Part shown: piece after piece, positions 1-64,000 of the stretch
Numbering within the stretch: position 1 is the first letter of the stretch
How the letters are laid out: the number at the start of each line of letters is the position of its first letter
From: Nemertoderma westbladi
Taxonomy: Eukaryota > Animalia > Xenacoelomorpha
Length of the DNA stretch: 64,000 nt
Assembly (NCBI GenBank): GCA_032718475.1
Contig: JAUCBJ010007025.1
Span: forward strand, 6,365 to 70,364
Direction of reading: 5' to 3'
The notes under the pieces: model-generated
What the model was told of the DNA's origin: nothing
Database searches by the model: none
What the model saw: the letters and a program-made list of their open reading frames with translations, nothing else
Position numbers and translations under genes: made by a program

Positions 1-638
1 ACTCTAGGATCGTTAGAGCCGAGTGAGCATAGGTGATACGTCAAACAAGTTTCGCTCGAAACTCCAGTAAATATAACGAACACAACTGTGTTTAACACAA
101 CGTTTCCGTGGATGTTTATGTCTTTCCGTTTATTGGCTGGGTCTAGGGCATTTACCGTAATAATACCAAAGACGCACGTCTGGTAGGGGAAACGCGGGTG
201 ATATTTATTTGTTGTTACAATGCTTCTATCAAGAATTCCAAATATATGTTGGAGTTACCGCGTTTATTTGTTTCTTTAATGTCTTTTCTTTCGAGCCGAT
301 TTCGAATAGAATTTTCGCATTCGAATTTCAGTTTATGGTTCCGACTCCGCTGGGCAGGATATATAGTCGACATAGTCCGTATTGTGTAAATCGATAGGAT
401 GACCAGTAGTTAAGAAGCCCATATACGTACCATTACGCTGCGTATATCGAGCAGCGAATTTTCTATAGTCCAACTCGCGCGCGAGCTGCTCTTGGGACAT
501 TGGCGGTTCGATATAACGACCATCGTCCTCCGCAGCAGTTGGACTAACGTCGCCGCGTATTAAGCTATCAACAAACGCTTGCAAAAGTAGAGTATATCGC
601 TCCCCGATACCAAGAACATCTTCTATCAACTCCGTCAT
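1..638 (-). pseudogene. Decayed 5' part of the accessory ORF3 (homolog of 42628-46881)
   Basis: MTELIEDVLGIGERYTLLLQAFVDSLIRGD matches the ORF3 N-terminus; a deletion near 365 leads to a stop at 333, and further stops and deletions follow while homology persists (FPLPDVRLWYY, SFERNLFDVSP). Confidence 0.88.
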
Positions 639-2299
639 GTCTGCTATATATGAGTTTATCCACATTATAAGGAGTTTATATTCAGGCTAGCGAGCGTCGC
701 TGCCTACTCCAATTAACCCCCGGACAGTACGAGATCCTCAGCGCCGATGTGTCGTCGCCGCTGTACTTTCGCCAACGACGTAGCCGCACAACGACAACGA
801 CAACCGACACAAGTCACTCGACTGTCCGTCCCAAAGACTTAGATGTACTTCAGGTTTTCCTTGGAGAGTTAGGTTACTTTTACGATTGCGACTAGCTACT
901 GTAAACACACCTTAGCAGTAACATTCACCTATAAACTCACAAATACCACACACACAACTTGTCACAAATTACACACATTCGGGCCATTTGTCCGTTAGTC
1001 AATGCCTTCCAGAATGTCACTGTATTATTATGTATCCTTGGATACTAGTAGTGCGCTATTTATTCCCTATGCTATTCAATGGGACAAGCTTTCTATTGTT
1101 CTTTTAACTCAATTCTAATTCTAGCGTGGTTGTTGCTATGGTGACATTATGCAAAGCTAGCGGTAGAATTAGGGTAATTCCAATGCATACAGATCTGGGA
1201 TGTTATTTAATAGTATTCTTTAATAGTCAATGTTCTGTTTTATACATGACTTTATGAATTTTATCGGCTATTGACTATGTTTGGGAGACTTTCGCACACT
1301 CATACGCATAATAAGATAAATCTCCGCTCCCTTGATCTATTAATTAATGGAATTTTGGGAACTTTATAAATTGCGTAAAAATGGCAATTTATTAAATTCA
1401 TTAAAAGGCATGAATTTAAATTTATTCCCTGAAATTTTATTATTTGATAATTAAATGGACATATTTTGATTCTAGAACATGTCTAGGGACACAAGATCCT
1501 TAATTCTATGACAATTGTCTTTTTAAGAATATCGGTAAATGCTACGATATCTTAATTGACTAGAATTGTTGAAGGATCTGAATTTTACAGATTTTGATTT
1601 ATTAGATTTGCAAATATTAAATAATTAATATTTGAGATGGGCACCGATTTATTCCAGAACTTGTCTGGGGACGTTAACCACTGATTCTAGAATTTGTCTT
1701 TCAAGTATATCGGTGGGTGCCGCGATATCTTAATCGACTAGAATTACAGATGGTCAAAGGGTTTAACAGATTTATTTTGCGTTATACGCTACTGTTAAAG
1801 GGACATCACGCTACTATATGTATTATTTAATATACGGTATGAGAGCAATATCGCACGAAGCAATGTCAGTGTGAAGAGGCAAGTCGTTTCCAAGGTCTAC
1901 CCAGAGCTTGGTTTAGCCGAGACACGAGGATCTGAACTTTGCATTCCTAATACTCTGCCTACCAATAATACTTAAATATAGTAGTGGCTTTATTGTACTT
2001 TAATAAGTACGGACATTTCATCTTACTGTAGTTACGTATTTATAATATAATACGGACAGTAAGGAAAGAGAAAAAGTAATTATTTCTTCGCCGTCGCACT
2101 AAATATAATATAAGTAATTACGTACGTAATAAACACGAATATATATTGCACTAATCTACTAAATAATCGCTAAAATAACATTCTACTGAATAAAATTAAA
2201 GAAAACGATTATAATAAAATTACATAGTAATACATACATAAATATAAAAATAATAAAATAATATAAAATAATAGAGTCACACACCCACTCCATATGTTG

Positions 2300-5200
2300 T
2301 TACGTTATGGAGTCCCTAGATGTTTGAAGGATTAGGGAGGTGGTCGTGGGATGAGAATCTTGCCTTCCACAGTTTCCGGAGAGTCCTCCATTCCCTTCCG
2401 GTAAACACAAACGACCGACTGGGTGATTGAGTCGCTGCATCCTGAATACAATTCCAGGTTTCCTCTTCGTCCTGGAATAGTGACGATAGAAACATCGCTC
2501 AAAGTATATGACGGCGTCACAAAGCCGATTCCAGGAGCTATAGTGGTCCGTCGCTCTCTGCAGGAGAGGTGAGAGTCCCTGCGAGACGTCTGATGTTCCA
2601 GAGCTCCAATCGCTCTCTCTGATCTTCATGAAGGATCCACTCGCGGAGGGGAGGCCCAGATCCACGGCGTCGTCCCTGGCAACATGTAATACCGACAGAT
2701 CTATCCCGGGTTCAAATAACTCCGATCCACCCGTCCGGGTTTCAGGTTCGACTTTCTCCGCTCCCTTGGCTGGTCTAATCTCAGTCGGAGTAAGATGGGG
2801 AGGCCATTCATTCTCCTTACTCAGGAAGTCGGGTTCACCTAACCGGTCTATAGTATCTGTCAGTTCTTGAGGAGTTGCTCCTCTGGAAGCGATGTCCGTT
2901 GGATTAAACTTCTTGGGGCAATATCTCCATTGATCTACATTGGAGCTAAGATTGTCATTATCTGAGGAGTGTGGTGTTCCCTCAGTTGGGTCGTCTCCCT
3001 CACTAGTATCATCTTCCCATTCACTCACCTGGCAGACGCGATCTTGAAGCAGTCTTTCCCTGAGCGTTCTACGGGAAGGTCCAGTAAGGTACCAACCTAC
3101 TCTAGTTCTTACCGCATAGGTCTGTAGGGGCTGCGGTTGAGCAGGCCGTTTCTCTAATGTCTCCAGCGCCTCATGCGCGTTTTGGCCGATGAGTATTTGC
3201 ACTCCAGGATAATCAGTCTGGAATCGAGGTATGTTAAGATGTTGGATGCTCTCATCCTCGTCCCAATTATAAAGGTCTGCTTGAGTAGTAGCGAAGTTCT
3301 TTATAGCCACCATTTTCACTGACCTGATGCTATGTTCTCCTAGTTCGTCCTGGGGGGTGGACAACTCACCTATATAATAGTCGGCAGCTACAGTAGAATT
3401 CCAAACCTGCATGATCCCTGACATGTTTAGCTTGGTTCGGAACTTGGGTTGTCCAGCAAAGATGACTTCGGCTAGTTCCCTATCGATGAATGTTCCTGTG
3501 CTACCGGAGTCCAGGAGGGCGTTCACTATATAGCTCTTCTGAGGTCCGTGGACCCGTAACTGGACTACAGGAAACTCTCGGATTCCTATATTGGAAGTTG
3601 GCGCTTTCCAAGATGGTTGTTGATCGGAAGTAGTTAAGGTAAGGTCGCTGTCTGTGTCTTTCTCATGTACGAGTGCTCGATACACTGCGGTGGTGTTTAT
3701 TAGGTAACAGGATTCGTTTTGGTCGGAGAACTCGTCCGTATAGAATCCTTCCATCTCAGATTGATCAGTGTCGTTCACATCACTGAATTGGACATGTAGT
3801 TCGGACTCACTTACCTGACGCGGGCTGTTTCGTTCGAATTCCGTGTGCAACAAGATATTATGTTTTGCGCCGCACTTCGCACACCTTGCGTCGGAGTTAC
3901 AGGTTCGCCGTTGGTGTCCTCGTCTGAGGCAATTATAACACAACCGCTTATCCCACATGACTTCACGTCTATCCTTTAGTGATTTCCTCAGGAATTTATC
4001 ACACGCATTTAAACGGTGGGGCCCGTCGCACAGCACACATTTCGGCTTGATGTTACTTACTTTAACCTGTGCTATGTGGTGCACACTTGTTCTTTCCTCG
4101 GGCTTTCTCACCTGAATTCCTTTAGGAGACGTAGGAGGGGTTTTTTGTACCGGTTCCCTTCTGTCATTGGGTCGAGACTTGGATTTACTTACCTGTTCTT
4201 TAGGCATTTTATTGACATAATAAGGCCTGTCAGTGTCTTTCCCGCTGTCCTCTCCTTGAGAGGTTTGGCTTTCACCGTCGTCGGTATAACATACTGGTGT
4301 TACCCTTCTCCTAGAAACGGGTTTCTCACTTACCTTGTTTTCCAATGCCTTCTCTCTGGACTGCCTTAGGAGCTGTAATTTCACTTCTCTATCTAAGAAT
4401 GACATGAGATCAGTCATGGTAGGGTCTCGTCGTTGTTGTTCCATCATATATAACACCTTCTTATCCCAGCGTGTACCTACTCCACCCTTGGGCAAAGCAG
4501 ATGCTAAGGCTCTTACAACCATAGAATTCTGGTATTCATGAGACTTACCTAGCCAATCTAATTGTCTACAGATCTCCTGAATCTCATCGGAAAACTCTAT
4601 AATCCCGCTGCTAAGAAACTTTTGGGGCGCCATTAATTTTGCATACAAATACCCAGCTATGTCATTCCTATTACCATACCTGATATTTAGTGTATCCCAA
4701 ACTTGTCTTAATCCGTCTGGATGTCCAATAAACTTTAACGCCATTAACTTGGGAGATCCTTCCAAGCACTCGATGAGGTATCTAAGTTTTTCTCCATTAG
4801 ATAGTACAGAGTTCTGTATGTTATCTTTGTAATATTCATTAAAAGGTAACCATTTCATCTCATCTCCATTGAACTTAACGATCTCTCCCACCTTTACCGC
4901 TTGCCGGGCTTCGGTTCTAGCCATTTGACGCGTAAAACTTTCTTGGGCCATCGCGCTATTTAATATCGAGTTATCGGTATATAAATTTCTCGGATTATGA
5001 TCAGTTCTATAGGGAATATCATTATCAACAGGTCTATAATTACCCTTAATAGGGTTCACTATAGGAGTTTCTACTTCGCTAGCAGTGTATATGCGTGTAG
5101 GCTCCACACCTTGCGCATGCAATACTTCAGACCTAACAGGTTGACACATTGTTACAGAGGGTGGTGGTATATCCCTTTGTATGTTCACTAATTTATCGCA

Positions 5201-5371
5201 TTCTAACGCGATACTTTGCTGCACCTTTTGCAACTCTAACCTACTTTCCCTTACTGTTCCCTTGAGCTGCTGAACAGTCTCTTCCATTTCCCGGACCTGC
5301 TGAGAGGAGCACAAACAGTGTTCCCTCAGCTGCTCAAGCAGGAGACCCATCTCAGACAAACAAACAGACAT
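2300..5371 (-). CDS. BEL/Pao Gag-protease polyprotein (1023 aa) with short in-frame remnants of the RNase H and integrase C-termini
   Basis: Gag core (KFNGDEMKWLPF, EKLRYLIECL), triple zinc knuckle CVLC..H..C / CYNC..H..C / CAKC..H, protease ALLDSGS, then QWRYCP..NPTDIASRG and PVGRLCL. Confidence 0.9.
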   Translation of the reverse strand: MSVCLSEMGLLLEQLREHCLCSSQQVREMEETVQQLKGTVRESRLELQKVQQSIALECDKLVNIQRDIPPPSVTMCQPVRSEVLHAQGVEPTRIYTASEVETPIVNPIKGNYRPVDNDIPYRTDHNPRNLYTDNSILNSAMAQESFTRQMARTEARQAVKVGEIVKFNGDEMKWLPFNEYYKDNIQNSVLSNGEKLRYLIECLEGSPKLMALKFIGHPDGLRQVWDTLNIRYGNRNDIAGYLYAKLMAPQKFLSSGIIEFSDEIQEICRQLDWLGKSHEYQNSMVVRALASALPKGGVGTRWDKKVLYMMEQQRRDPTMTDLMSFLDREVKLQLLRQSREKALENKVSEKPVSRRRVTPVCYTDDGESQTSQGEDSGKDTDRPYYVNKMPKEQVSKSKSRPNDRREPVQKTPPTSPKGIQVRKPEERTSVHHIAQVKVSNIKPKCVLCDGPHRLNACDKFLRKSLKDRREVMWDKRLCYNCLRRGHQRRTCNSDARCAKCGAKHNILLHTEFERNSPRQVSESELHVQFSDVNDTDQSEMEGFYTDEFSDQNESCYLINTTAVYRALVHEKDTDSDLTLTTSDQQPSWKAPTSNIGIREFPVVQLRVHGPQKSYIVNALLDSGSTGTFIDRELAEVIFAGQPKFRTKLNMSGIMQVWNSTVAADYYIGELSTPQDELGEHSIRSVKMVAIKNFATTQADLYNWDEDESIQHLNIPRFQTDYPGVQILIGQNAHEALETLEKRPAQPQPLQTYAVRTRVGWYLTGPSRRTLRERLLQDRVCQVSEWEDDTSEGDDPTEGTPHSSDNDNLSSNVDQWRYCPKKFNPTDIASRGATPQELTDTIDRLGEPDFLSKENEWPPHLTPTEIRPAKGAEKVEPETRTGGSELFEPGIDLSVLHVARDDAVDLGLPSASGSFMKIRESDWSSGTSDVSQGLSPLLQRATDHYSSWNRLCDAVIYFERCFYRHYSRTKRKPGIVFRMQRLNHPVGRLCLPEGNGGLSGNCGRQDSHPTTTSLILQTSRDSIT

Positions 5372-6734
5372 TTTTGTTTGTACAGTTGAATGCCTACTGC
5401 TATATTACAGTCTAAGCAAGTCTAGTAATTCAGTATTAACTGATAGCCTAGTAATTAATTACCGGTACCGGTAGCGTGATATATATAATATATTAGAATA
5501 CCGGTATGCTTATAGTATATATAACTATTATTACAGACTAGGTTTATCACAGAATACCGGTATAATTTTAGCACAAATATATATAAATATATAATAGGCC
5601 TATCGGGAATACCGGTATACAGCTTACAGTTTGTAGTATATATAATTCTGGACTAGAATTAATTACAAGTACCGGTATAGTTTCAGCCTAGATTTATAGA
5701 AATAAGATAATAGGCCTATCGTAAATACCGGTATATCAATTATTTTAGAATAATTGAATTTCTGAACTTTAGGGTTACTTGGTTACTTTAACTTACTTTA
5801 TTACCGTTATTTAAGCAGTAATCCAACTGATATTGAGACCTAATGGTTTTATGGTATGCCTACTATTTATAAATCGTTGGATTTGATTTATAATATATAT
5901 ACCCGTTTTAATGGGTTTTGTCTATGTTTGAAATAAATGTTATTATTTCTGGGGAGTAATCACTACACAAAGCGGTGCGCTTTCAGTGAATTGTTACGTA
6001 CAGGACACTAAAACAAATAATACTAATTTACCTAAGTTACTTAATACTACAAATTACGTACAATTCGGGTTGAGATTACGATCTCTAAATAAACACAAAA
6101 ATTTACAAAAACACAAATACGAATTTTTAGGGTATTTTTACAAGAAGTCTACAAACCAGCCTAACAAAGGGTTAGAAAACCGGTTATTACAACGGACAGG
6201 GTACTACGGTATTTGAAATAATAAGTAGTAGTAAATACACTGCGTTGTCTAGATAGGAAAATACCACCGCCTGACGACCTATAGCCGTATCGCTATAGGT
6301 TCTACGTTATGTATCACGGAGTGTTCCTACCTAGAAGTTAATAGAGCTAATCGAATGTGCCTATCAACCACTTTACAACACAAATATAATGTCTACAATA
6401 ATTACTTCGGAAAGCACTGTACACTAAACCCTAAATTAGGTACAAGTACTTGTACAACAGATAATCAGTAGTTAAATATACTTGAACAGCTAAAAGAACC
6501 ATGGCATCTGCTAGAGTGACCGATGCACAAAATCACCAGTCTTTACCTACGCCGAGCAGCCCGTGTAGTACCGGGGTTAATTTAACTATAGCGGTATGTA
6601 TAACAAACACAATTACTGTAGGAACAAACTTGGGGAATGAATGTTGCGGATAATCGCATAAACTCTGAATAATAAATATTACGCTACGCGTACAAACTAC
6701 TCAAACAAAATACAGACCGAACACTGACAGACTA

Positions 6735-7240
6735 CTATCAAGCCCAAACAAACTACGGTATATGCAGACTCCGAAATGATTAGGGAGTATGCGCTCTAAC
6801 CCAGTAGTGCGACTTATTCTTTAGTTGGGGGATTACCTTACAGCGTTCGCTGCCCCTACTGCCTAATCGTACTTAATCGGACAGATGATCTACACACGCG
6901 GCAATCCGTTCAGACCTAATAACAGCCAGACAACTATCCAGCCTACAAATTATCTAAATAAAATTATACGCTACCCGTACAGACTTACACAAACAAAGTA
7001 CAGACTAAACGATGGCAGACCACTCTCAAGCCTAAATAAACCACAGGACATGCAGACTCCGAAATGATTAGGGAGTATGCGCTCTAACCCAGTAGTGCGA
7101 CTTATTCTTTAGTTGGGGAATTACCTTACAGCGTTCGCTGCCCCTACTGCCTAATCGTACTTAATCGGACAGGTGATCTACACACACTGCAATTCGTTCG
7201 GACTTAACAGCAATCAGACAACAGCTCAGCCTACAAATCG
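6735..7240. repeat. Tandem duplication (unit about 285 bp) in the BEL 5' UTR
   Basis: atgcagactccgaaatgattagggagtatgcgctctaacccagtag occurs at about 6762 and 7050; the same duplication is at about 58147 and 58435 in the full-length copy. Confidence 0.85.
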
Positions 7241-7535
7241 TCTGTACAATCTGATCAGGCTTACACGCCTTCTGTTCAATACTGGCCTACAAATAAATAA
7301 AACTTGACAGAAATAAGTAAACCATATAAAGGTATAAGGGGTGATCAATCCCTAATCCCTTAAACAGCCTACCGGTATACAACAATCAAATCGAATAATA
7401 CTAGTGTACTTATACTGAAGTACCGGTTAGAACAGTTAGGCCTACTGACCTACAGAATGTACCGGTTCAGGTTTACCGGTTGACCGGTACTTTCAACTTT
7501 ATTGCTTACTGCAACAAAGAAGCTATATCCTTTAA

Positions 7536-8730
7536 TGTTCGCGCTTTCAGACCTTTGGCAGTTTAACCCGCCAAATTAAGATGTCTTCTAGATATTAAAT
7601 CGCTTTTTAGCCTATGACAAGTATTTGATTCACTACACTAGTCGAAACCAATCCGTGCGCGACCATTCACCCGCTGGATATTCCCGGGAGATTGGGTTCG
7701 ACGGTTTAATTTTGTTGCTATGTAAGCCTAATGTATTATTCGACTGACAGTATTATATAATCTCTGACAATATTATTTACCTTCGGGAATATTAACAGTT
7801 CCTTTAGGACGTGGCGCTTTATCTACATAAACAGAGTTATGACTTAAACTACTCACAACGATATGGCTTAATTATAATTCACATATATGGCGCATTCTTT
7901 AGGAATGCTTCTTTAACAGACTCACTCATACACAATGCTGCACAATACTGCACACTAATCTGCCGATCTTCACTGATTTTAGTCACATATAAAAGGAACA
8001 CAGACTGACTCATGTAGGGTCTATCAAATAACATTAGATTCACTTCAAACCACTTTAACATAAGTCACAATCGTTTATCTGTAACCTTTCTCTCTTACCT
8101 TCGGTATATCAAGAATATTGGGTGTCGGGGTTATTTCTCGTTATTCCAATATAATAATTCATCAACAAATATAATGAATAACCGACAACAAATAGCAGTA
8201 TGCAGTATTCACAAAGCCAGTTATGCAGTACTGCAGTATGCAGTGATTACGAAATTGCAGAGTGTTTGTTTCGTCAGTTAAAGGATATATGTCCTTGTAA
8301 TTAAACCTACTAGTGTTGAGCTAAAAAGCATAAAACATAAAACACTAAAAGCCGTTCTTTCGTGGCTTTGAAAAACTCGTGACTACTGCTCTATACGAGT
8401 ATACCAACCACTCTTATTCCACGAAGCTCCCGTTCAACACAGAGAAAGAGCAGTGAGATAGGAAATTTTCAGTTCAGTACTCTGTGATTGGTCAAAATCA
8501 AGACTAACTCAAAATTCTATTGGGAGATACAAAAACAAGGCTATGACGCAACCTCCCTAGGCTTGTTGGCCGATTAAACAGAGCCCAGATGCCTGCGTAC
8601 AGCAAATCAGCCAATAAGCTGGTAACTTGCACTATTTTTAGCTGTAGATCACTTTGAGAGTATTCTTAGCGACTGGGGGGGAACTGGCCAACAAGGCAAA
8701 CGAATCAGTTATCCCACAAAAGCTTTTACA
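7536..8730 (-). repeat. 5' LTR of the deleted BEL copy (about 1.2 kb)
   Basis: Termini TGTAAAAGC...GCGCGAACA on the minus strand are shared with 41350-42549 and 58994-60173. Confidence 0.9.
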
Positions 8731-9105
8731 CCCCCCCTTCCTACCAACCAATACATAACCGCGACATCTACCACCCAAAGGGGCGGAAGGGTAGCATAAA
8801 CTTATTTCCAATCACACGTTCAATATGCGAAGCCATGTGGTTTATAGGAAATATCGAGAATTCAAGAATATGAGAAACTCGATCGAAATACCTGCTCATC
8901 CCAGTATCCGTCCGTAGTCACCGGACAGCTGCGGTTTATTCCCGTAGAACAGTAGAATTCCCGCAGCTTCCGACCCAATTCAACAACGAATTCGCCTCAC
9001 ACTTTCTTGTGGCAGAAAACGTAATCCAGTGCGATACACATCTGCCCGACTTTCAACAATTTCCCCCAGGCGATCCCAGGATCCGGCTGTCCGGGCCACC
9101 GCTAA

Positions 9106-9378
9106 ACCCAAATCGCAATCCTCATAAATAATAATAATAAAAAACTCATCCGCGAGCAATGCATTAATGCTGTCCAGCATACAACCTCGGCCAATCAGTG
9201 GCGAGGTCGGAGTCGCTATAAGAAGAAGAGTAACTACCAGCACTCCAAGTCCGCCATATCTACAGACAGGAACCGGGGTACCTCTAACTACAACGTACGG
9301 GAAACAATCCATCAAGTGAAACAGCGGGGGGAATGTTTAAACTGCTGGGGTCAGTACCCCCACCAGGATAATAACTGT
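9106..9378 (+). pseudogene. Retroelement gag zinc-knuckle fragment
   Basis: The plus frame reads VRETIHQVKQRGECLNCWGQYPHQDNNC; no start codon; appears truncated by the adjacent LTR. Confidence 0.4.
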
Positions 9379-10765
9379 TGCCGTTATTCCCAACACCAGG
9401 GGGGAAAACGCCGATGCTGGTGGCGGAATTTTCAGACCACTTGATTCTGGCCAGTCACCGGGTATTGGGAGTGGAGAAGGAGATATTATCTGAGATGCAG
9501 GATTGCGAGTAGAGAAAAAGCTGCATTGGTTGGATATAATCTTTTAATGTAACTTGAACTCTAATTGAACCCTGATTGAGAATAATTTGGGCTTCCCCAC
9601 ACCAATATACCAAATATTTACAATAATACACAAATATATAAATTCCTACAGTACATTATTTAATTACCCACTGTTCGCTTTTAGATTTTAACCTAACTAA
9701 TGATCCCCATTTTCCCTCGGTCCTAGTCCCGGTACCGTAGTGTCAGTGTCGGTCGACCCTGTTGCGTGTCCGTCCCACCCTTCCCGAACCCCGGAGGGAT
9801 CGGTCATCAGGAAAGCGGTACGGTTTGGCTAAGGGTCGGTCAGGTTGGTCGACCCTGTTGCGTGTCTATCCCACCCTTCCCGAACCCTGAAGGGATCGCT
9901 CATCAGGAAAGCGGTACGGCTTGGCTAGGGGTCTGTCAGTTTATCGCAGGGTCCCAACCACCTAAGCTTTCCGAATCCTTTTCAGGCTTGTAATCGAGTC
10001 GGTAGCCGAGAAGCTGCTCCGAATAGTCGGTAGGCCAGTAGAGTCTGGTCCTCTGTCTTTCGACCCTGTTGCGTGTCTGTCCCACCCTTCCCGAACCCTG
10101 AAGAGATCGGTCATCAGGAAAGCGGTATGGCTTGGCTAGGGGTCTGTCGGCCCGTTGTGAGTCCCAACTGTCGGAGCTTTCTGAATCCTTTTCAGGCTCG
10201 TAGTAACGCCAGTCATGGAACCCACTCCAGGAAGTCAGTCCTCGTCGAACCCTTCCTTCGTCCAGTCCTTCGTCCACTCCTTCGCTCAGTCAGCAAGCTT
10301 TCCGAATCCTTTTCAGGCTCGTAATCGCTGCCAGTGACCAGGGACCGCTAAGGATCTGTCAGTTCCCGTCGCAAATCCCTGGCGCAATCAGCAAGCTTTC
10401 CAAATCCTTTTCAGGCTTGTAATCGCTGCTGGTGGCCAGGGACCGCTAAGGGCAGTCCTTGTCCCCAGGCCTAGCGGGTTACCAACTACCGAAGTAGAAG
10501 GAGGTTGTCTAGGCCTAAATAAGTATCAGGCAACCCTGACACCTAAAGTAATGCTTGATTTTACCTCCCACCCTTGGCCCTTAAATGTCTGATATGAGTC
10601 CCGTGCCCCGTAAGTTGCCCCAATATTCGCCCATAAATCGCCCCCAGTCCATTGAGTATGCCCAAATTTTATGTTTCGCACCCAGTACTGATATTGGAAT
10701 ATTCATAATAAATAAATCCAAAAAATATTTAACTCGCGTTAGGGCAAATAGAAATACTGCAAACA
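9376..10765 (-). repeat. Putative 3' LTR of BEL family 2 (left boundary uncertain: 9376 or 9334)
   Basis: Starts TGTT after the PPT and ends GGCAACA; no second copy in the window to confirm it. Confidence 0.55.
9750..10452. repeat. Interspersed direct repeats inside the putative LTR
   Basis: Unit of about 90 bp (cgaccctgttgcgtgt...tcatcaggaaagcggta...ggcta) x3, and agctttccgaatccttttcaggct-like x4 (about 9965, 10176, 10295, 10394). Confidence 0.85.
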
Positions 10766-10895
10766 GTCCCCCCCAATGACCTTTGTGAGGTCTATCGGTA
10801 GATTGAGTTTGCGTAGGTCATTTCCCCATATAAAAAACCCAATTTTTTACTCTTGCATAGTCTTGATTAATTTGTCCCAGAGTTAGTTTATATAC

Positions 10896-13561
10896 TTATA
10901 AAAATAAATGTTTGATATAAATGTCCATAGAATTTCCTCGTCTTCTATCTCCTGCTCTGATACGCTTTCCTTTTCTTCGCCCGTCTACTCTCATCGATCT
11001 ACAGTGCGGGTAGAGGAGCATCGTTGTCCGTCGCGAGCATTGCCGCAGCTTGCCTCCTGGCAGCCCTTCCTTGGCAGGGTAGCGAGATGATATCTGTTCA
11101 TCTCTCCAACTCGGTGTTGCGAGCCGCTTTAAACCACTCTCCATCTCCAAACGCTTCCTTGTACGAGTATAGACGTCTGATTATTTCGAAGGGACCAAAT
11201 AAACCAGCGCTCAGTAATAAATCCACATAGTGGAAAGGCAAGGTTGTTGTCGTATGGAGGCGTTCGGGGAACGAGAAATATCCGCATGCCATCTCTTGTG
11301 CGACATTTCGAGCACTTATATGCGCTCTGGTCTTTATATGGGTATTGGCGTATGTTTCGAACATAACCATATTCGCAATGGCCGTCGCGTCTTTAGTGGG
11401 ACACTTAATGTTGCATCGGGGGCTCGCGGTATGCCCACGGAAACCACACTTTGTACAGAGGTTATAGAGTGTTGGACAAACCGCTACATCATGGCCCGAT
11501 ATAGCGCAATAGGGATAATAGAGTATCCCAAGGATCTGGAAGCACGGTTCGGTGACCCGTTATTTCTTTCCGATGGACATTGATCCGAACCGCAGTTTCC
11601 ACAAACGTTGAGTTGCATTTCCCGGCCAAAAAAGATCGGGATTGGTACTCCGGCGTAGTACTCCAGTCGTCTATCTCTTTTTAGGATAATCGTAGTAACC
11701 GGGAGCCCACGGAACACTGCGCTGTCGCGGAGTAGGATCTCGCTCCGGTATCCTTCTTTGTAGTCCGCCGGACGCATCCCGGGCGCCCGTTTCTGACAGT
11801 GGATCCACTCCATTTGTTCCGCGTACCACCGAGTGAGTCTCATCAGATCTTGTGGAACGGAGGGTGCCGTCACCACAGCCGGTCGGTGAAGGGGTGCCGG
11901 GGCATTCGCCGAAGGAATCCCGAGGAGGTCTCCAGGGGTTGGAGCTATACTAGGACCCTTCGCAACCTGGATAGCTGAGCGGGTCCGCTGGGTACTGGTA
12001 CTTGGGATTTCCAACGACCAATCTTCTCCCCCCAGGAACGGATATGGAGACAGCCTCTGGCACGTGTCGCCAAAGTTGCTAAGTGCGAAGGTGGTGACTA
12101 ACTCTCTAACCGGACTACTGGAACCAAGCGGAGTGGTTACGCCTGCTTCCGTCGCAGGTTCAGCCTCGGCGATTCGCTTAGCGGCTGGTCCGTAAGCGAC
12201 TTCCGGTTCGAGTAGTCGTTTTGGGGTGGATAGCAAGACGCCTTCTTGTTTCCATAATTCCTCCCCTTCCGACAATATCAAGGGTTCCTCTGTGCCAAGG
12301 AGATCGGCAGTCGTTGGGATATCGAAAGGTCCATTATTATCCCAGGATGCGATAACGTTGTGCGTTTTGGTATCTCCTGGTGGGATATTCTCCACCGCCT
12401 TGAACGCGTGGTCGATTACTTCGTTCCATTCATAATCATCATTCCATTCATAATCAGTGAAGGATTTGGGGACCGCGTTAATAAGTTTATCGAGAGTCTT
12501 ACAGATGAACTTGGCAACTGTATATGATTCCATTGTGACGTTGATGAAGTTCTGTCGATCCGGCTCCTCCCATTTCTGGTGGATCGTCCACCTTCTCTCT
12601 AAGTCCCCCCAAAGATTGTCCCGTTCATTTTTTATCGCTAAGTCCGGATATGCACCGTATATCTTGTTATAGTCTGGTAACTTCTGCAGTTTAAAGTCCA
12701 AACCGCCATTTAACACCGCGAGGTAGCCGATACCAGATATCGTCTGTCTCACTTCTCTAAATCCACCCATTAATCCCAATCCACCGCAACCAGGCTAACA
12801 GGGTTTGGGTGTCGACGAAGTGGCTAATGGCGTTGATGTCCTCTCGACGATTCCTTCCAAAAGGAGCGTTAGCGTAGTCGTTCCGGATGTCCTCCTTTAT
12901 ATCCAACCCGATCTTAATAATATCGAAATCAAACAAAATCTGTTGGATCGCCGATGGTAGTAACAAGACCGCCCCGGCTGTCCGTAGTTCTTGTTGGGGT
13001 GTCGGGAAGATTCGACATATCAATACCAATCCATCTAGGGTTCCAAGGACGACGATTAGCGATCGACCATACTCCTTCGTCCCGTATTTCTCCTTATAAT
13101 CGTCACGGTTTTGGATGACTGCTATACGCTCCTCCCGCAGCGTCGCTGTACATTCCGCTAGGTTTCCGCAGTGGGCGAGATATGTACTCTTGTCGTCGAT
13201 GAAACTCTGACATCGCGCCATCGTAACTGCCTTCGGAATTGGCGTTGCGTTGCCCTCGTTGTCTTATATCAAGCACCAGGATTTGTAGACGCTTTGCCGG
13301 AACGTATCCCAGAACGACAACTCATCTCCTCCGGTTGCCTCAGCGTTCCGAATCATTTTCAGTCTCGTACTTGCATCGGACAACCGGAGCGCCTGCAGGT
13401 TACGGGTATCCGGTACTCCCTCCCGGAGAATTTAATGACTTCACATTCTCTTTCAACAGGGCATTCCATTTCGTATCAAAACTAGTAGATCCAGGTTGTG
13501 GATAGTCCAATAAATCAAGCGTGTTACGTAATTCGCCAAGAATCTGGCGATTCGGGTCCAT
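10896..13561 (-). pseudogene. Frameshifted accessory ORF: DEDD exonuclease-like domain plus CCHC knuckles (homolog of 42628-46881)
   Basis: Collinear blocks LPSAIQQILFDFDIIKIG..DIRNDY..FVDTQ; SGIGYLA..GLDFK..YNKIYG; CGNC..; YPYCAISGHDVAVCPTLYNLCTKCGFRGH (alternate frame near 11430-11520); FETYANTH..GYFSF. Confidence 0.85.
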
Positions 13562-14109
13562 AGTGTAAATTATGTCCGTTACAAATTAAATCAGTTAATT
13601 ATAAATCCAGAAAGTCTGATTCTATAGTGACTGCAGAATAATTCAGTTATTTATAATACAGTTAATATTATTGCGATATAGGCATCTACCATCTTATTGC
13701 TACTACATTCAGTATTTACAGTTACTATAGCTATACATTATTATCCAACCAGTTTTTTGACTTTTTATGTCCGCTTCTTTTTCAAATTCTTTTCCACTCT
13801 ACATTTTATACTTTTTTTTGTCTTTTTTATTTCACATTTCATTATTCATTCCACATTTCATTATTTCTTTCACATTTCATTATTTATTACATCATTACAT
13901 CATTTATTACACATTTCATCATTTCTTACACCATTTCATTGGGGTTATAGCCCCCCGGCTATCATCATTTGTTATAAGCGCAAACACCAGGGTGCGCATC
14001 ATCACATTTTCATCATCATACGCGTCATCATTCAGTTTATAGTTGAGTTATCTGTTCCTTTTCATCATTTCGTACTACATTCAACCATCTTCTTGGGAAA
14101 TTTTCGTTG

Positions 14110-14522
14110 TGGAGGGGGTGTTACGCGGCAATCTGGGATCTACAGCTGGACTCGTTACACTGCCTACGCCCCAAACTGCACACATAACGGAAAATGAAGA
14201 TGCTGGAAGTGAAGTCACGTGGAATGCACCAGGGACCCACCAGAATAACACCTCCAGAAACATAAAGCTCAGCCGACGAAGTCATGTGGGATGGGGTTAC
14301 GCAACATTCTGGGATCTACAGCTGGACTCGTTACACCGCCTACGCCCCAAAATCCACGTAACGGTCCCACCAGAATAACGCGGCTGAGGAACATAAAGTC
14401 TCTATCGACGAAGTCATGTGGAATGCACCATGGACCCACCAGAATAACGCGATAGAGGGGGTGTTGCGCGGCAATCCGGGATCTACAGCTGGACTCGTTA
14501 CACTGCCTACGCCCCGAACTGC
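14110..14522. repeat. Degenerate tandem repeat (period about 170 bp) in the integrase-ORF3 spacer of BEL family 2
   Basis: gggatctacagctggactcgttacac.gcctacgcccc x3 and cccaccagaataac x3. Confidence 0.85.
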
Positions 14523-14807
14523 GCACGCAATGGACAACACAATACAACACAATGGATACAATGAATTCCACTTCGAATCTTTACCGTTAAAGATAATCCA
14601 AGGTAGTTGGTCCTGATGACCAAAATCAGGGTGAACAAAACATAAACTACCCTGCGTCAGTCAAAACATCTGCAGGGTGAGGCTGAACTCCACATAACAC
14701 ACAAGGAAACACAAATACCATGCATGGTTATAGTTGGTTTAAGGGGGGGTCCATAATCATTGTCGGTAAATCACGTTTAAAGTGTTTGTCAACAGGATGG
14801 GAAGGGT

Positions 14808-15350
14808 TTAAACGGGTTTATCATTGTCACCAATGTCCGCAGCAGGATCCGGAGTAGGGAACTTATCACCTCTCATGGAGTCACCACTGCCATTGCCTTC
14901 GAGAAGGCACAGCCTCGGGATAGGGCGTTGGTAGTGGCCCTTTGCCGTTCGTATCGTCACTGTCCTCGCAAGTCCATCCTTGCTTGGTGTTATCTCCATG
15001 ACTCGCGCCACAGGCCAGTAGACGCGGTCTTTAAGGTCTTCTTTAACAAGTACCATGTCGAAAACTGCGACGTTCCGGTATGTGTTATTCCACTTCCTCC
15101 TGGTCCGGAGGGTTATGAGGTATTCCTGGGCCCAGATTCTCCACCAATGCGCTGCCAGCGCTTGGGCCTTCTTCCAGTTCTGGTGTCTCGAGATATCATT
15201 GGGATCTGGGAACATTGCCTCCGGAAGGATGTTGGTCTTGGGTCTTCCGAGGAGATGGTTGGGTGTAAGGGGTTCTAGATCAGTTGGGTCATCGTGGATG
15301 GGAACGATTGGCCGGTTGTTCAAGGTGGCCGTAATTTCGCAGAATGTGGT
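14808..15350 (-). pseudogene. BEL/Pao integrase C-terminal region (5' truncated)
   Basis: LNNRPI..LEPLTPNHLL..WWRIWAQEYL..LRTRRKW..DMVLV..WPVARV..DGLARTV..RPIPRLCLLE. Confidence 0.92.
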
Positions 15351-15829
15351 GCTAAATAATGTGATAAATATTTTGCGATGGCAGAAATTATAAAGTGCTA
15401 ACTCGACAAGATTGTTACTTCTCATAAAAAGCAATGAATTAGTCCATTATGACTGCCATCATTTTCATACTAGGTTAGCACTACAGTATATTCAATTTAC
15501 TTTTAAAATATTATACTACTAACATTTACACAGCGCAGTTAGCACTATATTAACTTTACTATCAAAATGTTATACTGCTAACATTTACACACAAAGTTAG
15601 CACTACAGAGGATTCAGCCAATATAGTGATGCACACATGAGACGCTAGGGGGCGCATCGCAATTTACACATACACATGTCCGAGTTTGCAAAAACTTTAA
15701 AGTGCTAACAGCCAAACTGGAAGCAAATTTGGACCAATCATGGCTTTAGAATTCGTTTGGCAGGTTTGGTTAGCACTTTAAGTTAGCACTTTATCCTAAA
15801 AAGCTGCTGTGTAGTTAGACGTTTAGGGG

Positions 15830-18800
15830 TTCTACAAACACCTCCACATCAAACAACACCCCCTCCTCAACCAGCACTGGGCCACCCTAAACCAGCACTC
15901 TCCTCTCAAATAACACCCCCCTTACAAATACATATTTTCCAACAAACAGCCCCTTCGCAAAAATCAACCCCCTCACAACATATCCCTTCTTCACAAGCAA
16001 CGCCACCATCTCAAACAAGATTATCTTTACAACCAAAAACATCACCACAACAAACACACCAACTTCAACCAACACTCCATCCTCAGCCAACACCAACTTC
16101 TCAACCTACACTACTGTCACAACCAAAGCCCCCTTCTCATCCTGCCTCTCAGTCTCTTCCAGCATGTCCAGGCAGCAAAATAACAGATTTCTTCCATAAA
16201 CTACCCAACTTAACAACCCCAACCACTGGCTGCTCTGAAATCACTTCATATAAGGTTCAAGATCATACAGCAACTGTAGATGCTGAAGTCTACGAGTGTT
16301 ACCCAAATAACACCCAACCCATCCCGGCTAAAAATCTTAATACACCCATTAGGGAACACTTGAGTAAACTGACCATTATTCCACCAGGCATTGTCATTCC
16401 GCTTCCAAGTCATTAAAAAACACTAAGACCAAAATCTTGGCTGAGCGATACTGTAGTTTCGGGTTTCCTGTCATTATTGGAGCGGTCACTTCCATATACT
16501 GCTGCCATAAGTATTGACCTCAGCACAAAGCTTCTCACTCCACACTGTGATGAGCTTAGCGCCATACTTATCACAGAGATACATAGGGCGATATCAAAAT
16601 ACCCCACCTCAATTTTTATTCATCCCACAATGCCTTCGAGGACATTTTGTACTCCACATCGCAAATTGCATCAATAAAACCATCCACACACTGGATTCTC
16701 TAAAACCATCCATGCCAACCAAGACAACATTTGCTCTAGTATATTTACTAACAAAATAGACCAATGCAACCCCTGGACCAATTCAAATGGAGTCAATGCT
16801 AGTACCATGCACCCTATAGATATTATAAATGAGTCATGGACAGCTTCGGTCAATAACTCCCATTTCCCAAAACAAACAAACAGCTACGACTGTGGAGTAT
16901 ATGTTTGCCTATATGCGCTTGCTACAGCCATATCTCCAATCATTCACAATAGTGACACTGCTCGCCAATGGATAAGTGACTGTCTCAACAATATGAAGTT
17001 GGTAGAGCATGCTGACATCAAACTAGACGCAAATGACAACCCTATACAACCTGAAAATACATCACATACCCGAAATCATTAAAACATATAAATGAGGAAA
17101 CCAAAGAATCTGAAGGGTTCAGTTCCAAGTAAAATTGACATGCTCAAGCAAATTCTTAGAAATTCTCGAAAAGTAGCTCTGAAAATCCTGTCTGATAAAA
17201 ACCTTGACGAACTGTTGGAACTAATAAGTGTACTATTTGAACAAGTGAAGCCACTTATGACACCTTCACAGAATGTATCACTGAAATTAAAGCAGCATGC
17301 ATCTCGGCCTGATACATCTGGAGACATACTAGAGCTGTACAAATGCATTAATGAATCTAAATTCCTGGAGTCATGCAGAAAGCGACTATATAAGACAAAA
17401 GAAAATAATAACTTAGACACAATTGACTGTCTAAGAGCAGACCTACTGCATTCGGTTTCCAAGCTTCAATCACGCATCTGTATTATGGAGAAAGATATAT
17501 CAGCATTAAGAGAGAAGAATCAATCAATAACAGAAGAACTCCAACATGAGAGACACCAGCGCGTGTTATTAGAAGCTAGATCAAAAACACAGAGATCAAG
17601 TCAACAATCAACATAAATCCATTTACAACCCAGACCCAGACAGGATATCTAATGACACTCTAAACAGAGCTGACAAGATCACGTCATCACAATCATCACC
17701 AGCATATGTGAGTGTTTTATCTAAAAGGAAACAACTCACAGCTAACCATATACTCAAACAACCATTACAAGAACCAGATTCCATATTATGTTCTAACAGA
17801 TATATTGTCTTGGAAGAAATACTTGATGATGACACTTCATCAGGTGAGAATGTACCAATAATATACCCATAATGTGTGAATCACCACTTAACTCTAATCA
17901 ACAGGGTGAAAAACTCACATCCAACGGAATAAGGGGCAAGAATCACAATTTAGGGGCCAAAAAGCAAGTCTCAATGTCCCTCTCACCTGTGAAAAGTGAC
18001 CCAGAAAGCAAAATGAAACCAATCAGTTCTAGAAATCAAGAAGGCAAAAGTGAAATAAATCCTTATGATAGCTCCTCAAGAAAAAAAGTCAAACCATTCA
18101 ATCAATATGATGGGAATCCATCTCAAGGTTCCAGGCATCTGTTTCCAGGATCTGTTTCCAGGCAGGAAAACAAATTCAAACAATAGGAATACTCTACAAC
18201 ATGCTGAATCACAAAAATTTGAAACAATTTTCGTAAATGGCATACACCGTGAAAATGAGGAGGAGGATATTCTAGACTACCTAAGCATCAAAGGGATTCG
18301 AGCAGGCAGAGTTACAACTAGGATTCATGGCAACTTCAAGAATATGAAAATTATGATACAACAGAACTGCTTGTGCTATGTGCCTTCGGATAACTTCTGG
18401 CCTTGTGGAATCATATGTACTGAATGGAAAAACCGCAGATCTGCATTCACTAATCAAGAACATAGCACTAAGTTTCCTTCATATCCATTAAGGCAGCGTC
18501 TTTAGCAAAAAATCATGGAAAAATCAATCCAGGTTATGCCAAATGGGAGGACTTTATCATCTACAGGCAGATTCAACGGCAGGTCTAATATCACCAGAAT
18601 CTAGCTCAACTGACATGCACTGTAAAACTGAGCGATTAGAAATGTCAACAAATGATGTTATCTATAGGAAAGTATATCTTGCAACTTAGAATAACCACAA
18701 ATTACTGCCGCGTGTTCAATGGAAATGCTCCATACATAACTGATCTACTGGAAGATTGTGATGTTTTAGGAATTCAATAACACTGGTTAGATGCACAGGA

Positions 18801-19266
18801 ATGTGAACTTTTTCGCAGAAATCTGCACACCGAGTTTGAAGTTGAGTTTACAGTCAGCAAACAAATGTCAAATCCACTCAGAAAAAGAGGAGTTGGTGGA
18901 ACAGCACTTTTCTACCGCAAAAACATTTTCAATGTCATAAATAAGTTTGAATCTGGTGGTGATATAACTGGTATTGTGACGAATGTCAAATCTCTCAATG
19001 TAAATCCCATTGCCCTAATTGCAAGATATGCTCCAGACAGTAGTGGTAAGGATGACCAAACATTTAGCTCTTTCCTGGGGAGATTGGAGGAAACTTTGAT
19101 GCATTTCAGTCATGCAACACCATTCATCATGATTGATGCTAATGCCGATATTGGCTCCAGTCAAGGACCACGGTGTAACCAACAACAACCAACAAAGCGT
19201 GGTAAAATGCTATTAAATTTTCTCACAGTTAACAAACATACAGCTGTTGATACCCTAGAATTATAG
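15830..19266 (+). mobile_element. Decayed non-LTR retrotransposon 5' half (CR1/L2/Jockey-group-like): ORF1 region with Ulp1 protease, coiled coil and RRM-like domain, then APE endonuclease
   Basis: Ulp1 motifs at 16420-16990; coiled coil 17092-17616; IFVNGI..ILDYL..FWPCGI..EW at 18065-18505; APE motifs DVLGIQ*HWL, GVGGTALFYRK, YAPD, DANAD at 18700-19266. Confidence 0.72.
16420..16990 (+). pseudogene. Ulp1/SENP (peptidase C48)-like domain, frameshifted
   Basis: TLRPKSWLSDTVV; FLFIPQCLRGHFVL..IHTLDSL; PKQTNSYDCGVYVCLYA (His, Asp, Gln and Cys in canonical order across three frames). Confidence 0.8.
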
Positions 19267-22013
19267 CCGCTATAGAAAGGTGAGCTTTGCAAAACCGATC
19301 GCAAGCAATATGGCACTCTCTCCAAGGGATAATCAACTCAAACAAAAGCTTACTATCGTCGAACGAGAAATTGTAGGCCTAACGTGTGCAACGTCTTTCG
19401 CTTATTGTTTTTTTATTAGAATAATACGCCGCTGTAACCTGATCCATTGAGTGTTAACATTATTAACTCGCTGGATAGATTGATTAAATTACAAATCCCT
19501 GTTACAATCCCTGTCAATTTACGTCAATTCCTACTAACAATCCCCTTCCATGTTTCAAATTTTAGGCGCTCCAACCAAATACTAAATAAAGCACTGAATA
19601 ACATGCGTTAATGTTTACCTTAATTTGAAATCATATATTATTATTTTTTTACATACTGTATATATATATATATAGTTTGATAATAGATAGTTTATATATA
19701 TTAAAGATATAAACTGATATTGTTCTTCAGTGTTATATACGTGGCTCATGGCTCTGCTCTACATATTATGTGATATTGGTTAGGAGTAGAAGGGGCCATT
19801 ATTTGGTAACAGCTTGGCAATTATTACAATGAGATGACGTGCCATTGTGCAGCCGTAGTGACATAGGCGTATAAGAATAGAATTCTCCCAATATAGTCAA
19901 GATTTTCACTCCTATTTCATTAATTTGCTACGTTATTTAATAATTATTATCTTACTAAGATAATAGAGCGATATTTGTGTGTAATTAATATATTATATAA
20001 GTTTAAAAAACATGTTAAATTGTGTTGCATTTGGATTAAACGGTAGTATAATTAATTAATCAATTATCTTCTATGCTGATAAAAAGACTTTGTTTTGCAA
20101 ATAAGTTCGTTTTCAATAAATAGTAATATATTTTGGATAGCATAATAGAATAAACCATAACAATTCCCACCTCCCACCCCTACCTAATTTATTCAAATTG
20201 CAATGAAAATTTTACGAAATTGGGTATGTTAATTGTTTAATCCAGTTTCTCACACTTGAATTTGTCCAAATTAGAACTACTTAATCATCTCCATTGGCTA
20301 TGTTATTCTTTTTTGGGTTATATTCCATCTTTTAATTTGCAATAATTAAGTAAATAATATTGGTATATAATATTAATGTAAACATTAAATCTCTCATGTG
20401 CTTTTAATACCTGAAACTGATTTTTATCGTTGCAACTTTAAATTGGCAATTAAATCAATCAATCAATCAAACATATATTTTTTACTGATACGGTATTTGA
20501 ATTAACGTATACATTTACCTGTGCGTTAGTTAGTTGTTGTTGTCTTTCATACAATAGCTCAAGTAGCTACATATATCAAACCCCAAGGTAATCTAATCCC
20601 TTCACTGACAACAACTGTCATTGATCACTTCCATGTGTTGTGTAGGCCTACAGTTATAGTACACTGAGCTGTAGTACACCAACTCACCAAAAAGCGTCTT
20701 AAATTCCAATAATTAATGTATTTTTACGGCTAGTTGATTACTGTATAGGTCTACATTTTACATTAATATATTATTATACTGTACATTATATACTGTATTT
20801 ACAATAGCTTTAAAAGTTTGTCTGAAATTAAATAGGCCAATGATGTTTTTAAGATATTTTAAAGAAATTATGATAAATTTAGTGGGTTGTAGACAATAAA
20901 ATATGTATCTTTTTTGTTTTCTTTTCACTATCCTAAAGGGTGGGCGGGGGGGGGGGGGGGGGGGGTATCACAGACAGACAGACAGACCAGATTCCACCAA
21001 ATATTAAAAAAGAAAGTCAAAAATGAAATCAGCGACCCCCGAACTGAAAATTTTAGCTCTGTGGTGTGCTTCCTTCATGCCAGAAATTATTTACCAGCTA
21101 GACGTCAGACAGCCATTTTTTCGCGGAAAGGTTTAAACTTTGAAGGAAATTATCTCGGAATGACTTTTTTCATCCAATTGTTTTCATTTTTTGCTCATTC
21201 GAACGAGCTTTGGCAGACCTTTAAATGATATATTAATTAATATAAATTTTAATTAAAAATGTGATTACTTATTAATTTAATTAATTACTGTAATTAATTT
21301 AAATAAAAATGGCTAATTAAAAATTATATAAAATAAGTTTTGTAGATTCGATGGCCCTGAGTCCGTAAGAAGTTGGTTTTAACAAATTTGGACCAAGATT
21401 GACTAGTCTTAGTGTTTTTCATGAAATCTTTAATTCCACCGCCATCCTCTAGGTGGAAGTATAAAATTTTCGTATAGAGCTTCCATCTTAAGCTTCTGTT
21501 ATCTATATACAGTATCTATAGGAATAAATTAGTATTCCTATTTTTCAGTCCTTCCGTAATAATATAGAAATTATGAATACAACTGCAAACATACTTGTTA
21601 GGCAGTAGTGCTCCACAATATTAAATAATATTATCATTTTTAACCTTACTCCCAGTAATTCAACTGGTCCTCATTATGAATCACGCCTTACGAAATTATT
21701 TACATTATTTACATTTATATTTACATTTACATTATGTTCTGCTTAATTCTTTAAACTGGATACTTCCGCTACTTTAAAAAATATGCTGTAATTAATTGGA
21801 CCTAATTAGAAATTAAATGTGGCGCCGATTTTCATTAAATTTGCCAAAAATCATTAATTTAAAATATAGTTTAACAGGCATGTTAGAAATAAATTTGAAT
21901 AACTAAATTAATGTATTGCTATGTATAGAAATAATGTATGATTTTATTTAATGATTTAATATAATTCTTTAGAATTAATTTTTTTAATTAAATTTAAATG
22001 AAAAACTTATAAA

Positions 22014-22333
22014 ATGTATAACTTATATGTCATCACCGTTGTTATAGTGCTGCTGTCGACATCCCAATCAACAAAGTCTGAATTCCAAGACTCCATGATG
22101 ACTTTACTAATAGAAAGTAAATCTTCTATCTGTGTTTACGAAAACTTTAATGTGACTGGTAACTATTCCAAGGCCCTCTATACTATGGAGTATTCCGTTC
22201 TCAGGGGAGGTAATGTGGATATAGATGTACTCGTCGTAGACCCAAATATGGATGAAATTTACAAAAAATTCCGCGGCAACAATGACACTGTTGAGTTCCA
22301 TGCAATAAACGGTGAATATTCATTTTGTTTTAG
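22014..22333 (+). CDS. p24/TMED (TMED3/TMED7-like) cargo receptor, exon 1: signal peptide and GOLD domain
   Basis: Hydrophobic N-terminus, C-x-YE, EYSVLRGGNVDID..DP..GEYSFCF; donor AG|GTGAG at 22334. Confidence 0.9.
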
Positions 22334-22689
22334 GTGAGATATTTACAGCTCTTGTCTCTTAGCAACATAAGGTACCGTACTATTAATAAATTAAATATTT
22401 TTAGCAATATATATTAGAAACTTCAATAATAACAGGAACTTTAATGATTTAACAAAATATTACATGGAAGAAAATATAGTGCTTTAACCACAAGATGATA
22501 GACGGAGATATACAGTAGGCCAATAATTCACCATGGATTCTGGGGAGGTTAATCGGATCATTAGGGAAATAAAACTATTTTATTTTCATTCATTGTACTT
22601 TTTATTATTCACACGACTTTCCCTTTCGCTTTCCTTTTCCTTGTGGAGGAATTTACTATACGAAACTGACTTATCCCCCTCATCGTGCC

Positions 22690-24105
22690 AGTGGAGTAGA
22701 TGGTGTTCCCCCTGAGGTCTTTAAAATACCTGAGTGTTTAAAGCTCATCTATCCCATCATAGTAGACATGTACCGAACAACAAGAGTCCCACAAGAAATG
22801 AAAACAAATAAGTTGGTGCCAGTTCCCAAGAAGGGCAACCTAACACTCTATGGTTCTTTTCGGGGAATCTCATTGATCTCGATTGCTGCAAAGCTATACA
22901 ATAGGATTCTATTAAATCGCATCAGGGATCCCATTGAGAGACTGCTCCGTGGAAATCAGAATGGGTTCCGTAAAGGTCGTGGGACCATGGAGCCCATTTT
23001 GGCACTTAGAAGGATAATTGAAGAATTATCAAAAAAGAAAGACAGGCATCTGGCTGTTATCTTTGTTGACTTCTTCAAGGCCTTTGATTCAGTCTCTCGC
23101 TCACGTATGTTCAGCATACTTTCATTATATGGGATTCCTGATGAAATTATTGCAGCAATCAGATCAGTATACGATGGTTCGACAACATTTGTGTCTACTG
23201 TTGACGGTGACACAGAACCATTTGAAGTGTTATGGGGCGTCCTCCAAGGAGACACACTTGCACCATTCTTGTTCATTATTGTGGTTGACTATGTTCTACG
23301 CATGTCCTTAGATCATCATAATGATGATGGGGTGATGATAACTCCACCTACTGGCTCCAAAAGTCGAGGAAATCCTGCCAACTACCTAACTGATCTAGAC
23401 TTTGCTGATGACTTAGGAGTACTCTCAGAATCATTAGAGGGAGACCAACGGCTCCTCAGCTCATTAGAACATGCTGCTTCTAGTGTTGGTCTTTTTATTA
23501 ACTCCAGAAAGACCAAAATTCTGACCGTTAACTTTGAAAGTCCTCAGCAAGTCTCTGATCGGATGAGCATAAGCTCAAAGGATCTTATGCTTGAGCATGT
23601 GGACGACTTCTGTTACCTGGGATCATGGATCCGGAAGTCAGGTGAGGACCTTCGAATACGTAAGGGAAAGGCATGGACAGCCTTGAATAGGCTTTCCAGG
23701 ATTTGGAAATCACCGAGAATTAATCGGAAACTTAAGGTCCGATTATTTAGAGCAGCAGTAGTTCCAGTACTCCTCTACGGGAGTCCATGCTGGGCTCTAA
23801 CTGCTGAGGACACCAAATCTCTGGATGGCACATTCACAAGAATGCTACGCCGGGTTCATTGTGTCAAGTACAATGCACACATCTCCAACCAGACACTATA
23901 TAACATTGGTGAATAAGCATGGTGGACAGCCCATGACTTTCTTGAGACGCATCTTAAAGGACACTGGTCTTAAAGATGTGGATGATCTAGCAAATGTCAT
24001 GGGTGATAGGGAGTTGTGGCGGTGCAATTTTGTTGACAAGCCGGCACAGCATTCTTAAAAATGCAGCTGCAATGCAGCATGCCGATCCTAGTAGTAGTAG
24101 TAGTA
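22690..24105 (+). mobile_element. 5'-truncated RTE-like LINE (reverse transcriptase ORF 22768-23916) in TMED intron 1
   Basis: PVPKKG..RGISL, QNGFR, FVDFFKAFDSV, GVLQGDTLAP, DFADD, YLGS; (TAG)n tail at 24089-24105. Confidence 0.88.
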
Positions 24106-24119
24106 TATTTAATTATATG

Positions 24120-25680
24120 TGGATATGTACAAGTATAACGCCCCGAATTCAATAATTCCCAGCCAAACCTTCGCCCTCCCACCTTCGCCAAGACCGGCGT
24201 CCGCCACGGAGGCAGAGGGAGCTGGATCAGAGGAGCGCAAACTGCAGCCGCCGGCGAACACCCCCCAGGACACATGCGAGGCCCCTTTCGCGCATGCCAT
24301 CTCGCCGAGATACGATCTCAGCGCACCAGACACCGTCAGTGGTGCCAACCAACGGGGTGAAGGCCATCCTCCGGTCCTCGCAGACGGTGCGGTAGTGGCG
24401 CTTCTTGAGCCTGCACTGCTCCTCAAGCAGTGACTCAGTCGAACGGTTTGCCTGGGCATACGAGGTGGCGTCAGCGTTTATTAATGATATATCAAATGAC
24501 GCCACCCGATGATTGGCCCAGACTCCCCGAGCGACCAGGTCTGCTCGCACTCCCCCTACCACCTGGCCCTCGCGGTCCAGACACCCTAGTGAGAGGGTTA
24601 CCTCCCACTCCACACTAGAAGGCCCGACCACCGCAGCCAAGATTCCCCAAATACCTCACGGGCTTCGTCATGGCGCTTCACTATCAGACCCCCTGACTTG
24701 CAGCTCAAAGCGTGGGATGTGGAGATGGACTCCCCACAACCCTCACACTTAGCTGGCAGACCAGGGGGGGACGAGGCCGTGCTGGAGAGAAAGGTTGTAG
24801 CTGAATTCGTCAGGGCTAAGGTCAGTGTGGTCCAGAGGTGACGGCTGAGCCGTCAACCAACCCCCAGTCTTATTGGACACAACCCGCTGGACAGTCCGCC
24901 ATCGATGAGCCGGAAGTGCCCCCATCGCTGCATCTTGCTTCTCCTTGTATGACTCATCCTGGGAACTCCGGCTCTCCTTTAGGACCTGAAGCAGTTGGGC
25001 ATCGTGGTCTGTGACATTGAGTGGCTGTTCAGAAATGATCGCTGAGGAGACAAACGAAGTCCCACTTATTGAGGCCTCCCACGCTCGACCCATCCTCATG
25101 AGTGGGTCCTGCAGTCCGACTCCACCATGTCGCGCCGGGAGGAGAACGAGATCCTCGTCCACCTCGTCGAGGCGGGTTCCAAACAGTGCTGGAATGTATG
25201 TATGCAGCAACGCTGACCTAATCGGGGCGATCTCGCAATCGTCAGTAGGGACAACCCGCAGGAGGTAGTCCCATTCCGCTTGGATACACTGGGACATCCC
25301 GGTGTGAGTGGTCTAGGGGTACTCCTTAGCCACCTCTGCGAGTTTCCCTATGCTGCTAACCCAGCCCGACACCTTCTTGGTCACGAACTCCATCCTTTGT
25401 GAGGCCTCCCCGATAAAACCACCCAGAAAACGGTGGCCGGAAACGAGTTGTACACCACCAATCCCAAACACAGTGTGGGCCTTGGCCTCAAGCCCCGGCT
25501 TGACTACGAGGTAACTCTTTGTTGCCTCGCGGTTGTAGCCGATGCGGGGCCCACCAGACACAGTTTGCGCCACCAATCACTGACTCCGTTGAGCGTGCCT
25601 GCTGAAGAAGCGTCGTCAGCATACCAGCACTGGCGTTGGGGCGGTGAACTGGGTGGTTGTCTGGGGTCAGGCAGTGGTCT
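24120..25680 (-). mobile_element. Decayed CRE-like non-LTR element 3' part (RT tail and restriction-like endonuclease)
   Basis: GPRIGY..KSYLVVK..HRFLGGFIG; LPARHGGVGL; GWLTAQP; RADL..D..KKRHY..FTPLV..DG. Confidence 0.78.
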
Positions 25681-25683
25681 GAG

Positions 25684-25895
25684 TCACACCCCGGGTTCAG
25701 TCAGTGTAACAGACTGTGGTGTTGACACCACGGGATCAGGTGACAGGCCAGGTTGTGGTGGTAACACCCCGGGATCAAGTGGCAGGCCAGGTTGTGGTGG
25801 TAACACCACGGGTACAGGTGGCAGGCCAGGATGCGGTGATAACACCCCGGGGTCAGGTTGTGGGCCAGGTCGTGGTGGTGATACCACGGGGTCAG
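25684..25895. repeat. 39-bp minisatellite, about 5 units
   Basis: caggccagg recurs at 25744, 25783 and 25822. Confidence 0.88.
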
Positions 25896-26743
25896 TCGGT
25901 AGAATTTATTGCGGAGTTTGAACAGCCCGTAATTCATAATTTCAAAATTTATCATTATAATTCAATTCTATTAATAAAAATAGTTGATTAAAGATTGTAA
26001 TATTTTGGTCCATTAGCACACGCGTGTACTACACAGATGCATGCACAGTTTGCATATAATTTGAGCAAAATACATGCACTCACTCAAAAGTTATTGCAAC
26101 TTTAGTGTCTGAAAGATGAAATACAAAACGGAACTCAATATCCAATATTGGTTTATGTTGTTCTCTATGTTCTAGTTACGTAATAAATATTCGAGAACAT
26201 TTAACATTGAGTAAGGCAACAGTTTAAGAGTACAGTAATTTGGATTTGCAATATTGTAAAATACTATAGTTCAAAATATTTTGTAACACTATCTCGGTGA
26301 CGCTCGGTAAATAAATTGCCTCGAGAATTGTGAAAATATGTGAAAAAAAGTTCAATTTTTTACCCGTGTAAAAAATAATATTTTTACCAGCTAGTTTAAT
26401 TAAATGAACTACAATAGCTATCAAATACACTATCTACCTGAAATTACTCCGATTGAATTAAGATAAGTACCGGTGGTACTAGATAATATTCATCATACTT
26501 CAAAAATTATTAAAAACAAAGGGGTGTCGAGTCGACATTGAGAAATAAAGTGGTAACAAATTTTAGTATAATTTAAGAAGATGTCTGTCTAGCCTAAAAT
26601 TTAGAGATATTAAGAAATTGTAGCTCTACCAAATTTAAATAGTTCTTGAATACAAAAGGAGTGTTACTGTGGCGAAATACTTTGAATTTGTAGCAACCAG
26701 TTCTAAAATAATTTGCACTTTTCCATTTACTCTGTTACCATAG

Positions 26744-26923
26744 CAACGACTTCTCCACGGTCTCCAATAAGGTTGTCCACTTCACTTTGGATTCCGACGT
26801 ATTTCAGAGTTTGGCGCAACGAGCAGGAGCAATAAAGCCAACGGCTCTGACACCAATAGAAGCCTCATTCGAAGATATCAACAGAGATGTTAGCGTAATG
26901 AAAGAGTACCAAGTTATACACAG
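26744..26923 (+). CDS. p24/TMED exon 2 (end of GOLD domain, coiled coil)
   Basis: Acceptor ccatag; reads SNDFSTVSNKVVHF..TALTPIEASFEDINRDVSVMKEYQVIHR; donor AG|GTAAAC; 180 nt, phase 2-2. Confidence 0.9.
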
Positions 26924-28287
26924 GTAAACAGACATCTATAATTTATAGTAATCTCTCTACTCTCTCTAGGGAAAATCCCGACACAATTGTCGGCTATATC
27001 CAATATGCATTCAATCACAACACAATAGTTACATAACACAATTACATTATTTCAGTAATCATTTACACAATTTGACTGGTTAATTATTAGTAAACGATGT
27101 GGGTGGGATGGGGGAGGGTGTGTGGGTCTAATGGGCCGTCGTGGAGTCGGGTGTTGTTCACTCTTGCTGGAATTCCAGTCTAACGAATCAGAAATTAACC
27201 TACTTCTTCGAGTTGGACACTGATAATTGATATTTACTGATTAACTAATATACAGCACTGATTTTCTTTTTGTTGGCTACATATAAATAAATAAATTTAA
27301 ACCAATATTAATATAAAAAATTTACAGTGTAAAACGTCCACCACAGGGGACTAAAATCCAGTCTACTGCCGTCTTGCTGTGGTGGCCATAACCAACGGGG
27401 GTGGGGGAGGGGGGGGGGGGGGGGGGGGGGTGCCTAAATCACTAATAATTATCCATAAATCTGTCACCTATTCTATTGTGTTTAGTTTATTATTTTGGTT
27501 AAAAAAAACGTGCCACTCAGCCCCTGTAAGCTGCAAGCATAGCAAAGCAAACGTGACCTCCATTTCCTATATTTGCTCCTTTCTTAAATAATTTAACATT
27601 GAGGCGAGATATTAATTCGCCAAGATTGGATTTACGTCCAACCCCAAATGTACCTTAATTTTGTTAACAAAAATACACCGCTCTATGTATTTATCTGGGG
27701 GCTCCTCACTTGTGAAAAAACAATTTTACCTTAGAAATTCCAATCATTCAAAGGATCAAACAAAATACAACTCCACCCGTTCACCTCCAATATACTGTAT
27801 ATTGTTTTTATTTGGCCATAGTTAAAGTATAACTATGTACTTACAGTTATATCATGATAATATATATTTAAAGCCAGTTTGAATTAGTTAATGAATGAAA
27901 TATAAGCAAAAATGTAAAAATATAGGCCTAAGGTGAAAGCCGCCCATCCAACCACTACTGATTTACTTTCAGTATTATGGCCCTATAGTTGCCTTGGAAT
28001 GGCATGGTTGGTTGTCTACCTCTACATATTAGACCTATAGTGTTGGGATTACTGCGACCTCCTTTGGTTACATGCGGTACTACGAGGTATTAACTATTAC
28101 AGTACAAGTAGACCTACATTATTACTGTTCTGATGACTGATTAATTGTACTGAATTATAAGAATGCTATTATCTCATGTCGTTTTCAATATACTACTGTA
28201 CTGCACTGTAGTGCTGTTAGTGTATTTAATAGTACAGTTGGATATAGGTAATAATTAACATAAACGTAATATTTATTTGTTTATTAG

Positions 28288-28456
28288 GATACGAGAGTCT
28301 AAGGGTCGGTCTGTTGCAGACAGTCTGGGTTTCCGGACCCATGCCTGGAGTTTCGGACAATGCATCATAATGTTAGTGGCAGGGGCCGGTCAGGTTGTCA
28401 TACTAAAGGCCTTCTTTGTCGAGAAAAGGATATCAACCAAACCAATATTAACATAA
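28288..28456 (+). CDS. p24/TMED exon 3 (transmembrane helix, FF motif tail, stop)
   Basis: Acceptor ttattag; reads RIRESKGRSVADSLGFRTHAWSFGQCIIMLVAGAGQVVILKAFFVEKRISTKPILT*; spliced CDS is 669 nt (222 aa). Confidence 0.9.
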
Positions 28457-28749
28457 ATTATTATTTTTTGGTTATATTTCTGTATAAAACTTATTCAACA
28501 ATTGTGTGTAGTTTGTATATCTAACTAACTGTGATTCCAGTAGGCCTACTTTATAAGTAATTATTGTTGGTTTTACTATTTTAATTTTTATAATCCATTT
28601 GTTTACATCGTGGCGGTTAAATTATCCTTTGATGATGTAAGATAACATTTAAAATTTTTTGTTCCTTACATAATAGAGCGAAACTGAAAGTTAATTGTGA
28701 TAATAAATAACGATTTAGAAGTAATTATATTCCAAAATAATTTCAGACC

Positions 28750-29270
28750 TGCTAACTGCTAAGTATATAGCCAGGAGTTCTGTCACGTTGTTGTTCTGCT
28801 GGTTTTGATTTCTTTGAAAAAATACCCCGAGGGGTTCTGGTGGGTCACTGGCTTTGGAAATCTTCCGTAGAACTGCTCCTACAGAGGTCTTAGAAGCATC
28901 TGAGGTTAGTGTAAATGTGACATTGTGATCAGCTTCATTATGATGAGATGGATGTGCCAGTTTTGTAGCATCTAAAAGGGCTTCTTTCAGTTATTCAAAG
29001 GCAAATTCGACTTGGTCACTCCACTGTAGTTTTTACGTTGGTTCTTGAAGTTTAGAAGAAGCAGATTTAAGAAGATCGGTTAGTGTCGCAGCTACCGGTA
29101 TCTCCTGGAATCGGGGAATAAATTTTGAATAAAAATTAGTTATACCCAGGAAACGGCGAAAGCTTGATTTCGAGTTTGGAGTTGGATAATTGTGAAGAGT
29201 TTCAACTTTGTCATGTGGTGGGATGGGGAGATGCCTTCTCTGAGTCTATATAATGTCCTAAACTGGCTGA
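28750..29270 (-). pseudogene. Old Gypsy RT-thumb/RNase H fragment
   Basis: NYPTPNSKSSFRRFLGITNFYSKFIP and FTLTSDASKTSVGAVL on the minus strand. Confidence 0.75.
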
Positions 29271-29299
29271 CCAAAAATAATTTTTTTTATTTTTATACA

Positions 29300-29545
29300 G
29301 AGACCAGCAGATCATGTCATCAGATCGTCCAATCACACCATTTACATTTCGGATCCGCAATAATAAATCCTATCATATGCTACAAATTGGAAGTAATCAC
29401 AGTAATCAGATTAAGCAGTAGTGGAGCCTGTACTGCTTTACTGCTTGGTAGAGCGCTGGGCTCTAAGTGCTGAAGACACCAAGTCTCAGCCTCTGGATGG
29501 TATACAAATACCATAAGGGTTCACAACATTGCCTGTGATGCACAT
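29300..29545 (+). pseudogene. Short RTE-like LINE fragment related to 23600-23880
   Basis: tgggctctaagtgctgaagacaccaagtct resembles tgggctctaactgctgaggacaccaaatct at about 23791. Confidence 0.6.
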
Positions 29546-29593
29546 AAGCAATTAGCCATATTGTGTTTGTTTATACAACTATGTGAACATATC

Positions 29594-29798
29594 TGTAAGC
29601 CCCCGTTTGCCGTACCCGCCGCTATCATGAAGTAATCAAATAATCTCTCAATCTAATATAATATATAATCTTATCTGAATATATTCCTAATCTCTAATAC
29701 AGTCCTATCGGTACATAAATCCGATCTCGACTCCCAGACTCTCAGTCATATATCCCAAAAACCCTCTTCCATGGCCTACTCTGTATCATATCCTTACA
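29594..29798 (-). repeat. Gypsy 3' LTR (205 bp)
   Basis: Direct repeat of 34782-34986. Confidence 0.95.
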
Positions 29799-30035
29799 TA
29801 TTCCCCCCGCACAAAAAAAGGCACTCTTGCCACAGAGTGTCAAAAGAAAATTCGTAATAGCTAAATACTGTAGCTCACAAAAAATATACCGAAAAATAAT
29901 AAAATTAAGCACAAAACACATATATAAGCACAAAACAAAACAAAAAATGTAAATCTTATATGTCTCAAGAATAATAAAAATACGCACAAAAATAATATAT
30001 AAATCTCATATATTTATATCCCAAAAATAATAATT

Positions 30036-30430
30036 TTACTTCCCAGTATAGGACTGACTTGGTACTTCCGATTTACAATTACGTAGTCGGTCAATGTTTA
30101 CAAATAAAATCTTATCATGTGGCTTGTCAACCAATCTTATTTCCGCATTATTGGCGACAATTTTTAGAATTCTATAAGGCCCATGAAATGGCCTAGTGAG
30201 TTTATGATACTTTCCTTTCACCAAATCAGGTCGGTGAAGGAACACCCTATCTCCGACTCGATATGTGACTGATTTACGTTTTTTATCAAACTGTTCCTTA
30301 TATTGCACCTGCGCCTTATTTATGTTGCGTCGTGCAATATCCCACGCCGTAGATAGATGATCTGACAACTCAGTTCTATAATCATCCAAATCCACTTGAT
30401 AGACTGTATTTGCCCCGAGAGCTGACTCGG
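30036..30430 (-). pseudogene. Gypsy integrase C-terminal (GPY/F) region, out of frame after a deletion
   Basis: LSTAWDIARRNI..YRVGDRVFL..KLTRPFHGPYRI..VNIDRLR. Confidence 0.85.
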
Positions 30431-33306
30431 CAAAAAAGCACCCCCCAACCCCCACAATATTGTAATCTTAGCACACTCCAATTTCTATGATCAGAGAGAT
30501 GGCCAGCAAATTTACCCCCATGAATTTCATTCCATATCTTAAATCTCCACTCCTTTGGGACAGCTAAACGCGGCTGCCGAAAATCAACATTATCTTCTAC
30601 TTTATATAAAACACCGTCAATTAGAGTGGTATTATCAGAATTAGTTTTTACAAAATCTCTCATCTTTTTGTCACTGGGTACTATTTTAGATACATGAAAA
30701 TCAATAAGTGCACGTAAATCAGAATCAGTATACTGTAACTCTTTCAATAATTCCGTCTCCTCCCGTAACTTTTCAAAAGACTCACATATATTTGAGCTAG
30801 CACAAATACCGTTTTGGTTGCTAGTAGCAACCGGAATTCTCGAAAGAGCATCAGCATTACCATTTGCTTTGCCCGGCCGATGAAAAACATGATCAGGATT
30901 AATATACTCATTGATATTAAATACCCACCGCGCTAATGGACCGGTTAATTCAGTACGCCCACGCAACAACCCCTTAATAGAAGCGTGGTCTGTATAAACA
31001 ACATTACTACTTATTCGACCATATAAGTATGTACGAACATGATTACAGGCCCAGTTCAAACCCCATAATTCTAGATGAGGCGCACTGTACCTACGTTGTG
31101 CGTTATCAATATGTTTAGACGCATATGCAATGGGATGTAACATCCCATCACGATCACAAATTTGTGATAAAATTGCACCAAAACCTATTTCACTCGCATC
31201 TGTTTCCAAAATAAAAGGTTTATCAAAATCTGGATATTCTAGAACTGGTGTGGATACCAACCGGTTCTTTAGTTCCCAATATGCCAAGCGAGTGGAATTG
31301 GTCCAGACAAATACAGTATTTTTCCGTAACAGTTCGTATAAAGGTTTAGCAATACTTCCATAGCCCTCAATAAAACGTCTATAATAGTTTGTTAACCCTA
31401 GAAAACCTCTAAGTGTTTTAAGGTTATGGGGCTCCGGATAATTCAGAACTTTATCAGTTTTTTTAGGGTCCGGGCTAATACCATTTCTAGAAATGATATG
31501 ACCCAAGTAATTAGTTTGAGACTTAAAAAAGGTACATTTCCTTACTTTGAGTTTTACCTTTTTGGTTAATAACTGTTCTAGAATAAGTTTTACGTGGTTT
31601 AAATGGCTAATAAAGTCATCCGAGTTAATTAATATGTCGTCAATAAATACGTTATATGGATTTTTCCCTACCACACTAATACCCCGCAACATTTTTTCCA
31701 TAGCGCGTTGAAAAGATGCCGGAGCATTACATAACCCGAAGGCTAACACAATAAATTCATAAAACCCTGACGAACAAGTGAAAGCTGTTTTGGGAATATC
31801 ATCATAGGATAACGGAATTTGCCAATATCCCATGGCTAAATCTAGGGAGGTAAAGTACTTTGAAGAACGCAAACGGTCCAATATATCCTCAATATGGGGA
31901 AGAGGATAATTATCTTTGACCGTGTAACTATTCAACTTCCGGTAGTCTACGCAAAACCGAACAGACCCATCGGGTTTCGCTGCTAGTACAATTGGGGAAG
32001 ACCACGGACTCTGAGATGGCTGAATCACCCCCAAATCTAACATTTTCTTTATTTCCTTGGCCACAACTGCCTTTAATTCGTGGCGAGTCCTGCGAAGTCC
32101 CTGTTTAATAGGCGCCGTGGTACCCGTATTAATACAATGTTCCGGTAAATCCGCTCTCCCAAATTCATCATCTGAGAGTTGGAATACATCGTGGTACTCT
32201 TTTAGTAGATTCAAAACCTCCGACTTTTGTTCTTCTGTCAAGTCCGTTTCCGATAAATCGATGCTGGATTCGAGTACCTTCTCGCGTTCCTTTACATTCG
32301 TTATTACTGCCGATAAACCATCCGCAACCGAATCTAGAACATTGGTGTCCGTGACATCCGTATCCGTGATTTCCGTTAGATTAATTGTACCATTATCGGC
32401 AATTAAGTTCGTACATTTCCCAATAGTTAAACCTTCTGGAATAGATTTGTGGATGGAATCTAAATTTAGAATCCCCAATAAACCGTAACCATCCTCCTCC
32501 AGTTCAAGAACGGCTCCCGTAGAACATAAACCGTATTCCGCTAACCCATCTGAAGGTTCAAATAAACATTGTCGAGACGGGAGTTCTTTAAACTGTCCTT
32601 CAACCTGTACCTTTACAAAACTCGCTGTCCGAGGAGGAATTTGTTTTCCAACTAACAGTGCACACAACCCGCTGTTGTTATTCCGTGTATCTGTAACGCC
32701 CCGATCATCCGCTCCGATCTTTTTCCTCCAAGAATCTACAACCTTGGAAATCGAATCCATGGCAAAATCCGAATGGTTTATTTCTAATCGTTCCGTCCCG
32801 AAAATCGTGCGTTCCGCAGTCCTCAAAGAAACCCCTAACTTTGGTAAGGCATCCGTTCCAACTACAAAATCATGATCAAAATCTCGAACAACCCACAAAG
32901 TGATTGTTTCCGTAAAACCATCTAAAGTTACAGGGGCTTTAAATCTGGCGCATACATCTAGTTGGGCTCCAGTAGCTGAGCTTAAACGTAATAAATCCGA
33001 ACTAGTATCCACAAGATGTCGTTGTGTACCCAATTCTTTAAGAATACATTGAGCTGTTGATACAGAAACTAATGTTGCTTGGCAACCAGAGTCCAATAAA
33101 ACCGTATATTCTAAGGAACCGACCTTTACCGTGGATGTACATCGCATTCCCAGTTTAGTTTCTCCACTACTAACGATATTTGCCTCACCGAACAATAAGT
33201 TTACTACTGAGTTATCCACCAAATAGCTGTTAGGATTTCTGACAGAAGCTGCTTTTCCTTCATTTCTAGAAGGAAAGGGTTTCGAAACCAGATGTGCTGA
33301 GTTTGT
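30382..33306 (-). CDS. Gypsy pol: protease, RT, RNase H and start of the integrase zinc finger, truncated by deletion
   Basis: LLDSGC; SPWSSPIV..RFCVDYRKLN; FGLCNAPASFQ; FIDD; ETDAS; NADALSR; H..GH. Confidence 0.92.
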   Translation of the reverse strand, partial: TNSAHLVSKPFPSRNEGKAASVRNPNSYLVDNSVVNLLFGEANIVSSGETKLGMRCTSTVKVGSLEYTVLLDSGCQATLVSVSTAQCILKELGTQRHLVDTSSDLLRLSSATGAQLDVCARFKAPVTLDGFTETITLWVVRDFDHDFVVGTDALPKLGVSLRTAERTIFGTERLEINHSDFAMDSISKVVDSWRKKIGADDRGVTDTRNNNSGLCALLVGKQIPPRTASFVKVQVEGQFKELPSRQCLFEPSDGLAEYGLCSTGAVLELEEDGYGLLGILNLDSIHKSIPEGLTIGKCTNLIADNGTINLTEITDTDVTDTNVLDSVADGLSAVITNVKEREKVLESSIDLSETDLTEEQKSEVLNLLKEYHDVFQLSDDEFGRADLPEHCINTGTTAPIKQGLRRTRHELKAVVAKEIKKMLDLGVIQPSQSPWSSPIVLAAKPDGSVRFCVDYRKLNSYTVKDNYPLPHIEDILDRLRSSKYFTSLDLAMGYWQIPLSYDDIPKTAFTCSSGFYEFIVLAFGLCNAPASFQRAMEKMLRGISVVGKNPYNVFIDDILINSDDFISHLNHVKLILEQLLTKKVKLKVRKCTFFKSQTNYLGHIISRNGISPDPKKTDKVLNYPEPHNLKTLRGFLGLTNYYRRFIEGYGSIAKPLYELLRKNTVFVWTNSTRLAYWELKNRLVSTPVLEYPDFDKPFILETDASEIGFGAILSQICDRDGMLHPIAYASKHIDNAQRRYSAPHLELWGLNWACNHVRTYLYGRISSNVVYTDHASIKGLLRGRTELTGPLARWVFNINEYINPDHVFHRPGKANGNADALSRIPVATSNQNGICASSNICESFEKLREETELLKELQYTDSDLRALIDFHVSKIVPSDKKMRDFVKTNSDNTTLIDGVLYKVEDNVDFRQPRLAVPKEWRFKIWNEIHGGKFAGHLSDHRNWSVLRLQYCGGWGVLFCRVSSRGKYSLSSGFG

Positions 33307-34482
33307 TTATGTTTGATTGAAGTTACGAGGAGTTTGGAAAGATTTTGCAGGACCGTATCTTCTATCACGCGGACACTGCTCCTTCCAATGGAATTCGTTA
33401 TGGAACCCAAGACTATCGCAGAATTTACACTTCGGTAATGGACGCGAATGAGGATTGAACGATGCAGAAGGTTGAAACGCAGGTGAATTTGAATTCGGTG
33501 TAAAACCATCTCTGTGTGGTTTATTCTCAGAATATTGATATCCGCTATTATTACTTCCATAAGGCGTCCGTTTAAAATTCTGTTGAAAATCCCGTGGACG
33601 ACTACTAAACTGTTGAGAATTAAAACGCCGCGCTGATGCGTAATCATCAGCTGACACCGCTAACTGACTTAGAGATTTTAGTTTTCTATCTCGCAACCAA
33701 ACTTGCAGATCATTAGGTACGCAATTGGAAAACTGTTCCATTAAAATTAATTCTTCTAATGGAATCATTTCTTCATCTTCACCCGTAACCTGCTCATACA
33801 CCCACCGCCTATAGGATTCCCGCATTCTCTCCGCAAACTCACTAAAGGATTCATTATCTCTTTTTCTGTCTCCCCGAAACCGCAACCTCAAGTTCTCCGT
33901 ATTTATGTCATATCGCGACCGAATTATCTCTTTCACCCTATCATAATCAGCAGCATCCTCATTAGAAAGGGTGGAAAAAGCTGCTAATGCTTTACCGGTT
34001 AGCCGACCAGCAAGCTGGGTGGACCAGACTGATCTGTCCCACCCTTGTAATGTGGCTGTCCGTTCAAAAACCGTAAGAAAGTGTTCAATGTCATCATTGA
34101 CCGTTAAAGCCCGTAACATTGGCTTTGGGGGTTTAACTGTCGGGGTATCATTTTCCCGGAATGGTTCCCTTCCCCCAGCCCCGCCAACACCGAATGTGGT
34201 TCCCTGCGCCAATTGCTCGACCACCCCTTGCATATTTCTTTGCTGTTGGATAAGTACTGAGAATATTTCTTGTTGCTGTTGTAGTATGTTTAGCATTGGA
34301 TCTACACCTCCAGACGCCGCCTCTGTGGGTAGTGAAATACCAAATGCCTTAAGTGACTTAGGTGGCAACCCTATTAAAAAGTTTACAACATCTTCCTTTC
34401 TCTTCCCAGCAGAATCAAAATCAAATTGGCGACCAATCTCCCGCAGCCGATCAAAAGTAAATCCCTGTAATATCTCTTCCAT
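33307..34482 (-). CDS. Gypsy gag (391 aa) with a SCAN-like capsid C-terminal domain and a variant zinc knuckle
   Basis: DDIEHFLTVFER..W..LTGKAL..DYDRVK; ELILMEQF..VPNDLQVWLRDRK..ADDY; CKFC..H..HWKEQC. Confidence 0.88.
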   Translation of the reverse strand: MEEILQGFTFDRLREIGRQFDFDSAGKRKEDVVNFLIGLPPKSLKAFGISLPTEAASGGVDPMLNILQQQQEIFSVLIQQQRNMQGVVEQLAQGTTFGVGGAGGREPFRENDTPTVKPPKPMLRALTVNDDIEHFLTVFERTATLQGWDRSVWSTQLAGRLTGKALAAFSTLSNEDAADYDRVKEIIRSRYDINTENLRLRFRGDRKRDNESFSEFAERMRESYRRWVYEQVTGEDEEMIPLEELILMEQFSNCVPNDLQVWLRDRKLKSLSQLAVSADDYASARRFNSQQFSSRPRDFQQNFKRTPYGSNNSGYQYSENKPHRDGFTPNSNSPAFQPSASFNPHSRPLPKCKFCDSLGFHNEFHWKEQCPRDRRYGPAKSFQTPRNFNQT

Positions 34483-34766
34483 ACCGTCAGACCGTTGTAC
34501 AATTATTTCCGTATTTTTCCTTAGGCTTTAGGCCTACCGAATTTCAGAATTAGGCAACTCTAAACTGTCAGTCTGCCAATACAGCAATACAACAATGAAT
34601 AAATTACCGGTACCGTACTCACAATTCCGTAATTGATATCCGTTCCCAGTTCCGTAAAATGTATCCGATCCGTTACCGTTACCACCGTTTTACTACCGGT
34701 ACCGGTATCCGTAAAATAATTTCCAAATTTTGGATTGTGTAGGTATCCGAAAAGCATGAGATCTGG

Positions 34767-34781
34767 ATCTCGGTGGGAAGT
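34767..34781 (-). promoter_or_regulatory. Primer binding site, tRNA-Gln-like but lacking the TGG
   Basis: TCCCACCGAGAT, 3 nt after the 5' LTR, is complementary to ATCTCGGTGGGA near the tRNA-Gln 3' end (recalled, not searched). Confidence 0.6.
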
Positions 34782-34986
34782 TGTAAGCCCCCGTTTGCCG
34801 TACCCGCCGCTATCATGAAGTAATCAAATAATCTCTCAATCTAATATAATATATAATCTTATCTGAATATATTCCTAATCTCTAATACAGTCCTATCGGT
34901 ACATAAATCCGATCTCGACTCCCAGACTCTCAGTCATATATCCCAAAAACCCTCTTCCATGGCCTACTCTGTATCATATCCTTACA
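34782..34986 (-). repeat. Gypsy 5' LTR (205 bp)
   Basis: Direct repeat of 29594-29798. Confidence 0.95.
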
Positions 34987-35014
34987 TATCATTGCCAAAA
35001 ACCGGACTATACGC

Positions 35015-35282
35015 TATGTTACTGGATCCGATGGCACTGTGTACGACTTACCGCAACATCTAGGGGCGCTATAATGCTGGGTCCATCGGCACTGTGTGTG
35101 GCTGGCCGCGAGATCTTGGGCCACTGTTTGTCTGACCATGAGATCTGGGGCCCTATGATGCTGGGATCACCGGCACTGTGTACGGCTGGCCGCGAGATCT
35201 TGGGCCACTGTTTGTCTGACCATGAGATCTAGGGCGCTATGGTGCTGGGTCTGACAGTAGAGGGCGCTATGATGCTGGGTTC
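35015..35282. repeat. Degenerate tandem repeat (period about 84 bp)
   Basis: gccgcgagatcttgggccactgtttgtctgaccatgagatct at about 35105 and 35189. Confidence 0.8.
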
Positions 35283-35458
35283 TTTTCATTAGTGATAATG
35301 ATTATATAAAAATATAATTTACTATCAATTAATGTAATACAAATTATATGTACATAATTATAAGTATTAATGTTAAATACATTATTTGCACCGCAGTTAC
35401 TTACCAATAGAGTCTACTAACAGTATGTATAATGTAGCATAATAATTTATTGATAAAT

Positions 35459-36148
35459 TCAATTCTTTTTTAATGGGAGTTTGGAGAATGCATTGAGATG
35501 GCTCAACATCATCTCTAGAGACTTTGTCTGCCCTACCAAATTCTCCTCGAGTTGAACCAAAGAGTTACTGAGTCGGGAGTCATCTGATTCCATAACGGTT
35601 AAAAGTTCTAGGTGTCTCTCACATTTACGGGATATTGAAGCTGTTTGGTCTCGATGAGTGTTAACTAAAAGTTTAAGGGCCCGTCTTAAACCGGAGTTAT
35701 GGCGTACTGGAGACTTCCTTTCTGGGCTTTCTGACTCATTATGTTTGTGCGTTTGATGGCCAGTAGATGGCGCTACTTTGGGTACATGTGGAGGTATATC
35801 GTTTTCGTTGTAAGCCGATACTTTATATCCTTCTGTGTTGGGTTTTATTGGTCTTTCGTCGTAATGGAGGGGTGTGGCCGCGTGTGGCGTTGTGTGTGGC
35901 TCAGTGGCGCCGTGTGGCAGCCAATGTGGCGGCGCGTGAGGCTCCGTGTACCACTGCTGGGTGTGTGAGTGCTGTGGCCATTGGTGTGGCTGGGTGGCGG
36001 TACTCTCTGGCGTTCTCTGTGGCAGGGATGTGGTGCTGGATGTGGCAGCCCAGTGGCTTTGAGCCACAGTATCGTCGTATTTCTTGTAGGCTGACTCCCT
36101 GTGGTGGAATTCCGAGTGGCCGGGCTGTGGAGAAAAAGTGGTACGCAT
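35459..36148 (-). other. Unassigned 229-aa ORF (His/Pro/Thr-rich, C-terminal coiled-coil-like)
   Basis: GC-richer open frame in AT-rich flanks; no recognised domain. Confidence 0.3.
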
Positions 36149-36279
36149 ATTAGTAAAAAATTATGATTTTACTTAACTTTAATTAACTCTGCCGAGGCTA
36201 TCGCTTAAATTAGAAATATTAAATCAAAGAGAAGTATGTCGTTTGAGGATGAGAAAATAATATTAGTGGCAATCAAAAA

Positions 36280-36850
36280 ATGATATTCATGTCCATTAGG
36301 GATCTAGTTGAATCACGAAAGGAAACCATAGAGGCAAAGAACACCCTATTAGCGATATACTGTCTGCATACAGTCTGCAACTACAATGGGCGAATTTTAT
36401 ACACATTATTTATTGATTTTAGAAAAGCATTCGATATGGTTTTTGGTTATGCCCAACTTCTTTCTAAAATTCACCGGTTAGGAATACATGGTAAAACTTT
36501 TGACTTAATTAAGGATTTTTATTTAACAATTCAATTAGAATATTTGATCGATTTGAGCCTGTCCGCTGAGGCGATTCGACAACTACGGGGAATTTTACAG
36601 GGGGATTGTCTGTCACCGCTTATCTGTTAAACTACTAAGGTTTATATTACTTGTGGATGATCTAGTGATTTACTCGAGAAACAGGGACGATATACAACAG
36701 AGTTTGAATGCTCTTCGACAATTGTGTTTATTGATTAAATAGCATGGAAATTAATCTGGTAAAAACAAAAGTTGTTAAATTCTGAAAGATGGTCGTTCAT
36801 CTGTCAAAGCAAGACAAAGTTATCTACATCGGGAAAGCAGTGAATATAGC
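36280..36850 (+). pseudogene. Decayed LINE reverse transcriptase fragment
   Basis: FIDFRKAFD, GIHGK, GILQGDCLSP, then VDDLVIYS out of frame. Confidence 0.8.
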
Positions 36851-37176
36851 AAATTTTTTGCAATCTGTTAATTCAATGGGGAAGTGGAAACATGTGTGGC
36901 ATGTTTATCTGTCTGACCACAACTCTAATTTTCGAGGATAAAAAGTGAAGAAAAGTTAGAGTTGTTTATGTTATTGTTAAAAAGTGAAAAAAATGACAGC
37001 ATTACTGACGAATGTATATATGTGGGGCTGCGCATTAACAATGGAGTGACATGAGTTCAAGTATAGTGTATGTATATTATAAGTAGAGCAAACCATGCAT
37101 TAGGCCTAGACAGCTAGATGATAGGGCAGTACAGAAGGCAGTATGATTACTGGAATACTAAGCATACTTACGTCCC

Positions 37177-37375
37177 GGTTTCCTAGGCTGCCAAGCAGCG
37201 AAAAGCGTTGTTAAGCAACGATATAAACAACTGAGTTTGTGTTATGAACTAAGTACGCCTAAAACAAACTGTCACCGCACAGCGGTGAAAAAAAAACGGT
37301 TTTCCTAGGCTGCCGAGCAACGAAAAGCGTTGTTAAGCAACGATATAAACAAATGAATTTGTGGCATGAACTAAA
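37177..37375. repeat. Tandem duplication (period about 122 bp)
   Basis: ttcctaggctgcc..aaaagcgttgttaagcaacgatataaacaa occurs twice. Confidence 0.8.
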
Positions 37376-37449
37376 TAAATGGTTACATAATTTGTATTAT
37401 TGGGCCATGTAAAATGGAGTTGCGTTTGGGTATGAATTGTCTACATGTA

Positions 37450-40400
37450 TTATTTCGGGAAACCATAGTATTGAGGGGGTCGGACTGTGCGTCCGGAACA
37501 AGTGGCTGGTTTCGGCGGTTGGATCGGGGTCTCGGGGGTTGGTGAAGCGATCTCGGCCCAGGTCGGGGGTACTTCCGGGGGCGGAGTCGCTGGTTCCGGT
37601 ACATTTAGTGGCGCGGTGGGCGGACTCGGAGTCGGTGTGGTGGCCCCTCCTTCCGAGGTGGTGCGGGGTCGGAGGAAGACTCGGTTGCGTCGGAGTATGC
37701 TACCACTCTCCTGGTGGACCATGTAGTCGTGGTTCGGGAGCGCTTCGATGACTACGCCTTGGCCCGTCCAATGCTTGGTGATGGTATTCTGGACGAGGAC
37801 GGATGTCCCTATGGATATAATATGGAGGGGCCGAGTGCGGAGGTCGTAGGCCGCACGTAGGCTGCGTTTGAATTTTTCGGCGACCTCGTCCAGTTGCTGG
37901 AAGCTCCTCCTCCATTTGGGGTCGAATGAGGAGGAATGTGCCGGCAGGGCTTCCCGTATGTTGCGCCCATACAGTAGTTCTGCAGGCGAGCGCCAGCCGT
38001 ATCGCGGCATATTCCGAAACGCGAGTATACCTTGCGCGATTCCGTCGACATCGTGGTTGGTCCCTCGAACGATTCGTTTCATCGCTTTCACGGCGGCTTC
38101 GGCACGGCCGTTGGTGCGGGGAGGTATGGAGACGATGGGTCGAAGTGGACCCCCCAGTTTTTGAGGAAGGTCCTCACCGCCTCTGAACCGAACTGGGGCC
38201 GCCGTCGGGATGGAACTCCTGGGGGACGGCGGTAGCTAGAAATAGATGTCGGAGGTTCATGATGATGGCAGCAAAAGTTGTATCAGAACCAAGTCGGAAC
38301 AAAGTGGGCCAACCAGTGTATTCGTCGGTAGCAACCATGTAGTTCGTGCTGTCCGCCACGAATAGGTCGGCGTGGACCCTTTGGAACAGCCGAGTGGCCT
38401 CGGGGTGCCGTTGGAGGGGTTCCGGTGCTTGGGACGGTAGTGACGACTGACAGGATTGGCAGCTATCGATGGCGACCGCAATGTCGTTCGAAATGGTCGG
38501 CCACCAGACCGACCGACTTGCGCGCTCACGGGTCTTGTTGAGGCCCTGGTGGGCGGCGTGGAGTAGTTGGAGGGTGTTTGAACGGAGTTCCTTCAGGATG
38601 TAGATCTGCGGCCCGTGGAGGATGATGCCATGTAGGGTCGCAGGTCGTCGTTGGTAATGTTATGACGTGACGTCAGCCAGCTGTCCCGGATCGTGGCGAG
38701 GAGAGCCGAGTAGATTGGGTCGACGGCGCCGGCGGCTCGGATTTCGTCGAGTCGGGCGTCGCAGGCGTCGAGTGTCTGCGCTGTCTCAGCGAGAGCCGCC
38801 GAGATGATGAACTCGTGGTTGTTGTTGTCATCGGCCGCGAGGACGAGGTCGTCCGGAGTGGGTTTATTTCGCGGCGAGCGGGAGAATGCGTCGGCGACGA
38901 GGTGCCGGGATCCTTTCTGATGGCGGGCAGTGAAGTTAAACCGCGATAGAGCCGTTTTTAATTTTAAGAGACGGTCATTTGAGACCTGGCCGAGCCGTCT
39001 ATCATTCAGGATGGGTATGAGGGGGCTACAGTCTGTGACGAGGTCGAAGTGGTTTAGCCCATCCAGGAAGTAGCGGCACTTGTGTGCCACCCAGGCCGCT
39101 CCGAGGGCCTCCAGTTCGGCCATCCTGGACCAGTTAGCCTCGTGTTTGGCGAGGGTCCGAGAGCCGCACTGGATGGTCAGCCAGCAGTTTGGAGTCGGGT
39201 CGCATTGGCGTAGGAGGAATCGAAGGCCATTGAGTCGAGAGGCGTCTGTCAGCAGTTCGGTTTTCCTGTCGGGGTGGAAGCCAGAGAGGTAGAGTGGGCT
39301 AGACAGCGCTGATCAGGTGGACTCGAAGGCGGTCTGGTGTTGCGGCAGCCAAACCCAGGTGGTGCGGTCCGTATTGAGGCTGCGCAGTGGCTCGATGAGT
39401 TGGGAAATCTCCGGAGTCAAGTTTCCCAACTGTTGTGCGAGGCCGAGGAAGGACCGAAGTTCGGGACGGTTGGTTGGAACTGGAAAGTTACGGAGGTCAT
39501 CAGTGAGGGATGGGTCGATCCGGTAGTTGCCGTGACTGACGAGGTAGCCTCCGAAGCGGACTTCGGGGCGGCAGTATTGGACCTTGTCCGTGTTTATAGA
39601 TATGTTGGCAGCGTCGCAGGCGGCTAGAACGCGAGCAACTGCTTCCGGGTGTTGTTTGGCTGTCTCCGTGTGGATGATGACATCCTCCACGATCCGTCCG
39701 ATGTCGGGGATCCCATGGAGTGCTCGGGCCATCCTCGCGTTGAACAAAATCCGAGCTTCCGTGCCACCCCATGGGCATCCGCCGGTAGCGGAAACGGCCA
39801 CGTGGGGTGGCGAAGGTAGTGAGGCGGCGGCTGGCAAGGTCAAGACCCACCTTGTGGAAGCCCTTCAGGCCATCGAGGACGGTAAAGTACCGGGCCGAGG
39901 TTGGGATTTTGGAAACGACGTGGAATGGGGAGTTGGAGAAGTAGCTCGGGCGAACCGTAGCTTTATTAAGTTCGCGCAGATCGACCGTTATGCGAACTTT
40001 GTTGGGGTCGCTCTTTTTGCGTGTAACGACCATCGGGCTGAGCCACTCGCCCGGGTTATTCTCGTCTCCGGCGGGTTCCAGTATACCCATAGCGATCTGG
40101 GTGTCGAGTTCCTGGTTGAATGCCGCCTCCATGTTGACGAGGATGGTTCAATTAGTGTAGCATTGGTTAGGTCAGGCACCAGGGATGAGTTTGATTGTTA
40201 TTTCCCCGCCGGTCATTATGCGACACTGCCCTGAGAGTGGGCGGGGAAAGCGGCGTTCGAGTGCTTCCCAGTCGGCTTTGACGGACGCCACTGGGGGTAT
40301 GGTGGTGGCATGTGGAACGGTAGAGGGGGGCGGGGGGGGTGGCCGGCGTTATCGGGGCGATGGCTGGCCCAGTCGGCGCCGTATTATTGGTGGCTTTGGT

Positions 40401-41349
40401 TGGTAACGGCGTTGCAGTGGGCTTGGTTTGCTCTGAATATGAGTAGTTCGTTGTCGCCGTGAGGTCGCCACCGCGGAGTATCGGGCTCTGCAGGATGCCT
40501 AAGGTGAAGCACGCCCGTCGGGAGAGGAGAGGCTGTTGGAGTCCATCGAGAACCCACAGGTCTGTAGTGCAGACAGTTCCGAGGGTGGCGCATCGAAGTG
40601 TGGCGTTAAATATGCCTTTAAGCGACCACCCATCGCGGCTCCCATTGGCAAGGCGGGGGACCTGGGGGGTATCGGAGTCTCGGTGGTTCGTCATTGGTTC
40701 GCCATCGGGGTGGCGGAGGTTCTCGAGGCGACCACCAAACGCCCTGAAGGTCCGCCATGGGATAGTGGACACATTAGCTCCTGAATCGGGCAGGAATTGG
40801 AGTTCAGGGATTCCGTGTGAGGGGTTCTTGGTGACCTGGAATCCGATGGTCACTGTCTCTAGGGATTCGAGTCTCTCGGTGGCGGAGACGGCTGGGATGG
40901 CTCCAAAGTCGAATCCCTCCAGGATTGTCGACCATATTTGGGCGTGACTGGCAGACTCTGGGGCATTCCGGGCATTGTCTGGTACCCAATCGGTTGAGTT
41001 TGTCTTTGGGTTGTGAGTGGGGCGGTTGCGGCACATGCGGTCGTAGTGGCCTACCAGGTTGCAGTGCCGGCAGTGCACCGCAGCACCCGGGCAACGTTTG
41101 CCTGCCAGGTGAGGGGGGTATCCACATTGCGGGCACTTCGAGTTCGACCATTCCTTGGGCGGTGGCTGCGTGCATCGCGGTGTCGCTCCGATGCGACTGG
41201 TGACTGCAGAAGGAATGGGCGAGGGGGGGCAAGGGATGCCACGTCTTTGCGGACTGCCCAGACGGCTTGTGCTAGTCGGAGTGCATCGCCAAGGGTGGAG
41301 TCGTTAGGAAGCCGAAGAAGTTGCTCGGTAACCTCCTTATCGACGAATC
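37450..41349 (-). mobile_element. Frameshifted, GC-rich Mag-like Gypsy element: gag C-terminus, PR, RT, RNase H, IN; truncated in gag by the BEL LTR
   Basis: CRHCNLVGHYDRMC; FLPDSGA; WLSPMVV..RITVDLRELN; LRSFLGL; TDAS; VADAFSR; D..GP; SPAELLYGR; LRRNR. Confidence 0.88.
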
Positions 41350-42549
41350 TGTTCGCGCTTTCAGACCTTTGGCAGTTTAACCCGCCAAATTAGGATGTCT
41401 TTATATAATAAATCACTTTTAGCCTATGACAAGTATTTGATTCACTACACTAGTCGAAACCAATCTGTGCGCGATCATTCACCCGCTGGATATACCCGGG
41501 AGATTGGGTTCGACGGCTTAATCTTATTGCTATGTAAGCCTAATGTATTATTCGATTGACAGTATTATATAATCTCTGACAATATTATTCACCTTCAGGG
41601 AATATTAACAGTTCCTTTAGGACGTGGCGCTCTATCTATATAAACAGAGTTATGACTTGAACTACTCACAACGATATGGCTTAGTTATAATTCACATATA
41701 TGGCGCATTCTTTAGGAAATGCTTCGTTATCAGTCTCACTCATACACAATGCTGCACAATACTGCACACTAATCTGCCGATCTTCACTGATTTTATTCAC
41801 ATATAAAAGGAACACGGACCGACTCATGTAGGGTCTATCAAATAACATTAGATTCACTTCAAACCACTTTAACATAAGTCACAATCGTTATATATAACCT
41901 TTCTCTCTTACCTTCGGTATATCAAGAATATTGGGTTTCGGGGTTATTTATCGTTATTCCAAATATAATAATTCATCAACCATATTATGAAGGACCGACA
42001 GTAAATAGCAGTATAACAATATAAAGTATGCACAGTGTTTGATTAGGTATGGTATGTTATGATTTGAGTTGAGATAACGGATATATGTCCTTATAATTAA
42101 GCCTACTAGTGTTAGGCTAAAAACAGAACAGCACAAAATATTTCCAAGCCGCTCTCTCCTGGCTCAGGACAGAATGTAAACACTGCACATAAAGCATTAC
42201 GTGATTTCTAGGAAATTTCTCTACAAGAGCCATAAAAATGCTCTGATTGGCTGACTGAACTGAGAGACGCCGTAGAACAAAGAAAATCAACACGTATGAA
42301 TATCAGCTGTTAACCGTAGTCATAGTAACTACTGTTCAAGAGTAGCTATCACCCTTTGCGTCATGGAATTGCCATAGAATCATCAACTATGCCTTTCACA
42401 GTACACATACGGAGGAAATAGGTCTTAGATCCTCTAAAAAACACCGATACAGCAATAATACGGTCTCTTACACCTATTAAATCAACTACAGAGTATTTTA
42501 ATGTAAAAGATAATAAAAATAACGGGGCAATTCAGCAAAGGCTTTTACA
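41350..42549 (-). repeat. BEL 3' LTR (1200 bp)
   Basis: TGTAAAAGC...GCGCGAACA, preceded by a purine tract. Confidence 0.93.
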
Positions 42550-42627
42550 CCGCTCCCAGAAAATGGGATTTTCAGTCTAAAAAATATAAAAATCACAGTT
42601 TCTAAAACCTAAAGATACTCTAAACAG

Positions 42628-45600
42628 TTAGTCTTTCTTACGCGGACGGCGTTTACGCAGTTTCTTGAGGCTAGCAAGAGTCCTTTTCTCTTTGGGGCGA
42701 GCCACTTTACGAGGAGGGCTGTAGCTCCTAGGCGAAGGGTGCAATACAATTGCATCAGAAGGTGTAGGGTTACGATCGGTATACCCGCCGGTCGAAGTGC
42801 CTGGTTGATTAATATCAACCTCGGGGGAGCGAGGTCTAACGGCCTTTAGGGCGCGTCTCAGGACAGCAGCTCCTACGGGTCCTTGACGGGTCGTCTGGAC
42901 ACTAGCGGTGGGTGGACCGTGAGTGGTGAGGAACTTTCTCGGTTTAATGGTTCTCTCCAGCTCGCGTTCTCGGGTTCGATATTCATATGGTCGCCGAGAT
43001 ACTTCTTGTAGTTCAGGATGCGAGTTCACAAAGATGTCGCCATACTCGGGGTCCTGACGGATAAAATTGATCAGGTGATATGTGGTTATATCATTAGGGT
43101 TAACGTTTCTAAGGTATTTTCTGACAAACTTGGTGGAAATACACTCACCAACACGCTTCATTAACTCGTAACTTGGTACGCGTGTTTTCTGTTCAATCGA
43201 CGCGAATAGATAAGGATGGAACGCGTAAACTCCCTCGTAAGCTCGTCCAGGGTAATAGCGATGTCGAGATTCGCAATGTAAATCCGCGTTCGCTTCCCAA
43301 GCTCGGATGTATCGCAGGGTGATTATCTCGTCTACGCTCTCTAAATCGCGATTAAAGGGACAATTGTAACTTTCATGTCCTTTAAGTTGACAGTAGTGAC
43401 ATTGAGTCATAAATTGTGGGCAGACGGCAAAGATATGAGAGTTATTAAGTCTGCAATAAGCACAATATATTTCCATCATCGGTTGTTCGAGGAAATAGGA
43501 ACAAGGTACGCTCGAGTCTAGAGGGGTGAAGTGGTCTCTCGATGCGCATAATCGACAACGTTTTCGAGAAACGTAGTTGGCGTGTCGATAATCGTACGCT
43601 GTGAGACGTTGTGGACCTTGATACCATTCTATGACATAATCATTGTCACTGCTCCGGGAAGTTGTAGGCTGAATCGCTTCTGATTCCAAGCACACTGGTT
43701 CATCCTCCAGCTGTATAGACGAAGTGGGTGCGTCTGTCTCAGTAAGTGGATCTACTGTCTGTATTTCCACGATAGAATAACCTGTAGGTATTCGGGGTCT
43801 TTGTATAACAGATGAATGTAAGTTCTGTATACATACGTCTTGAAACACGGCAAATCCAGCGCTACTCAGTTTCTCCGCAGCTGAGTCTCTCAGACTGAGT
43901 TTGGTCAGCGCGCGGTCCTTGAACTGACTATCGACGTTACGGAACGGAGTCAGAAAGCGCCGGAAACATTCGAAACGTATGAACTTATTGTGTTCGTCTA
44001 ACTTGGCGAGTTTAGTTCCAAGTATTAATGGATGAGCGCGTATGGTACGACTGCACACATCGGCTAGCCAACCGGCAAGTGCTGCGTTTTCAAAGATCGT
44101 GTATATAGCTAAGGAAGGGCGAAGTGGAACACTCATAAAGCTATATACGGCACCAGGCGCAGTTAATGGTCCATCAAAATATAAACGAGAGTAATGATCT
44201 CCATATACTTGCTGGTAATTGATAGGATTTCCAACTTTGAAGTTCCATCCATATTCTTGAAAGGCAAGATGTCCGATGGATGTCCGTTGTACTTTAGTAA
44301 TGTCGCTGGGTGTATTGGCATACATAGTGCGAAAGAAACCTCGGCCTTCGGCCCAAGGAGCAATCAGCTGAGTATCAACGAAAGGGTATGGAATGTTTTC
44401 CATATTCCGGAAGTCGTTTTGGAGATCTCCATAAACAGCTGAGCCGATTTTTAGGATTCTTTCGTTAAACAACATTTCGAGCACAGGTTGGGGTAACATT
44501 GATCCATCGATACCCATGGCCGGTTTGCGCTCGGTGTCGGTGACGTAACGCTGCGCGAGCTCGAATTGTCCATGTCGAAGTTTCTTTTGTGTCTCCGTAA
44601 GGGTTTCAAAAGAATAATCAATCACGTCGGAACACGCTCGAGTGAATACGTGGGTAGAACCAGCGAGTCCTCGTATATGTATCATTCGCGTAGTTCCTAG
44701 TTCTCCCACCGGAACGCTACCTTCGTTGTCATAAGTAACAACGCCATACATCTCGATAACGTTAAGAGTCTCGTTCCATTCTTTAGTGGCGTTTTCGAGA
44801 GTCATTCCCACTGGATGCCACAAAGTAGCGCATTCGCTAGCATTGGGTAAATCTCTATACTTTAAGCATTGTGTAGTATAGGTTTCCACATCTCCATATC
44901 GTTTTATTCTTTCTTCCTCGAATAACACGTCAAGATTCCAGTGTACCAATCGAGTTTTAATGAATCCATCAAGATTGTACGGAGGTAATATTTCTTTCTC
45001 TATTCTGGAAATATTATACGGTTTTCGAAATGAGTTTAGTTTAACTAGCTGATCTAGATGTTTTTGTAGTTGTTCGAGTTCGACGAGGTCGAGAGGATTG
45101 ATCAATGGTAGAAACTTCAGACTATGCGTAGGATCTTCTGGTTTTACCATGTAATATTGCTTTAAATTGACGTAATAAGGATGATCCTTAATTCCATAAA
45201 ATGAGTCCGGCAAAGGTCTAGCGCGTATGTTAACATCGTGTACCATGCGACGGACAAGATCCGCTCTATTGTCCGGAGGCTCAACAAGTACACCATCGAC
45301 ACGAGCAGCCGCTATGGGTGGACGTTGTATCATAGGAGCGTCAGCAATGAGCTCGTGAGATCTGAGATCAGTATTAACCGGTTGAGGCTGTACCGTAGCA
45401 AAGAGCTTGTCTTTAAAATGAGGAACCATCGAGGGGTGGAGGATCGTTTTGGAATAGAGATCCGTCACGAGAATTTGAGTTTCTGGTTGGGCTAAAGCAG
45501 CTTCTTCCCTCTCAGTCAGCTCTATATGTCTCTCCTCGAGCTGATTTTCCTCAGCTTGTTGTTGCAAGCGCTCGTCCAGGAATTCCTGTAAGGAGTAGGT

Positions 45601-46881
45601 TCGTCCACGTTCGATGTCCTCCTCTAGATTCTGTATTTCTCTATCGAACTGGGGCAAAGCTAGTTCTTTCACCGCTTGGACTTGTTGTTGCAATTTACGT
45701 TTCTCCAAGCAATCGTAAGTTCCTTTTCCGATTTTCTGCCGAATAGCGTCCAATGCATTTCGTATCACGCTCTCTTCGACTTCTGTTACAGGTTGTATCG
45801 GAGGGAGGCCAGGACGGTTGTAGGGGTTAAACGGTGATATTAGATGACCGCGTCCTAGTCCAGCGAGGTAAGGTTGGCGAATATCTAACGAACCCACTAC
45901 CGGAGTGCCACCAATCAACTGTTCAGGTAACACTAGATCTTTGAACAGTGAGTATAGCTCGGGAGGATCCGTAATACTATTAGGATCGAGAGTTTGAGGT
46001 ATCACTTGGGAATGAGGAGGTCTGACCGAGTATTCCGGAACTCTGATCATGGGTTTGTTCAATGATCGTTTAAGGCGCGCGACCGTAGGTGATACGTCGA
46101 AAAGGTTTCGCTCGAAACTCCCATAAGTATATCGCGTAAAACTGTGTTTAGCGCAACGTCTCCGCGGATGTTTATGCCTTTCGATCTGCTGGTTAGGTCT
46201 AGGGCATTCGTCACAGTAATACCAAAGACGCATGTCTTGAAGGGGAAACGCGGGTGATCGCTCTCCAGTTTTACAATATTCCTCCATCTGTTCGAAGCTA
46301 TCTGGAACGACAGGGAGTGGTCGATCGGCGGTAAGATACATCATCGTAAAATAGAGCCGTTTGAGTTCCATCATAGGATCTGGATGTATACCTTGAGGAT
46401 ATCGAGTTTCGAGGTTTTGTTGACTAGCAACATTGAGATAGGTCTCTCTTAGGAATTCTAGATATTCGTTGAAGCTGCTACGTTTATCAGGTTCTTCAAC
46501 GTCTTCTCTTTCGAGTTTATTTCGAATAGAGTTCTCGTGTTCTATTCTCGATTTGTCGTTTCGACTCCGCTGGGTATGATATTTAAATAAAACCATTTCC
46601 CTTTCGGTGTCGACATCGTCGGTGTCGTGTAAATCAATAGGATGACCAGTAGTCAGGAAGTCCATATACGTACCATTACGATGCGTATAGCGAGCAGTGA
46701 ATTTTCTATAGTCCAATTCACGCGTAAGTTGCTCCTGGGACATTGGCAGTTCGATATAATGACCATCGTCCTCCGTAGTAGTTGGATCAGTGTCGCCGCG
46801 TATTAAGCTATCGACAAACGCTTGTAAAGGTAGAGTATATCTCTCCCTGATACCAAGATCATCTTCTATTAATTCAGTCAT
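42628..46881 (-). CDS. Accessory ORF3 (1417 aa): DEDD/DnaQ-like 3'-5' exonuclease-like domain, three CCHC zinc knuckles, basic C-terminal tail
   Basis: Intact 4.25-kb frame; VVTYDNEG (ExoI), LPQPVLEMLFNERILKIG..GDLQND (ExoII), FVDTQ, SIGHLA; CRLC..H..C, CAYC..H..CP, CHYCQLKGHESYNCP; KKLRKRRPRKKD. Confidence 0.85.
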   Translation of the reverse strand: MTELIEDDLGIRERYTLPLQAFVDSLIRGDTDPTTTEDDGHYIELPMSQEQLTRELDYRKFTARYTHRNGTYMDFLTTGHPIDLHDTDDVDTEREMVLFKYHTQRSRNDKSRIEHENSIRNKLEREDVEEPDKRSSFNEYLEFLRETYLNVASQQNLETRYPQGIHPDPMMELKRLYFTMMYLTADRPLPVVPDSFEQMEEYCKTGERSPAFPLQDMRLWYYCDECPRPNQQIERHKHPRRRCAKHSFTRYTYGSFERNLFDVSPTVARLKRSLNKPMIRVPEYSVRPPHSQVIPQTLDPNSITDPPELYSLFKDLVLPEQLIGGTPVVGSLDIRQPYLAGLGRGHLISPFNPYNRPGLPPIQPVTEVEESVIRNALDAIRQKIGKGTYDCLEKRKLQQQVQAVKELALPQFDREIQNLEEDIERGRTYSLQEFLDERLQQQAEENQLEERHIELTEREEAALAQPETQILVTDLYSKTILHPSMVPHFKDKLFATVQPQPVNTDLRSHELIADAPMIQRPPIAAARVDGVLVEPPDNRADLVRRMVHDVNIRARPLPDSFYGIKDHPYYVNLKQYYMVKPEDPTHSLKFLPLINPLDLVELEQLQKHLDQLVKLNSFRKPYNISRIEKEILPPYNLDGFIKTRLVHWNLDVLFEEERIKRYGDVETYTTQCLKYRDLPNASECATLWHPVGMTLENATKEWNETLNVIEMYGVVTYDNEGSVPVGELGTTRMIHIRGLAGSTHVFTRACSDVIDYSFETLTETQKKLRHGQFELAQRYVTDTERKPAMGIDGSMLPQPVLEMLFNERILKIGSAVYGDLQNDFRNMENIPYPFVDTQLIAPWAEGRGFFRTMYANTPSDITKVQRTSIGHLAFQEYGWNFKVGNPINYQQVYGDHYSRLYFDGPLTAPGAVYSFMSVPLRPSLAIYTIFENAALAGWLADVCSRTIRAHPLILGTKLAKLDEHNKFIRFECFRRFLTPFRNVDSQFKDRALTKLSLRDSAAEKLSSAGFAVFQDVCIQNLHSSVIQRPRIPTGYSIVEIQTVDPLTETDAPTSSIQLEDEPVCLESEAIQPTTSRSSDNDYVIEWYQGPQRLTAYDYRHANYVSRKRCRLCASRDHFTPLDSSVPCSYFLEQPMMEIYCAYCRLNNSHIFAVCPQFMTQCHYCQLKGHESYNCPFNRDLESVDEIITLRYIRAWEANADLHCESRHRYYPGRAYEGVYAFHPYLFASIEQKTRVPSYELMKRVGECISTKFVRKYLRNVNPNDITTYHLINFIRQDPEYGDIFVNSHPELQEVSRRPYEYRTRERELERTIKPRKFLTTHGPPTASVQTTRQGPVGAAVLRRALKAVRPRSPEVDINQPGTSTGGYTDRNPTPSDAIVLHPSPRSYSPPRKVARPKEKRTLASLKKLRKRRPRKKD

Positions 46882-47369
46882 ATCTGCTATACGAGTTCAC
46901 CAATATTATAATGAGTTTATATATTTATTAGGCGAGCGGGCGTCGCTGCCTACTTCTCCCTTGCCCCGGACAGTGTGATTCTCAGCGCCGATGTACCGCT
47001 GTCGCTGTACTTTCGCCAACGACGTAGCTGTACAACGACAACGATAACCGGCACAAGTCACTCCACTGTCCGTCCCAAAGGCTTAGATGTACTTCAGGTT
47101 TCCTTGGAGAGTTAGGTTACTTTCACGATTGCGACTAGCTACTGTAAACACACTTTAGCAGTAACATTCACCTATAAACTCACAAATACCACACAACTGG
47201 TCACAACGACGCACATTCGGGCCATTTGTCCGTTAGTCAATGCCTTCCAGAATGTCACTGTATTATTATGTATCCTTGGATACTAGCAGTGCACTGTTTA
47301 TTCCCTATGCTATTCAATGGGACAAGCTGTCTATTGTTCTTTTAACTCAATTCTAATTCTAGCGTGGTT

Positions 47370-47383
47370 GTTGCTATGGTGAC
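47370..47383 (-). promoter_or_regulatory. RFX X-box-like motif in the pol-ORF3 spacer
   Basis: GTCACCATAGCAAC about 490 bp upstream of the ORF3 ATG; identical at 1132-1145. Confidence 0.35.
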
Positions 47384-48527
47384 ATTATGTAAAGCTAGCA
47401 GTAGAATTAGGGTAATTCCAATGCATACAGATCTGGGATGTTATTTAATAGTAATTCTTTAATGGTCAATGTCCTGTTTTATACATGACTTTATGAATTT
47501 TATCGGCTATTGACTATGTTTGGGAGACTTTCTCACACTCATACGCATAATAAGATAAATCTCCGCTCCCTTGATCTATTAATTAATGGAATTTTGGGAA
47601 TGTTATAAATTGCGTAAAAATGGCAATTTATTAAATTCATTAAAAGGCATGAATTTAAATTTATTCCCTGAAATTTTATTATTTGATAATTAAATGGACA
47701 TATTTTGATTCTAGAACATGTCTGGGGACACAAGATCCTTAATTCTATGAAAATTGTCTTTTTAAGAATATCGGTAAATGCTACGATATCTTAATTGACT
47801 AGAATTGTTGAAGGATCTGAATTTTACAGAGTTGATTTATTAGATTTGCAAATATTAAATAATTAATATTTGAGATGGGCACCGATTTATTCCAGAACTT
47901 GTCTGGGGACGTTAACCACTGATTCTAAAATTTGTCTTTCAAGTATATCGGTGGGTGCCGCGATATCTTAATCGACTAGAATTACAGATGGTCAAAGGGT
48001 TTAACAGATTTATTTTGCGTTATACGCTACTGTTAAAGGGACATCACGCTACTATATGTATTATTTAATATACGGTATGAGAGCAATATCGCACGAAGCA
48101 ATGTCAGTGTGAAGAGGCAAGTCGTTTCCAAGGTCTACCCAGAGCTTGGTTTAGCCGAGACACGAGGATCTGAACTTTGCATTCCTAATACTCTGCCTAC
48201 CAATAATACTTGAATATAGTAGTGGCTTTATTGTACTTTAATAAGTACGGAGATTTCATCTTACTGTAGTTACGTATTTATAATGTAATACGGACAGTAA
48301 GGAAAGAGAAAAAGAATTGTTTCTCGCCGTCGCACTAAATATAATATAAGTAATTACGTACGCAATGAACACGAACATATTGCACTATTCTACTAAATAA
48401 TCGCTAAATAATATTCTACTAAATTAAATAAAACGATTATAATAAAATTACATAGTAATACATACATAAATATAAAAATAATAAAATAATATAAAATAAT
48501 AGAGTCACACGCCCACTCCGAACGATA

Positions 48528-51500
48528 TTAAGTTGGGGAGTCCCTAGATGTCGGTTGGATTAGGGAAGTGGTCGTGGGAAGAGTTTCTTGTCTTCCATAG
48601 TTTCCGGAGAGCTCTCTGTCTCTTTCCAGTAAACATAAACGACCCACTGGGCGATTGAGCTGTTGAGTCTCAAAGACTATCCCTGGTTTCTTAAAGTTAC
48701 GACGCATGACGACGAGCTCTACTGATCGCACCAAACCATCGCTCGAGATATGAGTCTCGATGATACGTCCTGTTTGCCATCGCTTACGTGGGAGATCGGG
48801 GTCCACAATAAGCACCATGTCTCCAGCGCTGACGTTTTCTTGCTGCGCAAACCACTTAGTTCGAAGTTGTAGAGTGGGCAGGTAATGTTTCTCGAAATGG
48901 TCAGCGAAACGACGGGATAGCAACTGCATAAGTTGCCAGGTTCGACGGCAGTACTCGTCTCCGTCTGTGATCTCCGATCGTGGGAGCATGGCTACGGGTT
49001 TTTTCAGTAGAAAGTGCGCGGGTGTTAGCGCTTCCAGGGAATCAGGACTTGAAGAGACTGGCATAAGCGGTCTTTCGTTGAGATAGGCGGCGATTTCCTC
49101 CATTAACGTCCGCAATAGTTCGTCGGTGAGATAAGCGCGACAAGGCACAATAAAGTGGAACGCAGTCTTCACGCTCCTAATCAATCTCTCCCAACTTCCT
49201 CCCCACCAAGGGGCGTCGGCGGCGTTGAAGGTCCAGCTAGACGCTGTTATCTTTAGCTGATCGTCCACCTGTCTTTTGTTCCAGTCCTTTACGTAAGCTT
49301 GAATTTCGTTGTTGGCGCCAATGAAGTTCGTTCCCTTATCCGATCTCATCGTGTTACTGGTTCCGAAACGAGCGATCTGTCGTCGTAAACTCAACACGAA
49401 GCTGTTGGTGGATAGATCGTTTACCATATCGAGATGGATAGCTCTACAAGTCATACAAACGAAGATGACACACCATCTCTTGACTATAGTCCGGGCACGA
49501 TATACTTCAATAGGGCCAAATAAATCCACACCGGTATTAGTAAAGGGTGGTTCATAGAAGCTTACTCTTTCCCTAGGTAATTCTGCCTCTCGCTGTGTTA
49601 AAGGCCTACTGAATGCTTTCCTACAGGGTATGCAGTTCCTAAGAACTTGGTTCAGAGCCCTACGGGGTTTATAAAAATAGTAGCGAGTTCGAATTTCACT
49701 CAGAACTCGTTCTCTACCAGCATGGTACAGTTTGCTATGAACATCTACAATCATCTTGATTTGTATGTCAAGATTTCTAATGAGTATGGGGAACTTAGTG
49801 TCAAAGGATAATGGGGCGTTGGTAAGCCTGCCTCCAACACGTATTAACCCATCTATCATGGTACTAGAGAAGCGATCCCTTAAGCGCATCTGTGGATTTC
49901 TTAACAACAGGAAATACTTATCGGAATCCTCATAACATTGTAGAAGTCTCAGCATCTGTTTGTTGGTTTCATCATGCTCCTGGTAACTGATCTTCTCCTT
50001 TAGAAACCTGTCGGATATCTTGTATTGGGGAAGGTCTTTAACAACATGGACTCGTGCAGATGTTGATGGAGCATCATCACTATGGGTCTTTGTCCCGGAG
50101 TAATGATGATGAAAACATCGTTTTAAATAGGTGACGGCTTTGCAGAGCCGATTCCAGGAGCTGTAGTGACATATCGCTCTCTGCAAGAGGGGTGAGAGTC
50201 CTTGTGCGATATCTGGTATTCCAGATTTCCAATCCTTGTCACGGATTTCCAAGACTTCTTTAGTCGTGGCGGTGGGTTTCTGATCCAAAGCATCATCTTC
50301 GGAAGTAAATAATACAGATAGATCAACCGCAGGTTTAAACAACTTCGATTTACTCGCTCGAATTTTAGGTTTAACTTTCTCCGCTCCCTTGGCCTGTCTG
50401 ATCTCTGCTGTTGTGAGATGGGGAGGCCATTCTTCTTCTTCTTTGTAGAGAAAGTCGGGTCCACCTAACCATTCGGGAGTATTTACCAATTCCTTTGGAG
50501 TCGCTCCTCGGGAAGCGATGTCTGCTGGATTAATCGTTCCGGGGCAATGTCTCCATTGGTCCATCGTCGTGCGACTAAGTATGATGGCTACCCTGTTGGT
50601 AACGAAGACGCTGAACTGACAGACTTCATTGGTTATATACTCTAACACGAGTAAAGCGTCGGTCCAATAGACAGTTTTCTCTAATGGATAGTCAATCTGT
50701 TCTGTTACATTCCGGCCGATGGCTGTAGCGTATAGAGCCACTTTTAACTCCGCTCGAGGAACTTTCAACTTGTTGTTGATTAATGCCTTAGAAGTAACCA
50801 AGGCGACTTTGATTCCATCCGGAGTTTCCACTCTTAGATAGGCTACTATACCTATTTCCATATCGCTGGCGTCTCCAAACACATGGAGTTGATAGGAATA
50901 CGTAGGGAGAACATGACCAAAATATGAACGGGAAATTATAAAATCCTCGATAGCTGGCAGAGAATCTTCCCATTTCATCCACTTCTTCAATAATTCTCCC
51001 TTAAGTGGATCGTCCCATGAGTGGTTTTCAAGCCACATTTGTTGTACCAAACTACGAGCAATCAATATAACTGGGCTAATAAATCCCAATGGATCGAAAT
51101 AAGTGCTCAGTATACTTAAGCAAATCCGTTTGGTTCGAACTGGATTATCTCGCTGTTTTAGCTGGAAAAACAGGATATCTCGCTCTGTGTCCCATTTCAA
51201 GCCGAGTGTCTTGGTTTCTGGTAGATCATCTTTGATCAAATCGAGATCTTTCGCTCCTCGATCTTCCGCAGGGATCGACTCCAGAAACTCACGGGAGTTG
51301 CTGGTGAATTTCGTTAATCAAAACCCACCTCTTTTTAAGCACTCTACCGTTCCTTTAGCTACCTCAATGGCTTCCTCAACTGATGGAAGGGACTTCAGAT
51401 TGTCGTCCATGTATATGTCTCTCTTGATGTTGTCGATCACTTCCTTAGAGAAGGCCTCTCGGTTGTCTTCTGCAGTGGTACGCACTACCGAACAGGCGTT

Positions 51501-54500
51501 GGAAGGGCTTGAGATTATCCCAAAGGCCTGGATGGTCATCCAGTACTCCACCGGTTTCTGGTTGAGGTCTCCTTCGGGCCACCACAGAAATCGTAGACTA
51601 TCTCGATCCCTATCTAACACCTTGACTTGTAAGAACATGCCTTCTATATCGGAGGCGAAAGCAATCGAATATTGTCTCAATCTTAAAAGAATTCCCAACA
51701 AAGATTGAAGCAAGTTGGGTCCGGGTAACAATTCAGAGTTAAGGGATTGACCCATGTAAAGAGCGGAGCCATCAAACACTACTCTCACTTCATGTGGTTT
51801 ACCGGGTTTAGGAACGTAATGGTGAGTTAAGTAATACGTTCTTTCAGTCACAGGTGTTTCTTCCGGTACTCTCTCCGCGTATCCCTTACTAATAAATTTC
51901 TCCAGCTGTGTTTGATACATTGCTTTAGCTGAAGAATTAGCCGTAAGGCGTCGATGGAGTTGCGCGATTCTTTTTTCCGCCAAGGGTCTGTTATTGATGA
52001 ACTTCGGTTCTCTCTTGCGGAAAGGTAGACCGACTTCATACCTACCTTGATCTTTGAGGAAACGTGTAGTTGTCTCTTGGATCTGCTTGGCCCTTTCCTC
52101 TTCCACCGACAAGGCTTTATCGTAGGAATTGGGCTCTACCGCCTCTTGCGTAAAGAATCGTACGGCATGTTCATCTCGAGTCTTGGCATTACAACGCTCA
52201 ATGACATCATTTAGCTCGTCGTTATAAGCTTCTCGTTCAGATGGATAAAGAAGTTGACATAAGTTCACTTGGTTTTGCCAAGCCTCGTTTTCCTTAAAGA
52301 GGTCGATGGTATTCTCCTCATCAAAAAGCTGGTGCACGTCGTCGTTATCTGAGGAGTATGGGGTTCCCTCAGTTAAATCGTCTCCCTCACTAGTATCATC
52401 TTCCCATTCACTCACCTGGTAGACGCGCTCTTGCGGTAGTCTTTCTCTGAGTGTTCTACGGGAAGGGCCAGTAAAGTACCAACCTACTCTAGTTCTTACC
52501 GCATAGGTCTGTAGTGGCTGCGTTTGAGCAGGCCGTTTCTCTAATGTCTCCAGCGCCTCATGCGCGTTTTGGCCGATGAGTATTTGCACTCCAGGATAAT
52601 CAGTCTGGAATCGAGGTATGTTAAGATGTTGGATACTCTCATCCTCGTCCCAATTATAAAGGTCTGCTTGAGTAGTAGCGAAGTTCTTTATAGCTACCAT
52701 TTTCACTGACCTTATGCTATGTTCTCCTAGTTCGTCCTGGGGGGTGGACAACGCTCCTACATAATAATCCACTGTTATTGTAGATTTCCAAACTTGCATA
52801 ATTCCTGACATGTTTAGCTTAGTTCGGAACTTGGGTTGTCCATCAAATATGTCTTCGGCTAGTTCTTTATCAATGAATGTTCCTGTACTACCGGAGTCAA
52901 GGAGGGCGTTCACTACATAACTCCTCTTAGGTCCGTGAACCCTTACTTGCACCACAGGAAACTCTCGGATCCCTACATTGGAAGATGGCTCTTTCCAAGA
53001 TGGTTGTCGCTCAGAAGTAGTTAGAGTGAAGTCGTTGTCTGTATCCTTTTCATATGTGAGTGCTCGATACACTGCGGTATTTATCATGTAACAGGATTCG
53101 TTTTCGTCGGAGAACTCGTCTGTATAGAATCCTTCCATCTCAGATTGATCAGTGTCGTTCACATCACTGAATTGGACATGTAGCTCGGAATCACTTACCT
53201 GATTCGGACTATTTCGCTCGAATTCAGCATGCAACAAGATATGATGTTTCGCACCACACTTTGCACACCTTATGTCAGAGAAACAGGTACGCCGTTGGTG
53301 TCCTTGTCTGAGGCAATTATAACATAACCGCTTATCCCACATGACTTCGCGTCTCTCCGTTAATGACTTCTTCAGGAATTCATCACACATATTCAAACGG
53401 TGGGTCCCGTCACACAGCGCACATTTCGGTTTGATGTTACTTACCTTATTTTGAGTCACATTGTGTACACTTGCCTTTTCTTCGGGCTTTCTCACCGGAA
53501 TTCTCTTGGGAGACGTGGGAGGAGTTTTTCTTACCTGTTCTCTCCTGTCATTTGCTCGAGACTTGAATTTACTTACCTGATCTTTAGGCATTTTATTGAC
53601 ATAATAAGATCTATCAGTGTCTTTCCCGCTATCTTCTCCTTGAGAAGTCTGGCTTTCGCCGTCGTCTGTATAACACACTGGTGTTACCTTTCTCCTAGAG
53701 ACGGGTTTTTCACTTACCTTGTTTTCCAGTGTCTTCTCTCTGGACAGTTTCAGGAGCTGTAATTTCACTTCTCCATCTAGGAATGACATGAGATCAGCCA
53801 TGGTAGGGTCTCGTCGTTGTTGTTCCATCATATATAACACTTTCTTATCCCAGCGTGTACCTACTCCACCCTTCGGTAAAGTAGAAGCCACTGCTCTAAT
53901 AACCATAGCATTCTGATACTCCTGAGACTTACCTAGCCAATCTAATTGTCTACAGATCTCCTGAATCTCATCGGAAAACTCGATAATTCCGCTGCTAATA
54001 AACTTTCGGGGCGCTACCAACTTTGCATACAAATACCCAGCGATGTTATTCCTATTACCATACCTGATGTTTAGTGTATCCCAAACTTGTCTTAATCCGT
54101 CTGGATGTCCAATAAACTTTAACGCCATTAACTTGGGAGATCCTTCCAAGCACTCGATGAGGTATCTAAGTTTTTCTCCATTAGATAGTACAGAGTTCTG
54201 TATGTTATCTTTGTAATATTCATTAAAAGGTAACCATTTCATCTCATCTCCATTGAACTTGACGATCTCTCCCACCTTTACCGCTTGCCGGGCTTCGGTT
54301 CTAGCCATTTGACGCGTAAAACTTTCTTGGGCCATCGTGTTATTTAATATCGAGTTATCGGTATATAAATTTCTCGGATTATGATCAGTTCTATAGGGAA
54401 TGTCATTATCAACAGGTCTATAATTACCCTTAATAGGGTTCACTATAGGAGTTTCTACTTCGCTAGCAGTATAGATGCGTGTAGGCTCCACACCTTGCGC

Positions 54501-56735
54501 ATGCGATACTTCAGACCTAACAGGTTGACACATTGTTACAGAGGGTGGTGGTATACCCCTTTGAGTATTTACTAATTTATCGCGTTCTAGCGCGATACTT
54601 TGCTGCACTTCTTGCAACTCTAGCCTACTTTCCCTTACTGTGCCCTTGAATTGCTGGACAGTCTCCTGCATCTGCCCGAGCAGGAGATCCATCCCCCGCC
54701 GTCTCTCATCCACCCATTCGACCGCCGAAGCGGGAGTCGCCAACGTTGTAGCGGGCGGACGAGGGACAACGGGCGACAAATTATGAATATTTCGCTCGGG
54801 GTCCAGGACCTGAACTGTCTCCTGGGCAGTTCTACTGGGCACAGGTAGCTTAGTGCTATGTAGAGGGAATTTAGAGGTAGCTTCAGGGAGCACAGGTGTA
54901 TCTATCACCGAAGGGGTGATTTCAAAAACAGGCCTAATTATTTCAGGCTCATCTACTATAGTAGGGAGTCTTTCTATTTTAATTATTTGGTCTGTGGGTT
55001 CTGTACTACCTAAGCTGGTGTCATTTAGTTGCCTTCTAACAGCTGGAGGCAAATCAGGCAATTTCTGACGGTGGAATGTTCTTTTACGTGTGCTTAGACG
55101 AGATCTATTTCCTTTGCCTTCAGTATCGGTGGTATCGCCTTCCTCCGATGATGTATATCCCTGTCTTTTGGGAGTAGATCGATTCATCATCTGCATATTG
55201 CTAGCTGTTAACTGTTTATTTATGCAGTCTTGATTCTCCTGAATGTTTTCCAATTCTAATTGGGTGATTTCTTCAGTCGCTCTCCGTTCTGCTTCTGCCA
55301 CTGCCTTTGCCGCCTTTCTTTCGGCTTCGGCCGCTTTTGCTTCTGCCGCTGCCGCTGCCACCTTTGCCTCTGCCGCTGCCTCTGCCGCCTTTGCCTCTGC
55401 CGCTGCCTCTGCCGCCTTTCTTTCAGCTTCGGCCGCTTTTGCTTCTGCCGCTGCCGCTGCCGCCTTTGCCTCTGCCGCTGCCTCTGCCGCCTTTGCCTCT
55501 GCCGCTGCCTCTGCCGCTGCCGCTTTTCTTTCTGCTTCTGCAGCTACCACTGCTGCTTTCTTTCTGTCTTCTATACGTTTTTTCTTTACTTGCTCCTCTT
55601 GGACTCGTGTCAGGCGGAGTTGTTCATCAAATTTAGCCTGATTCGCAGCCCTCATTTCCACATCGATGGCATCCAACACAAGCTTGGTTCCTTCACTATT
55701 AGGGCTAAGTCCGTCTAACCTTCTCCTCAACTCGTCATCACCTAAAAAACGTTGATAGTCTGACAGATAGATGTCAATGGCATCCCTCTTATGCGGCTTC
55801 TCTGCCGTCGCTTCACTTTCCACTTGGGAAAAAGTAGCGTCTGTTGATTCTCCATGGGTTGAGCGCTCCTCCAGCTGAGCTTTCCACTGAGCTGTTCCTT
55901 GAACTTGGCGACTCACCCGTTGAAACCAAGTCTTTACGGCAACTTGCAACGACGTGTCTTGTCTTCTTTTAGAAGCCTCTTCAAAGGCTGATAATATTAG
56001 CCTGATTCGCAGAATTCTTTCTCTAACTTGATAAAGCAGTTGTCCCTGCTCTTGAGGTCCTTGAGGTTGTTGTAACAGTTGTTTTTCTACTCGCTCCATA
56101 GAGCTGAAGAATCCCTGTGCGTATCCGGCTGCGGACCTCTTCCACACAGCTGGATCGATGGTTTCCTTGGCTACTCCCATCCGGTGTATGTCTTCCCAGG
56201 CAGCTTCTGATAAATCAAACGGGAGTCCGGGTCCAGGGAAGTTCCATTGCGACTCGACAATAGACTTCAGTTCTTCCCTCGTGTATCCCGCATAACTATC
56301 TTTAGTTGATCGTTGACTTCTCGCCCAATCGATCTGGTGTTCTTCCACCGCGATCAATATCCTAGTGAGTACGGCTGCAGGAAGGATGAGAAGGGGATCC
56401 GAATAAACCGCATCCGTCATCTTTGCTCCGCGCTCGGGTGTCAGCTCTACAGTATACTCACTACTGGAGCTGTTGGGCCGTTGAGAAATAAGTTCTTGGC
56501 TCGCGGGTTGTTGCTGTTCTGCTGCTTCTTGGTCCCGCTTGACCTGAGCTCGAGTGCCTATGATAGACCTACGATGTTGGACCAGCCTAGGGTCTGATAT
56601 TACTACAGGAGGGATGACCTTCCTCACAGTAGGGGGTGAACTGAACTTAGGTCTAGACAGTTCTACACCTCTATCTGAGTCACAGATAGTTACATCTAAT
56701 AAACTGTCTGACAGGTTCTGCTTAGTATCAGACAT
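48528..56735 (-). CDS. BEL/Pao gag-pol polyprotein (Gag, PR, RT, RNase H, IN) in one frame, with one internal TGA at 51318-51320
   Basis: Triple knuckle; ALLDSGS; RVVFDGS, SDIEGMFLQV, YMDD; KTLGLKW, HVFGDAS, VPRAEL, NPADIASRG; H..HAG..CxxC, GVDLFGP, SDKGTNF, WERLIRSVK; the two listed ORFs are in frame (GGF*LTKF). Confidence 0.95.
55260..55560 (-). repeat. Coding repeat for an Ala/Glu/Lys helical segment in the Gag N-terminal extension
   Basis: AAEAKAAEAAAEAKAAAAAAEAKAAEAERK units. Confidence 0.9.
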
Positions 56736-58993
56736 GTTTATGTGTACAGTTGAATGCCTACTGCTATATTACAGTCTAAGCAAGTCTAGTAATTCAGTAT
56801 TAACTGCTAGCCTAGTAATTAATTACCTATACTGCTACTCAGTGTAGCGTGATATATATATTATATTAGAATACCGGTATGCTTATAGTATATATAACTA
56901 TATAAGTATTATTACAGACTAGGTTTATCACAGAATACCGGTATAATTTTAGCACAAATATATATAAATATATAATAGGCCTATCGGGAATACCGGTATA
57001 CAGCTTACAGTTTATAGTATATATAATTCTGGACTAGAATTAATTACAAGTACCGGTATAATTTCAGCCGAAACTTATAGAAATAAAGATAATAGGCCTA
57101 TCGTAAATACCGGTATATCAATTATTTTAAATAATTGAATTTCTGAATTTTAGGGTTACTTGGTTACTTTACTTACTTTATTACCGCTATTTGAGCAGTA
57201 GTCCAACTGATATTGAGACCTAATGGTTGTATGGTAGGCCTACTATTTATAAATCGTTAGATTTGATTTATAATATATATATACCCGTTTTAATGGGTTT
57301 TGTCAATGTTTGAAATAAATGTTATTATTTCTGGGGAGTAATCACTACACAAAGCGGTGCGCTTTCAGTGAAGTGTTACTTATAGGACACTAAAACAAAT
57401 AATGCTAATTTACCTAAGTTACTTAATACTACAAATTACGTACAATTCGGGTGAGATTACAATCTCTAAATAAACACAAAAATTTACAAAAAACACAAAA
57501 TACGAATTTTCAGGGTAATTTTACAAGAAGTCTACAAACCAGCCTAACAAAGGGTTAGAAATCTGGTTATTACAACGGACAGGATACTGCGGTATTTGAA
57601 AATAATACGTAGTAGTAAATACACTGCGTTGTCCAGATAGGAAAATACCACCGCCTGACGACCTATAGCCGTATCGCTATAGGTACTACGTTATGTATCA
57701 CGGAGTGTTCCTACCTAGAAGTTAATAGAGCTAATCGAACGTGCCTATCAACCACTTTACAACACAAATATAATGCCTACACTAATTACTTTCGGAAAGC
57801 ACTGTACACTAAACCCTAAATTAGGTACGAGTACTTGTACAATATATAATCAGTAGTTAAATATACTTGAACAGCTAAAAGAACCACGGCATCTGCTGGA
57901 GTGACCGGTGCACAAAATCACCAGTCTTTACCTACGCCAAGCAGCCCGTGTAGTACCGGGGTTAATTTAACTATAGCGGTATGTATAACAAACACAATTA
58001 TTGTAGGAACAAACTTGGGGAATGAATGTTGCGAATAATCGCATAAACTCTGAATAATAAATATTACGCTACGCGTACAAACCACTCAAACAAAATGCAG
58101 ACCAAATACTGACAGACTACTATCAAGCCTAAATAAACTACAGGACATGCAGACTCCGAAATGATTAGGTAGTATGCGTTCTAACCCAGTAGTACAACTT
58201 ATTCTTTAGATGGGGGTTTACCTTACAGCTTTGGCTGCCCCTACTTCCTAACCGTTCTTTATCGGACAGAGGCTCTACACACACTGCAATCCGTTCAGAC
58301 CTAATAACAGCCAGACAACTATCCAGCCTACAAATTATCTAAATAAATATTATACGCTACCTGTACAGACTACACAAACAAAGTACAGACTAAACGATGG
58401 CAGACTACTCTCAAGCCTAAATAAACTACAGGACATGCAGACTCCGAAATGATTAGGTAGTATGCGTTCTAACCCAGTAGTACGACTTATTCTTTAGTTG
58501 GGGGTTTACCTTACAGCTTTGGCTGCCCCTACTTCCTAACCGTTCTTTATCGGACAGGTGATCTACATACACTGCAATCCGTTCAGACTTAACAGCAATC
58601 AGACAACAGTTCAACCTACAAATTGTCTGTACAATCTGATCAGGCTTACACGCCTTCTGTTCAATACTAGCCTACAAACAAATAAAACTGACAGAAATAA
58701 GTAAGCTCTAAAAGAAACAAGGGGTGTACAGTCCCTAATCTCTTAAACAGCCTACCGGTATACAATAATCAAATCGAATAATACTAATGTACTTATACGG
58801 GAAGTACCGGTTAGGACAGTTAGGCCTACGAACCTACAGAAGTACCGGTTCTGGCAGTTGGACCTACGGGCCTACAGCAGTACCGGTTCTGGCAGTTGGG
58901 CCTACTGACCTACAGATGTACCGTTCAGGTTTACCGGTTGACCGGTACTTTCAACTTTATTGCTTACTGCAATAAAGAAGCTATATCCGTTAT

Positions 58994-60173
58994 TGTTCGC
59001 GCTTTCAGACCTTTGGCAGTTTAACCCGCCAAATTAGGATGTCTTCTAGATAATAAATCGCTTTAGCCTCTAACAAGTATTTGATTCACTACACTAGTTG
59101 AAACCAATCTGTGCGCGATCATTCACCCGTTGGATATACCCGGGAGATTGACTTCGAGGGCTTAATCGTATTGCTATGTAAGCCTAATGTATTATTCGAC
59201 TGACAGTATTATATAATCTCTGACAATATTATTCACCTTCGGGGAATATTAACAGTTCCTTTAGGACATGGCGCTCTATCTATATAAACAGAGTTATGAC
59301 TTAAACTACTCACAACGATATGGCTTAGTTACAATTCACATATATGGCTCATTCTTTAGGAAATGCTTCGTTATCAGTCTCACTCATACACAATGCTGCA
59401 CAATACTGCACACTAATCTGCCGATCTTCACTGATTTTAGTCACATATAAAAGGAACACAGACCGACTCATGTAGGGTCTATCAAATAACATTAGATTCA
59501 CTTCAAACCACTTTAACATAAGTCGCAATCGTTATATTCTCTCTTACCTTCGGTATATCAAGAATATTGGGTTTCGGGGTTATTTCTCGTTATCCCAAAT
59601 ATAATAATTCATCAACAAATATAATGAATAACCGACAGCAAAGCAGTAATGTTAAGTTAAGTTGCACAGTATGGGCCAGTTAACCAGTGATAACCAGTGA
59701 TAACGGATATATGTCCTTATAATTAAGCCTACTAGTGTTAGGCTAAAGCAGAAAAGCACAAAATATTCCAAAGCCGCTCTCTCCTGGCTCAGGACAGAAT
59801 GTAAACACTGCCCATACAGCATTGCGTGATTTCTAGGAAATTTCTGTACAAGAACAGTAAAAACGCTCTGATTGGTTGACTGAACTGAGAGATGCCGTAG
59901 AACAAAGAAAGTCGACACGTATGAATATCAGCTGTTAACCGTCGTCATAGTAACTACTGTTCAAGAGTAGCTATCCCCTTTTGTGTCACGGAATTGCCAT
60001 AGAATCATCAACTATGCCTTCCACAGTACACATACGGAAGAAATAGCTCTTAGATCCTCTAAAAACACCGATACAGCAATAATACGGCCTCTTACGCCTA
60101 TTAAACCAACTACAGAGTATTTTACGGGAAAAATAAGGAAAAATAACCGGGCAATTCAGCAAAAGCTTTTACA
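58994..60173 (-). repeat. BEL 5' LTR (1180 bp)
   Basis: Direct repeat of 41350-42549 with visible substitutions and indels. Confidence 0.93.
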
Positions 60174-63017
60174 CTGTATCCGGACCTGATCGCCAACAGC
60201 AAGTGGTTTCAGATCTCTCGCAGATCGGTTGTATTGTTCCGCATGTAGTCCGTGCAGATCCGCGGCTTTTTGATCCGTGCGCTTAACATCTTCCTGCCAC
60301 AATTGTTTAAAGTTAGAGTGGTGGCAAGGTAGTCTGGTTCTTAGTCGTCGGCCATATACGATCTCGTTCGGGGAGCGCCCATTGGACCGTGGAGTATTCC
60401 GGTACTCCAGAAGTCCCTCTTGGAACTTTTCGGAATGAATACTCGGGTTCTGGAGTTTTCGTAGTAGCATTTTTTATCTGCTTTACGCTTGACTCCGCAT
60501 GTCCGTTACTACTGGGAAAGTGCGGGGTGCTTGGTTGCCATCTAACTCCCCAATGCTTGAGGAACGTTTTAAATGTTTCTGCGGCAAACTGTGGGCCGCC
60601 GTCTGTGCGCAGAATATTAGGCACGCCTGTGTCGGTGAACCATTTCCTTATTACATTAACACACTGCTGGCTAGATGGATCAGCGTTCCACTCCGCCACT
60701 ATAGGGAAGCCGGAGTAACGATCTGTATATACCAGGAAGTGTTTTCCACCAAGTTCGAATAAATCAAAGGAAGCGGATTGGAATGCGCGGTTGGGTACAG
60801 GGTCTGTCTGTAATGTCTCCTTGGGGAGGCTGGGTAGTACTCCCTGACAGGTGTCACATTGGCCGACCATGCGTTCAATATCGGCATTGATGCCAGGCCA
60901 ATAGACGCTACTTCGCGCGCGCTGTTTCGTCCTAGTGACTCCGAGGTGAGGGGTGTGTAGTTGTTTAAGAACTTCGCTCCTCTGTGACCTCGGTATTACC
61001 AGGCGGTCCCCAAACAATACCAGGTCATTGTTGTATAATGATAAATTGTCACTGATCGACCGGTATTCTTGTACCGAAGGTGGTGCGGTGTGGACTTTGC
61101 GGAAGTCGTCGCGAATATTTTCAATGAGTTGTTGGAATTCTGGATCGACGCGTGCTGCAGCTCGTAGTCCTTCGATCAATTCATCTCCACTGTCGGAGTC
61201 TGATCCGTGAAGGTGCTGGTTGATCGCGTTAATCACTAATGGTGTAACATCATTTGTGTCATCTGGTGCCGGGTCAACTGGGAAGCGACTAAGTGCATCT
61301 GCAATGCGATGTTGTTTTCCCTTTTGCCATATTAGTTCAAATTGGTATCTTGATTGTAAATCTGCCTTGATCTTTTGTATATTGCGATTTTCAATCTGAT
61401 CGAGGTTGTATGAATTGAAAATTGCCAACAGAGGACGGTGATCGGTGACAACGGTGAATTTCGGTAAGCCAGCAAGATATAGTCGGCACTTCGAGATGGC
61501 ATAATGAATTGCGATACTCTCCAACTCTATTACCGCATACCGTGTTTCAGGGTCTGTAAGGAATCGGCTCCCACATGCGACTATTTTCCAGTCGTTACCA
61601 TGTAGTTGTAGGAGGTCGAATCCAAAGCCATATAGCCTGCTGGCATCTGTTTCAAGGCGGGTTTCTCGGGTTATGTCGAAGGGCGCTAGTACGGGGGGGC
61701 TAATCAGCGCTTTTTTAACTTTGGTAAATGCAGCATCGTGATTGGCTGTCCATACGAACGCGTTTCGTGCCTTGATTGTCTCATTTTTATAAGCTGGTAT
61801 CGGTCCACCATTATGTTATGTTGCGCCCGAATATAGACATGTATGCGATCTAAAATATCGTCAACGGATAGTCCGGTGTCTGGGTCCACATCCATTAGAT
61901 GTCGTAAATCGATTAACATTTCATTACTGCAGTATGTATAAAAGGTGGCGACTTGTTCCTCACGGGGCTTATCCTGGAGATGTGTAACTGTGCTGTAATT
62001 TCTCCAAGCAGTACGCCACTGTTGGAAGGTAGAATATTTGGTTCCCCTTTCCAGTTTATCTGGCATCCGCACCTGAAGTCGGACTGTAGGACTCTCGGAG
62101 GCGCGTCTGTCAGCTTGTCCCACTGTGTGGGGACCGTGTTCGCGAATTAGGAGTAGTAGTTCTTCACGCTCAGCGCGGCGGCGGAGTTTGCGGTCAGCCT
62201 GCCGACGGAGTTCATCCGCCTCCCGTGCGAGGTGTAATTCCTCGCGTTCGGCTTGACGCTGCATCTCCATATGTTGGAGTAATTGTACGAGATCCGAGTT
62301 TGGGTTGGGTTTAACCTCGTCCGTTGCGCTGTTGTCGTCACCTTCTTTCAAGTAACGGTGTAGTAAACCTCGAAGACGCAGGGATGAGTCTTTCGCTGAG
62401 GTTCGTATTCCTGCATTGGCACAGTGCTGAAAGAGGGTCGCTCTGTCCATGTTCTCGATATCCTCCACATTAAGTTCTAGTGTATCGTCTAGGTTCGCCA
62501 TTGCCGGATCGACCAGAGACGGGATTATACCGTCAACTTTTAGGGCAGCTAAGCCGTAGTGCTTGTCTCCCCCTTAAGGTGGCGGGTTTGACTCGGCGTC
62601 GCCGTAGAGAGGGAGGCACGAGGTGATATTCTCGCCCTTCGTTAAAGGTAGAACGCCAGGCTGTTCCTCCGGAATTTGGAAGGCTAGGACCTGCCCCCCT
62701 ACACTGGGAATGATGCCCGTATGGCGTATCTACCGGGGTCCTTAACTTGCATTCTTATCTATAATAATGCTGTATTCAAATAGGCCTATAGGGTAGGTAA
62801 GTCCGGATTACTGCGCCATGGTCTGTATAGAAAGCTGATATATAGTGCAGTCAATACAGCAATAAGTATAATAATAGAGATAACCACGGTACTGCTGTAC
62901 AAACATAAATCTTACACCGACACCATAATATAAGTAAAGGGGCGAGCCATATATTACAATAGTACCATCCTACATGGATACACCACTTTGTGTGCCTATA
63001 TTTTAACTCACTCAGCA
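60174..63017 (-). mobile_element. Mag-like Gypsy element: putative 5' LTR (about 62819-63017), PBS, gag N-half fused by deletion to RNase H-integrase; cut by the BEL LTR in the IN tail
   Basis: PBS TGGCGCAGT at 62810-62818; gag 61704-62501; ETDAS, VTDHRPL, IADALSR, HLG..VYWPG..CDTC, TDGGPQF, SNGHAE; PR and RT missing. Confidence 0.85.
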
Positions 63018-64000
63018 GTTGTGTAGACCTAATTTGAATTGTAATATAAATTTTCAATCTCAATTTGAAGCTTATTTAATTGACGCTTTCTATGAAGGAT
63101 TCTCCGTCTCCGCCCCCCCCCCCCTCCCCCCCCCCCCCCCCCAATTAGAAGCCAGATTCCCGTTTCATCACTACTGTAGTGCTATAATTTTTAGAACATT
63201 TAGAAATATTAAAGGGGGCGGTAATATTTCAAAATTTTACAAAAATTATATCCTATATTGCAAAACGAAATGTTTTTAGATTAACACCAGTGGTTATATA
63301 AATTCATCCCTGCCCTAGTCGACACCTCCATTCGTCTTATCTCTCAGCACACCTTGGCGGCTCATTCTTTTACATGTATACACCCCCACCCCCCTCCCAA
63401 CCCCACCCAAACAAACAAACACGACCAACACACAATGGTTACGAACTTCATTCAAACAAAATACCTCATTAATAAATCTATTAAGCATCCTATGTAATAT
63501 AGGCACCCTATTCAATTATTTAATAATGGCCTAATTGCGCATTCAAAATATATATATATATATGTATATAACATAGAAAATTTCATAGTTACCCGCTAGA
63601 TGACGCTAAACTTTGTCAACTATATACATGTATAACTATTTCTTATACATACCGCATATCTTTCTCAGTGGGACCAGTGGCCTAAAAGCTGCGAGGAATA
63701 TACATATATGTATATCTACTGATACATTAAGACTGTACTGACAATGCAGAATACAGTACAGTACTAGGCCTACCGTGTTCCGTGTACACTGCCGGTACAG
63801 ACTAAATAATTCGATTACACTGATATGGCGAACAAGTTTGTTAGTGTTCAAAGCGAGATCTCCTCCCTAATCCGTTCAATTAAAGGGAAGAAAAGCATGT
63901 CTAACGACGACGATAAACATGTTACAGACCTATTATCTTCGTTAACTGCTTTATACACCAGTGCATTGGGCGATATAGCCGAGGCAAGGCAAACCGCGGT

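Follow-up and report, generated by a model that had tools for sequence, protein, structure and literature searches.

The window, by which we mean the whole 64,000-nucleotide stretch of DNA analysed here, contains nested retroelements. BEL family 1 occurs in it twice, once on the minus strand as an element of 18.8 kb (60174-41350) and once as a deleted copy at 8367-1; the accessory open reading frame under study sits in a separate, 5'-truncated BEL/Pao element, which we call family 2. The long ORFs of LTR elements in the window (three BEL, three gypsy-like) all run on the minus strand and the LINE-like ORFs at 17-24 kb on the plus strand, a layout reminiscent of a strand-biased piRNA cluster.

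The family 2 element and its decayed gene

On the minus strand, family 2 reads from a C-terminal integrase tail through a 1.25-kb spacer into the decayed ORF, beyond which lie a run of guanines (G7) and a candidate LTR. About 190 codons are left of its pol, and nothing of the element remains above about position 15383. The integrase tail (14808-15383) matches Pfam DUF5641 (E 1.8e-27), is 31% identical to the family 1 pol over 204 amino acids in a tblastn search of the window (E 5e-23), and has 345 protein matches, with PF18701 present in all of the best 120 of these 345. Judging by the element types and by the named proteins among these matches, the host is probably an animal. The spacer (13562-14807, minus) is non-coding and holds internal repeats together with an AT-rich 19-nt array (13826-13940).

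The accessory ORF itself (10888-13561, minus) spans about 820-890 codons and is interrupted by four frameshifts (near 13440, 13415, 12780 and 11570) and at least one in-frame stop (13266-13264). The start at 13561 given in the first-pass annotation stands, and the end at 10896 does not, being located in another frame; the candidate 3' ends are the stops of the knuckle frame at 11100, 11001, 10947 and 10890. From alignments (A2 and A4), motif positions and comparison with an RNase D-like profile, an RNase D/DEDDy-like exonuclease domain is placed at 12500-13263 (minus). Along the same strand its motif positions are Exo I DxE at 13263-13255, the Exo II aspartate at 12891-12889, FVDTQ at 12819-12805 and, from alignment A4, the Exo III position N-x3-E at 12542-12528. 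The sequence then enters a variable, acidic and proline-rich linker (11604-12499, minus), which sets Exo III and the first knuckle 309 amino acids apart, as compared with 178 and 268 in the two homologues P0001 and P0002 described below. Three Cys/His knuckle-like motifs follow (11413-11603, minus), located by motif position and by a match to P0002 (E 4e-11): the first one contains a frame break, the middle one is degenerate and the last is based on C-x2-C-x4-H, and the match to Pfam zf-CCHC_6 is under the cut-off (E 0.048). Downstream lies a conserved post-knuckle motif (11215-11361, minus), significant against P0002 only.

Beyond the ORF we find a putative polypurine tract, the G7 run (10766-10774, minus), and a candidate 3' LTR of 1094 nt with 96-nt tandem repeats (9672-10765, minus), delimited by its termini TGTT...AACA only. 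It is the sole LTR candidate of family 2 and has no partner in the window; an alternative boundary, 10765-9334, may apply. For this role 10765-9672 is preferred to the LTR at 8730-7536 (minus), as another element has left a fragment on the plus strand between the two (about 9152-9671). That oppositely oriented LTR-element fragment has a coding tail ending in RGEC, a purine tract and a TG at 9334, and a longer contig extends it with sequence absent from the window. The LTR at 8730-7536 has its own purine tract and is mosaic: over the 3' 830 nt it shares 88.6% identity with the family 1 LTR, and its 5' 360 nt compare with that LTR at shuffle level, the first 14 nt excepted, which suggests recombination with a third family. 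Moreover, a 28-nt stretch in the 5' part of the ORF (13342-13369) is 89% identical to part of the repeat unit of the candidate LTR (10296-10323), and related copies carry a replaced segment near 13342-13369.

Homology to the intact family 1 gene

The family 1 element (41350-60174, minus) consists of LTRs, gag-pol, a spacer and a third ORF. Its LTRs (42550-41350 and 60174-58994) are 90.9% identical, and gag-pol, whose Pfam domains include DUF1759 and PF05380 and whose gag has knuckles of its own, contains a single in-frame stop inside the reverse transcriptase (51320-51318). Separated from gag-pol by a 1.65-kb spacer, ORF3 (42628-46881, minus) is intact and encodes 1417 amino acids (P0001), with D718, E720, D819, Y927 and E931 and with knuckles at 1109-1174. 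The full-length protein has zero Pfam matches, and its 650-residue N-terminal extension (46881-44900, minus) likewise matches none. The ORF3 N-terminus of the deleted copy (638-7, minus) shows 34 differences in its first 273 nt, distributed 11/7/16 over the codon positions, with 15 codons silent and 15 changed. At 54900-55550 (minus), gag holds a long Ala/Glu/Lys repeat (AAAEAKAAEA) within a 700-residue N-terminal extension. A matching target-site duplication was not found for the 18.8-kb element, the flanks of which are two different gypsy-like elements.

The first-pass annotation had paired motifs of the two ORFs and taken them for one gene, divergent beyond nucleotide similarity. Indeed, the minus strand has every quoted motif, in the order given, and the homology at the protein level holds, with the pieces collinear, three of them above all shuffles and P0002 matching both families. 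A tblastn search of the window with P0001 (46881-42631) returned 12963-12790 (E 8.5e-4) and 11523-11326 (E 0.021). In Smith-Waterman comparisons with the whole of P0001, the pieces 13263-12760 and 11559-11101 scored 79 and 67 (0 of 300 shuffles and a shuffle maximum of 51 for each), 12794-11487 scored 49 (15 of 300), and the other four of the seven family 2 pieces were insignificant over 300 shuffles. Compared with the expected interval of P0001, each of these three pieces gave 0 of 2000 shuffles; the lead piece 13431-13267 (358 of 2000) and the linker end (346 of 2000) were insignificant. The best shared motif, DNEG at 13263, corresponding to YDNEG of P0001 (Exo I), was absent from the earlier motif list. 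One listed pair, FETYANTH..GYFSF and WEANADLH..GVYAF, fails against P0001 (1648 of 2000 shuffles) and is upheld against P0002 (0 of 2000). At the nucleotide level the ORFs, the spacers and the candidate LTR 10765-9672 against the family 1 LTR are all within shuffle range (best blastn E 0.11), in line with the earlier claim.

An HMMER scan that took the C-terminal 600 residues of P0001 as query and covered 1.84 billion representatives returned two matches. One of these, P0002 (648 amino acids, from a 9449-nt ENA contig and known here from the protein alone), is an outside homologue (E 6.5e-8 to the family 1 core) with its parts in the identical order. P0002 matches P0001 at E 4e-13 and 2e-5 and the family 2 pieces at E 4e-11, 3e-10 and 0.008, more strongly than P0001 matches the latter, and the post-knuckle motif is common to P0002 and family 2 (0 of 2000 shuffles). 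The other match, P0003 (E 9e-4), covers the knuckles only and was set aside. Word-indexed protein searches with P0001 690-1290 or with P0002 yielded no more homologues. Scans sensitive to close relatives only recovered no loci in viral contigs (queries P0002 and the family 2 integrase tail) or metagenome contigs (P0002 and the family 1 core), tblastn of P0002 against phages gave just two matches at E 6-10, which we disregarded, and PDB sequence searches with the core gave chance-level matches only.

Aggregated, these comparisons make the homology of the family 2 ORF and the family 1 ORF3 almost certain. The aligned cores of the three sequences are 27-38% identical, and those of the two families 23-31%. 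Based on this core identity of 27-38% and on the lack of a close cellular homologue among the 1.84 billion representatives, it is likely that the gene is not recently captured host DNA, as had been proposed. The family 2 version was also correctly described as missing the long N-terminal half: Exo I is preceded by about 100 codons in family 2 and 61 residues in P0002, as against 717 in P0001, and the core with its knuckles is therefore the shared unit. Since the short form occurs in two of the three sequences, the long N-terminus is probably an addition of family 1.

The family 2 gene is multi-copy, with all 30 bins covered in each of four runs from three studies; two of the runs, X1 and X3, represent one sample, and the best-matching run may come from the source sample. 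Within the ORF, 10 indels are listed at a threshold of at least 30% in runs X5 and X2, of which seven fall at the four frame breaks, one is an in-frame 18-nt block and two are upstream of the ATG. At the stop 13266-13264 most of the contig depth carries another base. Furthermore, over 1153 nt a diverged copy in run X5 has 184 substitutions and a single gap, and over 527 nt a second one has 101 substitutions and is gap-free. The substitutions distribute 14/6/19 over the codon positions (p 0.037) in a non-random sample of 39, namely the 40 best-supported of about 490 minus the row at the stop. As the indels fall at the breaks of this copy and second positions are spared, the breaks are lesions of this copy and the frame of the family has been kept open. 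The earlier claim of selection thus stands, in that related copies are free of these breaks and their substitutions spare second codon positions; judged by these patterns, the gene is under selection in related copies. The summed contig depth is far higher over the spacer and the LTR candidate than over the ORF, depth here being no copy number. RNA data sets were absent from the runs listed with the gene, a result that has no bearing on its expression.

An exonuclease-like core

Relatives of RNase D in PF01612 include WRN-exo, Mut-7/Nibbler, EXD1/EXD2 and Egalitarian. The BEL cores resemble RNase D and DNA_pol_A_exo1 (PF01612, TIGR01388) in having DxE, an L..L..p.i.K.....D...DTQ block and a Tyr-x3-acid helix in equal order, and depart from RNase D in the glutamate at Exo III, in insertions of 30-45 residues, and in knuckles in place of an HRDC domain, which was not found. 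D28, E30 and D85 of RNase D correspond to D718, E720 and D819 in P0001, to D62, E64 and D130 in P0002, and to D, E and D in family 2. Exo I, which reads DNE in both families and DVE in P0002, aligns with D28/E30 in MAFFT, and the Exo II aspartate aligns with D85. The canonical Exo III Y-x3-D is however absent, being replaced by Y-x3-E in P0001 and P0002 and by N-x3-E in the family 2 copy, and for this reason we call the class DEDDy-like rather than canonical DEDDy. The Exo III register rests on alignment A4, and automatic alignment shifts Exo III of P0001 out of register. The predicted catalytic acidic set would thus be D-E-D-E, kept in all three sequences.

Matches to curated families all remain far under cut-off, with statistical support for the alignment at the Exo II region only. 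The core reaches E 0.003 and 16.9 bits with the NCBIfam RNase D model (TIGR01388), for which the cut-off of 298.95 applies to a whole-protein model, and P0002 reaches E 0.2 and 11.9 bits with PF01612 (cut-off 23.6). Profile comparison by hhalign relates the core to ten RNase D-like proteins with a probability of 86 and E 4.9e-6 (0.5 for an integrase control), and to E. coli RNase D at E 1.7e-5. A local HMM of the ten RNase D-like proteins scored P0002 at 10.8 and P0001 at 9.1 bits (shuffle maxima 4.7 and 0.5) and left the two family 2 pieces undetected (-0.9 bits). PF01612 clusters of the Atlas were obtained for the cores at 0.92 and 0.93, where 0.9 is reached by 4-10 of 100 shuffled proteins. 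AlphaFold models have pLDDT values of 35 and 32, and Foldseek with one such low-confidence model gave no match at E 0.001. We nevertheless regard an exonuclease-like fold of the core as very likely.

The maximal 19-residue hydropathy is 1.19 in P0001 and 1.24 in P0002, without a membrane-like segment in these intact proteins, and a stretch of 2.11 in family 2 aligns with exonuclease strands; the ORF is therefore not an env. The exonuclease profile A4 gave no match in the best 120 of the 345 BEL proteins, none of which thus carries the exonuclease fused to pol.

Origin, proposed function and known counterparts

The first-pass annotation had further taken the gene to mark a BEL sub-lineage, a reading that the integrases neither establish nor refute: the tails of the two families share 32% identity, less than either shares with other BEL proteins (medians 41.6% and 40.8% to the best 120 of 345). 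In a quick tree of 122 rows the two carrier integrases are long branches and not sisters, and the unconstrained trees keep them apart. On the other hand, a 23-row tree forcing the two carriers together (99 rows left out, namely P0004 and those at least 58% identical to a kept row) is not rejected (p-AU 0.85), with a log-likelihood 11.7 units higher, which can arise from long-branch attraction.

For the history of the gene we lean slightly towards common descent in both BEL families. A serious contender, held somewhat short of even odds, is that the exonuclease-knuckle module has passed from one retroelement to another, through template switching or recombination, and was gained independently by the two families, in which case it marks no BEL clade. 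The integrase identity of 32% is inside the 26-39% range between superfamilies reported in the available text of PMC3118150, a rough guide derived from concatenated domains and a different region, and each integrase is about 41% identical to the 120 others. Similarly, at least two acquisitions are reported for the DEDDy ORF3s of rotifers, which Penelope-like elements share (PMC5408684), and the adjoining mosaic LTR (8730-7536) points to interfamily recombination within the window. Exchange is however at odds with the matching position of the gene in both elements, with a core divergence (23-31% identity) similar to that of the integrases, as common descent predicts, and with the tree uniting the carriers not being rejected. 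By comparison, it is very improbable that the matches are due to chance or that the ORF, unrelated to BEL, inserted separately or was recently captured from the host. Individual pairwise matches are weak and no contig bridges the integrase tail and the ORF among those listed, but three pieces at 0 of 2000 shuffles are triangulated with P0002, the layout matches in two elements, and the family is multi-copy with every bin covered in every run. Chance matching is thereby largely refuted.

In the reading we prefer, with a probability of roughly 0.6, the locus holds the decayed third gene of two divergent BEL/Pao families, likely encoding an RNase D/DEDDy-like 3'-5' exonuclease with knuckles that would trim RNA 3' ends for the element. 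The mechanism is inferred from the domain type. ORF3 would be expressed separately, possibly from a subgenomic RNA, since it opens with an ATG of its own after a spacer full of stops. The D-E-D-E centre would then support two-metal catalysis and trim RNA 3' ends, the knuckles and the basic tail would hold single-stranded RNA, and the targets may be the RNA of the element itself, in maturation, or small RNAs aimed at the element, within its ribonucleoprotein cycle. That the domain is catalytically active in intact copies is fairly probable, and given an active domain we moderately favour RNA over DNA as its predicted substrate. More speculatively, these could represent an old lineage of oversized BEL/Pao elements with an active exonuclease and RNA-binding knuckles of their own, serving in proofreading of reverse transcription or in destruction of host guide RNAs; such a role, which we consider doubtful, would make it a retrotransposon-encoded fidelity or counter-silencing enzyme. 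ExoN proofreads large nidovirus genomes.

Action on DNA, as proofreading or end-trimming during reverse transcription that aids the copying of a long element, is unlikely in our view. PF01612 does take in polymerase proofreading domains, family 1 measures 18.8 kb as compared with the usual 4.2-10 kb for BEL/Pao given in the available part of PMC3118150, and the knuckles are like nucleocapsid fingers (P0002 against HIV-1 NC, E 1e-4). The domain is however unfused to the reverse transcriptase, and RNase D is its best curated match. We hold it to be similarly unlikely that an inactive or weak nuclease fold acts as an RNA-binding scaffold, or as a decoy against the piRNA/siRNA machinery. Maelstrom and EXD1 derive from DEDD nucleases but lack activity and are limited to RNA binding (PMC5408684), the Exo III aspartate is replaced by glutamate in all three sequences and the core contains large insertions, yet all four acidic positions are kept at only 27-38% identity. 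With the intact family 1 domain, the function of these exonucleases becomes directly testable.

Juno and Vesta are Ty3/gypsy-like elements. RNase D-like DEDDy ORF3s have been described in the Juno/Vesta LTR retrotransposons and the Terminons of bdelloid rotifers, with the motif DEED, at least two acquisitions and an activity that is undemonstrated; DEDDy exonucleases had not been reported earlier in retrotransposons according to the authors (PMC5408684), and the available text of PMC6431247 and PMC5718144 repeats the account. The BEL ORF3 is congruent with these in being a separate ORF behind pol with an RNase D-like DEDDy domain and no membrane segment. It differs in its D-E-D-E set, in its three-knuckle array and post-knuckle motif, the only such feature noted for the rotifer proteins being a Cys-His-Cys motif in Vesta2/5 (PMC5408684), and in its BEL/Pao hosts, to which the rotifer elements do not belong. 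The Juno, Vesta and Terminon ORFs were not among the two matches from the 1.84 billion representatives. Analogously, Tas and Cer7 have an extra gene at the ORF3 position, an env according to the available text of PMC554778, whereas the BEL ORF3 is without envelope features and more like a cargo enzyme. The knuckles recall the tandem C-x2-C-x4-H-x4-C arrays of retroviral nucleocapsid and Air2 (P0002 against Air2, E 0.064), but are located in ORF3 and not in gag, the family 1 gag knuckles being separate. Genes behind pol are usually taken for env, and the present loci widen an observation so far confined to rotifers to a second LTR superfamily and two deeply split BEL/Pao families, which suggests that enzymes of this kind recur in retrotransposons as a selected function, one overlooked by standard annotation.

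Nematode Cer elements may carry an exonuclease-like domain. In the main text of openly accessible papers we found no case of a BEL/Pao exonuclease ORF: two surveys of BEL/Pao, PMC554778 and PMC3118150, do not use the word exonuclease in their main text, nor does PMC2774666, and the available parts of PMC3985635 and PMC11662393 add nothing on the subject. In the ESM Atlas, clusters of 208-214 residues are top or near-top for both exonuclease cores (0.92-0.95), with Basidiomycota the commonest taxon where one is recorded, and these clusters are possibly a related, unannotated exonuclease family.

Follow-up and report, generated by a model that had tools for sequence, protein, structure and literature searches.

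We propose that ORF3, the third gene of an LTR retrotransposon in Nemertoderma westbladi, is an intact accessory gene of at least two distant BEL/Pao families, and that its product is a predicted 3'-5' exonuclease of RNase D/WRN type with zinc knuckles, likely made from an internal promoter of its own. The protein would most likely shorten or degrade the small RNAs, or the cleaved RNA fragments, with which the host silences the element; we put the probability of this reading as a whole at about 0.4. The window, meaning the whole stretch of DNA that was analysed, comprises 64,000 nt (GCA_032718475.1, contig JAUCBJ010007025.1, positions 6,365-70,364 of the forward strand).

Structure of the BEL/Pao element and its third gene

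The main element (family A) covers 18,825 nt (18.8 kb) of the minus strand and is organised as follows.

58994..60174, minus strand: 5' LTR, TG...CA ends, 1181 nt
56736..58993, minus strand: 5' leader, 2.26 kb, with tandem duplications of 288 nt and 119 nt
48528..56735, minus strand: gag-pol in a single frame, 2735 codons, pol stop at 48528
46882..48527, minus strand: pol-ORF3 spacer, 1.65 kb, with 19 ATGs inside
42628..46881, minus strand: ORF3, intact, 1417 aa
42551..42560, minus strand: short polypurine tract (PPT)
41350..42550, minus strand: 3' LTR, 1201 nt, AATAAA at 41797

The gag-pol frame holds a DUF1759 Gag, knuckles, a protease (DSG), a reverse transcriptase (RT; YMDD at 51413), an RNase H/Peptidase_A17 region, an integrase and DUF5641, in the motif order PR-RT-RH-IN. 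The element is assigned to BEL/Pao on its Pfam domains, with matches to DUF1759, Peptidase_A17 (E 4.7e-35), Integrase_H2C2 and DUF5641. The LTR pair is identical at 1100 of 1166 aligned positions (divergence about 5.9%), an in-frame stop within the RT (51318-51320) breaks gag-pol, and no target-site duplication is present at the flanks; this copy is therefore neither competent nor a single insertion. Since the flanks differ and sit in different gypsy regions, it is probably a recombinant of two insertions. An ancient LTR start at the purine tract and TG that follow the pol stop was rejected, as they have no partner upstream of gag. There are no tRNA genes, and no Rfam match at E 0.1 or better lies between 41000 and 60500.

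ORF3 lies on the pol strand, downstream of the pol stop and upstream of the PPT and 3' LTR. The original prediction of an intact 4.25-kb frame between pol and the PPT, inside the LTRs, is exact at 42628-46881: the frame opens with ATG and is intronless, with no internal stop in its 1417 codons. The remaining five frames across this span contain 58-98 stops each, and the chance of an open frame of such length at the given composition is about 1e-33. As originally claimed, its sequence is not that of an env gene; the best 19-residue hydropathy window reaches 1.19, without a transmembrane helix, and the N-terminus is neither hydrophobic nor signal-like. A Pfam scan of the protein gave zero matches, as did an Atlas search with residues 130-700; residues 1-700, about half of the protein, have no assigned domain. 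The coiled coil originally called likely is better described as possible, being indicated at residues about 375-465 by a crude heptad score and by helices in a low-confidence model.

A predicted RNase D-like exonuclease domain

The second half of the protein contains the following features.

44047..44769, minus strand: predicted DEDDy/RNase D-like exonuclease domain, residues about 705-945
44730 and 44724, minus strand: ExoI, D718 and E720
44427, minus strand: ExoII, D819, with DTQ at residues 836-838
44103 and 44091, minus strand: ExoIII, Y927 and E931
43360..43557, minus strand: three zinc-knuckle-like motifs, residues 1109-1174
after the knuckles, up to about residue 1250, minus strand: conserved tail
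42631..42666, minus strand: basic, NLS-like C-terminal tail, by sequence only

The motifs that first pointed to an exonuclease are each in place, with YDNEG at 44733-44719, the LP..GD motif as LPQPVLEMLFNERILKIG at 44496-44443 and GD at 44430-44425, and FVDTQ at 44382-44368; the basic tail that had been claimed is also found. All three tandem CCHC knuckles are present (43557-43360), but only the third has the canonical CX2CX4HX4C spacing, the others being CX2CX4HX9C and CX2CX5HX4C.

Residues about 705-945 are predicted to belong to the DEDDy/RNase D-like superfamily on several weak, concordant profile tests, in agreement with the original assignment. All family matches lie below curated cut-offs, yet above shuffled controls. 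Atlas feature matches link ORF3 to PF01612 clusters at 0.92-0.93 (25 of 30 matches in that set), and the RNase D model TIGR01388 matches at E 0.0033. Scored with an HMM built from 17 exonuclease domains of RNase D and PolA, ORF3 reached 5.9 bits and the metagenomic protein P0002 12.1 bits; 500 shuffles of each gave at most 3.5 and 1.0. Alignment to RNase D with hhalign reached a probability of 89% (score 46.4, the highest of 60 column shuffles being 20.7) and put D718/E720 on the RNase D DTE motif; ExoIII was left unplaced because of an insertion. The spacing of ExoIII, PL-x6-Y-x3-acid, is as in RNase D. A four-row profile searched against the PDB had RNase D 1yt3 as its sole match (E 2.3), and a single-sequence PDB search returned nothing relevant. 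With a position matrix alone, the ExoI and ExoIII sites of ORF3 fall outside the top 4 of about 1400 positions, and the ExoIII site of P0002 ranks 1 of 630; the pairwise alignment of ORF3 and P0002 at ExoI was not significant. Two alignments gave an alternative ExoI register at D755, which was rejected because it has no Glu there and the third homologue has DNEG in common with D718. Structure prediction with a fold search, suggested originally as a check, yielded no usable fold (pLDDT 32 and 31 for the two models, with helix matches only for the second).

The top-scoring rows are RNase D, at 13.4-7.2 bits versus 2.2 for E. coli PolA, and this speaks against the idea that the nuclease, in the manner of DnaQ domains serving DNA polymerases, corrects or mends the cDNA ends of a genome whose RNA is exceptionally long, at about 18 kb. 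DNA proofreading domains do occur among DEDDy enzymes, according to the available text of PMC5408684, and the 18,825-nt element exceeds the 4.2-10 kb of its family (PMC8742986). However, much of the extra length is ORF3 and spacer, and no physical link joins the nuclease to the RT, so that a proofreading role appears improbable.

Homologues and catalytic positions

Three members of this protein group are known: ORF3 of family A, a broken homologue in a second family of the window (family B), and P0002. Identity among them is 23-25%, and tblastn detects the family B homologue at E 1.3e-4 from ORF3 and at 6e-8 and 1e-7 from P0002. In collections that are poor in animal repeat DNA, one match only was found among 1.84 billion representatives, none to residues 560-1290 among 4602 candidates, none in metagenome contigs, viral contigs or plasmids, and P0002 alone in searches with P0002 and with the pair profile. 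The knuckles and conserved tail are common to all three members; the tail by itself gave no match in a pairwise test, its homology resting on tblastn. HIV nucleocapsid is matched by the P0002 knuckles at E 1e-4.

D718, E720, D819 and E931 are invariant in the three members (D-E-D-E), with Glu in place of the family's last Asp. Since they persist at 23-25% identity, these acidic positions are likely metal-binding and catalytic. Their conservation bears on whether the domain might be a non-catalytic RNA-binding adaptor of the EXD1, Maelstrom or Egalitarian type, which would carry or shield element RNA or sequester silencing factors. ExoIII is indeed non-canonical, YxxxE in two members and NxxxE in the broken family B copy, so that the Asp of a strict YxxxD is absent from all three. 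EXD1 and Maelstrom are inactive DEDD derivatives in the account of PMC5408684 as available, and the large size of the protein, its predicted coiled region, knuckles and basic tail would suit an adaptor. Dead enzymes, however, seldom keep all four metal-ligand positions acidic at such divergence, and we regard an adaptor as quite unlikely.

A second family and purifying selection

Further copies in the window place ORF3 in its evolutionary setting.

1..7535, minus strand: second family A copy, internally deleted, with the 5' part of ORF3 carrying deletions and stops
7536..8729, minus strand: shared LTR, probably chimeric, 1194 nt
11098..13561, minus strand: family B ORF3 homologue, ATG at 13561, broken by stops and frameshifts
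14808..15446, minus strand: family B integrase C-terminus (DUF5641, E 1.8e-27), a 5'-truncated remnant

In the second family A copy, ORF3 starts at ATG 638 and runs off the window edge. The shared LTR, preceded by a purine tract (8730-8740), is family A-like over 7536-8367, and its segment 8368-8729 is unlike family A past the first 13 nt. The integrases of families A and B are 32% identical over 191 columns. The family B homologue occupies the same position as ORF3 of family A, the env position after pol, and contains the exonuclease (about 13330-12450) and the knuckles and tail (about 11630-11100); its N-terminal part has no significant match to that of family A. Because so distant a family carries a broken version in the same place, ORF3 has probably been an accessory gene of BEL/Pao elements for a long time.

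The gene is element-borne, as originally predicted, and its 5' part is under purifying selection: dN/dS is 0.28 (0.17-0.43), not near 1, over 206 codons within the first 273, the nuclease lying outside. Among the best-supported 12 of 264 indels in four sequencing runs, none falls inside ORF3 or gag-pol, and the ORF3 sequence is covered in all four runs. Internally deleted forms of ORF3 are present in other contigs as well as in the second family A copy.

These data largely refute the notion that ORF3 is a captured host gene or a passenger without a role for the element, which we consider highly improbable. Neither the second family A copy nor the family B copy is intact, and the collections searched gave one protein as the only further relative, as might be expected of a passenger; against this stand the shared position in two families with such divergent integrases, the dN/dS of the 5' part, an intact, intronless frame of 1417 codons, and coverage of its sequence in all four runs.

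A candidate internal promoter

A TATA-like motif lies exactly 42 nt upstream of all three ORF3 starts in the window; in the main copy it begins at 46923. A GC/CpG-rich patch is found nearby in the pol-ORF3 spacer (about 46940-47040), and patch and motif together are predicted to form an internal promoter of ORF3. A short subgenomic mRNA would start just past the TATA at -42, since translation from genomic RNA, with 19 ATGs and 13 kb of RNA ahead of ORF3, is unlikely.

A predicted self-primer

No TGG, as part of a tRNA-like primer site, follows either LTR. The site directly after the 5' LTR is complementary to the LTR itself.

58982..58993, minus strand: position of the primer-binding site, adjoining the 5' LTR and pairing with the LTR
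59700..59711, minus strand: predicted self-primer, a 12-nt LTR segment fully complementary to the primer-binding site

In the second family A copy the primer site at 7524-7535 pairs with LTR positions 8278-8289. In each copy all 12 positions of the duplex can pair, two compensatory changes separate the copies, and the pair probabilities are 0.78-1.0 and 0.61-0.88; simulated LTRs matched by chance in 16 of 20000 cases. The RNA is predicted to begin with the self-primer segment, which would mark its start site.

A duplex so placed, exactly at the LTR edge of the same element and kept through compensatory changes, raises the question of whether the nuclease matures the element's own RNA, trimming the 3' end of the self-primer to the 12-bp duplex or other 3' ends during reverse transcription. 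The nucleocapsid-like knuckles of P0002 would fit such a role, and 3'-end processing of element RNA is suggested in the accessible part of PMC5408684. However, in Tf1 RNase H suffices to generate the primer (PMC7175516, available text), and ORF3 is unfused to Gag or Pol, so that it must enter the particle by a separate route. The family B primer site lies outside the window. On balance maturation of the element's own RNA seems unlikely, though it is the strongest of the alternatives considered.

Proposed function of ORF3

Under the preferred reading, in which ORF3 acts on host silencing, the predicted DnaQ-like domain with its acidic D718, E720, D819 and E931 would act as a nuclease, and the nucleocapsid-like knuckles would bind single-stranded RNA and feed its 3' ends to it. 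The DEDDy family includes the small-RNA trimmers Mut-7/Nibbler. Silencing RNA is the least certain step, put forward as the substrate because the protein would be separately expressed, is unfused to Gag/Pol and is predicted to fall in a family with such trimmers. The available text of PMC5408684 names mut-7 and reports that copy number in rotifers has no clear relation to DEDDy ORF3s.

A broader proposal is possible but doubtful, namely that giant (about 19 kb), self-priming elements form an old BEL/Pao clade not described before. Under this proposal they would express, from a promoter of their own, an active D-E-D-E exonuclease-knuckle protein that either disarms piRNA silencing by the host or completes the primer of the element. 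If true, an animal transposon would encode a nuclease directed against small-RNA defence. ORF3 bears on the open question of whether animal retrotransposons have active counter-measures to piRNA silencing, as an intact, selected and assayable candidate with mapped predicted catalytic positions, the rotifer DEDDy ORF3s having gone unassayed since 2017. It would extend nuclease cargo to a third major LTR lineage, as a gene at clade level and no one-off capture.

Comparison with known systems

A nematode BEL element (Cer13 or Cer7) was reportedly described in about 2000-2001 with a 3'-5' exonuclease domain; the literature searched held no confirmation. Cer13 carries env in the available text of PMC9094657, whereas the family A element has none. 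No report of a BEL/Pao exonuclease ORF3 was found in a search outside which lay most subscription papers and Repbase.

The novelty first attached to ORF3 was overrated, as rotifer gypsy-type elements already have DEDDy ORF3s. Absent from the original account were the ExoIII motif, the gene's presence in a second BEL family, the TATA at -42 and the self-priming site. Such genes are known downstream of pol in bdelloid rotifer Juno1/2 and Vesta2/5, and also in Athena/Terminon (Rodriguez et al. 2017, PMC5408684), and the accessible text states that no DEDDy exonucleases had been reported in retrotransposons before 2017. As described there, the rotifer ORF3s resemble that of family A in being stand-alone, in env position and RNase D-like DEDDy, with acidic residues kept but altered and no transmembrane domain, and the same functional hypotheses were proposed for them. 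They differ in belonging to gypsy-type elements and in a DEED rather than D-E-D-E motif. By description only, from the same available text, they have a Cys-His-Cys motif in two families, no reported triple knuckle or conserved tail, and no coiled coils.

ORF3 shares with RNase D, WRN-exo, EXD2 and Mut-7 (PF01612, TIGR01388) the ExoI DxE, an LP..L..LL....KIG....D segment, DTQ and the P-x7-Y-x3-acid spacing, direct sequence comparison having been made with bacterial RNase D and PolA only. Unlike these proteins it has Glu for the final Asp, insertions both downstream of ExoI and upstream of ExoIII, no detected HRDC domain, and scores that fall far short of the family cut-offs.

The predicted self-primer has the geometry of the Tf1/sushi group, a short perfect LTR complement directly after the 5' LTR (11 nt in Tf1, 12 nt in family A). 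In the accessible portions of PMC7175516 and PMC6317226, self-priming belongs to gypsy chromoviruses and is proposed for some plant copia elements, not BEL/Pao; our search, with most subscription papers and Repbase outside it, found no report of BEL/Pao self-priming.

Family A has the LTRs, PR-RT-RH-IN gag-pol, Pao-type Pfam domains, PPT and optional third gene of Belpaoviridae (Semotivirus, PMC8742986). It differs in its length (18.8 kb versus 4.2-10 kb), in a third gene that is not env-like, and in a 12-nt self-complementary site in place of an 18-nt tRNA-Arg or tRNA-Gly primer site. In size and priming, family A thus does not fit the ICTV description, which makes it a test case for tRNA-independent priming among BEL/Pao elements.

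Results

Architecture and state of the elements

The frame under study, ORF3, occupies the env position of a BEL/Pao element (family A) of which a second copy lies nearby, and a distant BEL/Pao remnant (family B) carries a broken homolog.

BEL/Pao features of the window
60174-41350, minus: main family A element, 18,825 nt
60174-58994 and 42550-41350, minus: its LTRs (window self-comparison), TG...CA ends, K2P distance 0.059
Between 5' LTR and gag-pol, minus: leader, 2.26 kb
After the leader, minus: gag-pol, single frame of 2735 codons, Pao-type domains DUF1759, Peptidase_A17, Integrase_H2C2 and DUF5641
Between pol and ORF3, minus: spacer, 1.65 kb
42628-46881, minus: ORF3, 1417 aa, followed by a short purine tract
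1-7535: second family A copy
14808-15446, minus: family B integrase C-terminus (DUF5641, E 1.8e-27), 32% identical to that of the main element
11098-13561: broken family B ORF3 homolog

The intact frame of the original prediction was borne out: each of the five other frames across the region holds 58-98 stops, and the chance of an open frame of this length is about 1e-33. The motifs named in that prediction lie where it placed them, and ORF3 has no transmembrane or signal peptide stretch, as it had claimed. Of its three CCHC knuckles, the three motifs stood and the canonical form did not (third knuckle only). A CxxC...CxxH motif at 46143-46215 (residues 223-246), in the unassigned N-terminal half, is a possible further zinc site.

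The main family A copy is not competent, because a stop codon at 51318-51320, 31 codons past YMDD, interrupts the gag-pol frame. It has no target-site duplication and its two flanks are different gypsy regions; the copy has therefore probably arisen by recombination between two insertions. The Gag N-terminus is unusually long and contains an Ala/Glu/Lys-rich tandem repeat (55269-55570).

Elsewhere in the window, in a gypsy-type element (30382-34527, minus), protease, RT and RNase H are preceded by a SCAN domain (E 9.6e-14), and identical 208-nt direct repeats lie at 29594 and 34782. A non-LTR-type RT fragment with DUF6451 lies at 22573-23916 (plus), and short tandem arrays occur in or between element remnants (9742-10451, 14112-14537, 25671-25904, 35058-35249 and 37179-37377).

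A predicted DEDDy-like domain in ORF3

Pfam gave no match anywhere in ORF3, and since neither structure prediction succeeded (pLDDT 32.3 and 31.0, low confidence), the fold searches were uninformative. Sequence profiles point weakly but consistently to one exonuclease family. Clusters of PF01612 made up 25 of the 30 Atlas matches in the set for residues 640-1000, at 0.92-0.93; the NCBIfam RNase D match (E 0.0033) fell far below the family cut-off; and on a profile built from 17 exonuclease domains of RNase D and PolA, ORF3 scored 5.9 bits against a shuffle maximum of 3.5 (n=500). The only homolog found among 1.84 billion proteins (E 9.4e-8) is P0002, a 648-aa metagenomic protein from an ENA assembly, in which exonuclease, three knuckles and tail follow one another as they do in ORF3; the P0002 knuckles are similar to HIV nucleocapsid (E 1e-4).

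A tblastn search of the window with ORF3 found a match at 12963-12790, within the 3' remnant of family B, which runs from integrase C-terminus through a 1.25-kb spacer to the ORF3 homolog, a purine tract and an LTR. This homolog retains the exonuclease and knuckle-tail regions and matches P0002 (E 6e-8 and 1e-7) and ORF3 (E 1.3e-4). With three members in the profile, 8 of the 17 bacterial domains scored above the best of 1020 shuffles. In hhalign (probability 89%), which gave a score of 46.4 where 60 shuffles reached at most 20.7, D718 and E720 aligned with the DTE motif of RNase D and D819 with ExoII. RNase D was also the sole PDB match of a four-row profile, at E 2.3. A domain of this kind might instead proofread cDNA, a reading we consider quite improbable.

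The three members are 23-25% identical, and their invariant columns include D718, E720, L796, P797, K811, G813, D819, D823, D836-T837-Q838, P919 and E931. Two sequences left the register of ExoI ambiguous, and only the addition of the third resolved it. The assignment of ExoIII is less secure than that of the other motifs. The spacing from the conserved proline to Y927 and E931 agrees with RNase D, and a position matrix ranks the P0002 site first of 630; the ORF3 site falls outside its own top 4, and hhalign does not align it to RNase D. The last Asp of ExoIII is Glu in all three members, and the broken family B copy has Asn at the Tyr position. These substitutions could be those of a non-catalytic adaptor, which we regard as unlikely given the invariant acidic positions; the likely assignment is a domain of the DEDDy family whose active site is retained.

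Between the family B homolog and its purine tract, a 118-codon minus-strand frame (8980-9336) that includes a hydrophobic segment (19-residue hydropathy 2.09) is possibly a small fourth gene. The family B remnant and the second family A copy share a single LTR (7536-8729), the 3' LTR of the former and the 5' LTR of the latter. The outer 360 nt of this LTR do not resemble family A, suggesting that distant families have recombined.

Selection and copies

The second family A copy keeps the first 273 ORF3 codons, with two deletions and four stops. The original prediction had looked to a dN/dS near 1 as a sign against it; over 206 comparable codons of the pair, dN was 0.147 and dS 0.527, a ratio of 0.28 (bootstrap 0.17-0.43) that describes the 5' part of ORF3, the nuclease domain lying outside the comparison. 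For gag/protease the ratio was 0.18 over 778 codons. In four public runs, a 19.1-kb stretch was covered in 30, 30, 30 and 29 of 30 bins, and none of the best 12 of 264 indels by support fell in a coding region. Some contigs bridge large portions of ORF3, showing that deleted forms exist as well. That ORF3 is a passenger is highly improbable; it is a genuine accessory gene, under selection and shared at the level of a clade.

Between the family A copies, identity is 94-100% in the pol-ORF3 spacer (47040-48440 against 800-2190) and 66-89% in the coding parts on either side; either the copies are mosaic or the spacer is under constraint.

Expression and priming

In both family A copies, and in family B too, a TATA-like motif begins exactly 42 nt upstream of the ORF3 start codon. 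For any one spacer, the background chance that a 6-nt window holds such a site is about 0.02-0.04. Because the spacer contains 19 ATGs, an internal promoter would be the likeliest route to expression. A consensus-like splice donor at 59547 (minus), within the LTR and downstream of the predicted RNA start, could, together with putative acceptors at 47930 and 47673, offer an alternative.

Belpaoviridae have an 18-nt, tRNA-type primer site according to the ICTV profile (PMC8742986). No tRNA primer site was found in the family A element. Instead, the 12 nt adjoining the 5' LTR (58982-58993) are perfectly complementary to LTR positions 59700-59711 (42074-42085 in the 3' LTR). In the second copy 7524-7535 pairs with 8278-8289, so that all 12 pairs form in both copies; two primer-site positions have changed there, and its own LTR has both compensating changes. 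Such a match arose in 16 of 20,000 simulated LTRs, and predicted pair probabilities are 0.78-1.0 and 0.61-0.88. The geometry is that of Tf1 self-priming, as described in the available text of PMC7175516. ORF3 might mature the element's own RNA or primer, an unlikely role.

Discussion

We propose that the ORF3 product would be a separately expressed, knuckle-guided 3'-5' exoribonuclease working for the element, and that its substrate would be silencing RNAs; we give this full reading a probability of about 0.4.

A nematode BEL element with an exonuclease was mentioned in the original prediction. It was not confirmed in the literature searched, outside which older papers fall, or in the available text of PMC11662393 and PMC9094657. 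The word exonuclease is absent from the main text of a BEL/Pao survey (PMC3118150), as available, and the accessible parts of PMC3601003, PMC13524379 and PMC6317226 report no BEL/Pao self-priming or exonuclease.

The known counterparts are the RNase D-like DEDDy ORF3s of the rotifer elements Juno and Vesta. In the portions available, Rodriguez et al. 2017 (PMC5408684) suggest that they process 3' ends or act in the manner of mut-7, and find no clear link with copy number, an account restated in the accessible text of reviews (PMC5718144, PMC6431247, PMC6338049). New in the present case are the BEL/Pao host, the exonuclease-triple-knuckle-tail architecture with its D-E-D-E site, the shared TATA position, the element size and self-priming.
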